Part shown: piece by piece, positions 1 through 64,000 of the stretch
How the letters are laid out: every line of letters begins with the position of its first letter
How positions within the stretch are numbered: the first letter of the stretch is position 1
Source of the DNA: Patescibacteria group bacterium
GTDB lineage: Bacteria > Patescibacteriota > Patescibacteriia > 2-01-FULL-39-33
NCBI GenBank assembly: GCA_041662745.1
Contig: JBAZRV010000002.1
Coordinates: 21,785-85,784 of the forward strand
Direction of reading: 5' to 3'
Length of the DNA: 64,000 nt
Translations under genes and position numbers: made by a program
The notes under the pieces: generated by a model
Told to the model about the DNA's origin: nothing
Databases searched by the model: none
What the model saw: only the letters and a program-made list of their open reading frames with translations

Positions 1-1
1 C

Positions 2-1126
2 AATTTTTTATTGGATAAAAAATTGGCCATCATTGACATTCGGCCACAAGCCGCCTTAAGCGTCTGGTATTGGCAGAAACTTTTATTTTTTAAGCGGGTC
101 AGCAATAAAGATTTGGTTATATTTTTTCGTCAATTGGCGGTAATGGTTGAAGCTAATATCCCACTGGTACGCGGTTTGCGTATCTTAGTCCGGCAAACCA
201 AGAATGATTATTTGCGTAATGTAATTGACAAGGTGGCGGACGAAGTGGAGGGCGGATCAAGTTTTTCTTCCGCCTTAGAGGCCTATCCCGATGTTTTCAC
301 TAAGTTTTATGTCAATATTATGCGTTCCGGTGAGACGTCAGGCCGCTTATCGGAAGTGATGAATTATTTGGCCGATCAAAAAGAAAAGGATTATGATTTG
401 GAATCCAAGGTTAGGGGGGCGATGATTTATCCGGCCATGATTGTTTTAGTTTTGGGCGTAGTGGGTTTTATCGTCGTAGCCTTTGTTATTCCCGGCATTA
501 CTAAAATGTTAGTGGAATCAGGCGCTCAGATACCGTTAATTACCAGGTTAATGATGAATTTAGCTAATTTTTTAAGGAATTTTTGGTGGTTAGTGGTGCT
601 TTCAGTTGCTGGTTTGCTAATAATATTTTTTGTCGGTCGGCAGACGCCTGAAGGCAGACGTTTTCTGGATTGGGTAAAACTTAAAATTCCTATTTTTGGC
701 GCTATTTTTAAGGATATTTATATTGTGCGTTTTGCTCAGAGTTTTGCCACCCTGATTAAAGGCGGAGTTCCCATCGCCCAGGGCTTAGCCGTGGTGAAGG
801 AGGTTGTTGACAATAAATTATTTGAAGAAATGATTAATGATGCAATTGAAGGCGTTAATGAAGGCAATCAGATTTCTGAGAGTTTGGCCGCCAGTCCTTA
901 TTTGCCGCAAATCGTGGCTAATATGATCAGTATTGGAGAAGAATCGGGAAAATTGGAAGAAGTATTAGATAAGGCTGCCGATTTTTATTCCAAAGAAATA
1001 GATAATTCGGTTAGGAATCTATCCAATCTGATTGAACCGATAATTATGATTGTTTTGGGAATTGCAGTGGCATTGTTTGTTATTGCAGTCATCTTGCCAA
1101 TGTGGCAGTTGTCGTCTGCTTTTTAA
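2..1126 (+). CDS. pilC: Type IV pilus assembly platform protein PilC/GspF family (5' partial; frame is open to the window edge)
   Basis: Two GspF-type repeats (FFRQLAVMVEANIPLVRGL...; FAQSFATLIKGGVPIAQGL) and 3 TM segments; N-terminus is missing relative to ~400 aa PilC. Confidence 0.8.
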   Translation, partial: NFLLDKKLAIIDIRPQAALSVWYWQKLLFFKRVSNKDLVIFFRQLAVMVEANIPLVRGLRILVRQTKNDYLRNVIDKVADEVEGGSSFSSALEAYPDVFTKFYVNIMRSGETSGRLSEVMNYLADQKEKDYDLESKVRGAMIYPAMIVLVLGVVGFIVVAFVIPGITKMLVESGAQIPLITRLMMNLANFLRNFWWLVVLSVAGLLIIFFVGRQTPEGRRFLDWVKLKIPIFGAIFKDIYIVRFAQSFATLIKGGVPIAQGLAVVKEVVDNKLFEEMINDAIEGVNEGNQISESLAASPYLPQIVANMISIGEESGKLEEVLDKAADFYSKEIDNSVRNLSNLIEPIIMIVLGIAVALFVIAVILPMWQLSSAF

Positions 1127-1312
1127 AGTTTGCAAATTGCTGGTTTTTCTGTTTTTTTATCATTTTTTGTGCTATAATTATGTTATAAAATAGCTGTGGA
1201 TAAGCTAAATAACCCATTTAATAAGGGAAAGGTCGAGGAAAAAGCTTAAGAGACAGTTGAATTTTATTCACTCGCGAGTGAACTTAAAATGTTAAATATA
1301 AATTATAAACCT

Positions 1313-1723
1313 ATGAATAAGAAAGGTTTTACTTTGATTGAATTGCTGGTGGTTATCGCCATTATCGGCATTTTGTCTTCAGTTGCCATTGTTTATTTGC
1401 AAGATGCCAGAAATAAAGCTAATGACGCCAAGGTTCAATCTAATATTGCCACCGCCTCCACTCAAACGGAAATTGCCAGGGCCAATGGAGAAAGCGTTGA
1501 TTCCGACACTTATAGAGATTCTGTTATCGCAAAGTTAGGCACTTATCCTTGTACTGCCGCCGGTAAGGTTAGTTGGACCGCTTCACCTTCCACTACGGCC
1601 TCTGTTGTTGCTTATTATGCCCAACTTTGTACCAGCGATTCCTATTTCTGCGCTGATACCAACGGCTTTAGAGGATTGAATACGGCCGTTCCTGCCGTAG
1701 ACGGACAATGCAATGCTAATTAA
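1313..1723 (+). CDS. Type IV (major) pilin with prepilin N-terminal methylation motif
   Basis: MNKKG|FTLIELLVVIAIIGIL with Glu at +5; C-terminal Cys pairs; start chosen at the short-leader Met (ORF track begins 1289). Confidence 0.8.
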   Translation: MNKKGFTLIELLVVIAIIGILSSVAIVYLQDARNKANDAKVQSNIATASTQTEIARANGESVDSDTYRDSVIAKLGTYPCTAAGKVSWTASPSTTASVVAYYAQLCTSDSYFCADTNGFRGLNTAVPAVDGQCNAN

Positions 1724-1734
1724 GATTTGAATTA

Positions 1735-1767
1735 AACCCTCCCGTTAAATCGGGAGGGTTTTTTTGT
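1735..1767 (+). terminator. Rho-independent terminator after the pilin gene
   Basis: AACCCTCCCG-TTAAAT-CGGGAGGGTT followed by TTTTTTT. Confidence 0.75.
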
Positions 1768-1806
1768 CGGTTTGTTTATGGTATAATATTAAGGTAAATA
1801 TAACCT

Positions 1807-2190
1807 ATGCGACGACTATCTTATAAAATCATTGTCTATTCCATGCTGCTTATTTTGGGGCTGATTTTTACCGGTTTGGCCGTTTGGTTTTATAGCGGTC
1901 AAGCGAGGGATTTTGAGCGTCTTAAAGGCCTAAAAGTCTGGCAGGATATTATGGCTGAATACTTTTCCAAGTACAATACTTACCAAGTCATTAATTGCAA
2001 TCCGGGCATGGTCATCAGCCAGTGTTTTCCCGATCGGGCCACCCCGCTTGATCCTATCAATAATGGCAATTATAAGTATCTCGTCGGCACTTTGGGCGAA
2101 ACCGATTACGAGATTAATTTTTATTTAGAGCGCGGTATCGGCGGCCTTAGGGCCGGCGGTTATACTTGGACTAAAAACGGCGTGAAATGA
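1807..2190 (+). CDS. Hypothetical small membrane protein inside the pilus locus
   Basis: N-terminal TM helix; 4-bp overlap with downstream pilD; no recognisable motif. Confidence 0.4.
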   Translation: MRRLSYKIIVYSMLLILGLIFTGLAVWFYSGQARDFERLKGLKVWQDIMAEYFSKYNTYQVINCNPGMVISQCFPDRATPLDPINNGNYKYLVGTLGETDYEINFYLERGIGGLRAGGYTWTKNGVK

Positions 2191-2930
2191 TTTTATTTAT
2201 TTTCATTATCGGCTTGATTGTCGGTAGTTTCCTCAATGTCGTTATTTGGCGACTGCATTCAGGCGAACCGATTGTTTTTGGTCGATCGCAGTGCCCGCGC
2301 TGCCAAGCTAAGCTGCGACCGAAAGATTTGATACCGTTACTGAGTTTTATTTTTCTGCAGGGCAGGTGTCGTTATTGTCGGCAACCGATTTCTTGGCAAT
2401 ATCCTTTAGTGGAATTTGCTACCGGCCTGCTCTTTCTCCTGGCTTATAGCTGCCATCCCCAGCCATTAATTTTTTTTAGAGACGCAGTATTAATTTCTAT
2501 TTTAATCGTTATTTTTGTTTACGACTTGCGCTGGCAGTTGATTCCCGATCAGATAACTATCCCCGCCATTATTTTATTGTTTATATTCAGCTTGCTTTTA
2601 GGCAGCAGTTTATGGTTGTTGATCTTTTCTGTCTTAGTTGGTTTTGGTTTTTTCGGCTTGCAATACCTGGTTTCTTCCGGGCGTTGGATCGGCGGCGGTG
2701 ATTTGCGTTTAGGCGCTTTGATGGGGGCGACTTTGGGCTGGCCTCTTCTGATAGTCGCCTTATTAATCGCTTATATTATCGGCGCCGCGGTTTCTATGAT
2801 ATTATTGATTTTAGGTAAAGCCAAAGCTAAGACGCCCATCGCCTTTGGTACTTTTTTGGCCTTGGGCACTTTAATCGCTTTGTTTTGGGGTGAAAGAATC
2901 ATCAGTTGGTATCTTGGTCTATTATTATAA
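2187..2930 (+). CDS. pilD: Prepilin peptidase (A24 family)
   Basis: N-terminal CxxC...CxxC zinc motif (CPRCQAKL...CRYCRQPI) and polytopic membrane core typical of PilD. Confidence 0.8.
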   Translation: MILFIFIIGLIVGSFLNVVIWRLHSGEPIVFGRSQCPRCQAKLRPKDLIPLLSFIFLQGRCRYCRQPISWQYPLVEFATGLLFLLAYSCHPQPLIFFRDAVLISILIVIFVYDLRWQLIPDQITIPAIILLFIFSLLLGSSLWLLIFSVLVGFGFFGLQYLVSSGRWIGGGDLRLGALMGATLGWPLLIVALLIAYIIGAAVSMILLILGKAKAKTPIAFGTFLALGTLIALFWGERIISWYLGLLL

Positions 2931-2933
2931 TGT

Positions 2934-3446
2934 ATGTTACGACATAAATTACAGCAAGGGTTCACTTTGATTGAATTGCTGATTGCCATCGCTATTTTTA
3001 CGATGCTTTCTTCTTTTATGGTGGCCAGTTTTACCAGTGACGAGAAAACCCGCCTATTAAAAGAACAGGCTGATTTGGTTTTAGCCGGAATTGATCAGGC
3101 GCGTAATTTATCTTTGGCCGGCAGCGGCCCAAGCAATATTTATTCTCAACAGTTTGTTTTTACTGTCAGTAATTGCCAAACCGGTTGTTTTTATGAGGTC
3201 AAGGGCCGAGATCCGGATCAGCAGATAGTCAAGAAAAATTTAGAGGGGATAAGCGTCACTGTTAAAAATGAAACGAGCAATCAGTTGTCAATTTCTTTCG
3301 CCGTGCCTCGGGGGCGAATGGCCTTGTCCGGCGATAGCAATCCCAGTGAGGCCCAGATAGAAGTCAGTAACAATTCAAGCGCTTTTTGCATCCAAGTTAA
3401 CAGTATTTCTGGTAAGGTTGAGGAAATTAAAGGCAATTGCCCGTAG
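2934..3446 (+). CDS. Minor pilin / pseudopilin with prepilin N-terminus
   Basis: MLRHKLQQG|FTLIELLIAIAIF. Confidence 0.7.
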   Translation: MLRHKLQQGFTLIELLIAIAIFTMLSSFMVASFTSDEKTRLLKEQADLVLAGIDQARNLSLAGSGPSNIYSQQFVFTVSNCQTGCFYEVKGRDPDQQIVKKNLEGISVTVKNETSNQLSISFAVPRGRMALSGDSNPSEAQIEVSNNSSAFCIQVNSISGKVEEIKGNCP

Positions 3447-3450
3447 TTCT

Positions 3451-4065
3451 ATGATAAGATTAAAAAATGACCAATCCGGCCAAAGCCTGATTGAATTGAT
3501 TGTTTCCATCGCTGTTATAACTATCGGCCTCTTTTCTGTTTGGTTTTTATTTTTGGTTAATTTTAATGCCGTTAAAGAGTCGGAAATGCGTATTGTAGCG
3601 GCCAATCTGGCTCGCGAAGGAGTGGAAATAACCAAAAATGTCCGTGATAGCAATTGGCTGAGAATGGCCAGGAATATTCCCGACGAAACCTCTTTGTGGC
3701 TATGGGATAGGGGATTGGCTGATGGCAGTTATACCGTTGATTATAAGAGTGGTTTATTTGAGGTTACAGACAGCAGCCAAACTGGTAAATTATTTTATGG
3801 TATTGATGGCTACTATTCGGTTCAGCCGTCAAATAAAGCCTCTTTTTTTTCCCGTTTTATTACTTTAACCTCCATTTGTTGCAATGATAGTAATCCCGAA
3901 GATTTAAAATGTGATGATACGGCTTATTTTTCTCCTACGGATAGCGGCGGTTGTCCTAATAATACCCTTAAGATCGGTATTAATATCAGTTCTCGTGTCA
4001 CTTGGTCTTATTCCGGCCAGCCTCGCCAACTCATCGTAGAAGATCAATTGTTTAATTGGCGTTAA
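3451..4065 (+). CDS. Minor pilin (PilV-like) with prepilin N-terminus
   Basis: MIRLKNDQSGQS|LIELIVSIAVI; internal Met start chosen to avoid overlap with the upstream gene. Confidence 0.6.
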   Translation: MIRLKNDQSGQSLIELIVSIAVITIGLFSVWFLFLVNFNAVKESEMRIVAANLAREGVEITKNVRDSNWLRMARNIPDETSLWLWDRGLADGSYTVDYKSGLFEVTDSSQTGKLFYGIDGYYSVQPSNKASFFSRFITLTSICCNDSNPEDLKCDDTAYFSPTDSGGCPNNTLKIGINISSRVTWSYSGQPRQLIVEDQLFNWR

Positions 4066-4068
4066 TTT

Positions 4069-4644
4069 ATGGAATCAAAATCTAATTACAATCAAGGGTT
4101 TACTTTAATAGAGATGCTGATTACTGCCGGTTTGTTTGCCATTACTTCGGTTTTGGTCGGCGGAGTTTTTATCAATGTCAATAATCTCCAGCAGCAGACT
4201 GCCAATATGCAAAAGTTGCAAAATGACGGCCGCTATATGATTGAAAAAATAGGCCGGGAAATTCGCGGCCGGGAGCTGGATTATGAAAGGACTTTGCCGC
4301 CTGTTGACGGTAAGGTTGATAGGCTGATATTTAAAAAGGATGAGGCCGGGGAGATTTGGCAATTGGCTTATGATCCGGAAGATCTTACGGCTAAGATCTT
4401 TATTACTACCCTTAACCCCGATGGCACTGTTTTCGCCCCCCTAAACGCTTCCGACGTGGGCGTAAGCAACTTGCAGTTCATCGTCAGCCCGATTTATGAT
4501 CCTTATGCCGGCATTACGGCCGATGATTATATTTATCAGCCGAAAATTACTTTACTTATGTCGATTTATAATAAAAATGCGCCCGATCGCTATCGTAAGG
4601 AATTGCGGCTGCAGACTACGATTTCTTCCAAAGTCTACCATTAA
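4069..4644 (+). CDS. Minor pilin (PilW-like) with prepilin N-terminus
   Basis: MESKSNYNQG|FTLIEMLITAGLF. Confidence 0.65.
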   Translation: MESKSNYNQGFTLIEMLITAGLFAITSVLVGGVFINVNNLQQQTANMQKLQNDGRYMIEKIGREIRGRELDYERTLPPVDGKVDRLIFKKDEAGEIWQLAYDPEDLTAKIFITTLNPDGTVFAPLNASDVGVSNLQFIVSPIYDPYAGITADDYIYQPKITLLMSIYNKNAPDRYRKELRLQTTISSKVYH

Positions 4645-4646
4645 TT

Positions 4647-7558
<2,912 letters not shown>

Positions 7559-7658
7559 TTTCATTAAATGCCGTTGTAACTATTTATTGCCCGGCATTAC
7601 CGGCGATTGACAAGGAGCAAGGCAAAAAATCCTGATTTATTAAAATAAAGATTGAATT

Positions 7659-7684
7659 AAACGCCTGCTGACAGGCGTTTTTGC
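7659..7684 (+). terminator. Rho-independent terminator after ligA
   Basis: AACGCCTG-CTGAC-CAGGCGTT followed by TTTTG. Confidence 0.7.
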
Positions 7685-7725
7685 ATACTTGATTTTTTTC
7701 GTTGTTTTATGTTATTATTTAGTAT

Positions 7726-9222
7726 ATGAAAGAGGCCGCTAAACAACGTTTATCGGAAATTTTTCCCGCTGCCATTGTTTGGCTGACTTTTGTTGCTGCC
7801 ATAGGATTATCATTAATAAAACCGCTTTGGGCGGTTTATTTTATTTTGATTTTTTCCGTTTATTGGATTGTCCGCTTATTTTACATGCTATGGTGGCTGA
7901 TTTCCTCTTGGATCAAATTCCGACGGAACATTAAGAAGGATTGGCTGGAGCAGGTTAAAAAGTTACCTAAAAATTATCTTGATTATTGGCATGTTATTAC
8001 CTTACCCACCTACAAGGAGCCTTACGAAGTAATTGAAAGAACTTTTGAAACATTGCTTAAGTGCGATTACCCCAAGGAAAAGATGATTGTTGTTTTGGGC
8101 GGAGAAGGGGGGGATAAAGAGAATTTTTTAAAGGTGGCTGCCAAAATAGAAGCTAAATATGCGGACAGATTCAAGAAACTGATGATTACCGTGCATCCTC
8201 GCCGGCCTGATGAATTGCCGGGCAAGGGCAGTAACGTCCATTATCAGGAAGAGCGCCTTAAAGAGTATATTGATCAAGAAGGAATCCCTTATGAAGATGT
8301 GATTGTTTCTTGTTTTGATATTGAAACCCTGCCTCATCCCCAGTATTTCGCCTATTTGACTTATAAATATTTAACTCATCCTAATCCGACCCATGCCAGT
8401 TATCAGCCATTAGTGCTTTATAATAATAATATTTGGGAGTCTAATCCGATCATTCGCGTAGTGGCTTCAGCCACGACTTTTTGGCTATTGACTGATATGT
8501 CGCGCCCGGAGCGCTTGTTGACCTTTTCCAGCCATTCCATGAGTTTTAAAATGATTGTTGATGTCGGCGGTCATGAAAAGACAATTGTTTCTGAAGATTC
8601 GCGCATTTGTCTGCAGGCCGTAGATCATTACAATGGCGATTATGAAGTGGTGCCTATGTTTATTACCGTATCTATGGACACTGTCTATATTGGAAAGTTT
8701 TGGCAGTCCTTGGGCAATCAGTATAAGCAAATGCGACGGTGGGCTTGGGGCGTAGAGCATTTCCCTTGGATGTGGGATCATTTTTTCGGCGCCCATAAAA
8801 ATACTAAAATTCCCTTGCACGTGCGTTTAAGGTACTTTTGGGTGCAAGCCGAGGGCATGTATTCTTGGGCGACGGCGCCGATATTGATTTTAATTGTCGG
8901 CCGTCTGCCCTTAGCGATGATTTCCGGCGCTGATAAAGCCACGGCTTTTGTCCAGAATGCGCCGATTACTCTTGAAAATTTAATGACTATCGGTATGGTT
9001 GGCTTGGTTTTGAACGCGGTCATGTACACCTTTTCTTTGCCGGAACGGCCAAAGCACATGTCAGTTTTTAATTGGCTGATAATGGTTCTGCAGTGGGTAT
9101 TATTCCCCGTTACCATGATTATTTTCGGCTCTATTCCGGCCATAGAATCGCAGACCCGCTTATTGCTTGGCGGCAAGTATCGTTTGGGTTTCTGGGTGAC
9201 GGAAAAGAAATTAACCAAATAG
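7726..9222 (+). CDS. Membrane-embedded processive family-2 glycosyltransferase (cellulose/chitin-synthase-like)
   Basis: N- and C-terminal TM helices; QxxRW motif (QYKQMRRWAWG). Confidence 0.6.
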   Translation: MKEAAKQRLSEIFPAAIVWLTFVAAIGLSLIKPLWAVYFILIFSVYWIVRLFYMLWWLISSWIKFRRNIKKDWLEQVKKLPKNYLDYWHVITLPTYKEPYEVIERTFETLLKCDYPKEKMIVVLGGEGGDKENFLKVAAKIEAKYADRFKKLMITVHPRRPDELPGKGSNVHYQEERLKEYIDQEGIPYEDVIVSCFDIETLPHPQYFAYLTYKYLTHPNPTHASYQPLVLYNNNIWESNPIIRVVASATTFWLLTDMSRPERLLTFSSHSMSFKMIVDVGGHEKTIVSEDSRICLQAVDHYNGDYEVVPMFITVSMDTVYIGKFWQSLGNQYKQMRRWAWGVEHFPWMWDHFFGAHKNTKIPLHVRLRYFWVQAEGMYSWATAPILILIVGRLPLAMISGADKATAFVQNAPITLENLMTIGMVGLVLNAVMYTFSLPERPKHMSVFNWLIMVLQWVLFPVTMIIFGSIPAIESQTRLLLGGKYRLGFWVTEKKLTK

Positions 9223-9223
9223 C

Positions 9224-10261
9224 ATGATTAGTCCTAAAGTTACCATAATTATTGTTACCAGAAACAGCCAGCGTTTTATGGCGTCTTGTTTGGATTCAAT
9301 TTATGCCCAGACTTATCGTGATTTCCAGGTTTTGGTGATTGATAATGACAGCCATGACGGCACGGTAGAATTTGTCCGTTCTAATTATCCGCAAACCGTG
9401 ATGTTCGTCAATAATAAGAACTCTGGTTTTGCTAAAGCCAACAATCAAGGCATCAGGCTGATTAAGTCGCCGTTTTTTCTATTATGCAATCCGGATATAA
9501 TTTTGGAACCCGATTGGCTGGAAAAGATCATGTCCATAGCCGAGTTGGAACAAAACAATGATTGCGCCAGTTTCGGCGGGAAACTGCTTAAGTTAAAATT
9601 AATTAATGCGGAAATAGGCGAAACGGAAAAAACCGAAATCATTGATTCTTGCGGTTTAAAATTCCTCAAAAATCATCGTTTTGTGGAATGGGGGGCCGGT
9701 GATCCGGCAGCAGAATACAATCAGGCGCAAGAGGTGTTCGGCCATTCCGGCGCTTTAGTGTTGTTGCGTAAAGAGTCATTGGAACAGGTTGTTATTCAGG
9801 ATAGGCACCATTATACCGGTGATTTTTTGGACAGTAATTTTTTCTTTTATAAAGAAGATGTGGATTTGGCTTGGCGTTTGCGCCTGCAGGGTTTTAGATC
9901 GATGTTCATACCCGAGGCCGTGGCTTATCATTTGCGAACCTTTCCGGCAGCGCAGAATAATCGCTTGGGCGAGGTGGTTGCCAATCGCCGCCAGCAAAAT
10001 GATCTGGCTCGCTATTATTCTTACCGTAATCATTTTTTGGTCTTGCTGGGCAATGAATATTTATCCAATCTAATCATTTATTCGCCGTTCATCGCCTGGT
10101 ATGAGCTGAAGAAATTCTGTTATTTGTTGATTTTTGAAATTAGGAATTTAAAAGCGATTGCCGAAGTGATCGGGATGTTGCCCCAAACATTAGCCAAGCG
10201 CCGGCAGATTTTTCGACGCGCCAAACTTAAGGCCGGAGATATTAGAAAATGGATAAGTTAA
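9224..10261 (+). CDS. Glycosyltransferase family 2
   Basis: VTIIIVTRNSQRFMASCLDSI...VLVIDNDSHDGT GT2 signature. Confidence 0.75.
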   Translation: MISPKVTIIIVTRNSQRFMASCLDSIYAQTYRDFQVLVIDNDSHDGTVEFVRSNYPQTVMFVNNKNSGFAKANNQGIRLIKSPFFLLCNPDIILEPDWLEKIMSIAELEQNNDCASFGGKLLKLKLINAEIGETEKTEIIDSCGLKFLKNHRFVEWGAGDPAAEYNQAQEVFGHSGALVLLRKESLEQVVIQDRHHYTGDFLDSNFFFYKEDVDLAWRLRLQGFRSMFIPEAVAYHLRTFPAAQNNRLGEVVANRRQQNDLARYYSYRNHFLVLLGNEYLSNLIIYSPFIAWYELKKFCYLLIFEIRNLKAIAEVIGMLPQTLAKRRQIFRRAKLKAGDIRKWIS

Positions 10262-10295
10262 TCAGAACGGGCCCTCATTTCTATTAAATTTAATT

Positions 10296-11075
10296 ATGGA
10301 GATATCAATAGTCATTAATAATTATAAAACCCGCGGGTTGCTTAAACAGTGCCTGAAGGGCATATACGCTAATCCGCCCAGCGCAGAGTTTGAAGTTGTG
10401 GTGGTTGATAATAATAGCCAAGACGGCTCGGTAGAGTTAGTTCGGGAGAGCTTTCCCCAAGTCCGCTTAATCGCTTCAGGCAAGAATCTCGGCCACCATA
10501 AAGGCAATAATTTGGGCATCAAAAATTCCGTCGGTAAGTATGTTTTAATCTTGAATACTGATATTGCCGTATCGGCTGGGGCCGTTGATGAGTTGTATGA
10601 TTTTATGGAAAGCCAGCCGGAAATCGCTTTAGTCGGTCCGCGATTAAAGAATCCTGACGGTTCCATTCAAATGTCTTGCTTGCGTTTTCCGCATTTATTG
10701 ACGCCGTTTTACCGCCGGACAGCGCTGAATCAATTCAAATTTGCACAGGAGGAATTGCGCCGTTATCTGATGGAAGATTTCAATCATAATGAAACGCGGC
10801 CGGTGGATTGGATTTTAGGCGCCTGTGAAATGGTCCGTCGCGGCGCGATTGATCGGGTTGGCGGCATGGATGAAGGCTTATTTTTGTATTTTGGCGATGT
10901 AGCTTGGTGTCGAAAGTTTTGGCAGGCGGGATTGCCGGTATATTATTTTGCCGGCGCCGATATTATTCATTACCATAAGCGCGAGTCAGCCGAGAGCGGA
11001 ATTTTCTCCAAGATTTTTTGGATTCATATCAGTGATTGGATCAGATATTTATTGAAATATTATCGCCCCGATTAG
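10296..11075 (+). CDS. Glycosyltransferase family 2
   Basis: ISIVINNYKTRGLLKQCL...VVVVDNNSQDGS GT2 signature. Confidence 0.75.
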   Translation: MEISIVINNYKTRGLLKQCLKGIYANPPSAEFEVVVVDNNSQDGSVELVRESFPQVRLIASGKNLGHHKGNNLGIKNSVGKYVLILNTDIAVSAGAVDELYDFMESQPEIALVGPRLKNPDGSIQMSCLRFPHLLTPFYRRTALNQFKFAQEELRRYLMEDFNHNETRPVDWILGACEMVRRGAIDRVGGMDEGLFLYFGDVAWCRKFWQAGLPVYYFAGADIIHYHKRESAESGIFSKIFWIHISDWIRYLLKYYRPD

Positions 11076-11121
11076 TTGTTTTATAGTTGTTTTAAATTTT
11101 ATACTTTTTAGATTTTATATT

Positions 11122-13092
11122 ATGTTCTTTAAGAAAAAAAACAAATTGGAGCAGTTGCTTCAAGTGAACCCTTTTAATAAAAAAGCCAAAAGGCGCTGGT
11201 GGAAATTTTTGGCGCCGGCGGTTTTATTGTTGATAATTATTGCCGCCATCATCGTTCCCCTGGCTGTAAACGGCAGTTATATTTATCTCCGACTTGTGGC
11301 AATAAATAATCGGGTTGAACCGATTATGACGGCCGCCACGCAAGGTGATTTTGCCGTTATTGACGCCCAACTGACGGCGATTCGCGATGATTTGGCCGTA
11401 GTGCGGGAAAGAACCAGACAATTAGGGCCGATTTTATGGTGGCCGGCGGTGGCTAAGACTGCGCGTACCGGAGATAAAATGATGTTGGCAACCGGCGATC
11501 TGCTTGCCGGCTATCAGGAAATGCTGTCGGTTTTTTCCGATTTGTCTTTGCAGACCCAGGAACAGAGGGTGGTATTTGATTTCTCGGCCAAGGAATCCAA
11601 ACGTCAATTGTTGGCTTCCATCGTTAAGAACAGGAATAAATTGGAAGAAGCGAGAAATAAAATAGTTTTAGCTAAGGCCGGATTGAATTCGGTCAATACT
11701 GATGATTTGACCGGTATCTTCCAAAACAAGGTGGCCGCCGCCAACCGTTTATTGTCTGAGGCGGTAGAACAAAGCGAAGTGGCTTTGCCGTTATTCAAGT
11801 ATCTGCCGGAGTTAGCCGGTTACAATCAAGAAAAAAATTATTTGATTTTGTTTGAAAATAATACCGAACTCAGGCCGACCGGAGGATTTATCGGCAGCTA
11901 CGGCTTAGTAACCGTTAAGGACGGCGATATTATCGCTATGCATACTGATGATATTTATAATCTTGATAAGTGGTCCAAAGATAAGTTACAAGTCCCGGCG
12001 CCTTGGCCCATGACTGCTTACAATGCTCAGAAATATTTGTTTTTGCGCGATGCCAATTGGTCGCCGGATTGGCCGACTTCGGCTCGGCAGATTGAATGGT
12101 TTTGGAACGTGGAGCGGGCTAATGCCGGCTTAGCGCCGGTTCACCTTGATGGCATCATTGCCATCACGCCGGAATTCATCGCTAATTTTTTGGCGGTTAC
12201 CGGGCCGATTACCGCCGACGGCATTACTTTCACTAGCGACAACTTTACTTATCAATTGGAACAGCAAGTGGAATTTGCTTATGCCGCGAGAGGCATTGAC
12301 CTGGCTAATCGTAAAGATATCATCGGTGATTTAACCAAGGATATCATCGCCCGTATTACCAAGGCTAAGGCCGCCGAGTTATTCCAAGTCTGGCTGGCTA
12401 TGAAAAAGAATATAGACGAGAAGCAGGTTTTGGCGTATATGACTGATCCGCAACTGCAGACCTATTTGGCGCAAGAAAACTGGTCGGGGGAGATGAAGCA
12501 AGGCGAAGGCGATTATTTGTATATTGTTGACGCTAATTTGGCGGCGTTAAAAACCGACCAAGTAATGAAGCGGGCGATAACTTATAGCGTCACTCCTGAT
12601 GTTAACGGCGATTTGCTGGCTAAGGTGGAAATCAATTATCAACACACCGGCCGATCGGTTCCGGCCTTGATTACTAATTATCGCAGTTATACCAGAGTGT
12701 ATGTGCCGGAAGGCAGCTGGTTCACCAAAGCGTATTTTAAGGATAGCAAGGGCACGCAGGATTTATCGTTAGACAAGGAAGTGGAAATTAAAAATGAGTT
12801 GGGCAAGCGTTACTTAGGTGTTTTTTTGACCGTTAACCAGGGGTCTGATAAAACTTTGGTTTTGGAATATCGGTTGTCTCCGGAGGTAAAGCAATTGGCT
12901 CAAGACGGCCTGTACAAATTAAGTGTTCAGAAGCAACCGGGCACGCCTGGACATAAACTCAAAATTGATTTAAAATTTGACCAGCGCATTACCGCTTATT
13001 ATTCCAAAATCATGCCTCAAAGGGTATTGGGTCAAAGTTTGCTTTGGGACACTGATTTATCGGTTGATCGCGATTTTATTATAAAGTTTTAG
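11122..13092 (+). CDS. DUF4012-family membrane-anchored protein
   Basis: Single N-terminal TM; NTELRPTGGFIGSYG motif; ~650 aa; adjacent to GT2 genes. Confidence 0.55.
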   Translation: MFFKKKNKLEQLLQVNPFNKKAKRRWWKFLAPAVLLLIIIAAIIVPLAVNGSYIYLRLVAINNRVEPIMTAATQGDFAVIDAQLTAIRDDLAVVRERTRQLGPILWWPAVAKTARTGDKMMLATGDLLAGYQEMLSVFSDLSLQTQEQRVVFDFSAKESKRQLLASIVKNRNKLEEARNKIVLAKAGLNSVNTDDLTGIFQNKVAAANRLLSEAVEQSEVALPLFKYLPELAGYNQEKNYLILFENNTELRPTGGFIGSYGLVTVKDGDIIAMHTDDIYNLDKWSKDKLQVPAPWPMTAYNAQKYLFLRDANWSPDWPTSARQIEWFWNVERANAGLAPVHLDGIIAITPEFIANFLAVTGPITADGITFTSDNFTYQLEQQVEFAYAARGIDLANRKDIIGDLTKDIIARITKAKAAELFQVWLAMKKNIDEKQVLAYMTDPQLQTYLAQENWSGEMKQGEGDYLYIVDANLAALKTDQVMKRAITYSVTPDVNGDLLAKVEINYQHTGRSVPALITNYRSYTRVYVPEGSWFTKAYFKDSKGTQDLSLDKEVEIKNELGKRYLGVFLTVNQGSDKTLVLEYRLSPEVKQLAQDGLYKLSVQKQPGTPGHKLKIDLKFDQRITAYYSKIMPQRVLGQSLLWDTDLSVDRDFIIKF

Positions 13093-13112
13093 GAGGGTTA
13101 TCATAGATTATT

Positions 13113-14117
13113 ATGGCTAAAAAAATCGGTATTGATTTGGGTACGACTAATATTTTGGTTTATGTGCCCAAGAAGGGAGTGGTGATAAATGAGCCCTCAG
13201 TGGTGGCGATTTCCGCCTTGGACCGCAAAGTTATTGCTGTCGGCATTGAAGCCAAAGAAATGTTGGGACGTACGCCGGATACGATTATCGCCCAACGGCC
13301 TTTGCGCGATGGCGTGATCGCCGATTATAAGACTACCGAGGCCATGCTCAGGTATTTTATTAATAAAGCTTTGGGCGGCATTCGCTTGCTTCGTCCGGAG
13401 GTGATGATAGCCGTTCCTGCCGGCATTACTTCCACTGAACGGCGCGCCGTAGTGGACGCGGCTATCGCCGCCGGCGCTAAGGCCGCTTATATTATTAAAG
13501 AGCCGATCGTCGCCGCTATCGGCGCTAACATTCCGATCGGTTCTCCGTCCGGCCATATGATTATTGATATCGGCGGCGGCACTTCCGAAATCGCAGTTAT
13601 TTCTTTAGGCGGCGTGGTAACTTCCACTTCGGTCAGAATCGGCGGTACGCGATTGGATACGGCGATCATTGAATATGTCAGGCGCAAGTATGGCATGGCT
13701 ATAGGCGAACGCACAGCCGAGGAAATCAAGATCAATATCGGTTCGGCCTTATATTTGAAAGAGAAAATGTATATGGATGTGCGCGGTCGCGATATTATTG
13801 CCGGCTTGCCCAAGACCATTCGCATTTCCTCCGATGATACGACTGAGGCCATTCAGAGCGAACTGGAAGGCATTGTGGCGGCTATTAAAGCAGTACTAAG
13901 CGAGACGCCGCCGGAATTGTCGGCCGATGTAACGGTGAATGGCATTACTATGTCAGGCGGTACGAGCTTGCTGCGTAACATTGATAAATTAATCACCCAA
14001 GCAACCGGCATTAAGGCTTATGTAGCCGAAGATGCGCTGTATTGCGTGGCCAAGGGCACGGGCATCGCGTTGGAGAATTTAGACAGCTACAAGAGGAGCA
14101 TCTTGGCGACAAAATAA
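13113..14117 (+). CDS. mreB: Actin-like rod-shape protein MreB paralog (Mbl-like, second copy)
   Basis: IGIDLGTTNILVYV...; full actin-fold ATPase motifs; 334 aa. Confidence 0.8.
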   Translation: MAKKIGIDLGTTNILVYVPKKGVVINEPSVVAISALDRKVIAVGIEAKEMLGRTPDTIIAQRPLRDGVIADYKTTEAMLRYFINKALGGIRLLRPEVMIAVPAGITSTERRAVVDAAIAAGAKAAYIIKEPIVAAIGANIPIGSPSGHMIIDIGGGTSEIAVISLGGVVTSTSVRIGGTRLDTAIIEYVRRKYGMAIGERTAEEIKINIGSALYLKEKMYMDVRGRDIIAGLPKTIRISSDDTTEAIQSELEGIVAAIKAVLSETPPELSADVTVNGITMSGGTSLLRNIDKLITQATGIKAYVAEDALYCVAKGTGIALENLDSYKRSILATK

Positions 14118-14158
14118 GGCGTTAGCAATTAATTAATAGTAATTTTGACAAAATAAAA

Positions 14159-14183
14159 TCCCGCAGCCGGAAGGCTTGCGGGA
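14159..14183 (-). terminator. Hairpin terminator for the minus-strand 14214-14948 operon
   Basis: CCCGCAGCC-GGAA-GGCT(T)GCGGG; T-tract on the minus strand. Confidence 0.5.
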
Positions 14184-14213
14184 CGTAAGGTGCTGAAATG
14201 CTGCCTGCGGAGC

Positions 14214-14444
14214 TCAGCGATAAACTACGATGCGTTTTAGCTGAGTAAATGGCGGGTGATTATTTGTTTCTTGATCGGTTATTAAAGTAATTGCTTCGGA
14301 CTTAACCGCTAAGGCATTGCTCAATAAATCCATTTGTTTTATCGCCCATGCTTCTTGCCCTGGAAGAGTGCAATCGTAGACGACTATCAGTGTCTTGACT
14401 TTAAGCGGTTCAGGTTTTTTGTTCTCGGCTTTATCCTGCTCCAT
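14214..14444 (-). CDS. Hypothetical protein (76 aa)
   Basis: ORF with an upstream RBS-like GGAGGGAG; no recognisable motif. Confidence 0.4.
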   Translation of the reverse strand: MEQDKAENKKPEPLKVKTLIVVYDCTLPGQEAWAIKQMDLLSNALAVKSEAITLITDQETNNHPPFTQLKRIVVYR

Positions 14445-14471
14445 GGCTTGCTCCCTCCTTGTTTGGTAAAA

Positions 14472-14948
14472 TTAATTAGGACTATTGGAAGTTGCTTCAA
14501 TCATGTCGGGTGGGTCGGACGGAATGTCGGGTGGCAGGGGGCCAGGTTTGAGCTCTTTTGAGAGGTCAACCGGTTGATCCAATCGGCAATTAATAGTTTT
14601 GATGGCAGTAACGATTTTCTTAACGGCTTTATCCTTGTCAAGTTCGGGAATGCGGTTGAGAAAGCACCATCGGGCGATTGCCTCTTCCATCCCTATTGTG
14701 CAATCTTTCGAAGGATTAAGCAGTTGGTCAATTTGCATCAGTGTTACCCTCTCCCCCTTGACCAGCTTATCAATCGTAGGGACGTTTGCCGTAAGGTATC
14801 CATTGTTGCTTTTTGTTGGACCAATCACTGAAATGTAAATCAGCAGAAAACATGTCATGCCTATGATCACAATTACAGTGGAAAAACGTAAGACCCAGAA
14901 AAAAACATCTTTCATAAGACTTTTCAGCTCCTTCGTGTAATTTTTCAT
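14472..14948 (-). CDS. Hypothetical membrane-anchored protein with Pro-rich C-terminus
   Basis: N-terminal TM helix; C-terminal PGPLPPDIPSDPPD tail. Confidence 0.45.
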   Translation of the reverse strand: MKNYTKELKSLMKDVFFWVLRFSTVIVIIGMTCFLLIYISVIGPTKSNNGYLTANVPTIDKLVKGERVTLMQIDQLLNPSKDCTIGMEEAIARWCFLNRIPELDKDKAVKKIVTAIKTINCRLDQPVDLSKELKPGPLPPDIPSDPPDMIEATSNSPN

Positions 14949-15137
14949 GGTATTTACCTCCTTTAGCGGTTTGGATTTTTAGCGGTCGGATTAATTTAGA
15001 ATTGATTTATTGTGAAAGGTGCTTGTTTTTATCCTTTTACGATTATATCACATCATAATCTCTTTAAACTTATTTGTCAATATCTTTTTAATTTTGTTCG
15101 CAGTTAATTTATAGTATTTATCTAAATTTACATATTT

Positions 15138-16277
15138 ATGACAATCGGCATTGACGCATCGCGCGCCAATAAAAATGATAAAACCGGCACCGAATGGTAT
15201 AGCTGGCATTTGATTCAGGAATTAAAGAAGATCGTTCCTGTCGATATTAAGGTTGTTTTGTACGCCAATGAGAAGCTTAGCGGGGAATTGGGCGGTTTGC
15301 CTCAGAACTGGCAAATTAGGGTTTTGTCTTGGCCGCCTAAATATTTATGGACGCAATTGCGTTTGTGGTGGGAATTGCAGATCAATCCGCCAGACGTGCT
15401 GTTGGTACCGGCGCATACCATTCCGCTTCTGCCCATTCCGCGTTCAATCAAAGTCGCGGTTAATGTTCATGATGTCGGCTTCAAACGCAGTCCGGAATTA
15501 TACAAGCCGATCCAGGTTTGGTATCACGATCTTACCATGTGGCGCATCAAGGCGCGCGCCGATTTGATCATTACTATCTCCAAGTTTTCTCAAGAAGAGA
15601 TTATTGAGCTTTATGGCGTCCGGCCGGAGAAAATCAAGGTGGTTTATTTGGGGTTTGATGCCGAGCAATTTCATTTGAATAATCAAGAGCGGGAACCGGA
15701 TCAAGCGGCCGTCCTGCAGAAATACAATATCGCTAAGCCTTATTTGTTTTATGTCGGCCGGCTGGAAAAGAAAAAGAATATCGGCAATATCGTTAAAGCT
15801 TTTGCCTTAGCCAAAATGAAGCGGGAAGATCTGAAATTGGTTTTGGCCGGCGCGTCCGGCAATCAGTATGAGGAAATAAAGAATATCATTAGCGCCGATA
15901 AATTGGAAAGCGAAGTGATTTTGACCGGCTACATTGATAATGAGGATCTGCCGACGATTTATGGCAACGCTTCCGTTTTTGTTTTCCCTACTTTGTATGA
16001 GGGGTTCGGTTTGCCGATTTTAGAGGCTATGGCCTCGGGTACGCCGGTTGTTACTTCCGATCAGTCGCCCCATACGGAGGTCGGCGGTTCAGCCGTACTG
16101 TACGCCAGACCGAATTCGGCTGATGATATCGCCGATAAGATAATCAAGCTTTTGATTGATGATAATTTGCGCCAAGAGATGATCGGCCGCGGATTCAATC
16201 GAGCCAAGGAATTTTCCTGGCGCCAAACCGCGACAGAAGTTTATCAAGCGATTAAGAGTTTAGCCAACAATTATTAA
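15138..16277 (+). CDS. Glycosyltransferase family 4 (GT-B)
   Basis: FVFPTLYEGFGLPILEAMASGTPVVTSD EX7E-type motif. Confidence 0.8.
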   Translation: MTIGIDASRANKNDKTGTEWYSWHLIQELKKIVPVDIKVVLYANEKLSGELGGLPQNWQIRVLSWPPKYLWTQLRLWWELQINPPDVLLVPAHTIPLLPIPRSIKVAVNVHDVGFKRSPELYKPIQVWYHDLTMWRIKARADLIITISKFSQEEIIELYGVRPEKIKVVYLGFDAEQFHLNNQEREPDQAAVLQKYNIAKPYLFYVGRLEKKKNIGNIVKAFALAKMKREDLKLVLAGASGNQYEEIKNIISADKLESEVILTGYIDNEDLPTIYGNASVFVFPTLYEGFGLPILEAMASGTPVVTSDQSPHTEVGGSAVLYARPNSADDIADKIIKLLIDDNLRQEMIGRGFNRAKEFSWRQTATEVYQAIKSLANNY

Positions 16278-16299
16278 TTATCAATCCAATTATAAATAT

Positions 16300-17271
16300 A
16301 TGAAACCCATTCTCCTTTCCGGCGTTAAGCCGACCAATCGCGTCCATATCGGTAATTATTTCGGTGCCATGAAACAATTTGTGGATTTGCAGGATGATTA
16401 CCGCAATTATATTTTTATTGCCGACTATCATGCCCTGAATCAACTCAAAGACGCTAAAGAACTCAGTGCTTACAGTTGGGAGCTGATTATCAGTTATTTG
16501 TCCATCGGCCTTGACCCCAAGAAAACCGTATTGTTTAAGCAATCGGATGCGCCTCAAGTGTGCGAGCTGCAATGGATTTTTAATTGTCTTTTGCCCTTGC
16601 CGTATCTGCAACGCGCTCATGCTTACAAGGACGCGGTGGCCAAGAAGCGGGAAGTGAATATGGGTTTGTTCTGTTATCCGGTCCTGATGGCCGCAGATAT
16701 CTTAATGTATGACGCCGACGTGGTGCCGGTGGGTGAGGACCAAAAACAGCATTTGGAAATGGCGATTGATCTGGCTAATAAGTTTAACCATCAGTGGGGC
16801 GAGACGTTTAAGGCGCCTCAGCCCTTGATTATGAAAGAAATGCTGATTATCGGCACGGATGGCGACAAGATGTCCAAGAGCAAGAACAATATTATTGAAT
16901 TATTCGAGCCGGAGGAGTCCCTAAAGAAAAAAGTCATGTCCATTAAGACTGACTCCAAAGGCGTTACTGATAAAAAAGATCCGGAAGCGGACAATGTGTT
17001 TGCTTTTCATAAGCTGTTTTCCCAGCCCAGGCTGGAGGAATTAAGGCAGAGGTATGAGGAGGGCGGCATTGGTTATAAGGAATCCAAAGAGATTTTGCTG
17101 AATAACATTCTGGAATATACGGCGCCGTTTAGAAAGAGGCGAGCGGAGTTATTGAAAGACAAAAATTATGTCCTCGGCATTTTGGAGGATGGCGCTAAGC
17201 GGGCCGACAAAGCGGCGGAAGCCAAGATGGAAAAAGTCAGACGCGCCATTGGCGTCAAATCAACCGGATAA
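16300..17271 (+). CDS. trpS: Tryptophan--tRNA ligase
   Basis: Class I HIGN and KMSKS motifs; 323 aa. Confidence 0.9.
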   Translation: MKPILLSGVKPTNRVHIGNYFGAMKQFVDLQDDYRNYIFIADYHALNQLKDAKELSAYSWELIISYLSIGLDPKKTVLFKQSDAPQVCELQWIFNCLLPLPYLQRAHAYKDAVAKKREVNMGLFCYPVLMAADILMYDADVVPVGEDQKQHLEMAIDLANKFNHQWGETFKAPQPLIMKEMLIIGTDGDKMSKSKNNIIELFEPEESLKKKVMSIKTDSKGVTDKKDPEADNVFAFHKLFSQPRLEELRQRYEEGGIGYKESKEILLNNILEYTAPFRKRRAELLKDKNYVLGILEDGAKRADKAAEAKMEKVRRAIGVKSTG

Positions 17272-17337
17272 CTTTGATTAAGTCAGACGCCGTTGTTTGT
17301 TTATTAGTAGCAATAAAGTGAAAATTGACTGGAATTA

Positions 17338-17346
17338 TGTTATAAT
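17338..17346 (+). promoter_or_regulatory. Extended -10 element (TGtTATAAT) 6 nt upstream of the holB ATG; suggests a leaderless transcript
   Basis: TGTTATAAT-cggctt-ATG; the nearby TTGACT is only 10 nt upstream, so it is not a canonical -35. Confidence 0.35.
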
Positions 17347-17352
17347 CGGCTT

Positions 17353-18387
17353 ATGAATGAAACGAATAAAATTCAGTATTTCTGGGATATTTGCGGCCAG
17401 GAAAAAGTCGTTGATTTTTTGAAGTCGGCCATAAAAAATAATCGTGTCGGTCACGCCTATATCTTCACGGGTCCGGACGCCTTGGGCAAAGAGACCATCG
17501 CCAATCAATTCATTAAATCCTTAATGTGCACCGGAACCGGAGAAACCAAGCCTTGCAATGATTGCGCCGTTTGCCGGCAGATAAATAACAGAACCCATCC
17601 TGATGTTTTTCGCTTAGGCCGGATTCAGGATGAAAAGACCGGCAAATGGAAACGGGATATTATTATTGATCAGATTCGTGAATTGAAATACAAATTGTCG
17701 CAAGGCAGTTTCTTGTCCGGCTGGAAGGCGGCGATAATTTCCGAAGCGGAGTTGCTTAATATAAATTCCGCCAATGCTTTTTTGAAAGTCTTGGAGGAGC
17801 CGACAGCCAAAACCATTATCATTCTGATTGTCAGTGACATTTCTGCTGTTCCCAAAACCATCGCTTCCCGTTGCCAGGTTTTGAGCTTTTTGCCGGTTGC
17901 CCGCAAGGAGATTAAGGATTATCTTCTGTCAAATGAGGTGGCAGAAGAAATTGCTGAAAGATCGGCACGCCTGGCTTTGGGCCGGCCGGGACGGGCTGTG
18001 GCCCTGGCCAATAATCAGGAGCTGTTGAATGAAGAGCAGGAGCAAATCGATTCATTATTAAAAATCTTGCCCCTGCCTTTAGTAGGACGCCTGAAACTAT
18101 TGGATGAAGTGTTTAAGGCGGACAAGGATGAAGCCATCAGTTCAGATCGCGCCCATCGCTTAATGGAGAGTTGGCAGATAACTTTGCGGGATTTGATACT
18201 GCTTAAATTGAACAGTGAATATTATATGTCTAATTTGTCGTCTTTGCCGTTATTGTATGAAATCAGGGATAAGGTTAGCTGGGAAAGGGTTCTGAATGCG
18301 GATCGGTTGATCAGCGAATTGAAAAAAATGTTTAATAATAACATCAGCTCTAAGAATATTTTGGAGAACTTGGTTATTAATTTATAA
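17353..18387 (+). CDS. holB: DNA polymerase III delta' subunit
   Basis: GHAYIFTGPDALGKET Walker-like motif; CNDCAVCRQI zinc module. Confidence 0.8.
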   Translation: MNETNKIQYFWDICGQEKVVDFLKSAIKNNRVGHAYIFTGPDALGKETIANQFIKSLMCTGTGETKPCNDCAVCRQINNRTHPDVFRLGRIQDEKTGKWKRDIIIDQIRELKYKLSQGSFLSGWKAAIISEAELLNINSANAFLKVLEEPTAKTIIILIVSDISAVPKTIASRCQVLSFLPVARKEIKDYLLSNEVAEEIAERSARLALGRPGRAVALANNQELLNEEQEQIDSLLKILPLPLVGRLKLLDEVFKADKDEAISSDRAHRLMESWQITLRDLILLKLNSEYYMSNLSSLPLLYEIRDKVSWERVLNADRLISELKKMFNNNISSKNILENLVINL

Positions 18388-18428
18388 AAATAAAAATCAT
18401 TCAATATTGATTATTAATCATTAAACAT

Positions 18429-19490
18429 ATGCTTGTCAAAAAACTTGTTCCTTTTTTAGCGTTAGCCGTCATTCTGGGCGGTTGCACTATCGGCGCTCCG
18501 CTCAGCACCACCACTAAGGCGGCTGACGGCGGCATCTGGAAATCAGCCGATAGCGGCAAGACCTGGACGCAAACCAATGATGTTTTAACGACTAAGGGCA
18601 AGGTTGCCTCCATTGCCTCGGTTGATATCAGAAAGGTCTCGCTTGATCCTCAAGATGCTACAGCCCTGTATCTGAGTACAGAAAAAAACGGCGTTGTTTA
18701 TTCGCTTGACGGCGGCGCTTCCTGGCAGCAATTTAAAAAGCTGAAATTTGATAAAGTGAGAAAAGTCGTTGTCAGTCCGCAGAATAAATGCGTTTTTTAT
18801 GTTTTATTGGATACTTATGTGTTTAAAACCGATAATTGCGGGCGTGATTTCGTTAATGTTTATTATCATCAAAAAGCCAACGTGGTTTTAACCGATATCA
18901 GTATTGACCCGGCCAATCCCGATATTATGCTGATGGGCACCAGCGCCGGAGAAATTTTGAAAAGCACTAATGCCGGCCAGGCCTGGGTGACTGCCCAGCG
19001 CGTTACTGGCGGCGTAATTAAGGACATTCTGTTTGATCCGCGCGATTCCCGAACGGTTTATGTCGGCACTGACAAAGAAGGGATTTATAAAACCACCAAT
19101 AGCGGCGACTCTTGGCGGTCATTGGGCGAGGGCTTAAAATCATATATCGGCAGCCAGCAGTATCAGCAGTTAATAATTGATAAGGCCACGCCTAACGGTT
19201 TGATTTTCATTTCTAAATTCGGCATGTTGAGAAGCTCCGACGGCGGCAATACCTGGAGTATAGTTGATCTGTTGCCGGCTCAGCGTTCCGCTACGATTTT
19301 GACGGTGGCGGTTAATCCTAAGGCTAGCAATGAGATCTATTATGCGACTGCCGGCGCTTTAGTCAAATCGATTGATGGCGGTAAGACTTGGTCATCGCGC
19401 AAATTGCCGTACAGCCGTTTGACCACGGCCATTGTCGTCAACCCGGATACGCCGGCCACGGTTTATCTGGCGACGGAGCTGGCGCAGTAG
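18429..19490 (+). CDS. Lipoprotein with BNR/Asp-box repeats (Ycf48-like beta-propeller)
   Basis: Lipobox LGGC; six SxDxGxTW repeats (SADSGKTW, SLDGGASW, STNAGQAW, TTNSGDSW, SSDGGNTW, SIDGGKTW). Confidence 0.65.
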   Translation: MLVKKLVPFLALAVILGGCTIGAPLSTTTKAADGGIWKSADSGKTWTQTNDVLTTKGKVASIASVDIRKVSLDPQDATALYLSTEKNGVVYSLDGGASWQQFKKLKFDKVRKVVVSPQNKCVFYVLLDTYVFKTDNCGRDFVNVYYHQKANVVLTDISIDPANPDIMLMGTSAGEILKSTNAGQAWVTAQRVTGGVIKDILFDPRDSRTVYVGTDKEGIYKTTNSGDSWRSLGEGLKSYIGSQQYQQLIIDKATPNGLIFISKFGMLRSSDGGNTWSIVDLLPAQRSATILTVAVNPKASNEIYYATAGALVKSIDGGKTWSSRKLPYSRLTTAIVVNPDTPATVYLATELAQ

Positions 19491-19565
19491 GTAAATTAAT
19501 AATTAATTGGCTTTATGGATATTTTAGTCGTGAACCCCGCGCCATAAGCCCCATAACTATACAAT

Positions 19566-20117
19566 ATGAGCATCATCGATGATCACAAAAATGAATTTAT
19601 AAAAGTCGTAGACCATTTTAAGACGGAATTGGGACAGCTCAAAACCGGCCGAGCCAATCCGGCGATCTTGGACGGCGTCAGGGTGCAGAATTACGGTACG
19701 TTAATGCCCCTCAATCAAGTTGCTTCCGTTAGTATCGGCGACTCCCGATCGCTTTTGATTCAGCCCTGGGACAAAAGCATCGTCAAAGAGATTGAGAAGG
19801 CGATTTTGGAATCAAATTTGAATTTGTCGCCGTCAAACGAGGGTGAAAGAATCAGGATTTCTCTGCCGGTGATGACCGAGGAAACCAGGCGTGATACGGT
19901 CAAATTATTGCATCAGAAGGCGGAGCAGGCCAAGATCGCCATTCGTTTGGAACGCGATCAAGTTAAGGGGAAGATTGAAGCGGCTGAGGAGAATAAGGAA
20001 TTCGGCGAAGATGAGAGATTCCGCCTCTTGGAGGAGCTGGATAAGACGGTGGGAAAGTATAACGAAGAAGTCAAGGGTTTGGTGGAGAAAAAAGAGGAAG
20101 AAATAATGACAGTTTAA
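19566..20117 (+). CDS. frr: Ribosome recycling factor
   Basis: Full-length similarity to Frr (ILDGVRVQNYG..., RRD motifs); 183 aa. Confidence 0.9.
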   Translation: MSIIDDHKNEFIKVVDHFKTELGQLKTGRANPAILDGVRVQNYGTLMPLNQVASVSIGDSRSLLIQPWDKSIVKEIEKAILESNLNLSPSNEGERIRISLPVMTEETRRDTVKLLHQKAEQAKIAIRLERDQVKGKIEAAEENKEFGEDERFRLLEELDKTVGKYNEEVKGLVEKKEEEIMTV

Positions 20118-20222
20118 CTATAAATTCCGAAGCTTATAAAGTCCTTAAAGTAAAAAGTCGTAAGAACTTGTTGGATTATTTTTTCAGCTTTAAAAACTTC
20201 CGACTTCCAATCACATAATTTT

Positions 20223-21380
20223 ATGTTACTAACGATTATCATATTTATTTTAGTTTTATCCTTACTGGTGTTTGTCCATGAGTTGGGGCATTTCTTAACA
20301 GCCCGGGGATTCGGCGTTAAGTGCGAAGAATTCGGCATGGGTTTGCCGCCGCGCGTTATCGGTTGGCAAAAATACCAAGGACGTTGGCGTTTAATCTGGG
20401 GCAATAGGGAAATCGCTCCGGCTGAACCGATGATTTATTCCATAAACTGGATTCCGGTGGGCGGATTTGTCAAAATTAAAGGCGAGAATGGCGAGCAGGC
20501 GAGCGAGGCTGACAGTTTCGGTCATAAGCCGATTTGGCAAAGGAATATTATCCTGGCCGCCGGCGTAACCATGAACTTGATTCTTTGCGTCCTGCTTTTA
20601 TCGCTGGGTTTTGCTATCGGCATGCCCTCGGCGGTGGAAGATAACCAGGGCGGTAAATTTGTTGCTCCGCCGGAAGTGCAAGTTACGGAAATATTGCCGG
20701 ATATGCCGGCTGCCCAAAACGACATTAAACCGGGTGATATCATAGCCAAGGTTAACGGTGTAGAAATAACCTCTTCGCAAGGGCTTAAGGATAATTTTAA
20801 TCAACTAGTCGGCCAAACCGCCAGAATTACAATTGAGCGTGATAATGCGCAATTGGAAAAAGATATTATGATCGCGCAAAAAGACGGCATTATCGGCATC
20901 GGCATTGGCATAATGGATGTCGGCGTAGTGCGTTATCCCTTGCCTTTAGCTTTATGGCAGGGACTCAAGATGACTTGGCAGTGGCTGGTTTTGATTGTTT
21001 TGGCGGTGGCGGGTTTAATTCGGCAACTGTTCGGCGGGCCATCCCTGGGTTTGGATTTTGCCGGTCCGGTCGGCATTGCGGTGATGACCGGACAAGCGGC
21101 CAAAATGGGTTGGATTTATGTGTTGCAATTCGTTGCTTTGCTGTCCTTGAATCTGGCCATTATCAATATTCTGCCATTTCCAGCTTTAGACGGCGGTAGA
21201 ATAATGTTTTTAGCGGTGGAGAAAATCCGCGGTAAAGCGGTCAACAGCAAATGGGAGAATTTGTCACACAATGTCGGTTTTCTGCTGTTAATGTTGCTTA
21301 TCGTAGTCATCACTTATCGTGATATTATCAGATATGGCGCGAAGATTATCAGCGTGTTTAAGCGCAGTGTCGGATTATAG
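20223..21380 (+). CDS. rseP: RIP site-2 zinc metalloprotease
   Basis: HELGHFLTARGFGV HExxH; PDZ segment; C-terminal LDGG motif. Confidence 0.85.
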   Translation: MLLTIIIFILVLSLLVFVHELGHFLTARGFGVKCEEFGMGLPPRVIGWQKYQGRWRLIWGNREIAPAEPMIYSINWIPVGGFVKIKGENGEQASEADSFGHKPIWQRNIILAAGVTMNLILCVLLLSLGFAIGMPSAVEDNQGGKFVAPPEVQVTEILPDMPAAQNDIKPGDIIAKVNGVEITSSQGLKDNFNQLVGQTARITIERDNAQLEKDIMIAQKDGIIGIGIGIMDVGVVRYPLPLALWQGLKMTWQWLVLIVLAVAGLIRQLFGGPSLGLDFAGPVGIAVMTGQAAKMGWIYVLQFVALLSLNLAIINILPFPALDGGRIMFLAVEKIRGKAVNSKWENLSHNVGFLLLMLLIVVITYRDIIRYGAKIISVFKRSVGL

Positions 21381-21390
21381 GAAAATAAAA

Positions 21391-21414
21391 ATCCGACGAG
21401 GCGAGTCGTCGGAT
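21391..21414. terminator. Bidirectional hairpin between rseP and the minus-strand 3-gene operon
   Basis: ATCCGACGA-GGCGAG-TCGTCGGAT; A-run upstream gives a T-tract on the minus strand. Confidence 0.6.
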
Positions 21415-21448
21415 CAATAAAGTTCTGTTGGCGTTACGGTTTGAATCC

Positions 21449-21796
21449 TTACATTATTGACGGTTTGAATCCTTCCATTATTGACAGTAGCCAGTTCACA
21501 TGCGCGGCCCACTCAGTGAAATCTTTCATCGTGATGCCGCGTGGCAGAGAGGTTGATTTCTCAGTAAGAGAAATGTAGTTGCTTAAGTTACCTTTTTGAT
21601 CCGATAGCAGTATATCTTCAATCGCTTTGATGGCTATATATGCCCTGGGTGACAAGGTGTTAGAGGAATTTATCAGTCTTTGTTCATTTTCCAGCTCCTT
21701 TTTTGTCTCTTCACAAGTTACTTGGTATGTTCTCATGGCATGCAAATGGTCCAGAAGCCGCCGGACAATCGTTACTTGATCCATGGTGGTAATCAT
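21449..21796 (-). CDS. Hypothetical protein; paralog of 21866-22165
   Basis: Start at the internal Met (MITTMDQ...) preceded by GAGGAGGAAATC; the ORF track extends to 21841 across the RBS. Confidence 0.5.
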   Translation of the reverse strand: MITTMDQVTIVRRLLDHLHAMRTYQVTCEETKKELENEQRLINSSNTLSPRAYIAIKAIEDILLSDQKGNLSNYISLTEKSTSLPRGITMKDFTEWAAHVNWLLSIMEGFKPSIM

Positions 21797-21865
21797 GATT
21801 TCCTCCTCTTCAGTTGAAGATCTCGTGTTCAATATAGGCAATATAAGCCCGTTCTAGCTAAAACT

Positions 21866-22165
21866 CTAACCAAGGCATGGAAATGGGCCTGACAACAGGG
21901 TGTTATAGACAAATGGTTTGATGAAATCAAACCAACCGATGAATGTCTTGATAGTATGCGTACTGTGGGTTATGAAACATTCGCTGCATAGTACTTCGCC
22001 GGTGTTGCTTCTTCCAATAAGCTCTTCTAAATGAAGGATAATGAGAAAGGCCTCATTTGAATAGCGCTTAGTTTGACCATCCATTATCTCATGGCTGTTA
22101 ATCAACTGCTCTAAGCGATGAACATACCGGCTAATTAATTTGGCCTGATCTATCGAGGTAATCAT
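21866..22165 (-). CDS. Hypothetical protein; paralog of 21449-21796
   Basis: MITSIDQAKLISRY... shares N- and C-terminal patterns with the downstream paralog; same AAGAGGAGGAAA RBS context. Confidence 0.5.
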   Translation of the reverse strand: MITSIDQAKLISRYVHRLEQLINSHEIMDGQTKRYSNEAFLIILHLEELIGRSNTGEVLCSECFITHSTHTIKTFIGWFDFIKPFVYNTLLSGPFPCLG

Positions 22166-22482
22166 GATTTTTCCTCCTCTTGAGTTGAGGTTTTGGGCAT
22201 GGCTGATTCCGCCGCTTTTATAATTTTTCGACTCTCAACGATCAAATGAGTAATCTGCTGAATGGTTGGAGCCTCTGTCGGACAGGTTAATTCGCAAAAA
22301 TAATTGAGATGATTAACGCACGCTTCGGCTAAAATGGAAAGTTTTTTCTCTGATCCGCTACCGCTAATGCCCTCAATTTTTGGCACCCCATGATTATCAA
22401 AAAGCTTACCTCGGCGCTTAAGACTAGTCAATTTTTTCAAAAACCCCTTGGCGATAATGATTTTATCAAAAGTGTCAATCAT
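22162..22482 (-). CDS. Hypothetical protein (106 aa), first gene of the 3-gene operon
   Basis: RBS AAGGAGAT; ATGA overlap with the next gene. Confidence 0.45.
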   Translation of the reverse strand: MIDTFDKIIIAKGFLKKLTSLKRRGKLFDNHGVPKIEGISGSGSEKKLSILAEACVNHLNYFCELTCPTEAPTIQQITHLIVESRKIIKAAESAMPKTSTQEEEKS

Positions 22483-22618
22483 TCATATCTCCTTATGGTT
22501 TTAAAATACTATTTTAAGGTTCATTGCTGATTGACTATGTTATCACGCCTTGTAAAGTTTGTCAAATTCACCTTGTAAATACCATTTATAATTCAGTTAC
22601 TGATTTAATACAATAAAT

Positions 22619-22984
22619 ATGAAAATAAGCCTGCCAAGCAGCCTCAATCCAATAGATGCCATTCGTCGTTGCGGTTATGGCCAAGTTTTAGATCGACGCG
22701 CCACCGAGCCAAGTTTTGCCCGCCGGCTGGGTACCGGCCTGTATCCGCGTTTCCATGCTTATATAAATCAAATCGGCGCCGGTTATGTGGTTAATCTCCA
22801 TTTGGACCAAAAGCAAGCGTCTTACGAGGGCACAGCAGCGCACAGCGGCGAATACGAGGGTGGGGCGGTTGAAGCTGAGGGTCGCCGGATAGCCGAGTGT
22901 TTGCAAAAAGCGGCAACGGAAAAATCAGCTCCGGCGGTTCCGGAAAAAGAGGAGAAAAAAGGCTTTTTCCATCGATTTTTCTAA
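22619..22984 (+). CDS. Hypothetical protein (121 aa)
   Basis: ORF divergent from the minus-strand operon; Gly/Glu-rich centre; no motif recognised. Confidence 0.35.
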   Translation: MKISLPSSLNPIDAIRRCGYGQVLDRRATEPSFARRLGTGLYPRFHAYINQIGAGYVVNLHLDQKQASYEGTAAHSGEYEGGAVEAEGRRIAECLQKAATEKSAPAVPEKEEKKGFFHRFF

Positions 22985-23024
22985 GTTTGACTTTAAGTCT
23001 TTATAATAGTAAAATAAGCCCATT

Positions 23025-24254
23025 ATGAAACAGTCCAAGCTATTCCCCAAGACATTAAAAAATCCGCCCAAAGACGCAACTTCCGCCAGCCACAGACTAT
23101 TAGTGCAAGGCGGTTATGTTGATATGCTCCAAGCCGGAGTTTACACTTATTTACCCCTTGGTTGGCGGGTAATCCAAAAAATCGTACGGATTGTGCGAGA
23201 AGAAATGGACGCTGAGGGCGGTCAAGAATTGCTTATGCCGGCCTTGCAACCTAAGAATATTTGGGAGGAAACCGGCCGGTGGAGCGGCAGTTTGCAGGAA
23301 GTGATGTATCAATTTAAAGATGCGGCCGGCAAAGAACTGGGATTGGCCGCTACGCATGAAGAGGTTATTTATGATTTGGCGCGCCGCTTCCTTTCTTCTT
23401 ATAAGGAATTGCCTTTGGCTGTTTATCAAATCCAAAATAAATTTCGCGCCGAGCTCAGGGCTAAGGGCGGATTGATGCGCGGTCGCGAATTCATGATGAA
23501 AGACTTATACAGTTTTCATTTGAGCGAAGAAGATTTGAATCAGTATTATCAGCGTCAAATTGAGGCTTATAAACGCGTTTACAGCCGTTTGGGTTTGCAG
23601 GCTAAAGTCGTGGAGGCTTCCGGCGGTGTTTTTACCAAGAATTTTTCTCATGAGTTCCAAGTGGTCTCCGCCGCCGGCGAAGATAAGATTGTTTATTGCG
23701 ACGGTTGCGACTTCGCGCAGAATGCGGAAATCGCGACGGTCAAGGCTGGTGAAAATTGCCCTAAATGCGGTTTGCCGGTCAAAGAGGGCAAAAGCATAGA
23801 AGTGGGCAATATTTTTAACTTCGGCGATAAGTACGCCAAGGATATGAACGGCTATATCAATGACGAGTCAGGCAAGAAATTGCCGATTCTGATGGCCTCT
23901 TACGGCATTGGAATTTCCCGGCTAGTGGCGACGATAGTGGAATTGTATCATGATGATAAAGGCATCGTCTGGCCGGAAAGCTCCTCGCCCTTTTCTGTTC
24001 ATTTATTATCGCTTAAGGCGGATGCTCAAGCCGCTAAAGTTTACGATGAATTGATTAAGGCCGGCATTGAAGTATTATACGATGATCGCGACATTTCCGC
24101 CGGTCAGAAATTCGCCGATAGCGACTTGTTGGGCATCAGTTGGCGTTTAATCGTAAGCGAGAAAACGGGGGAGAAGGCGGAGATTAAGAAGAGGGAAGGA
24201 GCCGAGGCGGAATTAATGACAACGGAAGAAGTTATTAAGAAATTGAAAAAATAA
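23025..24254 (+). CDS. proS: Proline--tRNA ligase, bacterial-type but lacking the INS editing domain
   Basis: N-terminal class II ProRS pattern (SHRLLVQGGYVDMLQAGVYTYLPLGWRV...QPKNIWEETGRW); only 409 aa. Confidence 0.8.
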   Translation: MKQSKLFPKTLKNPPKDATSASHRLLVQGGYVDMLQAGVYTYLPLGWRVIQKIVRIVREEMDAEGGQELLMPALQPKNIWEETGRWSGSLQEVMYQFKDAAGKELGLAATHEEVIYDLARRFLSSYKELPLAVYQIQNKFRAELRAKGGLMRGREFMMKDLYSFHLSEEDLNQYYQRQIEAYKRVYSRLGLQAKVVEASGGVFTKNFSHEFQVVSAAGEDKIVYCDGCDFAQNAEIATVKAGENCPKCGLPVKEGKSIEVGNIFNFGDKYAKDMNGYINDESGKKLPILMASYGIGISRLVATIVELYHDDKGIVWPESSSPFSVHLLSLKADAQAAKVYDELIKAGIEVLYDDRDISAGQKFADSDLLGISWRLIVSEKTGEKAEIKKREGAEAELMTTEEVIKKLKK

Positions 24255-24314
24255 GGTTTTGCTTGTTTGAAGTTTATTGGCGGAGGCCGATTAAGAAACA
24301 GATAATTTTTCAAG

Positions 24315-25349
24315 ATGTTTAAAAAATTTTTCGGAAAATTCAATCGCGGCTTGGGCATTGACCTGGGCAGCGGCAATACCTTGGTCTATCAGCAGGATCG
24401 CGGTATTGTGATTGCCGAATCTTCGGTAGTGGCGGTAAATAATCGCACCGATCAGATTTTGGCGATCGGCGATGAGGCTCGAAGAATGCTGGGCAAAACT
24501 CCGCCGCATATTACCGCTACCCGCCCGCTGGAGTATGGCATTATTTCTGATTTTGAAGTAACCGAAAAAATGCTGAAGTTTTTTATGAACAAGGTTCGAG
24601 CCGGCCGCGTGGGATTTTCGGCTATGCCCATCGTAGTGGTGGGCGTGCCTTTGGATGTTACGGCAGTAGAGAAAAAAGCGGTGGCTGACGTGGTTATGGC
24701 CGCCGGAGCGGCGCAAGTTTATTTGGTGGAAAATGTCATGGCTACGGCTATCGGCGCGCGCATCCCCATTCAGGATCCGACCGGCAACATGGTGGTTAAT
24801 ATCGGCTGCGGTTTGGCCGAAGCCGCGGTTATTTCGTTGGACGGCATTGTTAATTTTAAGGTTTCCCGCGTCGCCGGCAACGCTTTGGACAAAGACATCA
24901 TCAACTTCGCCCGCGAGGAATTCTCTTTGATTCTGGGTGAAATGGTAGCTGAAGACATTAAGAAAAAAATCGGTTCGGCTTTGCCGCTTAAAGAGCCGTT
25001 AGAAATGGCTATGCGCGGCCGCGATGTGATGACCGGTCTGCCGAGAGAGATAAAAGTCAATGATGCGCAAATCCGCGAAGCTATCGCCAAGTCGCTGGAA
25101 AAAATATTAAATACGATTAAAGCGACCTTGGAAACCACTCCGCCGGAATTGGTAGCCGATATTTATCAGAAGGGAATTTATCTGACCGGCGGTACGGCTC
25201 AATTAAAAGAACTGGATAACTATGTTTCCAAAGGCATCAATATACCGGTTCATATCGCTGAAGATCCGCAGACTTGCGCCGTGCGCGGCTTGGGATCGCT
25301 TTTAGACGATGAAGCTCTGCTGAAAGACATTGTCGTGCCGAATTCCTAA
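24315..25349 (+). CDS. mreB: Rod-shape protein MreB
   Basis: LGIDLGSGNTLVY actin-fold motifs; followed by mreC, mreD and PBP2. Confidence 0.85.
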   Translation: MFKKFFGKFNRGLGIDLGSGNTLVYQQDRGIVIAESSVVAVNNRTDQILAIGDEARRMLGKTPPHITATRPLEYGIISDFEVTEKMLKFFMNKVRAGRVGFSAMPIVVVGVPLDVTAVEKKAVADVVMAAGAAQVYLVENVMATAIGARIPIQDPTGNMVVNIGCGLAEAAVISLDGIVNFKVSRVAGNALDKDIINFAREEFSLILGEMVAEDIKKKIGSALPLKEPLEMAMRGRDVMTGLPREIKVNDAQIREAIAKSLEKILNTIKATLETTPPELVADIYQKGIYLTGGTAQLKELDNYVSKGINIPVHIAEDPQTCAVRGLGSLLDDEALLKDIVVPNS

Positions 25350-25408
25350 ATTGGCAGCCGATAATTAAGCCAATATCAAGAGATTTTTTTGATTATTTAT
25401 TACGGCTC

Positions 25409-26206
25409 ATGTTAGACAGGTTACTCAAATCATTAATCTATTCTTTAGCGGCAATACTTATTGCCGTGTTTTTTCATTACCTGGGTTGGTTGAGGCCGGT
25501 GGAGAATGTGTTCATCTTGCTATTCAAGCCGTTGCAAGGCGGCGCTTATGAGCTATCGCAGAAAACCAAGAATTTTTCCGATTACTGGTTGCGCAAAAGG
25601 AATCTTATCGCCGAGAATCAAAAGCTGATTGAGGAAATAAAAAACCTGTCTTTGGACCAATCCAAAATAAACAGTTTGGAAGAAGAAAATGCTTTATTGA
25701 AGAAAGAGCTGAATTTTATTGACGAGGATAAAAAACAATTCGTGGCCGCGCGCATTATCACCGGCGTATCCGATCCCTTGTCGCAGACCGTCATCATTGA
25801 TCGCGGCGCCCGAGACGGTATCGTTAAGGGATTGGCGGTCTCGGTTGATCGCGGCGTGTTGGTCGGAAAGATAGCCGAGGTTTTTGACGATTATTCCAAA
25901 GTGATGCTGTTATCGGACAATAAATCGCGCGTGGCGGCGACGGTGCAGAATCTTGACCATACCGTCGGCCTGGTTGAGGGGCAATACGGCCTATCTTTTG
26001 CCATGACTAACATCCCGCAAAATCAGGATATTCGTCAAGGCGATTTGGTGGTTACTTCCGGCTTGGAGGGCCAAATACCCAAAGATCTGTTAATCGCTAA
26101 AGTGGAAAGCGTTAAAACGGTAGAATCGGAGATTTTTAAGACTGCCATTCTTCAGCCCATTATACCCTTGAGCAACCTGTCTTATGTCTTGGTTATTATA
26201 CCTTAA
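25409..26206 (+). CDS. mreC: Rod-shape protein MreC
   Basis: N-terminal TM, coiled-coil, C-terminal beta domain; position after mreB. Confidence 0.7.
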   Translation: MLDRLLKSLIYSLAAILIAVFFHYLGWLRPVENVFILLFKPLQGGAYELSQKTKNFSDYWLRKRNLIAENQKLIEEIKNLSLDQSKINSLEEENALLKKELNFIDEDKKQFVAARIITGVSDPLSQTVIIDRGARDGIVKGLAVSVDRGVLVGKIAEVFDDYSKVMLLSDNKSRVAATVQNLDHTVGLVEGQYGLSFAMTNIPQNQDIRQGDLVVTSGLEGQIPKDLLIAKVESVKTVESEIFKTAILQPIIPLSNLSYVLVIIP

Positions 26207-26735
26207 ACTGAATAATAAATGGCGACCGCTATTGGCTGTTGTTTGCCTGATCGGCGCAGTAGTTTTGAATTTGCTGTTAGCCGGCGGAGTAATCAAGTAT
26301 TTGGCTTTCGTTAATTTGATTTTTGCCGCTCTGGTTGTTTTGGTTAATTTGCGCAGCGTCGGTGAAGCGTTTATCTTTGCTGCCGTTAGCGGCATTATTC
26401 TAGATATTTATTCCGGCCTGCCCTTCGGTTTGACGGCGGCCAGCTTGGTGTTGTCCGCGGCCGTTATGGAAATATTAATCGCCAATATCTTTTCCAATCG
26501 GTCGTTTTATTCTTTGGTCGGCTTGGGCGCGATCGGTTTGATTGTTTATCGCTTAATTTTCGCTTTATTCACTCAAAGCCTGTTCTTTATCGGCCTGACC
26601 GATGCCACCATCAATTGGAATTTCGGCCTGCAGATGATTCAGGAACTGGTTTTGACTTCTTTGCTGCTGGTTGCAGTTTTTTTTGTTATTGATCGCTGGT
26701 CCAACAGCTTTCGTCCTAATTATTTATCGCGGTAG
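26184..26735 (+). CDS. mreD: Rod-shape protein MreD
   Basis: Small polytopic membrane protein between mreC and PBP2. Confidence 0.6.
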   Translation: MSWLLYLKLNNKWRPLLAVVCLIGAVVLNLLLAGGVIKYLAFVNLIFAALVVLVNLRSVGEAFIFAAVSGIILDIYSGLPFGLTAASLVLSAAVMEILIANIFSNRSFYSLVGLGAIGLIVYRLIFALFTQSLFFIGLTDATINWNFGLQMIQELVLTSLLLVAVFFVIDRWSNSFRPNYLSR

Positions 26736-26736
26736 T

Positions 26737-28638
26737 ATGGCCAATCCCTTCGCCACAATTGAGCCGATAGCTATCAAGCGCAAGAGCCGTTTGAACTGGG
26801 TGGAAGACAGCTGCGATCTTAGCAACTCCCTGGAAAGCGGCGTAGAAACCGGTTATTTGAATTTATCCTTATCCGGCAGGAAAATCCGCTGGTTTTTTTT
26901 GTTGATCGCTTTGGCGCTAGCAGTGGTTCTCGTCAAAAGTTTCTGGTTGCAAATAATTTCCGGCGAACATTATTTTTCTTTGGCGGAAAACAACCGCATC
27001 AAAACCGAATACGTTAAAGCGCATCGCGGCATTATTTTTGATCGCAACGGCCAGCCCCTGGTCAATAATCTGTTCGGCTTCTCCTTGTCTTTGTTGCCGG
27101 CGGAATTACCCAAGGATGAGGCGGTCCGGGCGGAAGAAATCAAAGAATTATCCGGGATTATTGATATGCCCGAAGGGGAGATTGAAGCGCGTTTAGTCGG
27201 CGCCGATGAGAATTACTATCAACCGGTAACCTTGCGCGTCGGTGTTCCTTATGAGCAGGCCATGATTATTAAAATCAAGGCCGATGATTTGCCCGGCGCC
27301 GAGCTTAATGTGGATTCCTGGCGTTTGTATCCGATTAGCGAATCCTTGTCCCATATCTTGGGTTATATCGGCAAGTTGAATCAGGAGGAATATCGGGAAT
27401 TAAGCGATAGTTACCTAATGGACGCCAATATCGGCAAGGCCGGTCTAGAGAAGCAGTATGAAAGCAATTTACGCGGAATTAACGGTCAAGAACAAATTGA
27501 AGTTGATGCCCTGGGCCGGGAGAAAAAAGTTATCTCTCAGAATCAATCGGTGCCGGGGGATAATGTAGTATTGTCATTGGATGCGGCATTGCAAGAAAAA
27601 ATTTATGAGGTGTTAAATGCCAGAGTTAAGGGCAAGAAGGCCTCGGTAATCGTTTCCAATCCGCAAAACGGCGAGATTTTGGCCATGGTTGATTACCCCA
27701 GTTTTGATAATAATCTTTTTACCGGTGGCATTAGCGCCGATGATTATAAAAAACTGTTGGCTGATCCTAATAATCCCTTGTTCACTCGTTCAATTTTCGG
27801 CGAATACCCTTCCGGTTCAACGGTCAAGCCGGTAATAGCTTCCGCCGCCTTGGAAGAAAAAATCATTACCAAGGGTACTACGGTTAATTCCGTCGGCGGC
27901 ATCAGAGTCGGCCAATGGTATTTTCCCGATTGGCAGAGCGGTGGCCATGGTGTAACTAACGTCACAAAAGCCATTGCTTGGTCCGTTAATACTTTCTTTT
28001 ATTACATCGGCGGCGGTTATGGCGATTTTGCCGGTTTGGGTTTGGAGCGGTTGGTGAAATATTTTAAATCATTCGGTCTGGGCCAGGCGACCGGAATTGA
28101 TTTGCCCGGCGAACGGCCGGGATTCGTGCCTGACGCCAAATGGAAAGAAGACACCAAGAATGAAGTCTGGTATATCGGCGACACTTATCATTTATCTATC
28201 GGCCAGGGCGATTTATTAGTAACGCCATTGCAGGTTAATAATTATACGGCGGCAGTGGCTAACGGTGGCAAATTAATCAAGCCTCATTTGGCTGTAGCGA
28301 TTATTAAGGCCGACGGTACCAAGCAAACCGTTCAGTCGGAAGTAATCAGGCAAATTCCGGTTTCCGCGGAAAACTTGGCGATTGTCCGCGAGGGCATGCG
28401 ACAGACCGTAACGGCCGGTTCCGCCGGCAGCCTGAATGCTCTGCCTGTTGCCGTGGCCGGGAAAACCGGTACAGCTCAATGGAGTTCAACCAAAGCCAAT
28501 CATGCCTGGTTTGCCGGCTTTGCCCCTTATGACAACCCTAATTTTTGCATTACCGTCTTAGTGGAGGAGGGCGGGGAAGGCTCTTCTGTCTCCGTACCGA
28601 TTGCCAGGGATATTATGCAGTGGTGGTTTACCAGATAA
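26737..28638 (+). CDS. mrdA: Penicillin-binding protein 2 (transpeptidase)
   Basis: SxxK active site SGSTVKP, SxN and KTG(T) motifs; start placed after the mreD stop. Confidence 0.8.
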   Translation: MANPFATIEPIAIKRKSRLNWVEDSCDLSNSLESGVETGYLNLSLSGRKIRWFFLLIALALAVVLVKSFWLQIISGEHYFSLAENNRIKTEYVKAHRGIIFDRNGQPLVNNLFGFSLSLLPAELPKDEAVRAEEIKELSGIIDMPEGEIEARLVGADENYYQPVTLRVGVPYEQAMIIKIKADDLPGAELNVDSWRLYPISESLSHILGYIGKLNQEEYRELSDSYLMDANIGKAGLEKQYESNLRGINGQEQIEVDALGREKKVISQNQSVPGDNVVLSLDAALQEKIYEVLNARVKGKKASVIVSNPQNGEILAMVDYPSFDNNLFTGGISADDYKKLLADPNNPLFTRSIFGEYPSGSTVKPVIASAALEEKIITKGTTVNSVGGIRVGQWYFPDWQSGGHGVTNVTKAIAWSVNTFFYYIGGGYGDFAGLGLERLVKYFKSFGLGQATGIDLPGERPGFVPDAKWKEDTKNEVWYIGDTYHLSIGQGDLLVTPLQVNNYTAAVANGGKLIKPHLAVAIIKADGTKQTVQSEVIRQIPVSAENLAIVREGMRQTVTAGSAGSLNALPVAVAGKTGTAQWSSTKANHAWFAGFAPYDNPNFCITVLVEEGGEGSSVSVPIARDIMQWWFTR

Positions 28639-28749
28639 GGCGGATTATGTTAAACTGCTAAAATCGGCAGTACTTTAACTGTGACAGCTGTTAAAAGTGA
28701 TAATTTTGCCTTATTTATGCGGCTTTTTGCTAATTATTATCAACGGCTA

Positions 28750-28778
28750 TTGACAACATTAAGAGACCGTGATATCAT
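28750..28778 (+). promoter_or_regulatory. Sigma-70-like promoter for greA
   Basis: TTGACA-17nt-TATCAT. Confidence 0.5.
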
Positions 28779-28854
28779 TATTACTATAAATTCACTCTAA
28801 TTTCTCAAATCGTCTTTAATGGAGGAGTTTTTAAATTGTCTAAAATACAAATAC

Positions 28855-29313
28855 ATGTCAGAAAATTATATCTCTTCCGACGGTCTGAAAAAGATCAAGG
28901 AAGAACTGGAACAACTTAAAGCAATTGATCGTCCCGAGGTTATTGACCGCATCGCCAAAGCGCGCGATTTGGGTGATTTATCGGAAAACGCCGAGTATCA
29001 TGAAGCCAGGGAAAAGCAAAGTTTTATTGAAGGCCGCATTCAAGAATTGGAGGCCTTGGTTAGAAATGCCGTCATTATCAAAAATAAGAAATCAGATACG
29101 GTGCAGATCGGCTCCACCGTCCACGCCACTTGCGATAACGGCATGAAAGTCAAATATCAGATTGTCGGCCACTCCGAAGCTGATCCGGCCAACGGACGAA
29201 TCAGCCACCAGTCGCCTTTGGGTTCGGCTTTCATCGGCAAGGGCATCGGCCACGAGTTTGAACTTAAAGTGCCGGCCGGCGCCATCAAGTGCGTTATTGA
29301 TCATATTGAATAA
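28855..29313 (+). CDS. greA: Transcription elongation factor GreA
   Basis: Coiled-coil N-terminus with DLSENAEYHEAREKQSF and C-terminal FKBP-like domain; start at MSENY by homology (ORF track 28819). Confidence 0.85.
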   Translation: MSENYISSDGLKKIKEELEQLKAIDRPEVIDRIAKARDLGDLSENAEYHEAREKQSFIEGRIQELEALVRNAVIIKNKKSDTVQIGSTVHATCDNGMKVKYQIVGHSEADPANGRISHQSPLGSAFIGKGIGHEFELKVPAGAIKCVIDHIE

Positions 29314-29419
29314 TTTTAATATTTTTTTAGTGTTTTTTATTGAATTGTCGGTTTTGAAGTTTTAGATTGGCAGTCAAAGAGTCTTTTAAAAGTAAATCAA
29401 CAACCGGAAGGAGAGAGTA

Positions 29420-29839
29420 ATGAGACATAATGATTCTGGCTTTAGCTTAGTTGAGTTTTTGGTTGTTATGGCAATTCTGGCTATTTTGGCGAGTATAATT
29501 GTCGGTAGCGGCGGCGGCTGCAGTGTTGGTGATGGGGAACGGGTAGGCAAGGTGGTTAAATTGAGCTACAAAGGCGTAATCTGGAAAACCAATGAGGGTC
29601 AATTGATTTTAGGTGATAAGGGGACTATTACCAATAATACTTGGGATTTCAGCATTCTAGACCCCGACATTTATCAGCAGATTAAAAAGGCAATGGAAGA
29701 TCAGAAACTTGTACGTCTGTCTTATCATCAGAATTTTCTTATTCGTCCCTGGAACGGTTCTACCACCTATTTCATTACCGGTGTCAGTATTGTTGGATCG
29801 GGAGAGAAACACGAGGAAGTTGTTGAATTGCAAGAATAG
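29420..29839 (+). CDS. Orphan pilin-like protein with prepilin N-terminus
   Basis: MRHNDSG|FSLVEFLVVMAILAILA with Glu at +5. Confidence 0.55.
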   Translation: MRHNDSGFSLVEFLVVMAILAILASIIVGSGGGCSVGDGERVGKVVKLSYKGVIWKTNEGQLILGDKGTITNNTWDFSILDPDIYQQIKKAMEDQKLVRLSYHQNFLIRPWNGSTTYFITGVSIVGSGEKHEEVVELQE

Positions 29840-29868
29840 GGATGAGCTGTAAGCACATTAATATAATA

Positions 29869-29905
29869 CCGCTTAGCTGTGTTGGCTGAGCGGTATTTTT
29901 ATTTT
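29869..29905 (+). terminator. Hairpin terminator between the pilin-like gene and the convergent gyrB
   Basis: ACCGCTTAGC-loop-GCTGAGCGGT then ATTTTTATTTT. Confidence 0.6.
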
Positions 29906-29923
29906 ATTCGGTTTTATTCGGTT

Positions 29924-31999
<2,076 letters not shown>

Positions 32000-32017
32000 T
32001 TATCTAAATTTAGATAA
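32000..32017. promoter_or_regulatory. Perfect 18-nt palindrome TTATCTAAATTTAGATAA, 4 nt upstream of the gyrB start codon
   Basis: Seen directly; related words TTATCTAAATTTA recur at 15118, 39712 and 63667. Confidence 0.3.
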
Positions 32018-32328
32018 GAATAACACCAATCACTGTCGAAAAATTTCGACAGCAGGTGACTGAAATTAATGTTTTCCACACCTTTAATTTTAGCATTTTT
32101 TAGGTATTTCTACAAGAGAAAAAATCATGATTTATCGTTCAATTTTAGGTATTATATTAGCCAATAAAACGGTTGATTTTGTGTTGTGGATAAGTTATTT
32201 TTTAGGTTGACAAAATTTCTCCAATGTACTATCATTATTTGATAATCCCAAAGGTTGGGATTTCACTCGGTCCGGAGTGGCATAACGCCAAAGGACAAAG
32301 TACATCAACAAAAAGAAAGGAAATGCCC

Positions 32329-33093
32329 ATGCCTAAGAAAGCAGGGAATGTCCAAGACAGCGGTTTAACCGCGAAACAGCAACGTGAGCTGTTCACAATG
32401 ATGATTCTCGCAACTCCTACGGATATACCGCGGTACATTTATGACCAATGGACGGCTAACCCCCTCGGTCTTAATCGCGAAGTGCGGCGGATTTTGATGT
32501 CGCCAACTAACAAACCAATGGTTTTGCTCGCCCTTCAGCACGACACCGACACCCTCGCCCAACTGGAGAGTTGGGAACGGCACTACCATGATGAATATGG
32601 CATGGCCGTTGATTTTTCCGGCATATTTATTCCGCTTCGTCGCGACGGCTTTAAGCGTTTGATTGTCGTGCCGCAAGGCATGACGTGCAACTTCGCTTTC
32701 GCCAAGAATGCCAGTATGTTTCCGTGTTTGGCATGGGCGAGCGATTTAGATACTGCTGTCAAAGGCCGTAACGATCGCGAGCCGCATCGGCATTATGCCA
32801 TCTGGATTCGCGGTGATGTAGAGCCGGATGAAGTGTTCCTGACGGCCCATCAGGCGCGAGCTTTCGGTTTGAGTTGCACTACTCTTCTGGAGGACTTGTT
32901 AATGGAACTGAAGTATTTCAAGGAAACCGGCGAGCATCTCAATAAGCGGAGGATTACTCGTTGCGACGGTTCGCGCCACTCCGATGGCCTTGTGTCAGGC
33001 GTCAGTTGGTACGGTGTAGATTTCCGGGTCTGCAGGTTTAATCTCAGCGATTATCCGGAAGACAATTTGCGTCCTCGTTCCGTAATTTCTTAA
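32329..33093 (+). CDS. Hypothetical protein, GC-rich; distant paralog of 51562-52350
   Basis: GC jumps to ~55% exactly at this ORF; RBS GAAAGGAA 7 nt upstream; shares GFxxLxxxPxxGxxC and FKxTGE...SDxxxxG patterns with the 51562 protein. Confidence 0.5.
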   Translation: MPKKAGNVQDSGLTAKQQRELFTMMILATPTDIPRYIYDQWTANPLGLNREVRRILMSPTNKPMVLLALQHDTDTLAQLESWERHYHDEYGMAVDFSGIFIPLRRDGFKRLIVVPQGMTCNFAFAKNASMFPCLAWASDLDTAVKGRNDREPHRHYAIWIRGDVEPDEVFLTAHQARAFGLSCTTLLEDLLMELKYFKETGEHLNKRRITRCDGSRHSDGLVSGVSWYGVDFRVCRFNLSDYPEDNLRPRSVIS

Positions 33094-33136
33094 TTTCGTT
33101 CTTTTATAATTCAACCAAGCCGAATAAGGAGATGAA

Positions 33137-33427
33137 ATGAGCACCAGAGATAATTCTGTAAAATGTCCAGTATGTGGCAGAGAGGGAATTAGTAATAACC
33201 TATATGCTGACGAATTCAAGCCGGAGGAATTCAGAACTGAGCTTGTTTGTATTTTTTGTCAGGCCAAGTTCAATCCTTGTGGTGGCTGTCATGGTCAAGG
33301 AATTGGTGATTATCCTTATGAATGCTCAATTTGCGGAGGTAGTGGCGTTGGGAGACGATTGATAACGGATCAATCCGAGATGGTAGCGACGAAACAATCT
33401 AAGATGGTAGCGACGAAACAACCTTAA
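33137..33427 (+). CDS. Small DnaJ-type zinc-finger protein (CxxCxGxG repeats)
   Basis: CPVCGREG...CIFCQ...CGGCHGQG...CSICGGSG; C-terminal tandem repeat SEMVATKQSKMVATKQ. Confidence 0.5.
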   Translation: MSTRDNSVKCPVCGREGISNNLYADEFKPEEFRTELVCIFCQAKFNPCGGCHGQGIGDYPYECSICGGSGVGRRLITDQSEMVATKQSKMVATKQP

Positions 33428-33441
33428 TTCTTGTTCTTTAT

Positions 33442-33474
33442 GCCGTGTCGGCTTTGCCTGACGCGGTTTTTTTG
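33442..33474 (+). terminator. Rho-independent terminator
   Basis: CCGTGTC-GGCTTTGCCT-GACGCGG then TTTTTTT. Confidence 0.65.
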
Positions 33475-33485
33475 TCAAAATAAAA

Positions 33486-33512
33486 CTCGTCCCGATAGAA
33501 TATCGGGACGAG
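33486..33512 (-). terminator. Terminator for the minus-strand membrane-protein gene
   Basis: Perfect 12-bp stem CTCGTCCCGATA/TATCGGGACGAG with a T-tract on the minus strand. Confidence 0.65.
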
Positions 33513-33524
33513 GAATGAGCTTTG

Positions 33525-33929
33525 TTACTGGGGCGATTGAGCCGGCTTTTGCCGTGGCTTGAAATACCCTAAATACCAGGTCAGTAAAAAAAATCCTAAG
33601 AAAATAACCCAGCAGATCGCGCCTTGGATTATGGCTATAACCACAAGATCCCACCAGAATGTGAGAACGCCCGCCAACATGATAATCGGTCCGTACAACA
33701 ATAATATCGCTATCAGCAATAATCGGTTGATCTGATGTTGCGAGGCGGATATTACGACCGAAGCAATGAGGCTAAAGTACCAGCCGAAGAAAGGTATTGT
33801 CAGGATAATCACCCCGGCTGCTATTGCCATAACAATTAAAATAACGTTTACGGAAAATTCCCAGGTTACGCTGCCGGCTTTTTTGATAAAGCTAATAATC
33901 GCCGAGAGCAATTCGTTGATTTTTTTCAT
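33525..33929 (-). CDS. Hypothetical polytopic membrane protein
   Basis: Four predicted TM helices; no motif. Confidence 0.45.
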   Translation of the reverse strand: MKKINELLSAIISFIKKAGSVTWEFSVNVILIVMAIAAGVIILTIPFFGWYFSLIASVVISASQHQINRLLLIAILLLYGPIIMLAGVLTFWWDLVVIAIIQGAICWVIFLGFFLLTWYLGYFKPRQKPAQSPQ

Positions 33930-34158
33930 TTTTAGCCCTTTCTTTCGGTTTGTTTGTTTTGTTCGTTTTAATTTTAATGTCCGATTCAGCTTGACTGGGC
34001 GTCAAATCAATATTGCATTGTATCACGTATTAAATAAATTGTCAATAGGGATGATTCAGAGTGGTTCCGAGGTGATTTTTCGGTTTGCATTAAAAATCTG
34101 ATTTTGTTATAATATAAACAATTTAAACGGGAGGGAAATTCAAAAATAAGCAAATTTT

Positions 34159-35613
34159 ATGGAACGAACGTTAGTAGCGGAGGTGGCAAAAAAAGCCGGG
34201 CAAGAAGTATTGATCAAGGGTTGGGTGCATACGCGCCGCGATCATGGAAAATTAGTGTTTATTGACGTGCGCGATCGCAGCGGTTTGTTGCAGGTTGTTT
34301 TTATTCCGTCCAATAAAGAGGCGCATGAGTTGGCGCAGAAGTTGCGCAGCGAATACGTCGTGGCCGTTACCGGCCAAATCAACGAACGGCCGGCCAATAT
34401 GGTCAATGACAAGTTGCCGACCGGCGGCGTAGAAATGCTGGCGACCGGTTTGGAGATCATTAATGAAGCCAAAACTCCGCCGTTTGAAATTGATCAGGAT
34501 ACGATTGAAGTCAACGAAGAATTGCGCCTTAAGTACCGCTATCTGGATTTGCGCTCCTTGCGTATGGCCAATAATCTGGCGATGCGTTCCAAGGCCAATA
34601 AGTTTTTTCGCGATTATCTGGAACAGCAAGGATTTTTGGAGATTGAGACTCCGATTTTAACCAAGGGCACGCCAGAAGGCGCCCGTGAATTTTTGGTGCC
34701 GTCGCGCCAGTGGCCGGGCAAGTTTTATGTCTTGCCGCAATCGCCCCAGCAGTTCAAGCAATTATTAATGGTGGCCGGCGCAGAAAAATATTTTCAGATC
34801 GCCAGATGCTTCCGCGATGAAGACACTCGCGGCGACCGCCAAGCCGAATTCACGCAACTGGATATTGAAATGAGTTTTATTGAGCAGGAAGATATTTTCA
34901 ATTTGATTGAGCCGATGATGATTGAATTGGTGGAAAAATTATATCCTAACAAAAAAATCCTAGCCAAGCCGTTTCCGCGCTTGACTTATGCCGAGTGCCT
35001 GGAAAAATACGGCACGGACAAGCCCGACTTGCGTCCCGACAAAAATGACCCCGATCTTCTGGCGTTCATGTGGCTGATTGATCCGCCCATGTTTAAACAC
35101 AGCGAAACAGAAAACAAGTTAGTCGCTTCTCATCATCCGTTTACCATGCCGAATCGCGAAGATATGGAGAAGTATCCCGATGAGCCCAAGAAGTGGCGCG
35201 CCTACGGCTATGATTTGGTATTGAATGGTTTTGAAGTCGCCGGCGGTTCCATCAGGATCCATTTGCGCGATGTCCAACAAAAAGTTTTTGAGCTTTTGGG
35301 CGTGGGAGAAAATGAAATCAAAACCCGTTTCGGCCATATACTGGAAGCTTTTGAATTCGGCGCCCCGCCTCATGGCGGCATCGCTCCGGGCGTGGATCGT
35401 TTGTTAGCTATTTTGCATAACGAACCCAATATCCGCGAAGTGATTGTTTTCCCCAAGACCGGCGACAGCCGGGATTTGATGATGGATGCGCCTAATTACA
35501 CCAGCCTGAAGGCCTTGCGCGAGGCCAATATCCGCATTGCCGACAGCGTGGAAGCGCGCGCCGAAAAAGACGGCGTCAACCTTTACGGCGAACAGACGCA
35601 GACCGCGGATTAA
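34159..35613 (+). CDS. aspS: Aspartate--tRNA ligase (short form, likely non-discriminating)
   Basis: FRDEDTRGDRQAEFTQLDIEMSF motif 2 region; motif 3 GGIAPGVDRL; N-terminal OB fold; 484 aa. Confidence 0.85.
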   Translation: MERTLVAEVAKKAGQEVLIKGWVHTRRDHGKLVFIDVRDRSGLLQVVFIPSNKEAHELAQKLRSEYVVAVTGQINERPANMVNDKLPTGGVEMLATGLEIINEAKTPPFEIDQDTIEVNEELRLKYRYLDLRSLRMANNLAMRSKANKFFRDYLEQQGFLEIETPILTKGTPEGAREFLVPSRQWPGKFYVLPQSPQQFKQLLMVAGAEKYFQIARCFRDEDTRGDRQAEFTQLDIEMSFIEQEDIFNLIEPMMIELVEKLYPNKKILAKPFPRLTYAECLEKYGTDKPDLRPDKNDPDLLAFMWLIDPPMFKHSETENKLVASHHPFTMPNREDMEKYPDEPKKWRAYGYDLVLNGFEVAGGSIRIHLRDVQQKVFELLGVGENEIKTRFGHILEAFEFGAPPHGGIAPGVDRLLAILHNEPNIREVIVFPKTGDSRDLMMDAPNYTSLKALREANIRIADSVEARAEKDGVNLYGEQTQTAD

Positions 35614-35676
35614 TTTTTTATTATTGCTACGTAACAAGTTACATAGCAAGCTACGTAGCAAAGTTTAATTGATTTT

Positions 35677-36504
35677 ATGAAAAAGCTCGCCCTATTATTT
35701 TTTGTTCTCTTGGTTGTTGTTTTATCCGGCTGCACTTTGCCCGGCCAAAAACCGGCGCCAACGGCTTGCACGTTGGAGGCCAAGATTTGTCCGGACGGCT
35801 CATCAGTCGGCCGCACCGGCCCAAATTGTGAGTTTGCGCAATGCCCCGTTTCTGATGCCGGCAACGTCGGCTTGGCCAACCCCGCCTCGGTCAATTGCCG
35901 GGAAAAAGGCGGCAGTTTGGAAATTATTACTGACTTGGAGGGTAATCAATCCGGCTTATGCAAATTTCCTGATAATACTCAATGCGAGGAATGGGCGTTT
36001 TTTCGAGGTGAATGCCGTCCTGGGTTGATAACCTCGTCTTCTACGACGACAATAACTACTCTAACCGATTGGTCGGTCTACCAAAGCCAAGAATACGGTT
36101 TGGAATTTCAATACCCCAAGGATTGGCCTAAACCGCAAGTTTCTGCCGGCGTCTATACTGGCGGTTATCCGCAGGTAAGATCGAATTGGCGGATAAATGT
36201 TGGACCGGTTTCTAAGGGTGCTTGCGAAGGTGAAGATTGTTATGGTCTTTATCTTGATAAATTTCCCCTGCAGAATTACGCGGAAACATTAAAAGCGTTA
36301 AAAAATGATGGATCGATTAACGGAATAACCGAAGAAGTGATTAATGGCAATAATGTCATATTTTTTACTGAAGCGGGGATGAAAGATTATGCCTCAGCTT
36401 TGATTTTTGGTTCTGCTATGATGATAAAATTGCAAGACAGCGGATTTTCTTCGTCAGCCAGCAATTTTAGGCAGGTTATTTCTACCGTTAAGTTCATAAA
36501 ATAG
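35677..36504 (+). CDS. DUF333-domain lipoprotein
   Basis: Lipobox LSGC; ANPASVNCREKGGSLEIITDLEGNQSGLCKFPDNTQCEEWAFFRGEC matches the DUF333 consensus. Confidence 0.6.
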   Translation: MKKLALLFFVLLVVVLSGCTLPGQKPAPTACTLEAKICPDGSSVGRTGPNCEFAQCPVSDAGNVGLANPASVNCREKGGSLEIITDLEGNQSGLCKFPDNTQCEEWAFFRGECRPGLITSSSTTTITTLTDWSVYQSQEYGLEFQYPKDWPKPQVSAGVYTGGYPQVRSNWRINVGPVSKGACEGEDCYGLYLDKFPLQNYAETLKALKNDGSINGITEEVINGNNVIFFTEAGMKDYASALIFGSAMMIKLQDSGFSSSASNFRQVISTVKFIK

Positions 36505-36531
36505 TTTAGTAATTTGAAGGTGACAAATATT

Positions 36532-37203
36532 ATGAAAAATTTGACTCTGGAGGAAGTCAAGGCTAATCCTTATGTCGATGACTTTATCCGCCAAACGGAA
36601 AAATACCTGATCGCTTTGGGCTATACCGATCACGGCTATCGTCATGTTAATATCGTTTCAGAGCGATGCCGCGGTTTGGCCAAGCAATTGGGGCTGGCCA
36701 AGAAAGATCAGGAACTGGCCGCCATCGCCGGCTATTGCCATGATATGGGCAACTATCTGGGCCGTACCCAGCACCATTATTGGGCGGCCATGCTGTTCTC
36801 GCAGATTTTCATCCCTCAAGGCATAAATCCGGATGACATCGCCCGCATCACCCAAGCCATTGTCAGCCATGATAAGGACGAATTGAAGATAGTTGATAAG
36901 ATTTCGGCGATTCTGGTTTTGGCCGATAAATCCGATGTGCACCGCAGCCGCGTTATCAGCCGAGAAGTTCAGGCGCGGGGAGAAGATATCCACGATCGGG
37001 TCAATTACGCCGCGACCGGCAACAGCCTGAAGGTCAATCGTCTGCTCAAACAGATCATTCTCAAGATCCAGATTGACACGCAGGAAGCCAAACCCATGGA
37101 TTACTTTGAGATTTTTTCCGAACGCATGAGTTTCTGCCGGCTGGCCGCGGAATTTTTGGGTTATAAGTTCGTCCTGATTATCAATAATTTTAAATTATCT
37201 TAA
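36532..37203 (+). CDS. HD-domain phosphohydrolase
   Basis: H...HD motif (GYRHVNIV...AGYCHDMGNY); RBS GAAGGTGA 8 nt upstream of the chosen ATG. Confidence 0.65.
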   Translation: MKNLTLEEVKANPYVDDFIRQTEKYLIALGYTDHGYRHVNIVSERCRGLAKQLGLAKKDQELAAIAGYCHDMGNYLGRTQHHYWAAMLFSQIFIPQGINPDDIARITQAIVSHDKDELKIVDKISAILVLADKSDVHRSRVISREVQARGEDIHDRVNYAATGNSLKVNRLLKQIILKIQIDTQEAKPMDYFEIFSERMSFCRLAAEFLGYKFVLIINNFKLS

Positions 37204-37218
37204 TTTAACTTTAACCAT

Positions 37219-38169
37219 ATGCCAAATGACAACAGCCCGTATCGGGGCAAAGGCGCTTTGGACGCTTTTCTCAATCTGTTATCCTTCATCTCTTTAGGTT
37301 GGATGTCCTGGGCGATTGGCGGCATCGCTTTCCAGTTGATCAACAAGTATCTGGCCGAAAGCCTGAAACTTCAGATGTATTATCCGACGATGTATTCGCA
37401 GGAAGTGGTTAAATACGCCATTGCTTCCTTGATCATCGTGGTGCCGGTGTATTTTTTGGCCGTCAATCTGTTGCATCGCAATTACAAGAAGAACACGCTG
37501 AATCATAACAGCGGCATTTATCGCTGGCTGACTTATCTGATGCTTTTAGTGTCGGCCTTAACGATTATCGGCGCCCTCGTCCGCTTGATTTTCATTTTCT
37601 TAAACGGCGAACAGACTTGGCGCATCGCCTTGAAGATTTTGACCGTTGTCGCGATCGCCGCCGGAATATTTAGTTATTATTTTTATGATTTGCGCCGCAA
37701 GGTCTACCAGAAATACAGCACGACTTCTTTGGCTTTTGCCGTTGTCTTGGCGATTATAGTTTTGGTTGAATTGGTCGCCGGCTTAATGATCATAGATTCG
37801 CCGGCCGTTACCAGGAACAAGCAATTGGACAGCCAGCTGGTTAATGATCTGACGCAAATCAACTATATGTTGGAGCTGGATTATCAGCAGGATGGCGTCC
37901 TACCGGTTGATTTGAGCGCCGCCAAATACAAGAATGTCATTGAGGCGGTAAAAAGCGATAAAATAGAATATAGCCGAAAAACGGCGAATGAATTTGAATT
38001 TTGCGCGGCGTTTCTGACTGATGCGACTATGGATAATTCGCAGGGCTGGCAAGGCGATAACTGGTATTACCATGGCGCCGGCCGGCAATGCTTCACCAAG
38101 AAGGTTGTTTTACCCAAAGCCGACATGTCGCCGGAAGCGATCAAGGGCGAGACGCCGGTGGCGAGATAA
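37219..38169 (+). CDS. Hypothetical integral membrane protein (possibly DUF5671-like)
   Basis: Four N-terminal TM helices and a soluble C-terminal domain. Confidence 0.4.
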   Translation: MPNDNSPYRGKGALDAFLNLLSFISLGWMSWAIGGIAFQLINKYLAESLKLQMYYPTMYSQEVVKYAIASLIIVVPVYFLAVNLLHRNYKKNTLNHNSGIYRWLTYLMLLVSALTIIGALVRLIFIFLNGEQTWRIALKILTVVAIAAGIFSYYFYDLRRKVYQKYSTTSLAFAVVLAIIVLVELVAGLMIIDSPAVTRNKQLDSQLVNDLTQINYMLELDYQQDGVLPVDLSAAKYKNVIEAVKSDKIEYSRKTANEFEFCAAFLTDATMDNSQGWQGDNWYYHGAGRQCFTKKVVLPKADMSPEAIKGETPVAR

Positions 38170-38233
38170 TATCCTTGATTATTAATCAGCGGTTTAATTA
38201 ATTTATTTTAAATCCGTAATAGCAATTAAATTT

Positions 38234-38929
38234 ATGCCAATCCCAGCCAAGGTCAAGAAATATCTTGACACTAAGGGCATTGATTATGAAGAGCTGGCCC
38301 ACAAGACCGTCTTTACCGCTTACGATGCGGCGCAGACATTGAAAAAACAGCTCAAAGAAATCGCCAAGACGATTTTGATTGAAGCGGACAAAACCCATGT
38401 GTTGGTGGTTTTGCCGGCCGACAAAAAAATCGATATGGCCAAGCTTAAAAAGGTCTTGGGCGCCAAAAGCGTCCGCATTCCCGATGAAAAGGTGATGATT
38501 AAAGTATTAAAAATCAAGCCGGGGACTTTGTCGTCTTTCGGCCGTTTACATGACATGGAAGTGGTGGTGGACAAAGCCATGATCGGCGTGAAAAAGGCCG
38601 TAGTGTCTACCGGCAGTTTTACCGACAGCGTCCTGATGAAAGTCAAGGATTTCGTGCAGAGCGAGGAAGCGCGTTTGGTTGACATCGCCATGAAGGGCGG
38701 TTACAAAGTTCCCAAGGCGACAAAGAAAAAGATGATTAAGGTAAAAAAGCAGGTTCAGGCCAGGAAAGGCAAAAAGACCAAGATTAAAGTTCCTAAAACG
38801 CTGAAGAAGCTGGTTAAGCCGGCCAAGAAAGCCCTGAAGGCGGCAATCAAACGGCCGATTAAAAAGTCAACCGGAAAATCCGTCAGTAAGAAAACAACCG
38901 TCAGTAAGAAAATAAGTAAGAGGAGATAG
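38234..38929 (+). CDS. YbaK/ProX-like aminoacyl-tRNA deacylase domain with a poly-lysine C-terminal tail
   Basis: YbaK-like pattern (ILIEADKTHVLVVLPADKKIDMAKLKKVLGAKSVRIPDEKV...KPGTLSSFG) followed by ~70 aa of KKxK repeats. Confidence 0.5.
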   Translation: MPIPAKVKKYLDTKGIDYEELAHKTVFTAYDAAQTLKKQLKEIAKTILIEADKTHVLVVLPADKKIDMAKLKKVLGAKSVRIPDEKVMIKVLKIKPGTLSSFGRLHDMEVVVDKAMIGVKKAVVSTGSFTDSVLMKVKDFVQSEEARLVDIAMKGGYKVPKATKKKMIKVKKQVQARKGKKTKIKVPKTLKKLVKPAKKALKAAIKRPIKKSTGKSVSKKTTVSKKISKRR

Positions 38930-38942
38930 AAAAATAAAAAGA

Positions 38943-38965
38943 GAGCAGCCGATGCGGTTGCTCCC
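38943..38965 (-). terminator. Hairpin terminator for the minus-strand gene 38995-39579
   Basis: GAGCAGCCG-ATG-CGGTTGCTC; A-run on the plus strand gives a T-tract on the minus strand. Confidence 0.5.
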
Positions 38966-38994
38966 AAGAGAAGGTTCGGAAGAAATTCAAGGGG

Positions 38995-39579
38995 TTATTT
39001 TAGCAGTATTTTAGGGGATTCCACCATGTCCTGCTCATCAATAATCCGCACGCCGCATTCTTCAAAACTCGGCCGGAAACGATCCAACGACCTGGCCAGC
39101 GGAAGCCACTCTGCGGTGCCGGACGATGTGATAAGGGCGATCGGCGGAATTTTGATTGCAGTTAGTTCGCACAGGGTAATAATATCAAAAGCCACGCAGG
39201 CGCCGGTGAGAATTCCATTTTGGGAAAGCGGGCGATGAAATGGATCGTGTTCCATGGCGATAATGAACAAGCGTTCAAATTGCTTCCGTTGAATGCCGGA
39301 TAGCAATTCCTCCGGATCGTCCAGACTGATCCCGGACATGCTGAAAACCATTTTTTCGTTGGCGCGATGAAGCGCGCATACCAGATCTTTGATCATCAGG
39401 GAATCCGGCGACATGGCGGCGTAGGGATCGCTGCAGGTTAAACAATTTTCCAAATTGATTTTTGCTTGTTCCGGAGTTTTTCCCTGGTAAATCAGGGCAA
39501 AAGACCTTGCTTTTTCCCCGGAGGCGCTTGGGCAAAGCCCTGGGTGAAAAGGTGAGAGCTCAATCATCATGATAATCAA
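38995..39579 (-). CDS. Hypothetical protein (194 aa)
   Basis: ORF with its own promoter region; no confident motif. Confidence 0.4.
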   Translation of the reverse strand: MIIMMIELSPFHPGLCPSASGEKARSFALIYQGKTPEQAKINLENCLTCSDPYAAMSPDSLMIKDLVCALHRANEKMVFSMSGISLDDPEELLSGIQRKQFERLFIIAMEHDPFHRPLSQNGILTGACVAFDIITLCELTAIKIPPIALITSSGTAEWLPLARSLDRFRPSFEECGVRIIDEQDMVESPKILLK

Positions 39580-39740
39580 TCCCTTTCTGCGTTGTTAACG
39601 TCCTTGGTTGATGTTTCTGCCACAAAAATTCTAGTTAGATCATACCATAAACAAAGAAAAAGTCAAGCATTAGTTGATTGAATTTATTGAAGAATATTTT
39701 ATAATTTGTTTAAATTTAGATAAAAAATTATTGACCAATC

Positions 39741-40448
39741 GTGGATTATCAAATAGTTTTAGATAAATTTTCCGGTCCCTTGGATCTTTTGCTGCAATTG
39801 ATTGAGCAAGAGGAACTTGATATTTCTCAGGTTTCCCTGGCCAAGGTTACCGATCAATATTTGGCTTATTTGGACGCCAATAAGGGTCTGCCGGCCGGGG
39901 AGTTGGCTGATTTTTTGACGGTGGCGACGAAGTTATTGGTTATTAAGTCAAAATTATTGTTACCGCAGTTGGCGGATGAGGAAGAAGACAGCGCGGAACA
40001 ATTGGAAGCCCAGCTCAAGATGTATAAGGAATATTTGGAAGCGAGCAAGAAGCTTGAAGTATTGTTAATGGAAAATAATTATTCTTTCACGCGCGAGCGT
40101 TTGCCGATTGATTTTCGGCCGGCCTTTTCTCCGCCACCCTCGCTTTCGGCCGGCGATCTGACCGCTATTTTTGAGGAGATTTTAAAGCGCGTTGAATATG
40201 TTACCGGGTTGCCGAAGAAAATAATGGAACGGGTGGTCAGCTTGCAGGAGATGGTAACCGGCATCAGAGAAGCTTTGGGGCGAGCGCAGAAGATGAGTTT
40301 TAAAGAGGTGATCGCTAACGCCAAATCCAAGCATGAGGTAGTCATCAGTTTCATGGCCTTGCTGGAACTGATTAAATCCGGCGAAGCCGCCGTCAACCAA
40401 AAGGGAATTTTTGATGAGATAGAAGTGGAAAAAGTCAGCGCCAATTAA
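39741..40448 (+). CDS. scpA: Segregation and condensation protein A
   Basis: LDKFSGPLDLLLQLIEQEELDISQVSLAKVTDQYL; GTG start. Confidence 0.8.
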   Translation: MDYQIVLDKFSGPLDLLLQLIEQEELDISQVSLAKVTDQYLAYLDANKGLPAGELADFLTVATKLLVIKSKLLLPQLADEEEDSAEQLEAQLKMYKEYLEASKKLEVLLMENNYSFTRERLPIDFRPAFSPPPSLSAGDLTAIFEEILKRVEYVTGLPKKIMERVVSLQEMVTGIREALGRAQKMSFKEVIANAKSKHEVVISFMALLELIKSGEAAVNQKGIFDEIEVEKVSAN

Positions 40449-40458
40449 AATATCAATT

Positions 40459-41040
40459 ATGAATTTAAAAAATACCATTGAATCATTGCTGTTTATTTCC
40501 CATAAGCCGTTGAGCGTCGCGGAACTGGCCAGGTTGGCCGAAAGCGACAAAACGGCGGTGGAGGAAGCGCTTAAATTATTGCAAGGGGAGTATGGAGAAA
40601 AAAACGGCGGTATAGAAATAATCAATATTGAAGATAAATATCAGATGGCCGCTACCGGCGAATCTTCGACGACCGTGGCTAAATTTTTGAAAACAGAAGT
40701 GACCGGAGAGCTGACTCGGCCGTCGTTGGAAACATTGACCATCATCGCCTATCGCGGACCGGTTTCCAAGGCGGAATTGGAATTGATACGCGGGGTCAAT
40801 TGTTCTTTGATTTTGCGCAATCTGCTGATGCGCGGGCTGATTGAATCGCGCGAGGATAAAGACAAGGCCGCAAACGTTTATCAGATAACTTTTGATTTCT
40901 TAAAGCATTTGGGCCTCAGTTCGGTTAGCGAATTGCCGGATTATGAACGGCTTAACCGCAATAATAACTTGGAGAAATTATTGCACGGCCTGACCGGCGG
41001 CGCAGTGGAACAGGAAATCACCGCCGACTTGGCCGTTTAA
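40459..41040 (+). CDS. scpB: Segregation and condensation protein B
   Basis: ESLLFISHKPLSVAELARL winged-helix pattern; follows scpA. Confidence 0.8.
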   Translation: MNLKNTIESLLFISHKPLSVAELARLAESDKTAVEEALKLLQGEYGEKNGGIEIINIEDKYQMAATGESSTTVAKFLKTEVTGELTRPSLETLTIIAYRGPVSKAELELIRGVNCSLILRNLLMRGLIESREDKDKAANVYQITFDFLKHLGLSSVSELPDYERLNRNNNLEKLLHGLTGGAVEQEITADLAV

Positions 41041-41091
41041 TTTTATATTTTAAGATAATACTAAAAAAACCTGATTATTAACTCATTTGCC

Positions 41092-42015
41092 ATGTTTGAA
41101 GCCGTCTTAAATCTGTTTTTGGCCGCAATTTTCCTGCAAGCGCAGGCCACCAACCCCGCCGATGCCGTTATGCCGGCTAACTCTTTGCCTTTGGCTCAAC
41201 AGAAAATTGAAGCCCGTCTTCCGGAAAAAGCCATAGACAGCGAAAGCTTGGGTGTCAGAGTCTCGGCTAAAAGCTTTATCGTGGTGGAACCGGAAACCGG
41301 CGCGGTTTTGTATGAGAAAAATTCCCAAGATTGCCGGCCCATCGCTTCTTTGACCAAGCTCATGACCGCTTTGGTGTTTCTGGAACATAATCCCGGTTGG
41401 GATAAGCAATACACGATGACCGCTGATGATTTTCGCGTGGGAGCCAAGCCGGCCCTGATGGTTGGCGACGTTCTGACCGTCCGCGAGCTGTTTTATACCA
41501 TGCTGATTTCTTCGGCTAACGAAGCGGCGGTGGCTTTAGCCAAGTCTACCGGCTTGACGCCGGAAGAGTTCGTCGGGCAAATGAATTTATACGCCAAATT
41601 ATTGGCTATGGATTCCAGCCAGTTTAGCGAGACGACCGGATTGTCCGTGGATAACAAGGCCAGCGCCGAGGATGTTATTAAATTGATTAAAGTCGCCTTC
41701 TCCCATTCCGAAATCCGCAAGGCCTTGGGCTTTAAGAGTTACAATGTGTCGATCATCAATAAAAATTTGTCGCGCCATATCAACAGCACGGACATGATTT
41801 TGAAAGCCGAGTTCGGCTATCGCGGCGATTCCTACAAGTTGGAAGCGGGCAAGACCGGCACCTTGCCGTCCGCCGGCTACTGTTTCGCCAGCCAGGTCAA
41901 GGATCAGAATAATCGCCGGTTGCTGATAGCCGTTTTGGGCAGTTCTTCCACCTATGATCGCTTTACCGACACCAAATCCCTGGCCTATTGGGTGTTCAAT
42001 AATTTTTCTTGGTAA
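41092..42015 (+). CDS. D-alanyl-D-alanine carboxypeptidase (peptidase S11)
   Basis: Signal peptide; active-site SxxK ASLTKLMT; SxN and KTG motifs. Confidence 0.75.
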   Translation: MFEAVLNLFLAAIFLQAQATNPADAVMPANSLPLAQQKIEARLPEKAIDSESLGVRVSAKSFIVVEPETGAVLYEKNSQDCRPIASLTKLMTALVFLEHNPGWDKQYTMTADDFRVGAKPALMVGDVLTVRELFYTMLISSANEAAVALAKSTGLTPEEFVGQMNLYAKLLAMDSSQFSETTGLSVDNKASAEDVIKLIKVAFSHSEIRKALGFKSYNVSIINKNLSRHINSTDMILKAEFGYRGDSYKLEAGKTGTLPSAGYCFASQVKDQNNRRLLIAVLGSSSTYDRFTDTKSLAYWVFNNFSW

Positions 42016-42022
42016 CATTAAT

Positions 42023-42325
42023 ATGCTGTATAATAAACTGATCAGAGATAATATTCCTGACATTATAGCCGCTAAAGGTGAGAAAGCAATAATTCATGTT
42101 GCCGATTTATCCGAGTATAAGAAAAAACTCGATGAAAAATTAATGGAAGAGGTGGGAGAGCTTTTAGCCGGCTACGAGATGGCCGAGATGGCTGATGTTT
42201 TTGAGGTGTTAGCGGCTATAGCTAAAGTTAACGGTTATGACTTGGCGCAAGTGGAGCAATTAAGGCAAGAAAAGAAGGGGCAGCGCGGGGGATTTGAGCG
42301 GAGAATTATTTTGGAGGAATCGTAA
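42023..42325 (+). CDS. MazG-like nucleoside triphosphate pyrophosphohydrolase
   Basis: MLYNKLIRDNIPDII...EMADVFEVLAAI...KKGQRGGFERRIIL pattern; internal Met start (ORF track 41954). Confidence 0.6.
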   Translation: MLYNKLIRDNIPDIIAAKGEKAIIHVADLSEYKKKLDEKLMEEVGELLAGYEMAEMADVFEVLAAIAKVNGYDLAQVEQLRQEKKGQRGGFERRIILEES

Positions 42326-42358
42326 TTTATGGAGTTAATTATTATTGATAATTGAGGT

Positions 42359-42859
42359 ATGGATTTTTTATTGAGTTTTTTTGCCGGCTTGCCGCCAGCA
42401 TGGGTGATTTTGTTTATTTCCATGATTCCGATCGTGGAGTTGCGCGGCGCTTTGCCTGTGGCCTTGACGTTTTATAAGCTTAATCCCATCTTGGCTTACT
42501 GTTTGTCGGTTATCGGCAATCTGTTGCCGGTGATGCTGATTTTGCTTTACATCGGCCCGGTCTCCGATTGGCTGAAAAAGCGCAGTCGGCTGATGGACAG
42601 GTTTTTTGCCTGGCTGTTTAAACGTACCAGGCATAAAATCGGCAAAAATTACGAAAAGTACGGCCTGTTGGCCTTGGCGATTTTTGTGGCCATCCCACTG
42701 CCTATGACCGGCGCTTGGACCGGCGCTTTGGCGGCTTGGCTGTTCGGGATTGATAATCGGCGCGCCTTTTTGGCTATTGCCGCCGGTGTCCTGGTCGCCG
42801 GCCTTATTGTGCTTTCGGCTACTGCCGGCATATTGAATTTTTTGGATTTTTTAATTTAA
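42359..42859 (+). CDS. COG2426-family small membrane protein
   Basis: Four TM helices; IVELRGALPVAL motif. Confidence 0.45.
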   Translation: MDFLLSFFAGLPPAWVILFISMIPIVELRGALPVALTFYKLNPILAYCLSVIGNLLPVMLILLYIGPVSDWLKKRSRLMDRFFAWLFKRTRHKIGKNYEKYGLLALAIFVAIPLPMTGAWTGALAAWLFGIDNRRAFLAIAAGVLVAGLIVLSATAGILNFLDFLI

Positions 42860-42863
42860 ACAT

Positions 42864-43622
42864 ATGCGCAAAATAATCATTGCCAATTGGAAAATGAATT
42901 TAAGTCCGGCCGCTTCGGCCGAGCTGGCCCATGATTTGGCTAAAGTTTTAAGCAATGACGCGCTGGAACGGAAAGATGTGGTTTTGGCGCCTTCCGTTTC
43001 CGCCTTGACTTTGGTGGCGGAAGAGATTAAAAAGGAAGAAATGGCTTTGAGCGCTCAGGATATTTTTTGGGAGGATCGGGGAGCCTTTACCGGCTGCGAA
43101 TCGCCTGAATTTTTGCGCGAAGCCGGTTGCCGCTATGCCATTGTCGGTCACTCGGAACGGCGGCAGAATCTGGCTGAGACCGATGAAATGATCCATCTTA
43201 AACTCAAAGCCGCCCTCTCGGCCGGCTTGACTCCGATTTTGTGCGTTGGCGAAACTTACGAAGAGCGTCGCGAGGGGCAGACCGGCAATGTTTTGTTGCG
43301 TCAGGTTAACTCCGCTCTGCAAGGCATAAACTTTCTTACCGATGAATACTTGGTGGTCGCTTATGAGCCGGTTTGGGTAATCGGTTCGGGACAGGCGATT
43401 GAACCGGCCCAAGCCGAGGAAGCTTTCCGCATTATTTGGCAACAGATTATTGACAATATACCGATGGCCGTAGCCAAGTCCAATGTCCGCATTATTTACG
43501 GCGGTTCGGTGGACTCGTCCAATGCGGAGGATTTTGTGCCGCTGGATCATTTCGCCGGCTTTTTGGTTGGTGGAGCAAGTTTGAAAGCGGAGGAATTGGT
43601 CAAGGTTATAGAATTAACTTAA
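42864..43622 (+). CDS. tpiA: Triosephosphate isomerase
   Basis: IIANWKMN N-terminus and HSERR catalytic motif. Confidence 0.9.
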   Translation: MRKIIIANWKMNLSPAASAELAHDLAKVLSNDALERKDVVLAPSVSALTLVAEEIKKEEMALSAQDIFWEDRGAFTGCESPEFLREAGCRYAIVGHSERRQNLAETDEMIHLKLKAALSAGLTPILCVGETYEERREGQTGNVLLRQVNSALQGINFLTDEYLVVAYEPVWVIGSGQAIEPAQAEEAFRIIWQQIIDNIPMAVAKSNVRIIYGGSVDSSNAEDFVPLDHFAGFLVGGASLKAEELVKVIELT

Positions 43623-43626
43623 ATAT

Positions 43627-44442
43627 ATGAGATCTAAATCTTTTAAAACACCGGAGTTTAAAGCTCCTGTTGATATTTCGGATGAATCCGAGAAAGACAG
43701 AGAAAATGAGCCAACATTACCGGAACGTCTTGATGATGGTGAGGCAGAAGAAGAAATCAACAAAAAGGTTGACTTAGCGGCAGTGATTGATGAATATTTA
43801 AAATTAGAAAGTGCCTGTTTTAAAGTTAATGATAGAAATACTATTATTGAGGCAACCGTTCAAGATTTAGCTCGCTTAGTTTTAGAATTAAAAGATAAAT
43901 TAGCCGATTATGATGCTATTGTCAGCGATGATAGCAGCGGCCGTTTACCCTCATTACTTTTTAGAAGAATAATTAATAGACAAAAAAGAAAAAGCGGCCG
44001 GAAGGGGATACAAACCTTTTTTGTTTCTAGCGGCCGTCATAATTATTCTGAAATAATTTCCGGTTTGAGAGAATTTTTTGTTAAGAATCAGGAACAATTA
44101 GGCAGGGTATTATTAGTTACAGAATATATTGATAGCGGCAGGAGCATTTCCAGGTTAATTGGTATTATGCAAGAAGCGGGGGTTAATTTTGATTTGGCCG
44201 CTGTTTCTCTGTCAGGTGATGCCGCTAGTTACAATGATCAACAGCAACTCTATCAGCATTTGAGATACGGCGGTGTAAATAACGGCGGTCTTTATTTTTT
44301 TGAGCATCCCGGTCGAGGCGTTAAGAAAAACTGCGATAAGGTTCATCCGGTAAAGAGTTTTGTGGTAAGTCAAAAAAAGATTAACGCCAGTCGCAATAAT
44401 ATTAATTATTTAGCCGATCAGTTAGCTGTTTTAGCCGATTAA
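43627..44442 (+). CDS. Hypothetical protein with an acidic N-terminus and a phosphoribosyltransferase-like motif
   Basis: VLLVTEYIDSGRSISRL resembles a type I PRTase PRPP-binding loop; weak. Confidence 0.35.
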   Translation: MRSKSFKTPEFKAPVDISDESEKDRENEPTLPERLDDGEAEEEINKKVDLAAVIDEYLKLESACFKVNDRNTIIEATVQDLARLVLELKDKLADYDAIVSDDSSGRLPSLLFRRIINRQKRKSGRKGIQTFFVSSGRHNYSEIISGLREFFVKNQEQLGRVLLVTEYIDSGRSISRLIGIMQEAGVNFDLAAVSLSGDAASYNDQQQLYQHLRYGGVNNGGLYFFEHPGRGVKKNCDKVHPVKSFVVSQKKINASRNNINYLADQLAVLAD

Positions 44443-44445
44443 AAT

Positions 44446-45312
44446 ATGATTACACACCTCAAAAACATTGTTAGCAGCGCGCAACGGGGCAAGTATGCCT
44501 TGGGCGCCTTTAATACTTCCAATTTGGAAGTGACACTGGGCATTATTCGTGGTGCGGCGGCGCAGAAGTCTCCGGTGATTGTCCAAGTCTCCGAAAGCAC
44601 TATTAAGTATGCCGGCTTGACCAATATCACGGAATTGATTAAGATTATTGCTGCCAATGACGGCAAGAAAATTCCCATAGCCATCCACCTGGATCACGGC
44701 CATACCTTTCAAATCGTGGCCGATTGCGTTAAGGCGGGGTTTTCTTCGGTTCATATAGACGGTTCGGATCTGCCTTTTGAGAAGAATATCGCCTTAACTA
44801 AGAAGGCCGCGATTTTTGCTCATCGTCATGGCGTTTGGGCGCAAGCCGAATTAGGGGCAATGCTGGGCAAAGAGGGCACGGTGCTTAAGAATGTGCCCAA
44901 AGACCCTAATGCTTACATGACTGATCCGGCTAAGGTGAAGGAGTTTGTCCGCCGTACCGGCGCAGATACCTTGGCAATTTCTGTCGGCACCATGCACGGT
45001 TATTATCAGGGCCGGGAGAAGATTGATTTCCCCCGCTTAAAGAAAATTCAGCAAGAGATTCCGCAGACGCCTCTGGTGCTTCATGGCGCTTCCGGCTTAT
45101 CCGACAGCGATTTGCGTTCAGCCGCCAAGTTCGGCGTCAGGATTGTCAATATTGATACGGATCTGCGTCGCGCCTTTACGCAAGCGTTAAGGCGGACAAT
45201 CAAAACTGCGCCCAAGAACCATTATGACCCGCGCCAAATTTTAAAGCCGTCAATTGAAGCCGTGGCCGCCGAAACGGAACGCTTAATCAAATTGTTCGGC
45301 AGCGGACGCTAA
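44446..45312 (+). CDS. fba: Class II fructose-bisphosphate aldolase
   Basis: GKYALGAFNTSNLE...HLDHG metal-binding motifs. Confidence 0.88.
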   Translation: MITHLKNIVSSAQRGKYALGAFNTSNLEVTLGIIRGAAAQKSPVIVQVSESTIKYAGLTNITELIKIIAANDGKKIPIAIHLDHGHTFQIVADCVKAGFSSVHIDGSDLPFEKNIALTKKAAIFAHRHGVWAQAELGAMLGKEGTVLKNVPKDPNAYMTDPAKVKEFVRRTGADTLAISVGTMHGYYQGREKIDFPRLKKIQQEIPQTPLVLHGASGLSDSDLRSAAKFGVRIVNIDTDLRRAFTQALRRTIKTAPKNHYDPRQILKPSIEAVAAETERLIKLFGSGR

Positions 45313-45317
45313 ATTTT

Positions 45318-46184
45318 ATGTTGTTAAATATCACAGTCTTAATAATTTTAATAATTTCCTTGATTTTGCTGGCTCGCATTATCTGGCGGCATTTGCCGGA
45401 ACTGAAGATCTTGGATATCAATTCCATTCCCAAGGAAAAACACGTTGACACCAAAGCTAAGATTTTGGAGTCAAAGTTTTTGCGCCAAAGCGATAAGACG
45501 CGCCAGCGTTTGGATAAAGTGATCGGGCCGATTAAGGCCGGCGTGGGCGGGTTGAAAAGCAGATTGCAAGAGCAGGTGCAGACATTGGAGAAAAAATATC
45601 AACGCCACGGGGAAGTAGAGGAGGCGAAAACCAAAAGCATCAACGATTTATTCGTGGAAGCGGAGCAATTGCTGGCTAAAGATGATTTGGCGGCGGCGGA
45701 AAGGGATTTGATTGAGATTATTTCCCGCGATAAAAAGAGTATCCGCGCCTATGAATTATTATCCGACGTGTATCGAAGCGGAAAAAATTATGAGCAGGCG
45801 GCCGAGGTGATTAAATATTTGATCAAGCTTAAATCGCTCAAGTACCGCAAAAAGAATCCGGTTGAACCGTTGCAAAAGGAAAAATTGGAAGATACGGAAG
45901 CGGCTATGCTGGAGACGATTAATGTGGATGTGGAAATCGCTGGCTATTATGATGACCTGGGCAAGGTTTATGAGATTTTAGGTAAAATTGACAAGGCTTT
46001 GGATAACTACCTCAAAGCCAACGCCATTGAACCCAATAACCCCAAATACCTGGATAAAGTCATTGATTTGGCTATTCTGGTCAAGGATAAGGGGTTGGCC
46101 AAGAAAACCTATCGCCAACTAAAGGAGATTAATCCGGAAAATGCCAAATTGGCCCGATTTAAAGAGGCGCTTGAAAAAATGTAA
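45318..46184 (+). CDS. Membrane-anchored TPR-repeat protein
   Basis: N-terminal TM helix; TPR-like helical repeats (AYELLSDVYRSGKNYEQAAE...). Confidence 0.55.
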   Translation: MLLNITVLIILIISLILLARIIWRHLPELKILDINSIPKEKHVDTKAKILESKFLRQSDKTRQRLDKVIGPIKAGVGGLKSRLQEQVQTLEKKYQRHGEVEEAKTKSINDLFVEAEQLLAKDDLAAAERDLIEIISRDKKSIRAYELLSDVYRSGKNYEQAAEVIKYLIKLKSLKYRKKNPVEPLQKEKLEDTEAAMLETINVDVEIAGYYDDLGKVYEILGKIDKALDNYLKANAIEPNNPKYLDKVIDLAILVKDKGLAKKTYRQLKEINPENAKLARFKEALEKM

Positions 46185-46214
46185 GAAGTGTGCTAAAATA
46201 GTTCTGTTGTTTTC

Positions 46215-46287
46215 GCCGTTGTAGCTCAGTTGGTAGAGCGCATCCATGGTAAGGATGAGGTCTCCGGTTCAAGCCCGGACAACGGCT
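46215..46287 (+). tRNA. tRNA-Thr (anticodon GGT)
   Basis: Cloverleaf folded by hand: acceptor GCCGTTG/CAACGGC, D-arm GCTC/GAGC, anticodon loop ATGGTAA, T-arm TCCGG-TTCAAGC-CCGGA; no encoded CCA. Confidence 0.85.
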
Positions 46288-46322
46288 TAGGTGGTAAAAT
46301 CGTATTATTAGGTTATAAACTC

Positions 46323-46404
46323 GGGTCGGTACCAAAGCGGTCAACTGGGGGAGACTGTAAATCTCTTGGCTCTGCCTTCGGGGGTTCGAATCCCTCCCGG
46401 CCCA
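46323..46404 (+). tRNA. tRNA-Tyr (anticodon GTA), class II with 13-nt variable arm
   Basis: Acceptor GGGTCGG/CCGGCCC, anticodon loop CTGTAAA, variable arm TGGCTCTGCCTTC, T-arm GGGGG-TTCGAAT-CCCTC. Confidence 0.85.
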
Positions 46405-46418
46405 TATCAAAAAGAAAA

Positions 46419-46446
46419 ACAGGATATTATCCTGTTTTTCTTTTTG
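46419..46446 (+). terminator. Terminator after the tRNA pair
   Basis: CAGGATA-T-TATCCTG palindrome followed by TTTTTCTTTTT. Confidence 0.7.
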
Positions 46447-46623
46447 ACTTGAGTTGTCGATAGGATTCGAACAGGCGGTTAATTGAGCCAGAAGTCCGAC
46501 GGAAGGAGGACGACGCAGCGAAATTACAGCCAATCCGAGCTGGCGTAGGATTGGCGACCACCCAGGACAGAAGAAATTGCCAGATTCTGCTGGCGATTTC
46601 TGTCGGAAATCCCTCCCGGCCCA
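46447..46623 (+). ncRNA. GC-rich structured element ending in a copy of the tRNA-Tyr 3' end (candidate tRNA-linked ncRNA or degraded att repeat), copy 1
   Basis: 5' GGATTCGAAC, internal helices (GCCAATCC/GGATTGGC; GCCAG/CTGGC), 3' CGGAAATCCCTCCCGGCCCA; own downstream terminator. Confidence 0.3.
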
Positions 46624-46632
46624 TAAATTTAA

Positions 46633-46660
46633 AAACGCAGGCTTTATGCCTGTGTTTTTA
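46633..46660 (+). terminator. Terminator after structured element 1
   Basis: ACGCAGGC-TTTAT-GCCTGTGT followed by TTTTT. Confidence 0.6.
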
Positions 46661-46671
46661 AATTTATAAGT

Positions 46672-46840
46672 TGAGAGCGGGATTCGAACGGGTCAGCAGT
46701 GAAGCAAGTTCCGAGGCGGAAGCCGAGGAATGAAGCTGAACGCCGACAGTTGCGACCCTGGGAGCAACTGGCGCTGACCCGGGACAAATGAACTCGTCGC
46801 TTTTGGGCGGCGAGTGAGCGCGGAAATCCCTCCCGGCCCA
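46672..46840 (+). ncRNA. GC-rich structured element ending in a copy of the tRNA-Tyr 3' end, copy 2 (diverged paralog of copy 1)
   Basis: 5' GAGCGGGATTCGAAC; long-range helix CGGGTCAGC/GCTGACCCG; hairpins CAGTTGC/GCAACTG and CTCGTCGC/GCGGCGAG; 3' CGGAAATCCCTCCCGGCCCA; possible -10 TATAAG at 46665. Confidence 0.3.
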
Positions 46841-46847
46841 ATTTTGT

Positions 46848-46877
46848 AAAAGAGTGGTTAATCGCCGCTCTTTTTGT
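46848..46877 (+). terminator. Terminator after structured element 2
   Basis: AAAAGAGTGG-TTAATCG-CCGCTCTTTT then TG. Confidence 0.6.
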
Positions 46878-46902
46878 TATAATAAATCCATAAAATAATT
46901 TT

Positions 46903-47754
46903 ATGGCAAATAATAAACAAGTCACTATTTTTGAGGGTCAGAAAATTCGTCGGCATTATGATGAAAAAAATGAAAAATGGTATTTTTCGGTTATTGATAT
47001 TATTGCCGTATTGATTGAACAACTTGATTTTAAAAAAGCCAAGAGTTATTGGGCAACTCTTAAAAATCGGCTAAGAATGGAGGGAAGTGAGGTGGTCACA
47101 AAATGTGACCAACTGAAAATGCAGTCGGCTGATGGGAAATTTTACCTGACTGATGTGGCCGATGTTGAAGTGATATTCCGTCTCATCCAGTCTGTGCCCA
47201 GCCCTAAAGCCGAGCCAATCAAGCTCTGGTTGGCTAAGGTTGGCTACGAAAGAATTGAGGAAATATCCGATCCTGAAAAAGCGCTTAATCGCAGCCGTGA
47301 TTATTGGCAGAAAATGGGCCGAAGCAAGCAATGGATCCAGCAGAGGATGATGGGTCAGGAAATCAGGAACAAACTGACTGATTATTGGAAGGATAATGAA
47401 GTTAAGAAACAAGATGAATATGCTATTTTGACAAACATAATCCACGAGGAATGGAGTGATCTATCAGTTAAAGACCATAAGAAATTAAAGGGATTGAAGA
47501 CGCAGAATTTACGCGACCACATGAGTGATGCGGAATTGGTTTTTACGGCTTTGGCGGAATTATCTACTCGTCAGATCGCGGAGACTATGTCGACAAAGGG
47601 TTTAGAAGATAATAAAATTCCCGCGAAAAGGGGTGGGCGAATTGCCAAGAATGCGCGGTTGGAATTGGAGCAAAAAACTGGCAGAAAAGTCGTCAGTGGA
47701 AATAATTTTTTTCAATCGGCTAAAAGTGGTAAAAGACTAAAGGGTCAAGGTTGA
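46903..47754 (+). CDS. DinD-like (DNA-damage-inducible protein D) / Bro-N domain protein
   Basis: Pattern similarity to E. coli DinD along the length (KWYFSVIDIIAVL..., KKLKGLKTQNLRDHMSDAELVFTA..., KRGGRIAKNARLELEQKTG). Confidence 0.55.
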   Translation: MANNKQVTIFEGQKIRRHYDEKNEKWYFSVIDIIAVLIEQLDFKKAKSYWATLKNRLRMEGSEVVTKCDQLKMQSADGKFYLTDVADVEVIFRLIQSVPSPKAEPIKLWLAKVGYERIEEISDPEKALNRSRDYWQKMGRSKQWIQQRMMGQEIRNKLTDYWKDNEVKKQDEYAILTNIIHEEWSDLSVKDHKKLKGLKTQNLRDHMSDAELVFTALAELSTRQIAETMSTKGLEDNKIPAKRGGRIAKNARLELEQKTGRKVVSGNNFFQSAKSGKRLKGQG

Positions 47755-47859
47755 TTTTGCGGGGTTTTTGTATTGGTTTTTGACCGAGGTCGGATTAGAT
47801 TCGAACTTTAGATAGTAAATAAATTTGAGATTTGGTATAATATAGCTATATTATTATTT

Positions 47860-48663
47860 ATGTATAATCCTCCAGCCATAAAATCCTCAAAATTTTGGCC
47901 ATTACTTAAAATTGGTTTTAGTCGATTTGTTAAGGATTTTTTCTCGCTCAAATCTTTTTATGTATTGGCTTATAATTTTGTACCGTTTTTAGGAGTGATC
48001 TTAAATTACTACGACTTTTATACTCTGATTTTTGTTTACCTTTTTGAAACTGTCATCTTGGCTTTTTTTGCGATATATAAAACATACTATTTCAAATGGG
48101 AAGAAGTAATGATTTATGCTCCAGTTACAATTATAATTGTCGGCTTTGTGACTTTTTTTGTTTGTTTTGTTGTGGTCGGTTCTATTTCTAGTGGTCAACC
48201 CTTTAAGCTAAGTAGCCTTCTTTTACACTATCCCTTAAAGAGTCCTCTCATAGTTATCGCTAACCTAATCTATTATACCCTTCAAGAGGGCTATTTAATG
48301 ATTAAATCCATGCAGTCTGGCGTTATGAGCAAAGTTAAGAGTTATTTGTCATCAAATTTGATTAAAACTCAAAAGGATTATTTGTTTAATATCGTACTTA
48401 ATCAAATAAATCCAGCCCTGGTCAGAGCGTCTACGCTGTTAGTAGCTGCTTTTTTTACTATGTTTGTTATTTTTCCTGCCGCGATAATATATATTTTTAT
48501 CCGTGCTTATAGCAACAGCGACATTCCTATCGAATATATATTTACTTATTCGGCGATGTTCAGTGTTTGTTTATGGAAGGGGATATTTGATATTTTAACT
48601 CGTATTAATGAAAAATATGATTCTGAAAAACTTAAGGAATTTGAGTTAAAATTAACGTCATAA
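47860..48663 (+). CDS. Hypothetical polytopic membrane protein (AT-rich gene, ~31% GC)
   Basis: 6-7 TM helices; strongly AT-rich relative to flanking genes. Confidence 0.45.
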   Translation: MYNPPAIKSSKFWPLLKIGFSRFVKDFFSLKSFYVLAYNFVPFLGVILNYYDFYTLIFVYLFETVILAFFAIYKTYYFKWEEVMIYAPVTIIIVGFVTFFVCFVVVGSISSGQPFKLSSLLLHYPLKSPLIVIANLIYYTLQEGYLMIKSMQSGVMSKVKSYLSSNLIKTQKDYLFNIVLNQINPALVRASTLLVAAFFTMFVIFPAAIIYIFIRAYSNSDIPIEYIFTYSAMFSVCLWKGIFDILTRINEKYDSEKLKEFELKLTS

Positions 48664-48692
48664 TTTTTTTATTTTAACTTAAAAAATAATTT

Positions 48693-50627
48693 ATGAAAAA
48701 AATTATCATTTTGGCATTCGCGCTGTTCGGTTCCTTGGCTCTTTTTATCGCCGTCTATGCGGATTATTCCCCGTCCCCAGGAGATATCATCAAAGTTGAT
48801 GATAAGACAAAGCCCGCGCTGTATCTGATAGACAGCCAAGGAAATCGCCAATTATACTCTAATGCGGTCACATTCTGGACTTGGCATAGCGGCGATTGGA
48901 ACAATATCAAGGATGTAAATGGCAATAAAGTGACGTTAAAGTTGATTAGCCAAAGCGATTTCGATAATATTCCGAGCACTAAAAATGTAGTTGCGAGAGC
49001 CAATTCGACTTTGCTGAAGTTCGACAATAGCGGCAATATTTATACTGTCGCTGATGATGGCGTAATCAACAAGGTTGCCACTAGTGATGATGATTCCGTA
49101 GCTAAAAAACTCTATGGCGATAATTATAAAAACCAAATAATTGTTATTCAAAATAGCTTTCAAAATGATTACATAGAGGGTCAGCCGTTGACTATTAGTT
49201 CAAGTGTACCCCAGCTAACACAACCGGGACAAGTACTATCTTATATTAGTTGTATTGATTCTGATTATGGATCAGATGGATCAGAGGCTATTTATGATTT
49301 CGGAAAAACTGTACTTAAAAACAGTAATGGAAACGATACTGCATATGAGGATTCTTGTTCTGATATATATACTAATAAAGAATGGCAGTGTAAGCATGAT
49401 GGCACAATACAAGCTGAATCTTTTTATATAGAATGTAGTAATGGTTGTGAAAACGGTCATTGTGTAAAATCATTTGATTCTTCGGTCTGTACTGATTCGG
49501 ATGGTGGACAAAACTACACTGTTCAGGGAGTAATTCGTGGACTCGGTTGGGATAATAAACCCCATGCTAATTTTGACTCTTGCGTAGATGCAACCGTATT
49601 ACGTGAAGGATTTTGCATAGTTCCTACTGGAAACGTAGTAGGCACGCTTTCTTCAAAAGATGTAACTTGCCCCAGTGGTTGTAAAAATGGTGCCTGCGTA
49701 AATCCAGATACTAGTTGTGTTACTGGCCAGCATAAAGAAAATGATAACTGCATATCCGATTTTCAAACCTGCACTATTGCCAATGGTACGGCGCAAAAAA
49801 GTTGGAATGGGACTACTTGGGGGGATTGCACGCTTGCTTCCTGCAATAGTGGTTATGAAAAATATAATAATGAATGTAAAAATAGCAGTTGTGTCGATTC
49901 TGATGGCGGTCAAAATTATTATGTGAAAGGAACTGCTACTATGGGTTGGCAAACTACACCAGATTGGTGCTCAACAGACAGTACTGGCTTAAATTCGGGC
50001 TGGATAGTCGAAGCATGGTGTGACAGTAATGGGATTAGGCAGGATTGGCACTTTTGTCCCGGTGGATGCAGCAACGGTACCTGTCTTCAAGCTACTAGCT
50101 GTTCTTCTGGTCAGCATTTGGAAAATGATCGTTGTGAGGCCAATATAAAATCTTGCAATATGTTGTATGGAACGGGTCAGCAGACATGGGCTAATGGCGC
50201 CTGGAGCGATTGCCAAGCAGTATCTTGTAGTACAAATTATGAAATAAAAAATAATATCTGTGTTGCTGCAACAAAATATTGTAGTCAAACCGATGACGAC
50301 ACCGATACTGGTTTCGTAGTGGGTACTGGAATTCAAACCTGGAATGGCGATTCATGGGGTATGTGTAATGCGACCTCCTGTCTGCCAGGATTTGAATTGA
50401 ATGGAAATAGGTGTTTTGCCTCTTTTCATCCTAATTGTGTTGATTATGATAGTGGTAAAGATTATTTTACTAAGAGTTATACTATGTTTGGTAGCGGTTT
50501 TGGCTATGATTATTGCGATACCAGTCATAATAATGATTTAGGCGAATGGTATTGTTTGAATAATATGTATAATTTGCAATATTATACTTGCCCCAAGGGT
50601 TGCAGTAATGGGGCTTGCATTCAATAA
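48693..50627 (+). CDS. Secreted modular cysteine-rich repeat protein
   Basis: Signal peptide; repeated modules CxDSDGGQNYxVxG, CPxGCxNGxC, and 3 copies of C..GQH.END.C...C...GT.Q.W.G..W..C...C..GYE..NN.C. Confidence 0.55.
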   Translation: MKKIIILAFALFGSLALFIAVYADYSPSPGDIIKVDDKTKPALYLIDSQGNRQLYSNAVTFWTWHSGDWNNIKDVNGNKVTLKLISQSDFDNIPSTKNVVARANSTLLKFDNSGNIYTVADDGVINKVATSDDDSVAKKLYGDNYKNQIIVIQNSFQNDYIEGQPLTISSSVPQLTQPGQVLSYISCIDSDYGSDGSEAIYDFGKTVLKNSNGNDTAYEDSCSDIYTNKEWQCKHDGTIQAESFYIECSNGCENGHCVKSFDSSVCTDSDGGQNYTVQGVIRGLGWDNKPHANFDSCVDATVLREGFCIVPTGNVVGTLSSKDVTCPSGCKNGACVNPDTSCVTGQHKENDNCISDFQTCTIANGTAQKSWNGTTWGDCTLASCNSGYEKYNNECKNSSCVDSDGGQNYYVKGTATMGWQTTPDWCSTDSTGLNSGWIVEAWCDSNGIRQDWHFCPGGCSNGTCLQATSCSSGQHLENDRCEANIKSCNMLYGTGQQTWANGAWSDCQAVSCSTNYEIKNNICVAATKYCSQTDDDTDTGFVVGTGIQTWNGDSWGMCNATSCLPGFELNGNRCFASFHPNCVDYDSGKDYFTKSYTMFGSGFGYDYCDTSHNNDLGEWYCLNNMYNLQYYTCPKGCSNGACIQ

Positions 50628-50769
50628 CTAATTTATATTGTTTAGCGGTAAGGCAAGATAGTTTCTTTAGTTAAAGTGTAAATTTTTTTTTCGGTTCGGA
50701 ATAACGGGATTCCGCGCCACATTACACTTGACAAGTGGTCAAACAATACCATAAGATATAAACATAAAG

Positions 50770-50812
50770 TCTCCTGCGCCAGTGAAAGCTGAGTGCAGGA
50801 CTTTTGTTTTTT
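50770..50812 (+). terminator. Terminator downstream of the Cys-rich gene
   Basis: TCCTGC...GCAGGA hairpin followed by CTTTTGTTTTTT. Confidence 0.5.
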
Positions 50813-50823
50813 AATACGAAATA

Positions 50824-50853
50824 AAAAGACGCCGAGAACTTTCCGTTCTCGGC
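50824..50853 (-). terminator. Terminator for the minus-strand gene 50878-51255
   Basis: GCCGAGAAC-TTTCC-GTTCTCGGC; T-tract on the minus strand. Confidence 0.6.
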
Positions 50854-50877
50854 GTTTCGTACGATTTGAAAGATCAA

Positions 50878-51255
50878 TCACCCCCTCGCTTCTTTTATGA
50901 GTTGTTTGAACCTTTCAGTTTTTTCATCGAATTCAATGTAGAGCTCAACATTGGGAAAACGGCCAAAATCACCTCGTTCAAAATCGTCGGCGCTTTCGCC
51001 TGTCAGGAAAAAGATGAACCTTATTTGCGGATTTCTCTGCACGCATTCCAACAGTTTTTCCCATTGTCGGCGATTTAGTGTTGGATATACAAGTAATACA
51101 TTAAGGTTTAATGGGTCATTGTCATCTCTCTCGTTATTGGCGCCTAGATATGATAACTTATCAATGTACTGGATATGAACTCCCTGTTCGTCGGCTAATT
51201 TGCAGAATACATGCATGCAGCTTGGCATATGTTTATCAAACAACCCGATTCTCAT
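50878..51255 (-). CDS. Hypothetical protein with flavodoxin/receiver-like alternating beta-alpha pattern
   Basis: MRIGLFDK...NVLLVYP...IRFIFFLTG; no canonical REC Asp pocket. Confidence 0.4.
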   Translation of the reverse strand: MRIGLFDKHMPSCMHVFCKLADEQGVHIQYIDKLSYLGANNERDDNDPLNLNVLLVYPTLNRRQWEKLLECVQRNPQIRFIFFLTGESADDFERGDFGRFPNVELYIEFDEKTERFKQLIKEARG

Positions 51256-51355
51256 TGCATTTCTCCTTCTTCGTTGTTATTTTTTAGCTTAATGAAAATG
51301 TAAAAGTGCGAGTAGAGAACAATCTTCGTCGCTATTATATCCTGTTTACCGAATT

Positions 51356-51402
51356 TTGTCAAGAAATTAGATGTTGACAAATTATATTATATGCTGTATG
51401 AT
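51356..51402 (+). promoter_or_regulatory. Promoter (TTGACA-17-TATGAT) overlapped by the inverted repeat TTGTCAA-N11-TTGACAA
   Basis: Seen directly; lies ~160 nt upstream of the GC-rich gene, with a GC-rich hairpin-containing leader in between. Confidence 0.4.
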
Positions 51403-51561
51403 ATATCATTAGTTCATTAACAGGTTGATAAGTTTTATGTCCTGGCTTTCTTTTTGTTTAATTTAAGTTAAATCAGATAAAAAGAAAGCCGGGAAAAGTC
51501 CTGGTTTCTTCCTGGCCGTAGCGGTTGGGAATACTGCCTCACAGAGGCGGAAAGGCAAGTT

Positions 51562-52350
51562 ATGGCAAGACGCAAGGCAAGTGTGGCAGCTCTTTTGGCC
51601 ATGCTGAAAGATCTGAGCCCGGAAGAATTATTGGCCTTGACGGACAATCCCGGCGAAGTGAAGAAGCTTGGTGGCGAGCTTGTCATCAAGGAAATCGTGA
51701 ATACTTTCGCCATTCCCTTGTCCGACAGTGAGATGCTGGAGCGATTCCCGCAGTTCGCCGATCGTCTCATCCCCTGGCGCAAGCTGGCGGCTCTGATGGG
51801 CTACACTGGTCCCGTCGCCTGGCTTATCAAGCAGGGCTTCACACTGAAGAAGCACGCCCCGCTCGTCGGCCCCTGCTACGATAATCTCGGCTACCTTCAG
51901 GGCTGGAATTTCGGCGACAATCCCACCGACGATTGCCTGGTGTTCTGGGTGCCCCGTTTGGCGAAGAATAGCACGGGCAAGACAATCAAAGCGATGGAAA
52001 AGCACCGCGCCGAACTCAAGAAGCGCTATAAGCTTCCTGGCAATCACGCGACCTACTTCGGCTCGATTCAACTCCAGTTTGCTCTCACCCTCGCGCATTT
52101 TAAGCGCACGGGCGAACGCGTACCGCTGAATCTCCGCTATGCCGCGTCGGACACCTTGTATAACGGCTCTCGTCTCATCGCTGGCTCTTTCGAAGACAGC
52201 GGGTTCTACTGCGACCATTGGGCCGAGTTTGGCTTCGGCGGTATCGGTTTCGTGCTTCTGGGAGTGGAGAAGCTCAATCAACAAAACTCCACACCTCAAC
52301 CGGGAGATGAAAAATGCTTGAACGAAAAGCTCGGCAACGAAAGAAATTAG
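51562..52350 (+). CDS. Hypothetical protein, GC-rich (~56% GC); distant paralog of 32329-33093
   Basis: RBS GGAAAGG; shared motifs with the 32329 protein (TxNPxE, GFxL...PxxGxC, HFKRTGE...SDTLYNG); abrupt GC shift. Confidence 0.5.
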   Translation: MARRKASVAALLAMLKDLSPEELLALTDNPGEVKKLGGELVIKEIVNTFAIPLSDSEMLERFPQFADRLIPWRKLAALMGYTGPVAWLIKQGFTLKKHAPLVGPCYDNLGYLQGWNFGDNPTDDCLVFWVPRLAKNSTGKTIKAMEKHRAELKKRYKLPGNHATYFGSIQLQFALTLAHFKRTGERVPLNLRYAASDTLYNGSRLIAGSFEDSGFYCDHWAEFGFGGIGFVLLGVEKLNQQNSTPQPGDEKCLNEKLGNERN

Positions 52351-52619
52351 CACTGGTTATCAGTTTGATGGTAATGGCGCCCTTGATGTTGATTCTGGCA
52401 GTCCTAACCGTTCAAGCGGAGAATCGCCTGGCAAAGCAGTCGCCGACAGTTGATCAGCAGTCTTCGCCGGCAGCTATGGATTCGTCGGCAGACATAGAAC
52501 AGATAAGCAGTCCGGAAGCGAATAATTTGTCGCAAAAATACTTGAGCGGCATGAGAGGCCCGGACAGCTTTTATCTGGAACGGGCGGAAACGGAACAACA
52601 AGAAGCAAAAGAAAAGTAA
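52314..52619 (+). CDS. Small membrane-anchored protein co-transcribed with the GC-rich gene
   Basis: Overlaps the upstream gene by 37 nt; one TM helix then a Ser/Gln-rich tail; terminator follows. Confidence 0.4.
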   Translation: MLERKARQRKKLALVISLMVMAPLMLILAVLTVQAENRLAKQSPTVDQQSSPAAMDSSADIEQISSPEANNLSQKYLSGMRGPDSFYLERAETEQQEAKEK

Positions 52620-52626
52620 GCACAAG

Positions 52627-52654
52627 AAACGGACCATCGCGGTCCGTTTTAAAA
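52627..52654 (+). terminator. Rho-independent terminator
   Basis: AAACGGACC-ATCGC-GGTCCGTTT then TAAAATT. Confidence 0.65.
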
Positions 52655-52809
52655 TTCATGGCTTTATCCGTATTAGCGGGGCAGTCGTTCAATTTTTGTT
52701 TTATCACCCTTGATTTTATTCCGTTATCTGTTATGATACAATAATTATATAAATTCGCTAAAAATCACCAGCCTTGAGCCGGCGAGCCAAGATAAAATAA
52801 GATAAACTT

Positions 52810-54978
52810 ATGAAACCAACCAAAAACAAAATTATTCTGACCGCAGTCATTATAGCGGTCTTGGCAGCGCTTTTGGCCGTTTGGTTTTTATGGCCGAAGA
52901 GCCAGCCGATAATTGATCAGCGTTATTATAACGGTCCGACCGGCCTTAACCTGATTGATCGGGCCTTGGCCGAAGAAAAAATTGATTCGGAAACAGCGTT
53001 GATTTATAAAGTGAAGTTTATTTTCCGCGATCCGACTTTGCCCCAGGAGTATTTTACCAAGGAGTTCCCGTTTGAAGAGGGCGGAGTTTTTGCGGAAGTC
53101 AGCGAGAATTGGGACAAACTGTCCCCAACCGCCAAGGAAATATTAGCGCCTTACTTTAAGCGTCCCGACGATTCGGAGAGTTACATCAGCCAAAAGCTTA
53201 ACAGTGAAACGCAGAATCAAGAAACGGGCTTGGGATTGATCAAGGCGGCTCAGGCTTTTGACCGTCCCTTGTCTTATAAGTCTGACGATAGCCTGATTAC
53301 GGCTGATGGCAAAATAAAAGTTTGGTATTTAGAAAAGAAAGAAACCATTAACGGCCGGGAAAATATTACTAAAATTTATTATGGTACGGCTCAAAAAATC
53401 GTCGCCAACTTAAATACTGACGGGGCCTATGCCCAATATGTCGGTTTACTAGGAAAAATCCCGCCCAGTGATGGGACTTTAGGCGGCGACAGCAAGACTG
53501 ATATTTATGTCGTGTCCACTGGTTATAGTTTATTGCTTAATGATGATAATTCGTCTTCTCAAGGGGTTAACGCGCCAGACGGTCCCACGAATGGAAGCAG
53601 TTTTATTTTAATTCGTGATAACTTAAACGCCAAGCATTTAAAAACTACGACCGTTCATGAAATCTTCCACGCTTTCCAGCGGGCTTTTAATTGCCGGCTG
53701 ACCAAAGCCAATTGGTGGTGGATTGAAGGCACGGCCACTTGGTCGGAAGACATGATTTATCCTAAGGAAGATTCCGAACAAGGCTATGTGGAGAGTTTTA
53801 TGCCTAGGCCCGACACCAGCTTGTTTAAAAACGGCGATAATTTTGAATATGGCGCTTATCTTTTTCCGTTTTATCTCTCCAATACTTACGATCGGATGAT
53901 TGTCACTAAAGTTTTTGAAAATTGCAAAAGCGATGGCGATCCTTTGGCTAGCGCCGAAGCAACGATTGACGGCGGTTTTAAAAAAAATTGGAGAGAGTTC
54001 GCTTTATGGAATTTTAATCAACAGCCGGTTGAATATTACAAAAAAGCCGATCAAAGCAAAAAATTTCCGGCCGATACTTCGCAAAAAAGCAATAATGATC
54101 TGATTTTTTTGGCGCCGGGCGAAAACACTATTCCTACCAAAGAATTAAACCCCCTGACAGCCCAAGTGATTGAAACTTTTTTCAGCGAATCGCAAGGCGT
54201 GCGCAAGGCGGTTTTTAAAAATTTTAAAAATTTTACCGGCAAAAGCGCTAAGGGAGCGATAAAAGCCATAATTTATCCCAAGAATAACGGCCAGCCGTAT
54301 ATTGAAGATTGGACGGAAAAGGAAAGCCGCAGCTTTTGTTTTGATAAAGCCGACGATAATTTTGATAAGATAATCTTGATTTTCAGCAACGCGGAATTGA
54401 AAAATAAAATTGCAGCAACCGGTATCAAGGTCAAAACTCTGGAGTCTTGCTACGCAATTGATCAGGGCGAAACTATGACCGTCAAGCCGATTTTCGCCGT
54501 AACGTCGGGCTATGTTGGCACGTTGAAATACCAAGCCGAGGGCGGCTTGGTTAAGGATTCCGTGCCGGCCGCGGCCAAGTATCCTTACTTGGGTAAGTGG
54601 CAGGTCAAAGTTGATTATTTGGAGCAATTTCCGCCCCAAAGAGTGGTGGCGATTACCGCCAGCGAGATGGATTTCGCTTATAACCATTATTTGGAATTTG
54701 ATTTGAGCGCCGATTCTGTTTTAAAAGACGGCACGGTTGAAGTGACCACTAAGGAAGGCAAGTTTGAGACCCCGGGCTGGGAAATCCATAATGAACTGTC
54801 CGGCCAGACAGCGACCATTCCCAAAAATACCACCATGTGGGATGTGCCGCAGAAAGGCGTGATTACGGAAATGACCGCAGACGGCTGTAAGATCAGCTTG
54901 CCCGATTTCGTTTTGTATAATTCCGGCGGTTATCGCAGTTTGCCCCATCCGATAGTTTTGGAAATAAAAAATAATTAG
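52810..54978 (+). CDS. Membrane-anchored large extracytoplasmic protein with an HExxH...E gluzincin-like motif (putative zinc metalloprotease)
   Basis: N-terminal TM; TVHEIFHAFQRAF...WWWIEG. Confidence 0.4.
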   Translation: MKPTKNKIILTAVIIAVLAALLAVWFLWPKSQPIIDQRYYNGPTGLNLIDRALAEEKIDSETALIYKVKFIFRDPTLPQEYFTKEFPFEEGGVFAEVSENWDKLSPTAKEILAPYFKRPDDSESYISQKLNSETQNQETGLGLIKAAQAFDRPLSYKSDDSLITADGKIKVWYLEKKETINGRENITKIYYGTAQKIVANLNTDGAYAQYVGLLGKIPPSDGTLGGDSKTDIYVVSTGYSLLLNDDNSSSQGVNAPDGPTNGSSFILIRDNLNAKHLKTTTVHEIFHAFQRAFNCRLTKANWWWIEGTATWSEDMIYPKEDSEQGYVESFMPRPDTSLFKNGDNFEYGAYLFPFYLSNTYDRMIVTKVFENCKSDGDPLASAEATIDGGFKKNWREFALWNFNQQPVEYYKKADQSKKFPADTSQKSNNDLIFLAPGENTIPTKELNPLTAQVIETFFSESQGVRKAVFKNFKNFTGKSAKGAIKAIIYPKNNGQPYIEDWTEKESRSFCFDKADDNFDKIILIFSNAELKNKIAATGIKVKTLESCYAIDQGETMTVKPIFAVTSGYVGTLKYQAEGGLVKDSVPAAAKYPYLGKWQVKVDYLEQFPPQRVVAITASEMDFAYNHYLEFDLSADSVLKDGTVEVTTKEGKFETPGWEIHNELSGQTATIPKNTTMWDVPQKGVITEMTADGCKISLPDFVLYNSGGYRSLPHPIVLEIKNN

Positions 54979-54996
54979 TTTGCCAAATAATTTTTA

Positions 54997-56007
54997 ATGG
55001 CCACCCCTTTTAAAAAATTAATAGTGATTCTCGGTCCGACCGCCACCGGCAAAACCCGCTTGGCGGTCGCTTTGGCGCGACGCTTTGGCGGTGAAATAAT
55101 CTCCGCCGACAGCCGGCAGGTGTATCGGGGCATGGATATCGGCACGGGCAAGGATTTGCAAGAGTATGTTTTGACTGGGTCGGCCGTGAAATCAACCGGG
55201 CGGACCGGTAGGGCCTTAAAAGGGCATTCTGGAAGGGTGCTGGGAGGCCATAAAACGACCGGCAATATGCCTTATCATTTAATTGATATAATTCAGCCGA
55301 TGACGCCGTTTAACGTCGCCAAGTATCAGAAGCTGGCCTATCGGTCTATTGAGGGAGTGTTAGCCCGAGGCAAGGTGCCGATTCTATGCGGCGGTACGGG
55401 CCTCTACATTGACGCGGTGACCAGGGGCTATGAGTTTGGCGGGGCGTTGGCGGACAAGGAGCTTAAGGCGTTGCGCAACAGGTTGGATAAATTGTCCCTG
55501 CCCCGGCTTTTGGCGCGATTAAAAAAAATTGACTTGCCGACTTATAAGACGATAGATCGGAAAAACCGCCGGCGCGTGCAAAGGGCGGTAGAGATTTATT
55601 ATCAAACCGGCCGGAAGAAATCCGTCGGCGACCGGCCGGTCAAGTCGGATTATGATTTGCTGATTATCGGAGTGAAGTTTCCGCTGGCGGAGATTTATCG
55701 CCGTATTGACAGCCGGCTGGAAACACGAATCAAGGAGGGGATGATCAAAGAAATAAAAAAACTCCGCCGGCAGGGCGTGAGTTGGAAGCGCTTGGAGGAA
55801 TTCGGTTTGGAGTATCGTTATGTGTCGCGTTATTTGCGTGGCCTGATCGGCTATCGGGAAATGTTGGAGCAACTCAGGAATGAAATCCATCATTTCGCCA
55901 AACGGCAGCTGACTTGGTTTAAAAGAAACAAAGACATTGTTTGGGTTAACGAACCCCAAGAGGCCGAGCGAGCCATTGACGGTTTCCTTAAAAAATTACC
56001 ATTATAA
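54997..56007 (+). CDS. miaA: tRNA dimethylallyltransferase
   Basis: P-loop ILGPTATGKT; SRQVYRGMDIGT; insertion within the core. Confidence 0.85.
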   Translation: MATPFKKLIVILGPTATGKTRLAVALARRFGGEIISADSRQVYRGMDIGTGKDLQEYVLTGSAVKSTGRTGRALKGHSGRVLGGHKTTGNMPYHLIDIIQPMTPFNVAKYQKLAYRSIEGVLARGKVPILCGGTGLYIDAVTRGYEFGGALADKELKALRNRLDKLSLPRLLARLKKIDLPTYKTIDRKNRRRVQRAVEIYYQTGRKKSVGDRPVKSDYDLLIIGVKFPLAEIYRRIDSRLETRIKEGMIKEIKKLRRQGVSWKRLEEFGLEYRYVSRYLRGLIGYREMLEQLRNEIHHFAKRQLTWFKRNKDIVWVNEPQEAERAIDGFLKKLPL

Positions 56008-56008
56008 A

Positions 56009-56041
56009 CCGCCACATTGATTGTGTGGCGGATTTATTTTT
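56009..56041 (+). terminator. Terminator after miaA
   Basis: CCGCCACA-TTGATTG-TGTGGCGG then ATTTATTTTT. Confidence 0.7.
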
Positions 56042-56293
56042 GACCGCACAATTATTTGTGATTTATTTATGATTCGCCATCTTTAACTTCTTTAGAGATT
56101 TTTTGAGAAAGCGGATTCTGGTCAAAATCTTGCCGTCCCCGTTATAATCTTATTTGTTTCTGGTTTTAAGTTTAATCATTGGTTAATTAGTTTGTCGGTT
56201 TTTTTTATCAATTTTTATCATTATTTTTATCTAATTTTATACATTTATAAGCTATGGGTTACGTATTGGATAATGTTTGCGTGGATAAACTTT

Positions 56294-57295
56294 TGTTTAG
56301 TTAACAGTCAAGGGTGACACTTTGGATTGGATTGATACCATATATTGATTAAACTTTTGTATTGGAGTTAAACCGTTCATGTTCTTGCCCAAATGGTATC
56401 TCTCATGGTTGTACCAATGAACGTATTCTCTCAAACTCTTGAATGGCTTGCCGGGATTTAAATAGTACTCGTCATCTACGCTCCGATTAGCCCTTTCAAC
56501 TTTGCCGTTCCAAGGAGCGCTTCTCTTGGGAATGAATCTCTGATTGATGCCGCTATTTTTAACATGGCTGGCAAAGCCGCCTCGAAACTCTCCGCCATTG
56601 TCAGTCTGCAGTCCCTTGATCTCGAAAGGAAAGAATCTCTTGGCTTTCTTCAACGCGATCATCGATGTCGGCGCATTCCGGCTGTAGCAGTCGACAGCTA
56701 ATTGCATATTCGTGTAAGTATCGATGAATCTGTATTGATAGTTCCAAACTCCCGGTTCTTCCTCTGATGGCACGTATTTTACGTCTAATTGGACGTTTTC
56801 TCCTGGCTGTTTGGCTTTGTAGGGCTCTTTCATGGGCTGATACCAAGGTTGTTTTCTCTGCGGCTTCCTGATCAATTTCTTCTTCTTGTAGTAGCGGTAA
56901 ATTATCGTAGTCGAGATATCGACATTCAATTTCTCTTTGACATGGAGTTTCATCTTCTTCGGCCCATAATTGTATTTGAGCTTGGCATCGTAGATGAAGC
57001 ATCTGACTTGAGAAGTCATCTTCAACTGGGGATGGAGCTCACGGCTGATGTGTCTGTTAGAGCCGTAACCATGATCCTTGTTGTACCATTTGTAGTAGGT
57101 CTTGCGAGAAATGCCGAAGATATTGCAAACCTCTTCAATCGTTTTTCCATACTTTTCGACCTGGCGATACCATCTGAACCTCATTTCCTGAGGAGCGCTA
57201 AGCGGTGATCCTGGCATATATTTGGCTGATTTTAGGTGAGTTAACAGTGTCACCCTTATCCTACCAGAATGTCACCCTTTAATGTTAACTGTACA
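56294..57295 (-). mobile_element. IS481-family insertion sequence (~1.0 kb) with imperfect terminal IRs and a 5-6 bp target-site duplication ACTTT(T)
   Basis: IR-L TGTTTAGTTAACAGTCAAGGGTGAC vs rc of IR-R TGTACAGTTAACATTAAAGGGTGAC; flanking ACTTTT at 56289-56294 and 57296-57301. Confidence 0.7.
56297..57217 (-). CDS. IS481-family DDE transposase
   Basis: N-terminal HTH; integrase core with VQLDVKYV, LQTDNGGEF, APWNGKVERANRS; stop lies inside IR-L. Confidence 0.75.
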   Translation of the reverse strand: MPGSPLSAPQEMRFRWYRQVEKYGKTIEEVCNIFGISRKTYYKWYNKDHGYGSNRHISRELHPQLKMTSQVRCFIYDAKLKYNYGPKKMKLHVKEKLNVDISTTIIYRYYKKKKLIRKPQRKQPWYQPMKEPYKAKQPGENVQLDVKYVPSEEEPGVWNYQYRFIDTYTNMQLAVDCYSRNAPTSMIALKKAKRFFPFEIKGLQTDNGGEFRGGFASHVKNSGINQRFIPKRSAPWNGKVERANRSVDDEYYLNPGKPFKSLREYVHWYNHERYHLGKNMNGLTPIQKFNQYMVSIQSKVSPLTVN

Positions 57296-57300
57296 ACTTT

Positions 57301-57329
57301 TTGACAAAAATATCAATGTATGCTATAAT
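57301..57329 (+). promoter_or_regulatory. Consensus sigma-70 promoter (TTGACA-17-TATAAT) immediately abutting the IS right end
   Basis: Seen directly; drives the 57397 gene with a ~60-nt leader. Confidence 0.55.
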
Positions 57330-57396
57330 TATATATTCCTCATTGGGAGGAAGGCACCTACACAATCGCAGTTAGCAACACAGAAGGGAAATTGCA

Positions 57397-58335
57397 ATGC
57401 GTAACATCGCGGTCTTCACGATCTTGCTGGCCTGTGCGTTTTTGGTTTTGGCGGTTTCGGCTTTTGCTGACGCCCCTTATCATGACGCCGATACCAATCA
57501 GGACAACAAAATAGAATTGTCCGAACTTTTGCGCGTCATTCAGTTCTTCAATATGGATGGGTATCATGCTTGTCCGGAAGAGGGAACCGAAGACGGCTTC
57601 TGTCCCGGCTTATCTCCGAGTGAAGGCGAAGGAGAAGGCGAAGGAGTCGAAAGTTATACCGTCTCCTTAGTAGCTGATCCTCCTGATGCTGGTACCATAA
57701 ATTTTATGCCGGATTCTTCGGAAACAACAATGACCGTTGAAGGCGGTACAAGAGTGACTATTGGCGCAACGGTTTTTCCCGGCTGGTATTTTAATCGTTT
57801 TAAGATAGTCGATTCTACTGGCCATACCGTTTATTCGACGATCAACCCCTTCTCGATTATCGTTTGGGATGATCAAGTTGTCACCGCTCAATTCGTCCTT
57901 AATTACGTGTCGGTCCCGACTATTTCATTCCGTTGCAGTTCAAGTAGCGATATCCAATTATCTGTTAGGATGCCCAGCGGTAATAATCTCCACAGCTACT
58001 TGGTTGATCCGACCATTGGCCATCTCAACTATGTGGGAGTAGCCGGACCAAACGGAAACTGGGTATGGGATCCGGAAACTAGCCCTCGCAATCCGGATAT
58101 CGTAATTATTGAATCAGAGACTTACTGGTTGATTCAATTAACCACTAATTTTGAGTCCTGGGCACCGGATCATTTCCGTGGCAATCTGTTTGCTGTGGAT
58201 GACACGGGCCAGATGTCGTTTTTTGACCTCAGCCAATGGTCGGTCAATTACGGGTTGGATGATTCAGTGGTGGTTGATGATGGATCCGGCGAATTGGCGA
58301 TTGAATTCCTTCGGGATGATGGCGACTGCTACTAG
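57397..58335 (+). CDS. Secreted protein with an N-terminal DxDxNxDN-I-xLSELL calcium-binding-like (dockerin/EF-hand-like) motif
   Basis: Signal peptide; YHDADTNQDNKIELSELLRVIQFFN; EGEGEGEG linker; paralog at 63838. Confidence 0.5.
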   Translation: MRNIAVFTILLACAFLVLAVSAFADAPYHDADTNQDNKIELSELLRVIQFFNMDGYHACPEEGTEDGFCPGLSPSEGEGEGEGVESYTVSLVADPPDAGTINFMPDSSETTMTVEGGTRVTIGATVFPGWYFNRFKIVDSTGHTVYSTINPFSIIVWDDQVVTAQFVLNYVSVPTISFRCSSSSDIQLSVRMPSGNNLHSYLVDPTIGHLNYVGVAGPNGNWVWDPETSPRNPDIVIIESETYWLIQLTTNFESWAPDHFRGNLFAVDDTGQMSFFDLSQWSVNYGLDDSVVVDDGSGELAIEFLRDDGDCY

Positions 58336-58392
58336 AAAGTAGTCACTACGACAGACGCACCTTACGGGCGGTCAGCAAGAGCTGGCCGTCTA

Positions 58393-58647
58393 TTATTTTA
58401 GGCCGCCTTTGCCAAAAGTCCTGTTTAGCCATTCTTTTAGGGGAGCATCCTTGTCTAATTCTTTTCGCGCCGCTTGTTCCCTGATGGTCGGCTCAATATC
58501 GTTAGCGATGTTCGTCAATTCCGCCTCGCGGTCGCTTAAATCGCCGCCTTGGCGGGATTCGCGGGTTTTTTCGGCTTGATTCAACCCATCAAGATCAACT
58601 ATTCCCGGGGAAGGTAATTCCGTCCCTCTTTTCGTTGTTTCCGGCAT
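58393..58647 (-). CDS. Hypothetical protein (84 aa)
   Basis: ORF downstream of gatB on the same strand. Confidence 0.35.
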   Translation of the reverse strand: MPETTKRGTELPSPGIVDLDGLNQAEKTRESRQGGDLSDREAELTNIANDIEPTIREQAARKELDKDAPLKEWLNRTFGKGGLK

Positions 58648-58658
58648 ATTATTTATAA

Positions 58659-59228
58659 TTAAAATTTAGGTTTGAGCGAGCTGGGTATGCCGGCAGAAAC
58701 AAATCCGCCGCCGCCGGCTTTGCCGGACAGAGAAGAGGCGATACGGCGGGAACCGGTCAGACTGGTAGCTTTTGCCTGTTGGCGTTGCAAGAACGAAGGC
58801 TTTTCTCCGGCATGGGGGCCAAGAGCTTTTTGATTTAATGAGCTTACGCCGGCTTGGCCCAAATCTTCTTCTGACATCTCCAGAATATGTTCCCGTCTGA
58901 CGCGGGCAATGCTTTGGGCCTTGACGCGTTCTTTGTTGAGGTACTCCTTAACGGCAAAAGTCGGATTCTTCTCAAAGCCGTAGACGCCGGCTCGGTTAAG
59001 AACGGCAGCGATTTCTTTCATTTGCGAAACAGGAATCGGCTTGTCTTGAGTGATTATCTTGCTGATGGCCGGATCATCGTAACCGGCGTTCCTTAGGGCC
59101 TCCTTGGTTTTCCACAGGACGGATTCGCCAACCGCCCGACGGCTTTTGATGTTGGCTTGGTAGAGTTTAGAAAATTTTATTTCCTTGGGCGTGTATTTTT
59201 GCGCCTGGGATTGTTGGATAAAAGGCAT
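58659..59228 (-). CDS. Hypothetical protein (189 aa)
   Basis: ORF downstream of gatB; Gly/Ser-rich C-terminus. Confidence 0.4.
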   Translation of the reverse strand: MPFIQQSQAQKYTPKEIKFSKLYQANIKSRRAVGESVLWKTKEALRNAGYDDPAISKIITQDKPIPVSQMKEIAAVLNRAGVYGFEKNPTFAVKEYLNKERVKAQSIARVRREHILEMSEEDLGQAGVSSLNQKALGPHAGEKPSFLQRQQAKATSLTGSRRIASSLSGKAGGGGFVSAGIPSSLKPKF

Positions 59229-59297
59229 GGGATTATTTGAACTGAGGAATTGAAAATCTCGCGCTATGATAATTAACGGGATAATTATGGCAAATCG

Positions 59298-60821
59298 TTA
59301 GCTTAGTTTCTTGGTCAATAAGTCATTGATTATCGCCGGATTGGCCTTGCCCTTGGCTTCGCGCATCACTTGGCCGACTAAGAATTTGAAGGAAGCCTCT
59401 TTGCCTGCTTTAAAATCCTCCACTGCTTTGGGATTGGCGGCGATGATTTTTTCCACAATCGTTTCAATTTCTCCGGCATCTTCCATTTGGCCTAAGTTTT
59501 TCTCTTCCATAATATCAGACGGATCTTTGCCGGTGGCGAACATTTCTTCCAGTATTTGCTGGGCGGCCAGATTATTGACTTTGGAAACATAGATTAATGA
59601 CAGGAATTCGGCGAAGTTTTCCGGCGCAATCTTGCAATCCTTGATAGCGGTTTTATGTTCGTTTAAATGCTTGAACAGATGGTTAACCAGCCAATTGCCA
59701 ACCAGTTTGGAGATTTTTTTGCCTTCGCGCTCCCGGATTTCCTCGGCCGTGCCCTCAACTTCGGGCACGCTGTCCAGCCATTCAATCATTTCCGAAATAA
59801 CTTCTTCGGCGTAGGCGGCCAAGGCCTTGTCGGCTACGATGATGCCGGCGACTTCCGGATCAAATTGGTATTCGGCCACGAAACGCTTGAGTTTGGCTTG
59901 GGGCAATTCCGGCAGGGTGGCGCGCAATAAGGCGATTTTATCTTCGCTGATTTGTAGCGGCGGCAAGTCCGGCTCGGGGAAATAGCGGTAGTCGGCGGCG
60001 GTTTCCTTGATGCGTTGGCTGAAAGTTTCTTGTTTGGCATCATCCCAGCCGCGGGTTTCTTGCACCAGCTTTTCGCCGGCATCAATCGCTTTGGTTTGCC
60101 GGCGGATTTCAAATTCAATGGCTCGCTCCAGGGAGCGGAATGAATTGATGTTTTTGAGCTCCACTTTGGGATTCAACCGGTAATCCAACAGCGGTTTGAC
60201 TTCGTTATTGACGATTTCAAATTTGCCGTCTTCTTGCAATGACACGTTAGCCTCGCAACGCATTTGGCCCTTTTCCATATCCGCTTCGGAGATTTCCAGA
60301 TAACGCAGGATTTGTTGGTAAAGCTGGCAGAATTCTTTGGCTTCCTTGGCGCTGTCAATGACCGGCCCGGTGACCAATTCAATCAGGGGAGTGCCGGCGC
60401 GCGACAAGTCAACCAAAGTACCGGAAGAAACATGGGAGAGCTTGCCCGTGTCTTCCTCCAAGTGGATGCGCACGATGGAAACGTTTTTTTTGCCGACTTG
60501 CAGGTTGCCGTCGTAAGTCAAAGGCAAATCATATTGGGAAATCTGATAGCCCTTGGGCAGGTCGGGATAAAAATAATTTTTGCGGTCAAACTTGGTGAAG
60601 TTATTGATTTGGCAATTCAAAGCCAGACCGACCAAAATTGTCCAGTCAATCGCTTGACGGTTGGCTACCGGCAACATGCCCGGATGGCCCAGGCAGATAG
60701 GGCAAATGTTTTCGTTGGGCTTGTCCTGCAGTTTGTAGCCGTTGGCGCAGGTGCAGAACATTTTGGTTTTGGTGTTGAGTTCGGCGTGGATTTCCATGCC
60801 GATAACCGGAACAAGCTTCAT
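59298..60821 (-). CDS. gatB: Asp/Glu-tRNA amidotransferase subunit B
   Basis: N-terminal IGMEIHAEL...CxC...CPICLGHPG motif; 507 aa. Confidence 0.88.
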   Translation of the reverse strand: MKLVPVIGMEIHAELNTKTKMFCTCANGYKLQDKPNENICPICLGHPGMLPVANRQAIDWTILVGLALNCQINNFTKFDRKNYFYPDLPKGYQISQYDLPLTYDGNLQVGKKNVSIVRIHLEEDTGKLSHVSSGTLVDLSRAGTPLIELVTGPVIDSAKEAKEFCQLYQQILRYLEISEADMEKGQMRCEANVSLQEDGKFEIVNNEVKPLLDYRLNPKVELKNINSFRSLERAIEFEIRRQTKAIDAGEKLVQETRGWDDAKQETFSQRIKETAADYRYFPEPDLPPLQISEDKIALLRATLPELPQAKLKRFVAEYQFDPEVAGIIVADKALAAYAEEVISEMIEWLDSVPEVEGTAEEIREREGKKISKLVGNWLVNHLFKHLNEHKTAIKDCKIAPENFAEFLSLIYVSKVNNLAAQQILEEMFATGKDPSDIMEEKNLGQMEDAGEIETIVEKIIAANPKAVEDFKAGKEASFKFLVGQVMREAKGKANPAIINDLLTKKLS

Positions 60822-61023
60822 AGTGTCTGGTGTCTATAATGGTTTAAGTTGAATATAGTTTAACGTTTTTTGCCGTAAAAATCAAGTCTAACCCCCTTCC
60901 CCCTATCCCCGTTTTAAAGATTTCTTATTCAATCAAAAGGCCAATAGTTTGTAAAAAATGTGTTTAAAATAAGGTAAAGGGGCTTTATTTTTCGCTTGGC
61001 CTAACAGCTGAGCGTTTTTGCAT

Positions 61024-61048
61024 AAAAAAACCGGCAAAAGTTTGCCGG
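61024..61048 (-). terminator. Terminator for thyX
   Basis: CCGGCAA-AAGT-TTGCCGG; T8 tract on the minus strand. Confidence 0.7.
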
Positions 61049-61077
61049 TGATAAGGTGCGAGATTAAGAATGATTTT

Positions 61078-62142
61078 TTAAAAATTCTCATACAATCTTT
61101 CCGCTTCAGGAATAGCCGCAAACAGTTGATGCTGGAATTCTTCAATTACCCCGCGGATTTCCCACTGAGCATGGGAATCCAGCCGCAATTTGAATACCCG
61201 GAACCATTGCTCTAAATTGCCAGCCATGCAAATTTCCGAGGCTACGGCGTTGGGCAATATAAAGCGGGCGTCTTCCTTGAGTTTTTTGCCCTTCAATCCC
61301 ATTCGCTCCATTGAGCCAAGCAATTTTTGATACATTAGATTGCTTTCTTGCAATTGCGTCAAATATAGATCGCTCAATTCGGCTTCTACAATGGATGGCG
61401 GTACGATGAAATACCCGTTTTCAATGAAACCTCTTTCATCGCAATAACGTTGCGATTCTTGCGCGAAAGAAGAACGGCGATGGCGGACAAGCTGGTGGGT
61501 AAAGGCGCGGGAGCCGACAAAGCGAGCCGCGGCCCAATAATGCTTGAGTTTTTCTTGATCAGTCAAAGGCGACTCCGAGATATTATAAAAACCATGTTCC
61601 ACGCAATAGCAGTGCCAATAACAGAATTTTGATTTATTATCGTTTAAGATTTCTTGCTGGGCCCTATTCTCTATCTCGCCTTCTACGATTTCCGGATAGT
61701 GGACGGCTAAATCAAGATAAATGGCTATGCTTTCAATATAATCCCGATAGTCCAAAGAAATAGTCCGCAACAAATCGCGAAATGATCGGAAATTTCCACT
61801 GATTAGGAAATGCTTTTTCTCTTCCGTCACTTGAACGCAAGCCCCGGATTTTAACACCTCAATCAGCCATTCTTTTAAACGTTCGGAACCGGTTAATCGT
61901 TCGGAATCGGTTTTGGGGAGTTTGAAGGTCAGCCAGGAGAATTCTATCATGGCCTCGTGGCCGCTTTTGATCAGGGCGCCCACAAAGCGCCGAGCAGAGT
62001 CATCGCTGATTTTGTCTTGTGATTTATAGCAGGTTCGGCCGGCTAATTCCACTAATTTCAATTGATCAATCGGTTGTCCGGTCGCATCCAATAATTCCGG
62101 TTTGGCAGTCTTTACGGCTAAGAGCTTAACCGTGTTTTTCAT
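61078..62142 (-). CDS. thyX: Flavin-dependent thymidylate synthase, long form
   Basis: ThyX motif RHRRSSFAQESQRY; 354 aa. Confidence 0.75.
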   Translation of the reverse strand: MKNTVKLLAVKTAKPELLDATGQPIDQLKLVELAGRTCYKSQDKISDDSARRFVGALIKSGHEAMIEFSWLTFKLPKTDSERLTGSERLKEWLIEVLKSGACVQVTEEKKHFLISGNFRSFRDLLRTISLDYRDYIESIAIYLDLAVHYPEIVEGEIENRAQQEILNDNKSKFCYWHCYCVEHGFYNISESPLTDQEKLKHYWAAARFVGSRAFTHQLVRHRRSSFAQESQRYCDERGFIENGYFIVPPSIVEAELSDLYLTQLQESNLMYQKLLGSMERMGLKGKKLKEDARFILPNAVASEICMAGNLEQWFRVFKLRLDSHAQWEIRGVIEEFQHQLFAAIPEAERLYENF

Positions 62143-62144
62143 TT

Positions 62145-62870
62145 TTATGCTCCTTGATTTTTGCCGATTAAGGCATCTAAATGTTTTTTGATTCGTTCAA
62201 ACACTTCTTCTTTGGTGCCGATGCCATTAATCACTTTGACTCGCTCGGGTTCTTGCCGGGCGATTTGCTTATACATGTCTCTGGCGCGTTCAAAGAATTC
62301 TTTTCCGTACATCCGTTCAAAAAAAGCCAGCTTGTCGGGATGTTCCTGAGCCAATCGTTCCAGCATTGTGGCGATCGGAATGTCAATGAACAATGTCAGG
62401 TCGGGCTTGACGCCCTGCAAAGCAAAACGGTTGGCAGCGGCAATGAATTTGACTATGGCCGGATCGCCATTGGCGTGTCCGCCACCCTGGTAGGCCACGG
62501 AAGAGTCGCCCAAGCGATCGCATAAGACCGTCTTGCCGGCAGCCAGGGCCGGTTTGACGGCTTTATCCATGAATTCGGCGCGGCTGGCCAAGAACAAAAA
62601 CAATTCGCAGGCCATGGTGCGGGAAAAATCTTGATTTTCTGTCGGGGTCGTTTGGGCGGTATAATCATTATGCTTGGCAAGCGCTTGGTCAATGGCGGGA
62701 ATGGCTTCTTCCGGATTTTTCAGAAGTTTCCTGATGGCCTCGCCATAAAGCGTGCCCCCAGGTTCGCGCATGATTACCGGATCCAGGCCAAGATCTTGCA
62801 AATAAGCGGCGGTTTTTTTTGTTTGTACGCCCTTGCCGGCGCCTTCAATGCCCTCAAAAGAAATAATCAT
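62145..62870 (-). CDS. tmk: Thymidylate kinase
   Basis: P-loop FEGIEGAGKGVQ; DRY-like region; ATGA overlap with thyX. Confidence 0.85.
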   Translation of the reverse strand: MIISFEGIEGAGKGVQTKKTAAYLQDLGLDPVIMREPGGTLYGEAIRKLLKNPEEAIPAIDQALAKHNDYTAQTTPTENQDFSRTMACELFLFLASRAEFMDKAVKPALAAGKTVLCDRLGDSSVAYQGGGHANGDPAIVKFIAAANRFALQGVKPDLTLFIDIPIATMLERLAQEHPDKLAFFERMYGKEFFERARDMYKQIARQEPERVKVINGIGTKEEVFERIKKHLDALIGKNQGA

Positions 62871-63036
62871 ATTTTTCCTTTCCGGCTTCGCCTAAATCCA
62901 TTGGCTTAGGCGGTTTTGCCTTAGTTTTGCCTTAGTTTTGCAGTTAAAATCGTATTGTTAAGGTGCTAAATTGTTGGATAAATTTAACACACAAATACGA
63001 TTAAGTCAAAATTGACGATTATTGCGATAATACCTT

Positions 63037-63591
63037 CTATTTTTTGATGTTTTTCATCAGTTGTTCAACTTGTTGGAATAATTCCCGTTTAGTGCCATTG
63101 TTGTCCAGTTGGAATTTTGCCCGTTTGGCGATTTGCCGGATTTGTTGCTGAAGCGGAACCCGCGAGTCGCTAAGGAATTGCCGCCAGGTTTTGGTTTTAT
63201 CGTCTATGTTTTGCCGGCGGTTTTTCAGCCGGGCGAAACGAGTCTTAATTTCGCAGTCAATACCGACCAGATGGAATTCCGGCAGGGTCTTAAGATAAAC
63301 CATATCCGATTCCAGGCGGATATTGGGCAGAACCACTAATTTTGATTTGGTTTGTCTGACTTCATCGTAAATAACGCGCGACAGCAGATCTTGGCCGAAG
63401 ACTTGTCTTAAGTTCATACCCAAGTCATCCATATTTTTTCGGTTTATCGGCAGGTATAACCGATTCAGGATATCGCGCAACGGCTGAGAAAAACTGACGG
63501 TTTGCGATTTGTATTTTTTTTTCAGATAAGCGGCGACAGTGTCTTTGCCGGCCGCGATTTCTCCTACCAGGCCCAAAACGATTTTGTTCAT
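63037..63591 (-). CDS. P-loop nucleotide/nucleoside kinase (dNMP-kinase/CoaE-like)
   Basis: Walker A GLVGEIAAGKDT; ~184 aa; adjacent to tmk and thyX. Confidence 0.5.
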   Translation of the reverse strand: MNKIVLGLVGEIAAGKDTVAAYLKKKYKSQTVSFSQPLRDILNRLYLPINRKNMDDLGMNLRQVFGQDLLSRVIYDEVRQTKSKLVVLPNIRLESDMVYLKTLPEFHLVGIDCEIKTRFARLKNRRQNIDDKTKTWRQFLSDSRVPLQQQIRQIAKRAKFQLDNNGTKRELFQQVEQLMKNIKK

Positions 63592-63725
63592 AAATTATTG
63601 ATATTTGTTGTTTAATTAATTGTAGCAAGAATTTTTGAATTTTGGTATTTTAAAATATTCTTTATCTAAATTTAGGCAATATTTTAGTAAATTATGTTAA
63701 TTTTAACTATTTATATTGATTTTGT

Positions 63726-63754
63726 TTGACTTTATTATCTGTCCGTGCTATAAT
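63726..63754 (+). promoter_or_regulatory. Consensus sigma-70 promoter (TTGACT-17-TATAAT)
   Basis: Same architecture and leader length as the promoter at 57301. Confidence 0.5.
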
Positions 63755-63837
63755 TAAATGTCAGTTAGAAGCACCTTAAATCGTTTTTGACTTATTTTTG
63801 TTTTGCAAACCGTAAACCCGACTGAAAGGAGTGTGCC

Positions 63838-64000
63838 ATGCGCAACGCAAGAGTCATCATCGTTTTGTCAATCATTTATTGTTTCGTTTTCTCTTTCTCC
63901 TGTCTGGCCGACGTCTACCATGACGCCGATACGAATCAGGATAATGCGATTGATCTCAGCGAATTGCTCCGAGTCATCCAATTCTTCAATAGCGGCGGTT
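63838..64000 (+). CDS. Secreted protein, paralog of 57397-58335 (3' partial at window edge)
   Basis: Signal peptide plus VYHDADTNQDNAIDLSELLRVIQFFN, near-identical to the 57397 N-terminal motif. Confidence 0.5.
   Translation, partial: MRNARVIIVLSIIYCFVFSFSCLADVYHDADTNQDNAIDLSELLRVIQFFNSGG

What the first reader, a model, noticed from the sequence alone, without database searches (positions are those of the whole stretch)
21438..22620. Orphan three-gene minus-strand operon whose two downstream genes are tandem paralogs sharing the same RBS-start context
Genes 22162-22482, 21866-22165 and 21449-21796 are tightly packed, with ATGA overlaps and short gaps. The two downstream proteins both start MIT(S/T)(I/M)DQ and share later patterns (AYIAIKAIEDIL~AFLIILHLEELI; FTEWAAHVNWLLS~FIGWFDFIKPFVYNTLLS). 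Their upstream DNA is nearly identical: CAACT(C/G)AAGAGGAGGAAA(AA)TCATGATTACC. A duplication therefore copied the RBS and start along with the gene. The first protein is unrelated, carrying GISGSGSEKK and Cys-rich segments. A bidirectional terminator bounds the operon, and a divergent 121-aa orphan lies upstream. No function can be assigned. The three small proteins have the size and paralog arrangement typical of toxin-antitoxin or immunity-type cassettes.
Basis: seen in the sequence. Interest (0 to 1): 0.55.

Follow-up and report, generated by a model that had tools for sequence, protein, structure and literature searches.

The report
Clade-restricted operon of small helical paralogs
This is a real, expressed-looking operon of three small, fast-evolving helical proteins found only in a handful of closely related Candidatus Buchananbacteria (CPR) genomes; two (probably all three) are old tandem duplicates, their function is unknown, and nothing supports calling them a toxin-antitoxin or immunity cassette.

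Summary
Three minus-strand genes sit at the stated coordinates: A 22482-22162, B 22165-21866 and C 21796-21449. A and B overlap by ATGA. A 44-46-nt block covering the RBS, start codon and first 8 codons is repeated before B and C, with 0 matches expected by chance.

B and C are true paralogs (profile-profile E 1e-8). A weakly shares their N-terminal helix (E 8e-4), so it may not be "unrelated".

The duplication is old. The same A-B-C operon occupies the same site (proS/121-aa gene | rseP) in two other Buchananbacteria genomes. Two co-occurring strains have lost B by recombination between the repeats, probably independently.

All three genes are under purifying selection (dN/dS 0.2-0.7). Their proteins nevertheless change about 4-25 times faster than the neighbouring housekeeping proteins.

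An exhaustive HMMER search of 1.84 billion representative proteins finds C only at this locus. Pfam, NCBIfam, PHROGs, PADLOC, PDB and Foldseek give nothing.

The toxin-antitoxin/immunity reading fails every testable membership feature except operon shape and fast evolution.

Best guess, with low confidence: the three proteins form a hetero-oligomeric helical bundle. A, with an invariant Cys/His cluster, would be the conserved core, and B and C would be partly redundant partners.

This is an ordinary kind of CPR orphan and of modest interest.

The parts
22537..22565 (-). Sigma-70-type promoter of the operon: TTGACA (22565-22560), 17-nt spacer, TG-extended -10 TGATAACAT (22545-22537).
   Evidence: 10/12 match, TG present. 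Both the -35 box and the TGATA of the -10 are invariant in all 5 related loci.
22489..22494 (-). Shine-Dalgarno AAGGAG of gene A, 6 nt before the ATG.
   Evidence: Read. AAGGAG is invariant in 5 loci.
22162..22482 (-). Gene A, 106 aa. It is the most conserved of the three (73-85% aa identity between loci). It has an invariant LFDNHG-P-IEGI-G loop and an invariant C55-x2-H58-x4-C63-x3-C67 cluster. Its disordered tail (..TSTQEEEKS) encodes the RBS of B.
   Evidence: dN/dS is 0.19-0.37. The AF2 model has pLDDT 63, with helices 4-20, 44-62 and 74-94 and a small hairpin at 28-35.
22144..22188 (-). Repeat copy 1: the A 3' end/RBS (TCAACTCAAGAGGAGGAAAAATC), the start codon and the first 7-8 codons of B (MITSIDQ).
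   Evidence: (D2, D3).
21866..22165 (-). Gene B, 99 aa, paralog of C. It has an invariant CxxC (C60, C63). Its start overlaps the A stop (ATGA). It is absent from two related strains and is not annotated in the NCBI record of this genome.
   Evidence: dN/dS is about 0.2-0.4.
21775..21817 (-). Repeat copy 2: a non-coding RBS block (TCAACTGAAGAGGAGGAAATC), the start codon and the first 7-8 codons of C (MITTMDQ).
   Evidence: The block is conserved before C in L009 and L010 as well.
21449..21796 (-). Gene C, 115 aa, predicted four-helix protein and paralog of B. It is the fastest-evolving gene of the three (39-68% aa identity between loci).
   Evidence: dN/dS is 0.29-0.71.
21436..21483 (-). Strain-specific 24-nt tandem duplication at the 3' end of C. 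The second copy carries a G>T change that creates the stop codon (..SIMEGFKPSIM*).
   Evidence: (D1). L001 and L003 carry a single copy.
21390..21415 (-). Intrinsic terminator hairpin followed by a T-tract, lying between C and the convergent rseP gene.
   Evidence: The hairpin is conserved, with changes in the stem and loop, in L001, L003, L009 and L010.
22619..22984 (+). Divergent 121-aa gene (O121). It is always next to the operon, conserved at 81-93% aa with dN/dS about 0.1, and of unknown family. A functional link to A-B-C has not been shown.

Best explanation
**Shown**
- This is a vertically inherited operon restricted to a small clade of Candidatus Buchananbacteria (Patescibacteria/CPR).
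- It is driven by a conserved extended -10 sigma-70-type promoter and closed by a conserved hairpin terminator.
- It encodes three small (99-115 aa) soluble proteins predicted to be all-alpha.
- B and C are ancient tandem paralogs.
- Each gene has a strong RBS, and A and B are translationally coupled.
- The proteins are under purifying selection but change about 4-25 times faster than the flanking housekeeping proteins.
- B is dispensable. Two strains have deleted it by recombination between the 44-nt repeats.

**Suggestive**
- A is a third, more diverged paralog. It shares the N-terminal helix M-I-x-T-h-D-(K/Q)-(I/V)-x-(I/L)-(I/V/A)-(K/R)-x-(F/Y/L)-(L/I) and a co-linear LS..A...h..(L/I)(E/N) helix.

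**Inferred**
- The three proteins are made together in similar amounts.
- They assemble, through their homologous helices, into a cytoplasmic hetero-oligomeric helical bundle.
- A is the conserved functional core. Its invariant Cys-x2-His-x4-Cys-x3-Cys cluster and DNHG-P-IEG loop are likely a metal or redox site. B adds a CxxC motif.
- B and C are partly redundant, rapidly diverging partner subunits.
- The ~45-nt block shared by B and C is kept by selection on translation initiation and on the N-terminal assembly helix, not by recent copying.

The cellular role is accessory and remains unknown.
For: **Real coding genes**
- The ORFs are maintained in 3-5 diverged loci.
- pN is far below pS: A 0.19-0.37, B 0.2-0.4, C 0.29-0.71 as dN/dS.
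- The promoter, the SD sequences and the terminator are conserved.

**Paralogy**
- B family vs C family: hhalign 95.5%, E 1.6e-8.
- B and C are reciprocal best hits in the six-frame window.
- A vs C: N-terminal match E 7.7e-4. A ranks third of 1071 segments for the C profile.

**Co-expression**
- A and B overlap by ATGA, and there is one promoter and one terminator.

**Conserved three-gene arrangement at a fixed site**
- L009 and L010/L012 show it.

**B is dispensable**
- L001 and L003 carry A-C only. Their junctions lie at different points inside the repeat.

**Fast evolution**
- dN is 0.42-0.57 for B and C and 0.12-0.22 for A.
- Across the same genome pairs, dN is 0.02-0.05 for ProRS, 0.007-0.02 for MreB and 0.05-0.10 for RseP.

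**Fold and location**
- The AF2 models are all helical.
- I saw no signal peptide or transmembrane segment in the sequences (read directly; no predictor run).

**Invariant residues**
- The Cys/His and loop residues in A, and the CxxC in B, are invariant.

**The repeat is under constraint**
- Its identity is equal within and between genomes.
Against: - Complex formation, metal binding and the roles of 'core' and 'partner' subunits are inferences from sequence only.
- The AF2 models are low-confidence (pLDDT 63-66).
- No structural neighbour reaches significance.
- The relation of A to B/C rests on about 29 residues.
- The family has only 3-5 sequences per protein, so 'invariant' residues are weakly tested.
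- No expression data are available.
- Fast evolution and loss of B would also fit a conflict-type (toxin/neutraliser) module or simply weak constraint.
Confidence: 0.35

Rival explanations
1. A toxin-antitoxin-like or toxin-immunity-like conflict module. A, conserved and carrying a Cys/His and DNHG site, would be a small toxin encoded first, as in higBA- or hicAB-type order. B and C would be duplicated, fast-evolving neutralisers, so that one of them (B) can be lost.
For: - Small co-translated genes with an ATGA overlap.
- The downstream paralogs evolve much faster than A.
- B has been lost while C is always kept.
- GC is lower than in the flanks, 0.37-0.43 against about 0.47.
- The operon is oriented opposite to most of the surrounding housekeeping genes.
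Against: - No match to any toxin, antitoxin, immunity or defence model in Pfam, NCBIfam, PADLOC or PHROGs. The only weak hits, Abi_alpha and PDC-S47, are seen in 1 of 5 C orthologues.
- No RHH, HTH or AbrB-type domain, and no inverted-repeat operator at the promoter.
- The locus is single-copy and syntenic in one small clade, and absent from viral contigs. That is unlike the patchy, mobile spread of TA and immunity genes.
- No toxin, Rhs, CDI or secretion gene lies within 10 kb.
- A appears homologous to B/C at its N-terminus, which is unusual for a toxin-antitoxin pair.
Confidence: 0.2
2. Exported or host-directed small proteins of an episymbiotic CPR cell. The shared N-terminus (MIT(T/S)xDQV) would act as a non-classical export or targeting signal, and fast evolution would reflect interaction with a host or a phage.
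For: - The N-terminal ~8 codons are far better conserved than the rest of B and C, and are shared with A.
- Nonsynonymous change is rapid.
Against: - No Sec or Tat signal, lipobox or transmembrane segment is apparent by eye in the sequences (no predictor run).
- No secretion-system genes are adjacent.
- The N-terminus is predicted to be the start of a long amphipathic helix packed in the bundle.
- The conservation also covers the untranslated RBS block, which points to translation signals.
Confidence: 0.08
3. Non-functional or decaying ORFs: gene-prediction artefacts or remnants drifting to loss.
For: - B is missing from the NCBI annotation of this genome and deleted in two strains.
- The window's B is unusually diverged: 43% identical to L009 and L010 B, whereas those two are 72% identical to each other.
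- C carries a fresh 24-nt duplication and a new stop codon.
Against: - Reading frames are intact in all loci despite 30-60% amino-acid divergence.
- pN is significantly below pS for all three genes.
- The promoter, the SD sequences, the start context and the terminator are conserved.
- Motif residues are invariant.
Confidence: 0.04

Closest known systems
Type II (including three-component) toxin-antitoxin operons
   Same: Two or three small genes in one operon with overlapping stop and start codons. They are accessory, and one component is dispensable.
   Different: There is no sequence or fold relation to any toxin or antitoxin family, no DNA-binding antitoxin domain and no palindromic operator. 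The locus is vertically inherited at one fixed chromosomal site in one clade, not mobile, patchy or multi-copy. The components look paralogous to each other.
Immunity-protein arrays of colicin and polymorphic-toxin systems (small four-helix immunity proteins such as ImmD or Im7/Im9, often tandem paralogs)
   Same: Helical proteins of about 85-115 aa, arranged as tandem paralogs and diverging fast. The top Foldseek hit of C is ImmD (1v74_B), but it is not significant (E 2.1, TM 0.36-0.45).
   Different: No toxin gene, secretion apparatus or mobile element is nearby. No Imm, SUKH or colicin-immunity Pfam model matches. The structural match is at noise level for a generic helical bundle.
WXG100/Esx-type paralog pairs
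   Same: Helical proteins of about 100 aa encoded as adjacent, co-translated paralogs. Such pairs are known to form heterodimeric helical bundles, which is the model for the proposed hetero-oligomer.
   Different: There is no W-x-G turn motif, no PF06013 match and no type VII secretion genes. Type VII secretion is not known in CPR (this last point is from my own knowledge).
Taxonomically restricted (orphan) small-protein families of CPR/Patescibacteria genomes
   Same: The genes are annotated only as 'hypothetical protein'. They are confined to a few MAGs from two or three samples, and are short and fast-evolving.
   Different: Unlike most singleton orphans, this is a conserved, syntenic operon. 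It has demonstrable internal paralogy, purifying selection and conserved expression signals.

Membership tests
Type II toxin-antitoxin module | At least one protein belongs to a recognised toxin or antitoxin family or fold. | tested here: not met
   Pfam, NCBIfam, PADLOC and PHROGs give nothing above threshold for A, B or C. PDB profile searches and Foldseek find nothing with E<0.1.
Type II toxin-antitoxin module | Small adjacent co-transcribed genes, often with overlapping stop and start codons. | tested here: met
   ATGA overlap of A and B, a 69-nt gap between B and C, one promoter and one terminator.
Type II toxin-antitoxin module | An antitoxin DNA-binding domain and a palindromic operator in the promoter (autoregulation). 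| tested here: not met
   There is no RHH, HTH, AbrB or Phd match. No inverted repeat lies in 22483-22640. Only a direct repeat, TTTACAAGG x2, flanks the -35 box.
Type II toxin-antitoxin module | Patchy, horizontally mobile and often multi-copy distribution. | tested here: not met
   The locus sits at one syntenic site in 5 related variants only. There are no further paralogs in the 64-kb window and none in viral contigs.
Type II toxin-antitoxin module | Toxicity of one component and rescue by its partner. | not testable with these tools
   This needs expression assays.
Polymorphic-toxin / colicin immunity cassette | Adjacent toxin gene, or toxin C-terminal domain with a trafficking or secretion domain. 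| tested here: not met
   The neighbours within +/-10 kb are mostly housekeeping genes: gyrB, a pilin, greA, pbp2, mreBC, proS, rseP, frr, holB, trpS and a glycosyltransferase, with a few uncharacterised ORFs and none with a toxin or secretion domain.
Polymorphic-toxin / colicin immunity cassette | Membership of a known immunity family. | tested here: not met
   No Pfam Imm, SUKH or colicin-immunity hit. The ImmD Foldseek hit has E 2.1.
Polymorphic-toxin / colicin immunity cassette | Tandem paralogous small genes with rapid divergence. | tested here: met
   hhalign for B vs C gives E 1.6e-8. dN for B and C is 0.42-0.57 across the more distant genome pairs.
WXG100 / Esx pairs | A central W-x-G motif and a PF06013 match. 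| tested here: not met
   No Pfam hit. There is no WxG in alignments A1-A3.
HNH / beta-beta-alpha-Me nuclease (a lead for A from the DNHGxP...G and CxxH patterns) | A match to an HNH-type profile, with D/H-H...N...H catalytic residues in a beta-beta-alpha fold. | tested here: not met
   None of the 5 A orthologues hits any HNH model, even at E<=10. The PDB profile search returns no nuclease, and the Foldseek hits are all non-significant (E>=1).
Abi_alpha (PF14337) / PADLOC PDC-S47 (weak hits of C) | A family match reproducible across orthologues and above the curated threshold. | tested here: not met
   The score is 13.9 bits against a cut-off of 29. Only 1 of 5 C orthologues matches in Pfam, and 1 of 5 in PADLOC.

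The most novel reading that the evidence does not exclude
This would be a previously undescribed, CPR-specific three-component conflict module. A would be a small Cys/His metal-dependent effector. B and C would be its paralogous, rapidly co-evolving neutralisers. The conserved 44-nt start-region repeats would act as recombination sites that change the number of neutraliser genes between co-existing strains, giving three-gene and two-gene forms in the same groundwater community.
Probability: 0.12. Interest if true: 0.55.

Novelty: new member of a known kind. Interest (0 to 1): 0.27.

Why it matters
**If the best explanation is right.** This adds one more taxonomically restricted small-protein family to the large uncharacterised fraction of CPR genomes. 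It is useful mainly as a clean, small example of how such families evolve:
- an ancient tandem duplication that retains a shared translation-start/N-terminal module;
- repeat-mediated recurrent gene loss;
- mosaic alleles among co-occurring strains.

**Practical corrections.**
- Gene B is missed by the NCBI annotation of this genome.
- Toxin-antitoxin labels should not be assigned from gene size and arrangement alone.

**If the conflict-module reading were true.** It would be a new defence or addiction family in episymbiotic bacteria. That would be of moderate interest.

Tried and rejected
1. **HNH-like nuclease reading of A**, from DNHGxP...G and CxxH. No HNH model is hit by any of the 5 orthologues at E<=10, and nothing appears in PDB.
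2. **Abi_alpha, PDC-S47 and phrog_2232 hits of C.** They are below threshold, and the two re-tested across the C orthologues (Abi_alpha, PDC-S47) are seen in only 1 of 5. These are chance hits.
3. **The 2099-aa hit P0011 in the exhaustive HMMER search.** It is a repeat lipoprotein whose 'ELAIKAIENVLKSD' unit matches about 25 residues many times over. This is spurious.
4. **L013, an Alphaproteobacteria locus found with A.** The match lies antisense to a glycosyltransferase gene. This is spurious.
5. **The SET-domain 'NHSCxPNC' resemblance of A.** E is 0.5, which is not significant.
6. **The terminator-like hairpin inside B (21914-21934).** It is not conserved in L010: -3.1 against -12.2 kcal/mol. 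This is chance.
7. **Gene conversion between the B and C start regions.** Within-genome identity (0.69-0.78) is no higher than between-genome identity (0.67-0.80).
9. **Charge pattern (basic toxin, acidic antitoxin).** The pI of A ranges from 5.1 to 9.1 among orthologues, so this is uninformative.
10. **Viral origin.** No relatives of A, B, C or O121 occur in IMG/VR.
11. **Literature.** Full-text search for 'Buchananbacteria' found 9 papers. Judged from their titles and the start of their abstracts, none is about this locus.
Full report
**1. What is in the sequence**

On the minus strand lie three genes:
- A: 22482-22162, 106 aa.
- B: 22165-21866, 99 aa.
- C: 21796-21449, 115 aa from the ATG that follows GAGGAGG. 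The longer TTG-initiated ORF is not needed.

A and B overlap by ATGA. B and C are 69 nt apart.

Upstream of A is a sigma-70-type promoter with an extended -10: TTGACA at 22565-22560, a 17-nt spacer, then TGATAACAT ending at 22537. Downstream of C is a hairpin followed by a T-tract (21415-21390). It sits between C and the convergent rseP gene. Only the minus-strand side has a canonical T-tract, so 'bidirectional' is only partly right.

The surrounding genes are housekeeping: gyrB, greA, pbp2, mreD/C/B, proS, then the divergent 121-aa gene O121, then A-B-C, then rseP, frr, holB and trpS. Most run on the other strand. GC in the operon is 0.37-0.43, against about 0.47 in the flanks.

**2. The repeat**

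The block TCAACT[C/G]AAGAGGAGGAAA(AA)TCATGATTACC..AT.GATCA.G occurs exactly twice in the 64-kb window. The copies are at 22144-22188 and 21775-21817, 369-371 nt apart, with 0 matches in 100 shuffles.

Before B, this block is the 3' end of gene A. The predicted disordered tail ..TSTQEEEKS* encodes the GAGGAGG RBS. Before C, the block is non-coding.

**3. Paralogy**

Window B against window C alone is weak: 29% identity over 42 aa, E 0.001. Orthologues recovered from related contigs (see section 4) gave a 5-sequence C alignment (A1) and a 3-sequence B alignment (A2).

- hhalign gives 95.5% probability and E 1.6e-8 over 83-94 columns. This covers the N-terminal helix, the EAF.II.HLE / RAY.A.K.IE helix, the conserved Gly turn and the F..W helix.
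- In a six-frame translation of the window (1071 segments), the C profile's best non-self hit is B (E 0.0024), and the B profile's is C (E 4.5e-4). There is no other paralog in the window.
- A is the third-best hit of the C profile (E 0.17 for the set, about 1.6e-4 per sequence). hhalign aligns A residues 1-29 with C residues 1-29 at E 7.7e-4. A relaxed alignment also lines up KKLSILAEAC with ..LS.RAYLA at the same residue numbers.

So A is probably a more diverged third paralog, or at least shares the N-terminal module. I rate this as suggestive, not shown.

**4. Distribution**

The family is extremely narrow.

- The word-indexed search of 5.8 billion proteins found only two relatives of C (67% and 60%), none of B and four of A (73-85%).
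- An exhaustive HMMER search of 1.84 billion representatives with the C profile found only this gene, two orthologues and one spurious repeat protein.
- Pattern scans with A found only one true locus among one genome from each of 185,579 species, a Candidatus Buchananbacteria MAG. They found the same four loci in JGI metagenomes.
- Pattern scans with A, B, C and O121 found nothing in IMG/VR.

The contexts are strictly syntenic.
- L009/L008 (a 958-kb contig) and L010/L012 (Ca. Buchananbacteria SO_2016_GW1_112) carry O121 | A-B-C | rseP. B overlaps A by ATGA, or GTGA in L009.
- L001 and L003, from the same metagenome as the window, carry O121 | A-C | rseP.

NCBI names the window's genome 'Patescibacteria group bacterium' and annotates A, C and O121 as hypothetical proteins. 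It skips B.

**5. History of the locus**

Both B and C orthologues exist in L009 and L010. The duplication therefore predates the split of these genomes. The three-gene state is ancestral, and the two-gene state is a deletion.

blastn shows that L001 and L003 lack exactly the ~329-371-nt unit between the two repeat copies. The junctions differ:
- L001 switches to C-type sequence right after ATGATTACC.
- L003 keeps the B-type codon TCG (MITS) before switching.

Two independent repeat-mediated deletions are therefore likely.

The repeat is no more similar within a genome (0.69-0.78) than between genomes (0.67-0.80). Its persistence reflects constraint on the RBS, start codon and N-terminal module. 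It does not reflect a recent copy or gene conversion.

The window's B is unusually diverged. It is 43% identical to L009 and L010 B, which are 72% identical to each other. This fits relaxed constraint on B in the sub-clade that elsewhere lost it.

The A 3' end occurs in two haplotypes that do not follow the rest of the gene. L003 is identical to L009 over 46 nt, which indicates recombination among strains.

The window's C carries a private 24-nt tandem duplication with a new stop codon.

**6. Are they genes?**

Yes.
- Nei-Gojobori dN/dS is 0.19-0.37 for A, 0.2-0.4 for B and 0.29-0.71 for C. pN is well below pS.
- Frames are intact in every locus.
- The promoter (-35 box and TGATA of the -10), the SD sequences and the terminator hairpin are conserved.

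They do evolve fast. Across the win, L009 and L010 genome pairs, dN is 0.42-0.57 for B and C and 0.12-0.22 for A. Across the same pairs it is 0.02-0.05 for ProRS, 0.007-0.02 for MreB and 0.05-0.10 for RseP.

**7. What are the proteins?**

No library recognises them.
- Pfam, NCBIfam, PADLOC and PHROGs give nothing at or near threshold.
- The weak Abi_alpha and PDC-S47 hits of C are not reproduced in 4 of 5 orthologues.
- PDB profile searches give nothing.

The AF2 models are helical and low-confidence:
- A: pLDDT 63, helices 4-20, 44-62 and 74-94, plus a small hairpin at 28-35.
- C: pLDDT 66, four helices.

Foldseek against PDB and BFVD has no hit below E 0.5. The ImmD and HepT hits are at noise level.

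I saw no signal peptide or transmembrane segment in the sequences (read directly; no predictor run). Invariant features are LFDNHG-P-IEGI-G and C55-x2-H58-x4-C63-x3-C67 in A, and CxxC in B. An HNH-like reading of A was tested and not supported.

**8. Interpretation**

*Shown:* a conserved, co-translated, clade-restricted operon of paralogous small helical proteins, fast-evolving but under selection, with one dispensable member.

*Inferred (confidence about 0.35):*
- The three proteins form a hetero-oligomeric helical bundle.
- A is the conserved, possibly metal- or redox-binding core.
- B and C are partly redundant partners.
- The shared start block is retained for translation and for the N-terminal assembly helix.

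*Toxin-antitoxin/immunity reading (about 0.2):* it fits the operon shape, the fast evolution of the downstream genes and the loss of B. It fails every other testable feature. There is no family match, no DNA-binding antitoxin domain or operator, no toxin or secretion neighbour, and no mobile or patchy distribution. Toxin and antitoxin would also have to be homologous to each other.

*Export/host-interaction reading (about 0.08) and junk-ORF reading (about 0.04):* both are less likely.

The remaining probability is 'some other function'.

**9. Novelty and interest**

The protein families are undescribed and confined to about five variants in two or three environmental samples. The kind of object is ordinary: a taxonomically restricted small-protein family in a CPR genome, expanded by tandem duplication.

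The micro-evolutionary detail is neat but not surprising. It includes the retained start module, recurrent repeat-mediated loss and mosaic alleles among coexisting strains. Interest is 0.27.

The most novel reading that the evidence does not exclude is a new CPR-specific conflict module whose neutraliser copy number varies by recombination at the repeats. I give it a probability of about 0.12.

Noticed in passing
window 21436-21483: There is a 24-nt tandem duplication (TCAATAATGGAAGGATTCAAACCG x2) at the 3' end of gene C. The second copy has a G>T change that creates the stop codon, so C ends ..SIMEGFKPSIM*. The related strains L001 and L003 have one copy (..SVMEGFKP*).
   Followed up: yes
L001:762-855 and L003:881-974 compared with window 22120-22215 and 21751-21844: Two strains from the same metagenome lack gene B. 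Their A-C junctions cross over at different points inside the 44-nt repeat (L003 keeps the B-type codon TCG). This suggests two independent deletions.
   Followed up: yes
window 22162-22215 (A 3' end); L003:881-930; L009:6272-6321: The 3' end of A comes in two haplotypes: PKTSTQEEEKS in the window and L001, and PGNPTEEEKKS in L003 and L009. L003 and L009 are identical over 46 nt, although the rest of L003's A is closer to the window's. This points to mosaic alleles and recombination between strains.
   Followed up: partly
window 21866-22165: Gene B is not annotated in the NCBI record of this genome. Locus tags WC668_01480 (C) and WC668_01485 (A) are consecutive. JGI and ENA gene calls include B.
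   Followed up: yes
window 22548-22556 and 22571-22579: A direct repeat TTTACAAGG flanks the -35 box of the operon promoter. It is kept in the close relatives (L003; partly in L001 and L009) but not in L010. It could be a regulator binding site.
   Followed up: partly
L010:5745-5870 (between O121 and the A promoter): L010 has a ~120-nt insertion that the other loci lack. It is bounded by a 12-nt inverted repeat (GTCATTCCGACC ... GGTCGAAATGAC) and looks like a miniature inverted-repeat element.
   Followed up: no
window 22619-22984 (+): The divergent 121-aa gene O121 is well conserved (81-93% aa, dN/dS about 0.1). It has an invariant RRCGYGQ..DRRATEPSFARRLG..LYPRFH.YINQ..NLHLDQKQASYEG..AHSGEY core and a C-terminal KKGFF.RFF. 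It has no Pfam or PDB match, and its wider distribution was not determined.
   Followed up: partly
window 14472-14948 (-) and about 14214-14444 (-), from L005:17218-17952: This is another small cluster in the window oriented against the prevailing direction: a 158-aa and a 76-aa gene, neither with a Pfam hit on record.
   Followed up: no
L008:6318-6623: In the 958-kb contig, the B orthologue starts with GTG. It was not called by the gene finder for that record, although the same DNA in L009 was called as a 101-aa gene.
   Followed up: yes

What the first reader, a model, noticed from the sequence alone, without database searches (positions are those of the whole stretch)
32224..33520. Second GC-rich member of the same unknown family, immediately followed by a DnaJ-type zinc-finger mini-protein with a tandem repeat
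ORF 32329-33093 is about 55% GC. It is a distant paralog of the 51562 protein, with shared motifs TxNPxG/E, GFxxLxxxPxxGxxC and FKxTGE...R...SDxxxxG at matching spacing. The upstream in-frame extension offered by the ORF track (32224-32328) has low GC and is probably not coding. Directly downstream is a 96-aa protein with four CxxC pairs, two of them in the DnaJ-type CxxCxGxG form. It ends in a tandem repeat, MVATKQS-KMVATKQ, about 24 nt at DNA level. Finding two diverged copies of a GC-anomalous family at separate loci with different partners suggests either a selfish element or a modular accessory system.
Basis: partly seen in the sequence, partly recalled or inferred. Interest (0 to 1): 0.6.

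Follow-up and report, generated by a model that had tools for sequence, protein, structure and literature searches.

The report
Orphan DGR variable-protein gene plus ORFan zinc-finger
The "GC-rich unknown protein" belongs to a large Patescibacteria family of hypervariable target proteins of diversity-generating retroelements (DGRs), here without its reverse transcriptase and template repeat, and the zinc-finger mini-gene behind it is an unrelated, lineage-specific insertion.

Summary
ORF 32329-33093 (family A) and ORF 51562-52350 (family B) are real, conserved genes of a Patescibacteria (CPR) genome. Neither matches Pfam, NCBIfam, PHROGs, PADLOC or any PDB entry.

In other Patescibacteria, homologs of both carry the full signature of a diversity-generating retroelement (DGR). 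The last ~110-130 nt of the gene (VR) recur a few hundred bp downstream (TR). Mismatches fall almost only on TR adenines, for example 24/24, 21/21 and 20/21. A reverse transcriptase gene follows. A 67%-identical ortholog (L090) still has target-TR-Avd-RT.

In this window both genes lack a TR, an Avd and an RT, across about 82 kb examined. Both sit in conserved synteny, A between gyrB and aspS and B before a DUF6055-like gene and miaA. They are therefore orphan DGR targets, either fossil or remote, and not mobile elements.

A and B are only distantly related (hhalign E 9e-4; 0 of 200 shuffles reach the score).

A's GC is 51.2%, not 55%, and is not an outlier in the window. Family-wide, however, these target genes are 10-15 GC points richer than their flanks.

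The 96-aa zinc-finger ORF and its 24-nt tandem repeat are confirmed. The ORF is an ORFan, a clean ~330-bp insertion absent from orthologous loci, and not a conserved partner.

The parts
32207..32235 (+). Sigma-70-like promoter (TTGACA-17-TATCAT) of gene A. It contains the spurious upstream ATG at 32224.
   Evidence: Promoter scan gives 11/12 matches. Both hexamers are invariant in five orthologous loci: window, L001, L002, L090, L091.
32240..32322 (+). Conserved, structured 5' leader of gene A with three short hairpins.
   Evidence: Alignment and RNAalifold on 5 orthologs: 19 pairs, 3 of them with compensatory changes. No Rfam match. Restricted to the close clade.
32329..33093 (+). Gene A, 254 aa (alternative start 32323, MPMPKK). 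It is a member of a Patescibacteria DGR variable (target) protein family. It has no TM segment, no signal peptide and no Pfam domain.
   Evidence: Family HMM E 7.8e-82. 1849 cluster representatives at E<=1e-3. 31 of 77 family genes with enough downstream sequence have an adenine-biased TR. 7 of 7 downstream ORFs tested are RVT_1. The 67%-identical ortholog P0003 sits in a full target-TR-Avd-RT cassette. AF2 model pLDDT 91.4.
32967..33093 (+). VR-equivalent: the 3' end of gene A that corresponds to the variable repeat of active relatives.
   Evidence: Aligns with the L090 VR (6636-6762) and TR (7030-7156). Against that heterologous TR, 18/32 adenine positions are mismatched versus 26/98 non-adenine positions, p=0.0045. 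Among 5 orthologs, differences at codon positions 1/2/3 are 0.36/0.31/0.37 here versus 0.20/0.15/0.42 in the gene body, and amino-acid identity is 50% versus 74%. One extra codon relative to all orthologs.
33089..33107 (+). Left copy of an imperfect ~19-bp direct repeat (CTTAATTTCGTTCTTTTAT) at the border of the zinc-finger insertion. It includes the stop codon of A.
   Evidence: Read from the sequence and from the alignment with L002/L003, which have a single copy.
33137..33427 (+). 96-aa ORFan zinc-finger mini-protein with 4 CxxC pairs, two of them CxxCxGxG. Shine-Dalgarno AAGGAG at 33126-33131. It is inserted between the stop codon of A and A's conserved terminator, so it is probably co-transcribed with A.
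   Evidence: Only itself among 5.8 billion proteins. No hit in viral contigs or phages. Pfam DnaJ_CXXCXGXG E 2.7e-4, 21.6 bits, below the 32.7-bit cut-off. GC3 is 34%, z = -2.1. Clean ~330-bp insertion versus L002/L003.
33371..33421 (+). 24-nt tandem repeat (2.1 copies) that encodes the C-terminal MVATKQ(S/P) duplication of the zinc-finger ORF.
   Evidence: Tandem Repeats Finder: period 24, 92% matches, score 88.
33422..33440 (+). Right copy of the imperfect direct repeat (CTTAATTCTTGTTCTTTAT). It includes the stop codon of the zinc-finger ORF.
33442..33512 (.). Two terminator-like hairpins between the convergent genes: 33442-33467 (+) followed by a T-run, and 33486-33512 (-). They are conserved with L002/L003, where they directly follow gene A.
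   Evidence: Terminator scan and alignment.
33525..33929 (-). 134-aa multi-pass membrane protein. It is a syntenic neighbour of gene A only in the closest genomes and is not a family-wide partner.
   Evidence: tblastn and phmmer hits only in L001, L002 and L003.
51562..52350 (+). Gene B, 262 aa. It belongs to a second, distantly related DGR variable-protein family and is also without TR or RT here. Its VR-equivalent is 52153-52260.
   Evidence: Relatives 74-78% identical (L092, L093, L121) have VR/TR pairs with 14/14, 14/15 and 20/21 mismatches at TR adenines, and a downstream RT in L092 and L121 (E ~1e-129 to 1e-130). The window VR against the L121 TR shows 17/29 adenine positions mismatched versus 9/79 non-adenine, p=1.7e-6. 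No second copy in the window. Syntenic in L005 and L006.

Best explanation
Gene A (32329-33093) and gene B (51562-52350) encode variable (target) proteins of Patescibacteria diversity-generating retroelements.

How the system works in active relatives: a reverse transcriptase copies a template repeat (TR) RNA and misincorporates opposite adenines. The resulting cDNA overwrites the homologous variable repeat (VR) at the 3' end of the target gene. This randomises a set of AAC/AAT (Asn) codons that form the ligand-binding face of the C-terminal domain.

In this genome region the TR-(Avd)-RT part is missing for both genes. The two genes are vertically inherited, intact and under purifying selection outside the VR. 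Their VRs still carry the imprint of past adenine mutagenesis. Most likely these VRs are now frozen, so the proteins act as binding proteins of fixed specificity.

The 96-aa zinc-finger ORF is a separate, lineage-specific ~330-bp insertion between gene A's stop codon and its terminator. It is probably co-transcribed with A but is not a conserved functional partner.

Shown here: family membership, the DGR signature in relatives, absence of TR and RT across about 82 kb, synteny, and the insertion.

Inferred: ligand binding by a C-type-lectin-like fold, loss of activity, and co-transcription.
For: FAMILY A IS A DGR TARGET FAMILY
- 43 of 85 family-A genes in fetched loci have a second copy of their last ~115-130 nt. 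In 31 of 77 genes with at least 1 kb of downstream sequence, that copy lies within 1.5 kb downstream and at least 80% of mismatches are at its adenines (L042 24/24, L016 21/21, L017 20/20, L069 24/24).
- 7 of 7 ORFs tested just downstream of the TR are RVT_1, E 1e-20 to 1e-24.
- L090 carries P0003, 67% identical to A. Its layout is VR 6636-6762, TR 7030-7156 (15/18 mismatches at A), bAvd, then RVT_1. The TR encodes ...GNVPNVNWNGSKFRVNRYNPDNPND..., with Asn codons at the variable sites.

FAMILY B IS ALSO A DGR TARGET FAMILY
- Eight family-B loci have adenine-biased TRs, and RTs follow the TR in L092, L111 and L121.

THE WINDOW COPIES CARRY THE IMPRINT BUT LACK THE MACHINERY
- The window VRs are enriched for mismatches at adenines of heterologous TRs: p=0.0045 for A and 1.7e-6 for B.
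- The VR is hypervariable at codon positions 1 and 2 among orthologs.
- No TR, RT or Avd is found in the window or in the flanking ~18 kb.
- Synteny is conserved: gyrB-A-aspS in L001 and L002, and B-DUF6055-miaA in L005 and L006.

EVIDENCE FOR A FROZEN STATE
- The ortholog in L091 has lost TR/Avd/RT, and its VR is identical apart from a single G/C residue difference in one of the six full-length cluster members, which come from separate JGI, ENA and Logan contigs.
- The window VR has an extra codon, and its GC-rich 3' element has decayed (GGCGCCCGCG in L090 versus TGCGTCCTCG).

LITERATURE
- A DGR clade is restricted to CPR, and its targets lack TM segments and recognisable domains (PMC8144416).

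ZINC-FINGER ORF
-.
Against: - No cognate TR is available, so adenine-specific mutagenesis of this particular VR is shown only indirectly, against TRs from other genomes. There are many non-adenine mismatches as well (26 for A, 9 for B).
- The C-type-lectin fold is not demonstrated. Foldseek against PDB and BFVD gave no hit with E<=0.001. Only weak matches to C-type lectins appeared: 3whd at E 5.7, and a viral lectin at E 1.6.
- Only about 82 kb of a genome of roughly 1 Mb was inspected, and remote targets do occur in this family. The L026 TR against the L067 VR shows 28/33 mismatches at A. 'Frozen' is therefore not proven for this genome.
- The identical copies of the window protein in four sources may all derive from one sample.
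Confidence: 0.85

Rival explanations
1. Gene A and/or gene B are still active remote targets of a DGR (TR plus RT) located elsewhere in the same genome, outside the 64-kb window.
For: - Remote targeting exists in this family. The L026 TR matches the VR of L067, about 18 kb away on the same contig, with 28/33 mismatches at adenines.
- 42 of 77 family-A genes with at least 1 kb of downstream sequence have no downstream repeat at all, and 4 more have only a weakly adenine-biased or paralog repeat.
- Metagenome-based DGR surveys admit that they miss remote targets (PMC8144416).
- The window VRs remain intact and in frame.
Against: - No RT or TR is present in about 82 kb around the genes.
- A and B have unrelated VR sequences and would need two different TRs.
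- The window VR of A has an extra codon and a decayed GC-rich 3' element relative to the active ortholog.
- The TR-less ortholog in L091 shows an essentially identical VR across six full-length cluster members from separate contigs, with one residue differing in one member.
- All database copies of the window protein are identical.
Confidence: 0.25
2. Gene A and the zinc-finger mini-protein form a functional two-gene module. For example, the DnaJ-like zinc finger could act as a dedicated folding or redox partner of the Cys-containing variable protein.
For: - The zinc-finger ORF lies 43 nt after A's stop codon, has its own strong Shine-Dalgarno, and sits upstream of A's conserved terminator, so co-transcription is likely.
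- One other locus, L011, has an unrelated 87-aa 4xCxxC mini-protein 2.8 kb downstream of a family-A gene.
Against: - It has no homolog anywhere.
- It is absent from the orthologous loci L001, L002, L003, L090 and L091 and from all other family loci.
- Its GC3 of 34% is unlike its neighbours.
- The L011 protein is not detectably similar to it.
Confidence: 0.07
3. One reading: the two GC-rich genes are copies of a selfish or mobile element that has landed at separate loci.
For: - DGRs derive from retroelements.
- Family members occur in several copies per genome (L013/L014; L034/L077/L084; tandem pairs in L024, L044 and L054).
- Target genes are consistently GC-richer than their flanks.
Against: - Both genes occupy the same syntenic positions in related genomes.
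- There are no terminal repeats and no transposase or integrase next to them. The nearest rve gene is at 56297-57253, about 4 kb from B.
- DGR retrohoming is not transposition.
- The neighbouring RT genes are GC-poorer than their flanks, so the GC excess is not a signature of a foreign cassette.
Confidence: 0.03
4. A and B are not homologous. The shared motifs are chance or convergence imposed by the DGR mechanism.
For: - BLASTP E 0.25.
- hhalign with shallow profiles gives probability 0.7%.
- Even with deep profiles the hhalign probability is only 22.5%.
- The putative catalytic-looking residues of A (C212, S215, R216) are not conserved in B.
Against: - The deep-profile hhalign match is collinear over 157 columns, with score 33.0 and E 9.3e-4. 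None of 100 column shuffles or 100 block shuffles reached it (maximum 26.0).
- The A2 HMM scores family-A sequences down to p=5e-6.
- Both families carry the VR at the C-terminal end after the FK(E/R)TG(E/K) helix.
- Their cognate RTs are close relatives, E 1e-129 to 1e-140.
Confidence: 0.1

Closest known systems
Variable (target) proteins of the Patescibacteria/CPR-restricted DGR clade ('clade 2' of Roux et al. 2021, PMC8144416; first surveyed by Paul et al. 2017, which I could not read here)
   Same: - Taxon.
- Layout in relatives: target with C-terminal VR, then TR, then (Avd), then RT.
- Adenine-specific VR/TR mismatches and Asn-codon-rich TRs.
- Small soluble proteins with no TM segment and no recognisable domain, exactly as that paper describes for CPR targets.
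   Different: In this window the genes stand alone without TR, Avd or RT, and they are embedded in housekeeping synteny. I could not check whether these two protein families are among the protein clusters catalogued in that paper.
Structurally characterised DGR variable proteins with a C-type-lectin fold: Mtd (Bordetella phage BPP-1), TvpA (Treponema denticola), AvpA (Nanoarchaeota; PMC5006420) and TaqVP (PMC6328139)
   Same: - VR at the C-terminal end of an alpha/beta domain.
- Variable residues encoded by AAC/AAT codons in the TR.
- Expected ligand-binding role.
   Different: - No sequence match and no significant Foldseek match.
- No FGE-sulfatase or DUF1566 Pfam domain.
- The fold assignment remains unproven.
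Remote or multiple DGR targets, where one TR diversifies several paralogous genes (described for Treponema, Legionella and cyanobacteria; stated from my own knowledge plus PMC8144416)
   Same: Family members without a cis TR are common. One clear remote pair was found here, L026/L067.
   Different: For the window genes no matching TR is known. Signs of VR decay point to loss rather than remote service.
DnaJ central cysteine-rich domain (Pfam PF00684, CxxCxGxG x4)
   Same: The mini-protein has four CxxC pairs, two in the exact CxxCxGxG form, spaced so that they could form two zinc centres.
   Different: - It scores 21.6 bits, below the 32.7-bit gathering threshold.
- It has no J domain and no C-terminal substrate-binding domains.
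- It is only 96 aa, an ORFan, and ends in a tandem-repeat tail.

Membership tests
Complete diversity-generating retroelement at this locus | A DGR-type reverse transcriptase gene (RVT_1) near the target gene | tested here: not met
   An HMM built from 8 DGR RTs was run against the six-frame translation of the window with no hit better than E=1. There was no hit in about 18 kb of flanking contig and no RVT_1 in the gene lists there.
Complete diversity-generating retroelement at this locus | A template repeat: a second, near-identical copy of the 3' end of the target gene | tested here: not met
   blastn with word size 7 of the 3' ends of A and B against the window and the flanks found no second copy.
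Complete diversity-generating retroelement at this locus | VR/TR mismatches confined to TR adenines | tested here: inconclusive
   There is no cognate TR. Against heterologous TRs the bias is present but not exclusive: A shows 18/32 adenine versus 26/98 non-adenine positions mismatched (p=0.0045), and B shows 17/29 versus 9/79 (p=1.7e-6).
Complete diversity-generating retroelement at this locus | Accessory variability determinant (Avd) | tested here: not met
   phmmer with the L090 Avd against the six-frame translation of the window found nothing below E=0.48.
DGR variable (target) protein family A (Patescibacteria) | Significant sequence homology to proteins whose genes carry a verified VR/TR pair and an adjacent RT | tested here: met
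   Family HMM E 7.8e-82. 67% identity to P0003, which sits in a full cassette. The family-wide VR/TR/RT signature is shown.
DGR variable (target) protein family A (Patescibacteria) | C-terminal VR that is hypervariable at non-synonymous positions on a conserved scaffold | tested here: met
   Differences at codon positions 1/2/3 are 0.36/0.31/0.37 in the VR versus 0.20/0.15/0.42 in the gene body. Amino-acid identity is 50% versus 74%. Scaffold residues C212, G214, S215, R216, V222, W227, V234 and R250 are conserved.
DGR variable (target) protein family A (Patescibacteria) | C-type-lectin fold of the VR-bearing domain | tested here: inconclusive
DGR variable (target) protein family B (gene 51562-52350) | Homology to proteins with a verified VR/TR pair and RT | tested here: met
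   L092 (78% identity), L093 and L121 have VR/TR pairs with 14/14, 14/15 and 20/21 mismatches at adenines. RTs follow in L092, L111 and L121.
Same protein superfamily for A and B | Statistically supported profile-profile similarity over most of the length | tested here: met
   hhalign of A3 against A2: 157 collinear columns, E 9.3e-4, score 33.0, versus a maximum of 26.0 in 200 shuffles. This is weak: probability 22.5%, and BLASTP is not significant.
DnaJ central cysteine-rich domain (PF00684) | Score at or above the Pfam gathering threshold, with four CxxCxGxG repeats | tested here: not met
   21.6 bits against a 32.7-bit cut-off. Only two of the four CxxC pairs have the full CxxCxGxG form.
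Mobile or selfish element | Variable genomic position, terminal repeats, or an associated transposase or integrase | tested here: not met
   Synteny is conserved for both genes. No repeats of the genes occur in the window.

The most novel reading that the evidence does not exclude
After losing their retroelement, DGR variable proteins are kept as ordinary, vertically inherited core genes in Patescibacteria, acting as 'domesticated' binding proteins of fixed specificity. The strong, synonymous-site GC enrichment of these genes, set against GC-poor RT genes next to them, would then mark an unrecognised DGR-linked process or constraint. Examples could be selection against A/T in the target transcript or DNA, or cDNA-mediated conversion reaching beyond the VR. 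On this reading, the slot vacated downstream of the target has become a birthplace for a new zinc-finger gene.
Probability: 0.12. Interest if true: 0.55.

Novelty: new member of a known kind. Interest (0 to 1): 0.3.

Why it matters
It converts two 'hypothetical proteins' with no match in any curated domain or family library searched here into members of a well-understood system, DGR-driven protein hypervariation, which is abundant in CPR bacteria. These bacteria are thought to depend on contact with other cells.

It shows that a large share of such target-family genes stand alone without a nearby template or reverse transcriptase. Of 77 family-A genes with enough downstream sequence, 46 have no clearly adenine-biased TR, and 42 have no downstream repeat at all. 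DGR surveys that start from the RT would miss these genes.

It also gives annotators a practical compositional flag. Target genes are 10-15 GC points above their flanks, mostly at third codon positions, whereas the RT genes are below them.

None of this changes the current picture of DGR biology. The zinc-finger ORFan is a small example of lineage-specific gene gain.

Tried and rejected
SEARCHES THAT FOUND NOTHING
- Pfam, PHROGs, NCBIfam and PADLOC scans of A, B and their neighbours gave nothing for A or B. Scanning all 141 family-A and 38 family-B alignment members against Pfam also gave nothing meaningful.
- A profile search of PDB sequences returned only a chance hit at E=2.
- Foldseek against PDB and BFVD gave no significant match.
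- Rfam found nothing in 32000-33600.
- The zinc-finger ORF had no significant hit in viral contigs or phage records.

TOOLS OR SOURCES THAT WERE UNAVAILABLE OR UNUSABLE
- The first AF2 model, built from a 12-sequence alignment, was too poor to use (pLDDT 55).
- Paul et al. 2017 is not held in the library.
- One contig-walking look-up failed because the start codon did not match the called gene.

IDEAS CONSIDERED AND DROPPED
- An enzyme reading of family A, prompted by conserved Cys, His, Asp, Glu and Arg residues, including a PD-(D/E)xK-like 'VEADEELK' stretch. It was dropped because the motif lies in predicted coil and helix rather than on a strand, no fold match supports it, and the residues are not shared with family B.
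- The membrane protein 33525-33929 as a conserved partner. It occurs only in the three closest genomes.
- Remnants of TR/RT in the spacers downstream of A and B. blastn and tblastx against L090, L092 and L121 found none.
Full report
WHAT IS IN THE WINDOW

The window is a Patescibacteria (CPR) genome segment with 44.6% GC. Database copies of the proteins are named 'Patescibacteria group bacterium', and the nearest relatives include Candidatus Buchananbacteria.

- Gene A (32329-33093, +, 254 aa) lies between gyrB (29924-31996, -) and aspS (34159-35613, +).
- The 96-aa Cys-rich ORF (33137-33427, +) follows it.
- Two terminator-like hairpins come next.
- A convergent 134-aa membrane protein gene (33525-33929, -) follows.
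- Gene B is at 51562-52350.

CHECKING THE OBSERVATION

The upstream extension 32224-32328 is not coding.
- Five orthologous loci share an invariant TTGACA-17-TAT(A/C)AT promoter. In the window it spans 32207-32235 and contains the ATG at 32224.
- A conserved ~90-nt structured leader follows the promoter.
- The orthologs have in-frame stop codons upstream of MP(MP)KK.

The zinc-finger ORF, its two exact CxxCxGxG motifs and the 24-nt tandem repeat (33371-33421, 2.1 copies) are all real.

The GC claim is wrong for gene A.
- A has 51.2% GC. That is z = +1.4 for GC and +0.6 for GC3 among 64 ORFs, the same as the flanking gyrB and aspS.
- Gene B has 55.3% GC and 68.8% GC3, and is the compositional extreme of the window.

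The claimed paralogy is not visible pairwise.
- BLASTP gives E 0.25.
- Shallow profiles give hhalign probability 0.7%.
- After the family-A profile was deepened to 141 sequences, hhalign gave one collinear 157-column alignment covering most of both proteins, with E 9.3e-4 and score 33.0.
- None of 100 column shuffles or 100 block shuffles exceeded 26.0, and reversed profiles scored 14-17.
- HMM-versus-sequence scores are weakly but consistently positive, with a best p of 5e-6.
- A and B are therefore distant relatives, not recent paralogs.

WHAT THE FAMILIES ARE

Neither protein matches Pfam, PHROGs, NCBIfam, PADLOC or PDB sequences. Family A is nevertheless large: 1849 representatives of 50%-identity clusters at E<=1e-3. 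It occurs throughout the Patescibacteria, often in several copies per genome.

The key result came from the fetched loci. In many of them a short ORF 200-400 bp downstream of the family-A gene matches only the last ~40 positions of the family HMM. At the DNA level:
- 43 of 85 genes have a second copy of their last ~115-130 nt.
- In 31 of 77 genes with at least 1 kb of downstream sequence, the copy lies within 1.5 kb downstream and at least 80% of the mismatches are at adenines of the downstream copy. Examples are L042 24/24, L016 21/21, L017 20/20 and L069 24/24.
- Seven of seven ORFs tested just beyond that copy are reverse transcriptases (RVT_1, E 1e-20 to 1e-24).

This is the defining signature of a diversity-generating retroelement: target gene with a 3' variable repeat (VR), a template repeat (TR), and an RT with adenine-specific mutagenesis.

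The closest informative ortholog is P0003 in L090, 67% identical to A. It retains the whole cassette:
- VR at 6636-6762
- a strong hairpin after the VR
- TR at 7030-7156, with 15/18 mismatches at A
- bAvd
- RVT_1

Its TR encodes CGSRYSDGNVPNVNWNGSKFRVNRYNPDNPNDYWRPRSEVS, with Asn AAC/AAT codons at exactly the columns that vary among orthologs.

Family B behaves the same way.
- L092, L093 and L121 (74-78% identical to B) and five further loci have VR/TR pairs with 14/14, 14/15, 20/21 and 19/20 mismatches at adenines.
- RTs closely related to those of family A follow, at E 1e-129 to 1e-140 against the RT HMM.

This agrees with the literature. [quoted passage not shown]

STATUS OF THE WINDOW COPIES

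Neither A nor B has a second copy of its 3' end anywhere in the window.
- Six-frame HMM searches find no RT, no Avd, and no further family member or fragment.
- About 18 kb of the same contig beyond the two window ends adds type IV pilus genes on one side and secE-nusG-rplKA with an ECF sigma factor on the other, but no RT or TR.

Both genes are syntenic in related genomes that also lack TR and RT.
- gyrB-A-aspS occurs in L001 and L002.
- B, followed by a 722-aa DUF6055-like gene and miaA, occurs in L005 and L006.

They are therefore vertically inherited chromosomal genes, not mobile elements.

The VRs still carry the DGR imprint.
- Against the heterologous L090 TR, A is mismatched at 18/32 adenines versus 26/98 other positions (p=0.0045).
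- B against the L121 TR shows 17/29 versus 9/79 (p=1.7e-6).
- Among five orthologs of A, differences at codon positions 1/2/3 are 0.36/0.31/0.37 in the VR versus 0.20/0.15/0.42 in the gene body. Amino-acid identity is 50% versus 74%.

Several points favour a frozen, post-DGR state.
- The ortholog in L091 has the cassette cleanly missing, with the target directly followed by ileS. Its VR is identical across the six full-length cluster members from separate JGI, ENA and Logan contigs, apart from one G/C residue difference in one member.
- The window VR has one extra codon relative to every ortholog and to the TR.
- The GC-rich 3' element of the VR has decayed at synonymous sites.

However, a remote target clearly exists in this family. 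The L026 TR against the L067 VR shows 28/33 mismatches at A. Only about 82 kb of the genome was inspected. I therefore give about 25% to continued remote diversification.

STRUCTURE AND FUNCTION

With the 141-sequence alignment, AlphaFold2 gives a confident model (pLDDT 91.4, pTM 0.80). It has an N-terminal three-helix segment followed by an alpha/beta domain whose C-terminal beta-strands carry the VR.

The inferred function is a soluble ligand-binding protein whose binding face was randomised by the DGR.

THE ZINC-FINGER ORF

- It has no homolog among 5.8 billion proteins, none in viral contigs or phage records, and none in any fetched locus.
- Alignment with L002/L003 shows that it is a clean ~330-bp insertion between A's stop codon and A's conserved terminator. 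It is bordered by an imperfect ~19-bp direct repeat that includes each gene's stop codon (33089-33107 and 33422-33440).
- It has a strong Shine-Dalgarno, four CxxC pairs, a sub-threshold DnaJ_CXXCXGXG match (21.6 bits against a 32.7-bit cut-off) and low GC3 (34%).
- It is probably a real, recently acquired or newly born small zinc-binding protein co-transcribed with A. It is not a conserved partner of the family.

THE GC SIGNAL

- Family-A genes exceed their flanks by 10.3 GC points on average, in 96% of 79 loci. Family-B genes exceed theirs by 15.0 points, in 22 of 22 loci.
- The excess sits mainly at codon position 3, with GC3 about 0.60 for A and 0.665 for B, against 0.43 in 304 background ORFs.
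- The VR is strongly adenine-poor, 11.5% A.
- The adjacent RT genes are 6.4 points poorer than their flanks. The excess is therefore a property of the target gene and not of a foreign cassette.
- I have no tested explanation for this.

VERDICT

The finding resolves into a known kind of system. Two distantly related DGR variable-protein genes are present here as orphan targets, and an unrelated ORFan zinc-finger insertion lies next to one of them. I class it as a new member of a known kind, of modest interest.

Noticed in passing
Loci L010-L121 (family-wide); window 32329-33093 and 51562-52350: DGR target genes of both families are consistently GC-richer than their flanks: +10.3 and +15.0 points, mostly at codon position 3. 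The adjacent DGR reverse-transcriptase genes are GC-poorer than the flanks, by 6.4 points in 29 of 30 loci. The cause is unknown.
   Followed up: partly
window 32207-32322; L001, L002, L090 and L091 upstream of the target gene: A conserved promoter and a ~90-nt 5' leader with three short hairpins and a few compensatory changes lie upstream of gene A in the five closest orthologs. The leader has no Rfam match and is not found upstream of other family members or of gene B.
   Followed up: partly
window 33089-33107 and 33422-33440: An imperfect ~19-bp direct repeat, which includes the stop codons of gene A and of the zinc-finger ORF, borders the ~330-bp insertion. L002/L003 have a single copy. 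The insertion mechanism is unknown.
   Followed up: partly
L026 (TR 4970-5086) and L067 (family-A gene), same contig JAQUKX010000003.1: A family-A gene about 18 kb from a DGR has a VR that differs from that DGR's TR at 28 adenines out of 33 mismatches. It looks like a remote target.
   Followed up: partly
L091 6001-6729 versus L090 6001-8206: Two orthologous loci both end in ileS. One has target-TR-Avd-RT and the other has only the target, so the retroelement part has been cleanly lost. The VR of the cassette-less one is essentially identical in its six full-length cluster members from separate contigs.
   Followed up: yes
L024, L044 and L054 (family A); L105 (family B): Tandem or nearby paralog pairs of target genes. 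Their 3' ends are 78-84% identical in the family-A pairs and ~71% in L105, with mismatches spread over all four bases, so these are gene duplicates and not VR/TR pairs.
   Followed up: no
L011 7500-7763: Another small (87 aa) protein with four CxxC pairs and DnaJ-like CxxCxGxG motifs lies 2.8 kb downstream of a family-A gene. It is not detectably similar to the window's zinc-finger ORF.
   Followed up: partly
window 56297-57253 (-): An rve-family integrase/transposase gene (IS element) lies between miaA and the downstream genes. It is absent at that position in L005 and L006.
   Followed up: no
window 47860-51500: A low-GC island (31-38% GC) encodes a 267-aa protein and a 644-aa Cys-rich repetitive secreted protein just upstream of gene B. 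No Pfam domains are on record for either.
   Followed up: no
window 52314-52619 (+): A small ORF (101 aa, or 77 aa as called) with one TM segment overlaps the end of gene B. It is conserved in L005/L094 but not in L006.
   Followed up: no
window 46215-46287 and 46323-46404 (+): Two tRNA genes, the only Rfam matches in the window.
   Followed up: no
L002 9812-11349: A restriction-modification pair (RE_MjaI plus an N6_N4 methyltransferase) is inserted between the DUF333 and HD genes, relative to L001 and the window.
   Followed up: no

Follow-up and report, generated by a model that had tools for sequence, protein, structure and literature searches.

A piecewise-built hotspot of gene turnover downstream of two tRNA genes in a Patescibacteria genome

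A hotspot of gene gain and loss follows two tRNA genes in a Candidatus Buchananbacteria-like genome (Patescibacteria; metagenome assembly), of which a 64-kb stretch of DNA, the window, was analysed. The hotspot is real and was built piecewise; it is a fairly ordinary one, with two more interesting passengers. The interval from tRNA-Tyr to miaA-gatB is likely to be a chromosomal plasticity zone that was shaped by several small events, independent of one another and differing in age, and not one island, with a lineage-specific share of ~5.4 kb out of 11 kb. The first-pass annotation had taken positions 46215-57330 for a single mosaic island; a variable hotspot is indeed present at family level, but it is not one block and much of it is vertical within the genus. 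The genus-level comparison comprised three genomes (the window, L011 and L028), which share ~80% nucleotide identity and form a near-trichotomy, and gain versus loss at each slot rests on parsimony and composition among these three. The more distant comparison genomes at the locus were L018, L020, L021/L022 and L023.

Conserved flanks and a replaceable interior

The conserved left anchor includes tRNA-Thr(GGU) (46215-46287, plus strand), and the variable interval begins after tRNA-Tyr(GUA) (46323-46404, plus strand); both genes, already placed at the start of the region in the first-pass annotation, were called by ARAGORN and Rfam. The order of the left flank, ScpA-ScpB-S11-TIM-FBA-TPR-tRNA-Thr-tRNA-Tyr, is kept in relatives: tRNA-Thr adjoins the TPR gene in L011, L017, L018, L020 and L023, and tRNA-Tyr is conserved in L011, L018, L020, L023 and L028. 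In the relatives that share this flank, the TPR protein, whose gene directly precedes tRNA-Thr, has an identity of only 45-58%. The family-level right anchor is the core gene miaA (tRNA dimethylallyltransferase; 54997-56007, plus strand), whose earlier call agrees with an IPPT match at E 1e-61 and which is found at the corresponding place in L011, L028 and L018. In L018 the whole right flank, miaA-189aa-GatB-ThyX, is kept as well, and the interior is all different. The more distant relatives carry wholly unrelated genes within the interval, the tRNA-Tyr-to-miaA content being entirely replaced at family level. Because everything between the anchors is replaced at this level, and because integrases are found at the locus in one relative, the interval is regarded as a true variable hotspot. 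The drop in housekeeping density that had been read from the sequence was borne out by profile searches, in which no gene across 46.4-55.0 kb had a housekeeping-family match.

Among the window, L011 and L028, at least six slots differ by the presence or absence of one or two genes. These are the Bro-N-type gene, the pair encoding a membrane protein and a Cys-rich protein, a 125-aa orphan, a small membrane protein, a HIT gene (only in L028) and an IS with a 312-aa gene. Conservation of gene order and composition among relatives had been named beforehand as the observation that would speak for core DNA, and the outcome is mixed: the AT-rich membrane and Cys-rich pair is absent, and a GC-rich gene, a gene for an HExxH protein and miaA are kept in unchanged order in the two sister species. 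These three genes and the orphan are syntenic in sister species and diverge like their neighbours, and the mutually consistent divergence of the Bro-N, HExxH, miaA and 189-aa genes is a vertical signal. Compared with L011 and L028, lineage-specific DNA is confined to 47786-50822 and 56006-58392.

The AT-rich pair and the composition of the region

The first lineage-specific segment is an AT-rich insertion of about 3.0 kb (47786-50822), its left edge being set by the alignment with L028 and its right edge by that with L011; no junction repeat or other trace of a mechanism was seen at either edge (47786 and 50822). It carries genes for a multi-pass membrane protein (47860-48663; GC 0.313, GC3 0.302) and for a secreted, Cys-rich protein of 644 aa (48693-50627; GC 0.395, GC3 0.318), and these values match the pair's description as strongly AT-rich. 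Their GC3 is about 2.5 sd under the window mean (0.512, sd 0.079), and the tetranucleotide maximum of the 64-kb window falls on the pair, at 47.5-49.5 kb (z up to 4.1), which makes it the strongest outlier in the GC and tetranucleotide check that had been proposed. The first protein had been described as having seven transmembrane segments; its membrane nature stands and the number is uncertain, since the hydropathy profile has 3 strong segments, a count that rises to about 5-6 by eye. Among 1.84 billion representative proteins, just 2 are related to it. The second protein is as had been described, with a hydrophobic N-terminus and 40 Cys, and CPR bacteria and DPANN archaea have homologues of it, which are surface proteins encoded in other gene contexts.

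It could be argued that all this is ancestral core DNA, in which the composition swings arise from gene-specific constraints and the differences between species from deletions in the relatives. The 262-aa GC-rich gene is indeed GC-rich as a family trait in nearly every host genome, and the membrane protein is low in GC1 and GC2 too, so that part of its AT-richness is amino-acid content, in keeping with the AT bias of membrane proteins at codon positions 1 and 2. Furthermore, gene loss is typical of the small genomes of this group, and for the distribution of the Bro-N gene, loss in L011 is the simpler explanation. However, the AT-rich pair is absent in both sister species and combines its low GC3 with the top tetranucleotide distance, the interval genes are entirely unrelated in more distant relatives, the GC-rich gene and the core genes disagree in their divergence, and the IS still has its duplication intact and recurs elsewhere in near-identical copies, all of which makes an ancestral core unlikely. 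In the preferred reading, that of a zone built by separate gains and losses, the AT-rich pair would be a recent gain from an AT-richer donor. Taken alone, the composition swings exaggerate the size of the "island".

A recent IS insertion and the integrity of the assembly

The second lineage-specific segment (56006-58392), absent from L011 and L028, consists of an AT-rich spacer, an IS and the gene of a 312-aa secreted protein (57397-58335). The region had been closed at 57330, and this boundary has to be moved, as variable DNA extends to 58392 and includes the 312-aa gene. The IS481-like IS of 1,002 bp (56294-57295, minus strand; transposase ORF 56297-57217/57253) has 33-nt inverted repeats (TGT...ACA, 82% complementary), lies between two 5-bp TSD copies, ACTTT, at 56289-56293 and 57296-57300, and sits 5 nt upstream of a promoter, TTGACA-17-TATAAT (57301-57329). 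The inverted repeats together with the 5-bp duplication show that it moved by DDE transposition. As in the IS481 family, the element is about 1 kb long, encodes one transposase only, of the DDE (rve) type and with an HTH at its N-terminus, and has TGT...ACA ends and a short target duplication (rve in Pfam: 33.2 bits, cut-off 32.6). The best NCBIfam match of the transposase is likewise IS481 (NF033577; IS3 reaches 88 bits), but at 160 bits it stays below the NCBI cut-off of 224 bits, so that the element is a distant member at best. With this limit on the family name, the earlier call of an IS481-family IS with an intact TSD is sustained. Copies that are 99.5-100% identical were found in other metagenome contigs with different flanks, and the insertion is recent.

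Since the sequence comes from metagenome assemblies, and short contigs end at the IS and just past the tRNAs, the mosaic might be suspected to be an assembly or binning artefact, i.e., a chimeric contig. Yet, over 35.3-64 kb, IS included, a 150-kb contig of an independent ENA assembly is collinear at 99.99% identity, and the flanks and most of the interior are common to the sister genomes; a chimera is hardly credible.

Predicted structured RNA elements after tRNA-Tyr

Three copies of the 16-nt 3′ end of tRNA-Tyr (AATCCCTCCCGGCCCA) are present in the window, at 46389, 46608 and 46825, and a search of the window within 3 mismatches gave no fourth copy of this core. The core repeats bound two elements, both about 175 nt in length and each with a hairpin of its own downstream, in accordance with the first-pass annotation, which had placed two tRNA-like elements after tRNA-Tyr; both end in the copied tRNA 3′ end. 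E1 (46450-46624, plus strand), a repeat that resembles a structured RNA, is preceded by a hairpin at 46407-46447 and scores 157.8 bits with the covariance model, of which it is a training sequence, so that this match holds by construction. Its paralogue E2 (46667-46841, plus strand) has an MFE z-score of -3.1, fits the consensus structure and the covariance model, and is about 87.5% identical to the single copy of L011, a 72-nt identical stretch included. In the E1/E2 consensus structure compensatory changes occur at 21/49 pairs, and by this covariation both elements are predicted to be structured RNAs. The tRNA-3′ repeats were also considered as decaying att scars, a candidate that was rejected because they are part of conserved structured RNAs.

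The arrangement resembles that of the 178-bp repeats with RtT (RttR) at E. coli tyrT/tyrV, where tandem units also lie downstream of a tRNA-Tyr gene; the likeness is in arrangement only. In E. coli tyrV, the 3′ end is overlapped by the last repeat copy, and in the older literature the tRNA 3′ end is carried by every unit of the tyrT/tyrV repeats. The window units, in turn, are spaced by 217-219 bp and each is terminated by the 16-nt tRNA-Tyr 3′ end. They differ from E. coli RtT in having no sequence or Rfam match to it (RtT, RF00391, gave none at E up to 10 over 46100-47000) and in being divergent paralogues with their own hairpins. In the predicted closing helix of the elements, the 5′ end GUUG...GGGAUU pairs with the copied tRNA 3′ end AAUCCC...CGGC. 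This pairing leaves the encoded CCA as an overhang, so that the RNA would look like the half of a tRNA that comprises acceptor and T-arm, enlarged by a T-loop insertion of 140 nt. E. coli RtT is freed from the transcript of the tRNA operon (Bosl and Kersten 1991, in the account given by PMC4986893), and by analogy tRNA-processing enzymes may excise the E RNAs from the tRNA-Tyr transcript.

The integrase question

One may ask whether the region is, after all, a single integrase-mediated island or prophage remnant at tRNA-Tyr, in which the repeated tRNA 3′ ends would be successive att scars and the integrase would be either lost or encoded beyond the window. The region adjoins a tRNA whose 16-nt 3′ core is present 3 times, its composition is atypical, it holds a Bro-N-type gene, and the strains L021/L022, and only they, have two tyrosine integrases at the equivalent locus. 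However, all 3 core copies lie within a span of 450 bp at the proximal end and do not bracket the region, no att copy was found at its far end in the window, and the DNA between the cores encodes the predicted structured RNAs, with their 21/49 compensatory pairs and a 72-nt stretch identical between species. The search for integrase or recombinase genes that the first-pass annotation had advised found none in the window or the adjacent 4.3 kb: the Pfam scan, which covered the larger ORFs and also the next 4.3 kb past the window, gave no tyrosine or serine recombinase among the interval ORFs (the sole recombinase-type match being the DDE transposase), and the two L021 integrases as tblastn queries had 0 matches in the window or the 4.3 kb beyond. 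Moreover, most interval genes are syntenic in sister species at vertical levels of divergence, the region is not absent as a block from close relatives, from which it differs by several separate indels, and a homologue of the Bro-N gene was found in only four unannotated phage fragments. A single island is therefore very unlikely.

The region shares with tRNA-linked islands of the tyrosine-integrase type a tRNA directly upstream, content that varies among relatives, a partly atypical composition and, in L021/L022, integrase-bearing DNA that is really present at the same locus; it differs from them in lacking an integrase and a distal att repeat, and in being a sum of small indels with much vertical inheritance in the genus. 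"Islets" are known from comparative genomics as HGT hotspots between conserved core genes that are filled by homologous recombination without an integrase. The present locus resembles such integrase-free hotspots in that its flanks are conserved, its interior is replaceable, its cargo comes in small units and a dedicated recombinase is lacking, and differs from them in its lineage, Patescibacteria, and in that recombination through its flanks is a proposed mechanism. To our knowledge, few documented islet examples exist for Patescibacteria.

The Bro-N-type, orphan and HExxH genes

The Bro-N-type protein of 283 aa (46903-47754, plus strand; phrog_15286 match) had been described as DinD/Bro-N-like. 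The Bro-N part holds, through a full-length match to the PADLOC candidate-defence family PDC-S13 (E 1e-118, residues 1-275) and a Pfam Bro-N score of 23.4 bits, below the cut-off of 25.6; the DinD part does not, as E. coli DinD gave a marginal 49-residue BLASTP match (E 0.03). By its profile match the protein is a member of PDC-S13, with a candidate role in defence. The gene is found in L028 (85% aa identity) and absent from L011; its third-position divergence from L028 is 39%, like that of neighbouring genes, and it looks inherited.

The 125-aa orphan (50878-51255, minus strand), present in L011 (62% identity) and absent from L028, had been called receiver-like. This could not be upheld: there was no Pfam, NCBIfam or PADLOC match, no receiver or CheY-like match in Foldseek with a low-confidence single-sequence model (pLDDT 63), and by eye no Asp at the end of the central strand. 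The small membrane-anchored protein (52386-52619, plus strand; 77 aa from the ATG at 52386, 101 aa from 52314) is common to L028 and was not found in L011. The membrane-anchored HExxH protein, in turn, was recognised correctly; this putative metalloprotease of 722 aa (52810-54978, plus strand) has an HEIFH motif, a single hydrophobic segment, which is N-terminal, and matches to DUF6055 and the MXAN_6640 HExxH family, and it is syntenic in L011 (79.5%) and L028 (82%).

A putative DGR target gene parted from its retroelement

The GC-rich gene of 262 aa (51562-52350, plus strand; GC 0.553) ranks first in GC3 (0.688) of the window's 63 scored ORFs, and the GC-rich cassette that had been noticed is thus real. 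Its codon-position mismatches are 54/47/92, as in a coding frame. It is preceded by a conserved leader (51374-51561, plus strand) that contains a 27-bp hairpin (51440-51494) and a TTGACA...TATGAT resembling a promoter, and that accompanies the gene in distant genomes. The gene belongs to a DGR variable-protein family, its VR-equivalent being 52153-52260. In L023 and about 20 other loci, the family homologues have VR/TR pairs with adenine-specific mismatches together with adjacent Avd and RT; in L023, 20/21 VR/TR mismatches are at adenines, and about 17 further loci have the same pattern. The window protein is 75.5% identical (aa) to the L023 target, and its VR-equivalent differs from the L023 TR at 59% of adenine sites versus 11% of other sites. 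For a C-type-lectin fold, Foldseek gave only non-significant matches to Mtd and lectins. The likeness to DGRs of the Bordetella phage BPP-1 Mtd type thus lies in the VR/TR, Avd and RT of the family and in a window VR that differs mostly at adenine sites. Unlike them, the window copy is alone: tblastn with the L023 RT and Avd found neither in the window, and there is no TR or second VR copy within its 64 kb. A DGR clade restricted to Patescibacteria was described (PMC8144416). Judged by homology, the gene is a DGR variable-protein gene whose retroelement would have been lost or separated.

Between the window and L023, third-position mismatch is 36% for the GC-rich gene and 57-63% for TPR, FBA, TIM and S11, a divergence so far below that of core genes that it points to HGT. 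The gene is also equally close to the distant-genome copy and to the sister-species copies, and it thus bears apparent signs of transfer between lineages. The leader hairpin and the gene may form a unit that is mobile among Patescibacteria and enters the slot after tRNA-Thr/Tyr, and a DGR located elsewhere in the genome may continue to diversify the gene in trans. That both hold together, i.e., that E1/E2 are a new tRNA-Tyr-linked structured-RNA family and that the DGR-target cassette is mobile and perhaps diversified in trans, is a tentative proposal, somewhat more doubtful than probable.

Implications for streamlined genomes

Cassettes such as the leader with the DGR-target gene would be swapped by homologous recombination after DNA uptake, for which the highly conserved tRNA flank would be used. 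The cargo is mostly secreted or membrane-anchored, or a hypervariable binding protein, which would fit selection on the cell surface and the interaction repertoire of an episymbiont. Acquisition and turnover of genes in the small, streamlined genomes of Patescibacteria are poorly documented, and the locus provides a concrete and bounded example: a tRNA-adjacent hotspot with conserved flanks, whose mostly surface, secreted or hypervariable cargo turns over by one or two genes each time. The same locus also holds an active IS and a putative DGR target gene that appears to have been parted from its retroelement and exchanged between lineages.

Composition and Gene Content of the Interval

The DNA between tRNA-Thr and the insertion sequence (46215–57330) had been taken in the first-pass annotation for a single tRNA-anchored mosaic island. 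Comparison with relatives keeps the first part of this reading, an accessory-gene hotspot at conserved tRNA genes, and replaces the second: the interval is a patchwork in layers and not one tRNA-integrated island. Its layers would be an old block that is core-like within the genus, a horizontally exchanged target of a diversity-generating retroelement (DGR) that lacks its retroelement, one recent gain of two AT-rich genes, and one recent IS beside a lineage-specific gene.

The window (GC about 45%) carries housekeeping genes typical of Patescibacteria (CPR), among them ligase, PBP2, GyrB, AsnRS, ScpAB, TIM, FBA, GatB and ThyX. Database proteins identical to products of the window are catalogued as "Patescibacteria group bacterium", and the nearest species representative, L011, is a MAG of Candidatus Buchananbacteria with an FBA 90% identical. 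An independent ENA assembly (L001/L003) is collinear with the window and 99.99% identical over 35.3–64 kb, IS included, thus the mosaic is not an assembly artefact. Most of the genes listed at first were found. tRNA-Thr(GGU) at 46215–46287 and tRNA-Tyr(GUA) at 46323–46404 are both genuine, and the interval further contains a Bro-N-type ORF after the second tRNA-like element (E2), an AT-rich pair encoding a multi-pass membrane protein (47860–48663) and a protein of 644 aa whose N-terminus is hydrophobic and which contains 40 Cys (48693–50627), a 125-aa orphan on the minus strand, a GC-rich ORF of 262 aa (51562–52350, plus strand), a membrane-anchored HExxH protein, miaA and the IS. Some labels fared worse: a receiver fold for the 125-aa orphan was supported neither by family searches nor by structural matches, which leaves the name "receiver-like" without support, the sole basis of "DinD-like" is a 49-residue match with E of 0.03, and for the "7-TM" protein the multi-pass character holds while the count of seven segments is not established.

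The claimed swings of composition are present at synonymous sites, where GC3 is 0.30 and 0.32 in the AT-rich pair and 0.69 in the GC-rich gene, the mean for the window being 0.51 (sd 0.08). Tetranucleotide distance has its window-wide maximum at 47.5–49.5 kb (z = 4.1), and the remaining claimed island stays at z < 2. The lowest GC3 of the window (0.294) belongs to a 271-aa gene of unknown function at 43627–44442, between TIM and FBA; L011 (62% identity) and the P0088 contig share it, and it is missing in four other relatives' loci (L016, L018, L020 and L023), in which TIM and FBA are adjacent. A small segment at 42015–42870, with a 123-aa ORF and a Sm_multidrug_ex protein on it, is missing in L011, L018, L020 and L023, where TIM directly follows the S11 peptidase gene.

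Conserved Flanks and Exchanged Interiors

The relatives' loci were found through homologues of the TPR protein encoded directly upstream of tRNA-Thr. The left flank (ScpA-ScpB-S11-TIM-FBA-TPR-tRNA-Thr-tRNA-Tyr) is kept in L018, L020 and L023, with TPR proteins 45–58% identical, and the right flank (miaA-189aa-GatB-ThyX) is also kept in L018. The interiors of these three loci are entirely different: glycosyltransferases, a PD-(D/E)XK protein and SIMPL in L018, glycosyltransferases and a PAS protein in L020, and a DGR in L023. Since conserved flanks enclose fully different interiors, the tRNA-to-miaA interval is a genuine hotspot, and at family depth the boundaries first proposed for it are sensible.

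Two further contigs, L021 and L022, encode the same TPR protein as L020 (96% nucleotide identity to L020) and have a rearranged tRNA-Thr with two tyrosine integrases directly behind it. In L021 (6735–7165), and likewise in L022, tRNA-Thr is present first as a truncated 5′ half and then, 130 nt further on, as a second copy; immediately past the anticodon this copy is split in L021 by about 190 nt, and the two integrases come after it. ARAGORN and Rfam call neither tRNA nor intron within L021 6735–7165, and a group I intron was rejected, as Rfam gave no match to it; the interrupted gene could be an intron-containing tRNA borne by an integrated element.

At genus depth, two further species were compared (L011/L017 and L028), each of about 80% nucleotide identity to the window; window, L011 and L028 are roughly equidistant. 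After tRNA-Tyr, L011 carries one tRNA-like element, the 125-aa orphan (minus strand), the GC-rich gene, HExxH, miaA, and p84 and p189 (both minus strand). L028 carries one element, Bro-N (85%), the GC-rich gene, a small membrane protein gene, a HIT gene (minus strand), HExxH (82%), miaA, and p84 and p189 (both minus strand). The divergences of Bro-N, HExxH, miaA and p189 are mutually consistent, so these genes appear vertically inherited. Extra in the window relative to both species are 47786–50822 (left edge set by the L028 alignment, right edge by L011) and 56006–58392; of the 11 kb first claimed, no more than about 5.4 kb is lineage-specific, and the congeners differ across the interval in at least six separate slots of one or two genes. 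Upstream of tRNA-Tyr, L028 (1–4420) encodes an FN3/purple-acid-phosphatase-like protein and a MacB-type ABC transporter in place of TPR and tRNA-Thr, therefore a rearrangement breakpoint lies just upstream of tRNA-Tyr. A tblastn-type search of the window with the relatives' integrases found no integrase.

tRNA-Like Elements Downstream of tRNA-Tyr

Two further copies of the terminal 16 nt of tRNA-Tyr lie at 46608 and 46825, each with a hairpin of its own behind it, and no other copy, hence no distal att copy of this core, was found in the window beyond the 46389–46841 cluster. Each repeat ends an element of about 175 nt located directly downstream of tRNA-Tyr, in two copies in the window (46450–46624 and 46667–46841) and in a single copy in L011 (12005–12177) and in L028 (4550–4721). 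E2 is 87.5% identical to the L011 element, with a 72-nt identical run, as compared with about 80% for neighbouring coding DNA; in the L028 element most helices are changed in sequence and their pairing is kept. RNAalifold predicted 49 pairs for the four sequences, and compensatory changes affect 21 of them. This covariation, together with the conservation, argues at the level of sequence for the elements being functional RNAs and not att scars, which would remove the main sequence argument for an integrase-type insertion. In the predicted closing helix the copied tRNA 3′ end is paired to 5′ GUUG...GGGAUU, with CCA left over as an overhang; this detail of the model is suggestive, its pairs being invariant across the elements.

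The arrangement parallels that of E. coli tyrT/tyrV, which has 178-bp tandem units, the last one overlapping the tRNA 3′ end, and an annotated RttR RNA (PMC4986893). The elements have no match in Rfam, RtT included: only the two tRNAs were recovered (gathering threshold for the whole window; E up to 10 for 46100–47000). Neither a covariance model run on 35 loci nor a gapped-pattern search of viral contigs turned up further copies.

Cargo Genes and the Insertion Sequence

For the membrane protein of the AT-rich pair, a search of 1.84 billion representative proteins gave only two relatives. The Cys-rich neighbour is similar to surface proteins from both CPR bacteria and DPANN archaea ("eight-cysteine-cluster", S-layer-type), and its closest homologues lie in unrelated gene contexts without a membrane-protein partner. 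A conserved two-gene module was thus ruled out.

The Bro-N-type protein matches over its full length the PADLOC candidate-defence family PDC-S13, of which no mention was found in the literature searched, and no solved structure was matched by sequence. A phage origin of this gene was rejected, given only four matches in the phage collection, all of them unannotated fragments. Genes of this type stand immediately upstream of a DGR-target homologue in L028 (4802–6795) and in the distant locus L068 (1259–3062; 42% and 46% identity); the adjacency may not be accidental.

The IS (56294–57295, 1,002 bp) has 33-nt inverted repeats and, as first noticed, an intact target duplication, ACTTT, at both ends. 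Other metagenome contigs carry copies of 99.5–100% identity, in different flanking sequence. The transposase fits IS481 best (160 bits vs. 88 for IS3), at a score under NCBI's cut-off. Downstream lies the lineage-specific gene of a 312-aa protein (57397–58335) with a hydrophobic N-terminus, which matched no family among Pfam-, NCBIfam-, PADLOC-type and phage-family profiles; near the N-terminus this secreted protein carries an EF-hand- or dockerin-like calcium-loop motif, DADTNQDNKIELSE. In all three contexts (window 57296–57329 and the contigs L008 1–60 and L009 1–30) the right end of the IS stands exactly 5 nt from TTGACAAAA; in the window, the 312-aa gene has a TTGACA-17-TATAAT promoter whose −35 box is this sequence. 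The left sides in L008 and L009 have no matching duplication. The shared spacing suggests either that promoter-proximal targets are preferred or that the short contigs are chimeric.

The GC-Rich Gene, a Present or Former DGR Target

Between window and L011 the substitutions in the GC-rich gene fall 54/47/92 over the codon positions of the plus-strand frame, and this excess at third positions shows the gene to be protein-coding on that strand. The same pattern, together with the large protein family, ruled out a structured RNA, and Rfam gave no match to the segment at gathering threshold in the whole-window search. The family comprises proteins of about 240 aa that are widespread in Patescibacteria and have no Pfam model. 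In L023 its member directly follows tRNA-Thr and tRNA-Tyr, and behind it come a 92-aa ORF, a 108-nt repeat of the 3′ end of the gene, bAvd and a reverse transcriptase (RT). Mismatches of the repeat fall at template adenines in 20 of 21 cases, which with Avd and RT constitutes a DGR signature. Avd or RT and/or an adenine-specific pair of variable and template repeats (VR/TR) occur in about 20 of 51 metagenome loci bearing a family member; many of the others, with ample flank, have none of these.

No TR, Avd or RT was found in the window. Compared with the L023 template, its VR-equivalent (52153–52260) is changed at 59% of the adenine sites and only 11% of the others, and those of L011 and L028 show the same pattern. 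Therefore the GC-rich gene is, or was, a DGR target. Remote DGR targets are known, and a DGR clade restricted to Patescibacteria was described (PMC8144416). The AF2 model of the protein is confident (pLDDT 89); Foldseek against PDB gave no significant match, with Mtd and C-type lectins only among the weak ones.

GC3 of the gene is 0.69 in three genomes. Family members exceed their host locus in GC almost everywhere, by 10–25 points (51 loci, L025–L075; 0.61 vs. 0.35 in L066), and the enrichment extends beyond the adenine-depleted VR. Another locus, L049 (6001–7449), holds two tandem paralogues downstream of tRNA-Thr in a genome of 29% GC. Third-position divergence between window and L023 is 36% for the GC-rich gene vs. 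57–63% for TPR, FBA, TIM and S11, which indicates transfer between lineages. A highly conserved leader (51374–51561; L028 5806–5935, L023 9770–10000, and about 5800–6000 in the locus L029) lies upstream, composed of promoter-like TTGACA/TATGAT, a 27-bp hairpin and a second small hairpin ahead of the start codon. It accompanies the gene even between genomes whose core proteins are about 45–60% identical, and in L023 the hairpin tip holds a 35-nt insertion with the stem kept. Exchange may have proceeded by recombination through the conserved tRNA flank, which would fit at least five loci where the gene lies just downstream of tRNA-Thr/Tyr. Two parts of this region merit separate attention, the putative RNAs behind tRNA-Tyr and the GC-rich DGR-target cassette.
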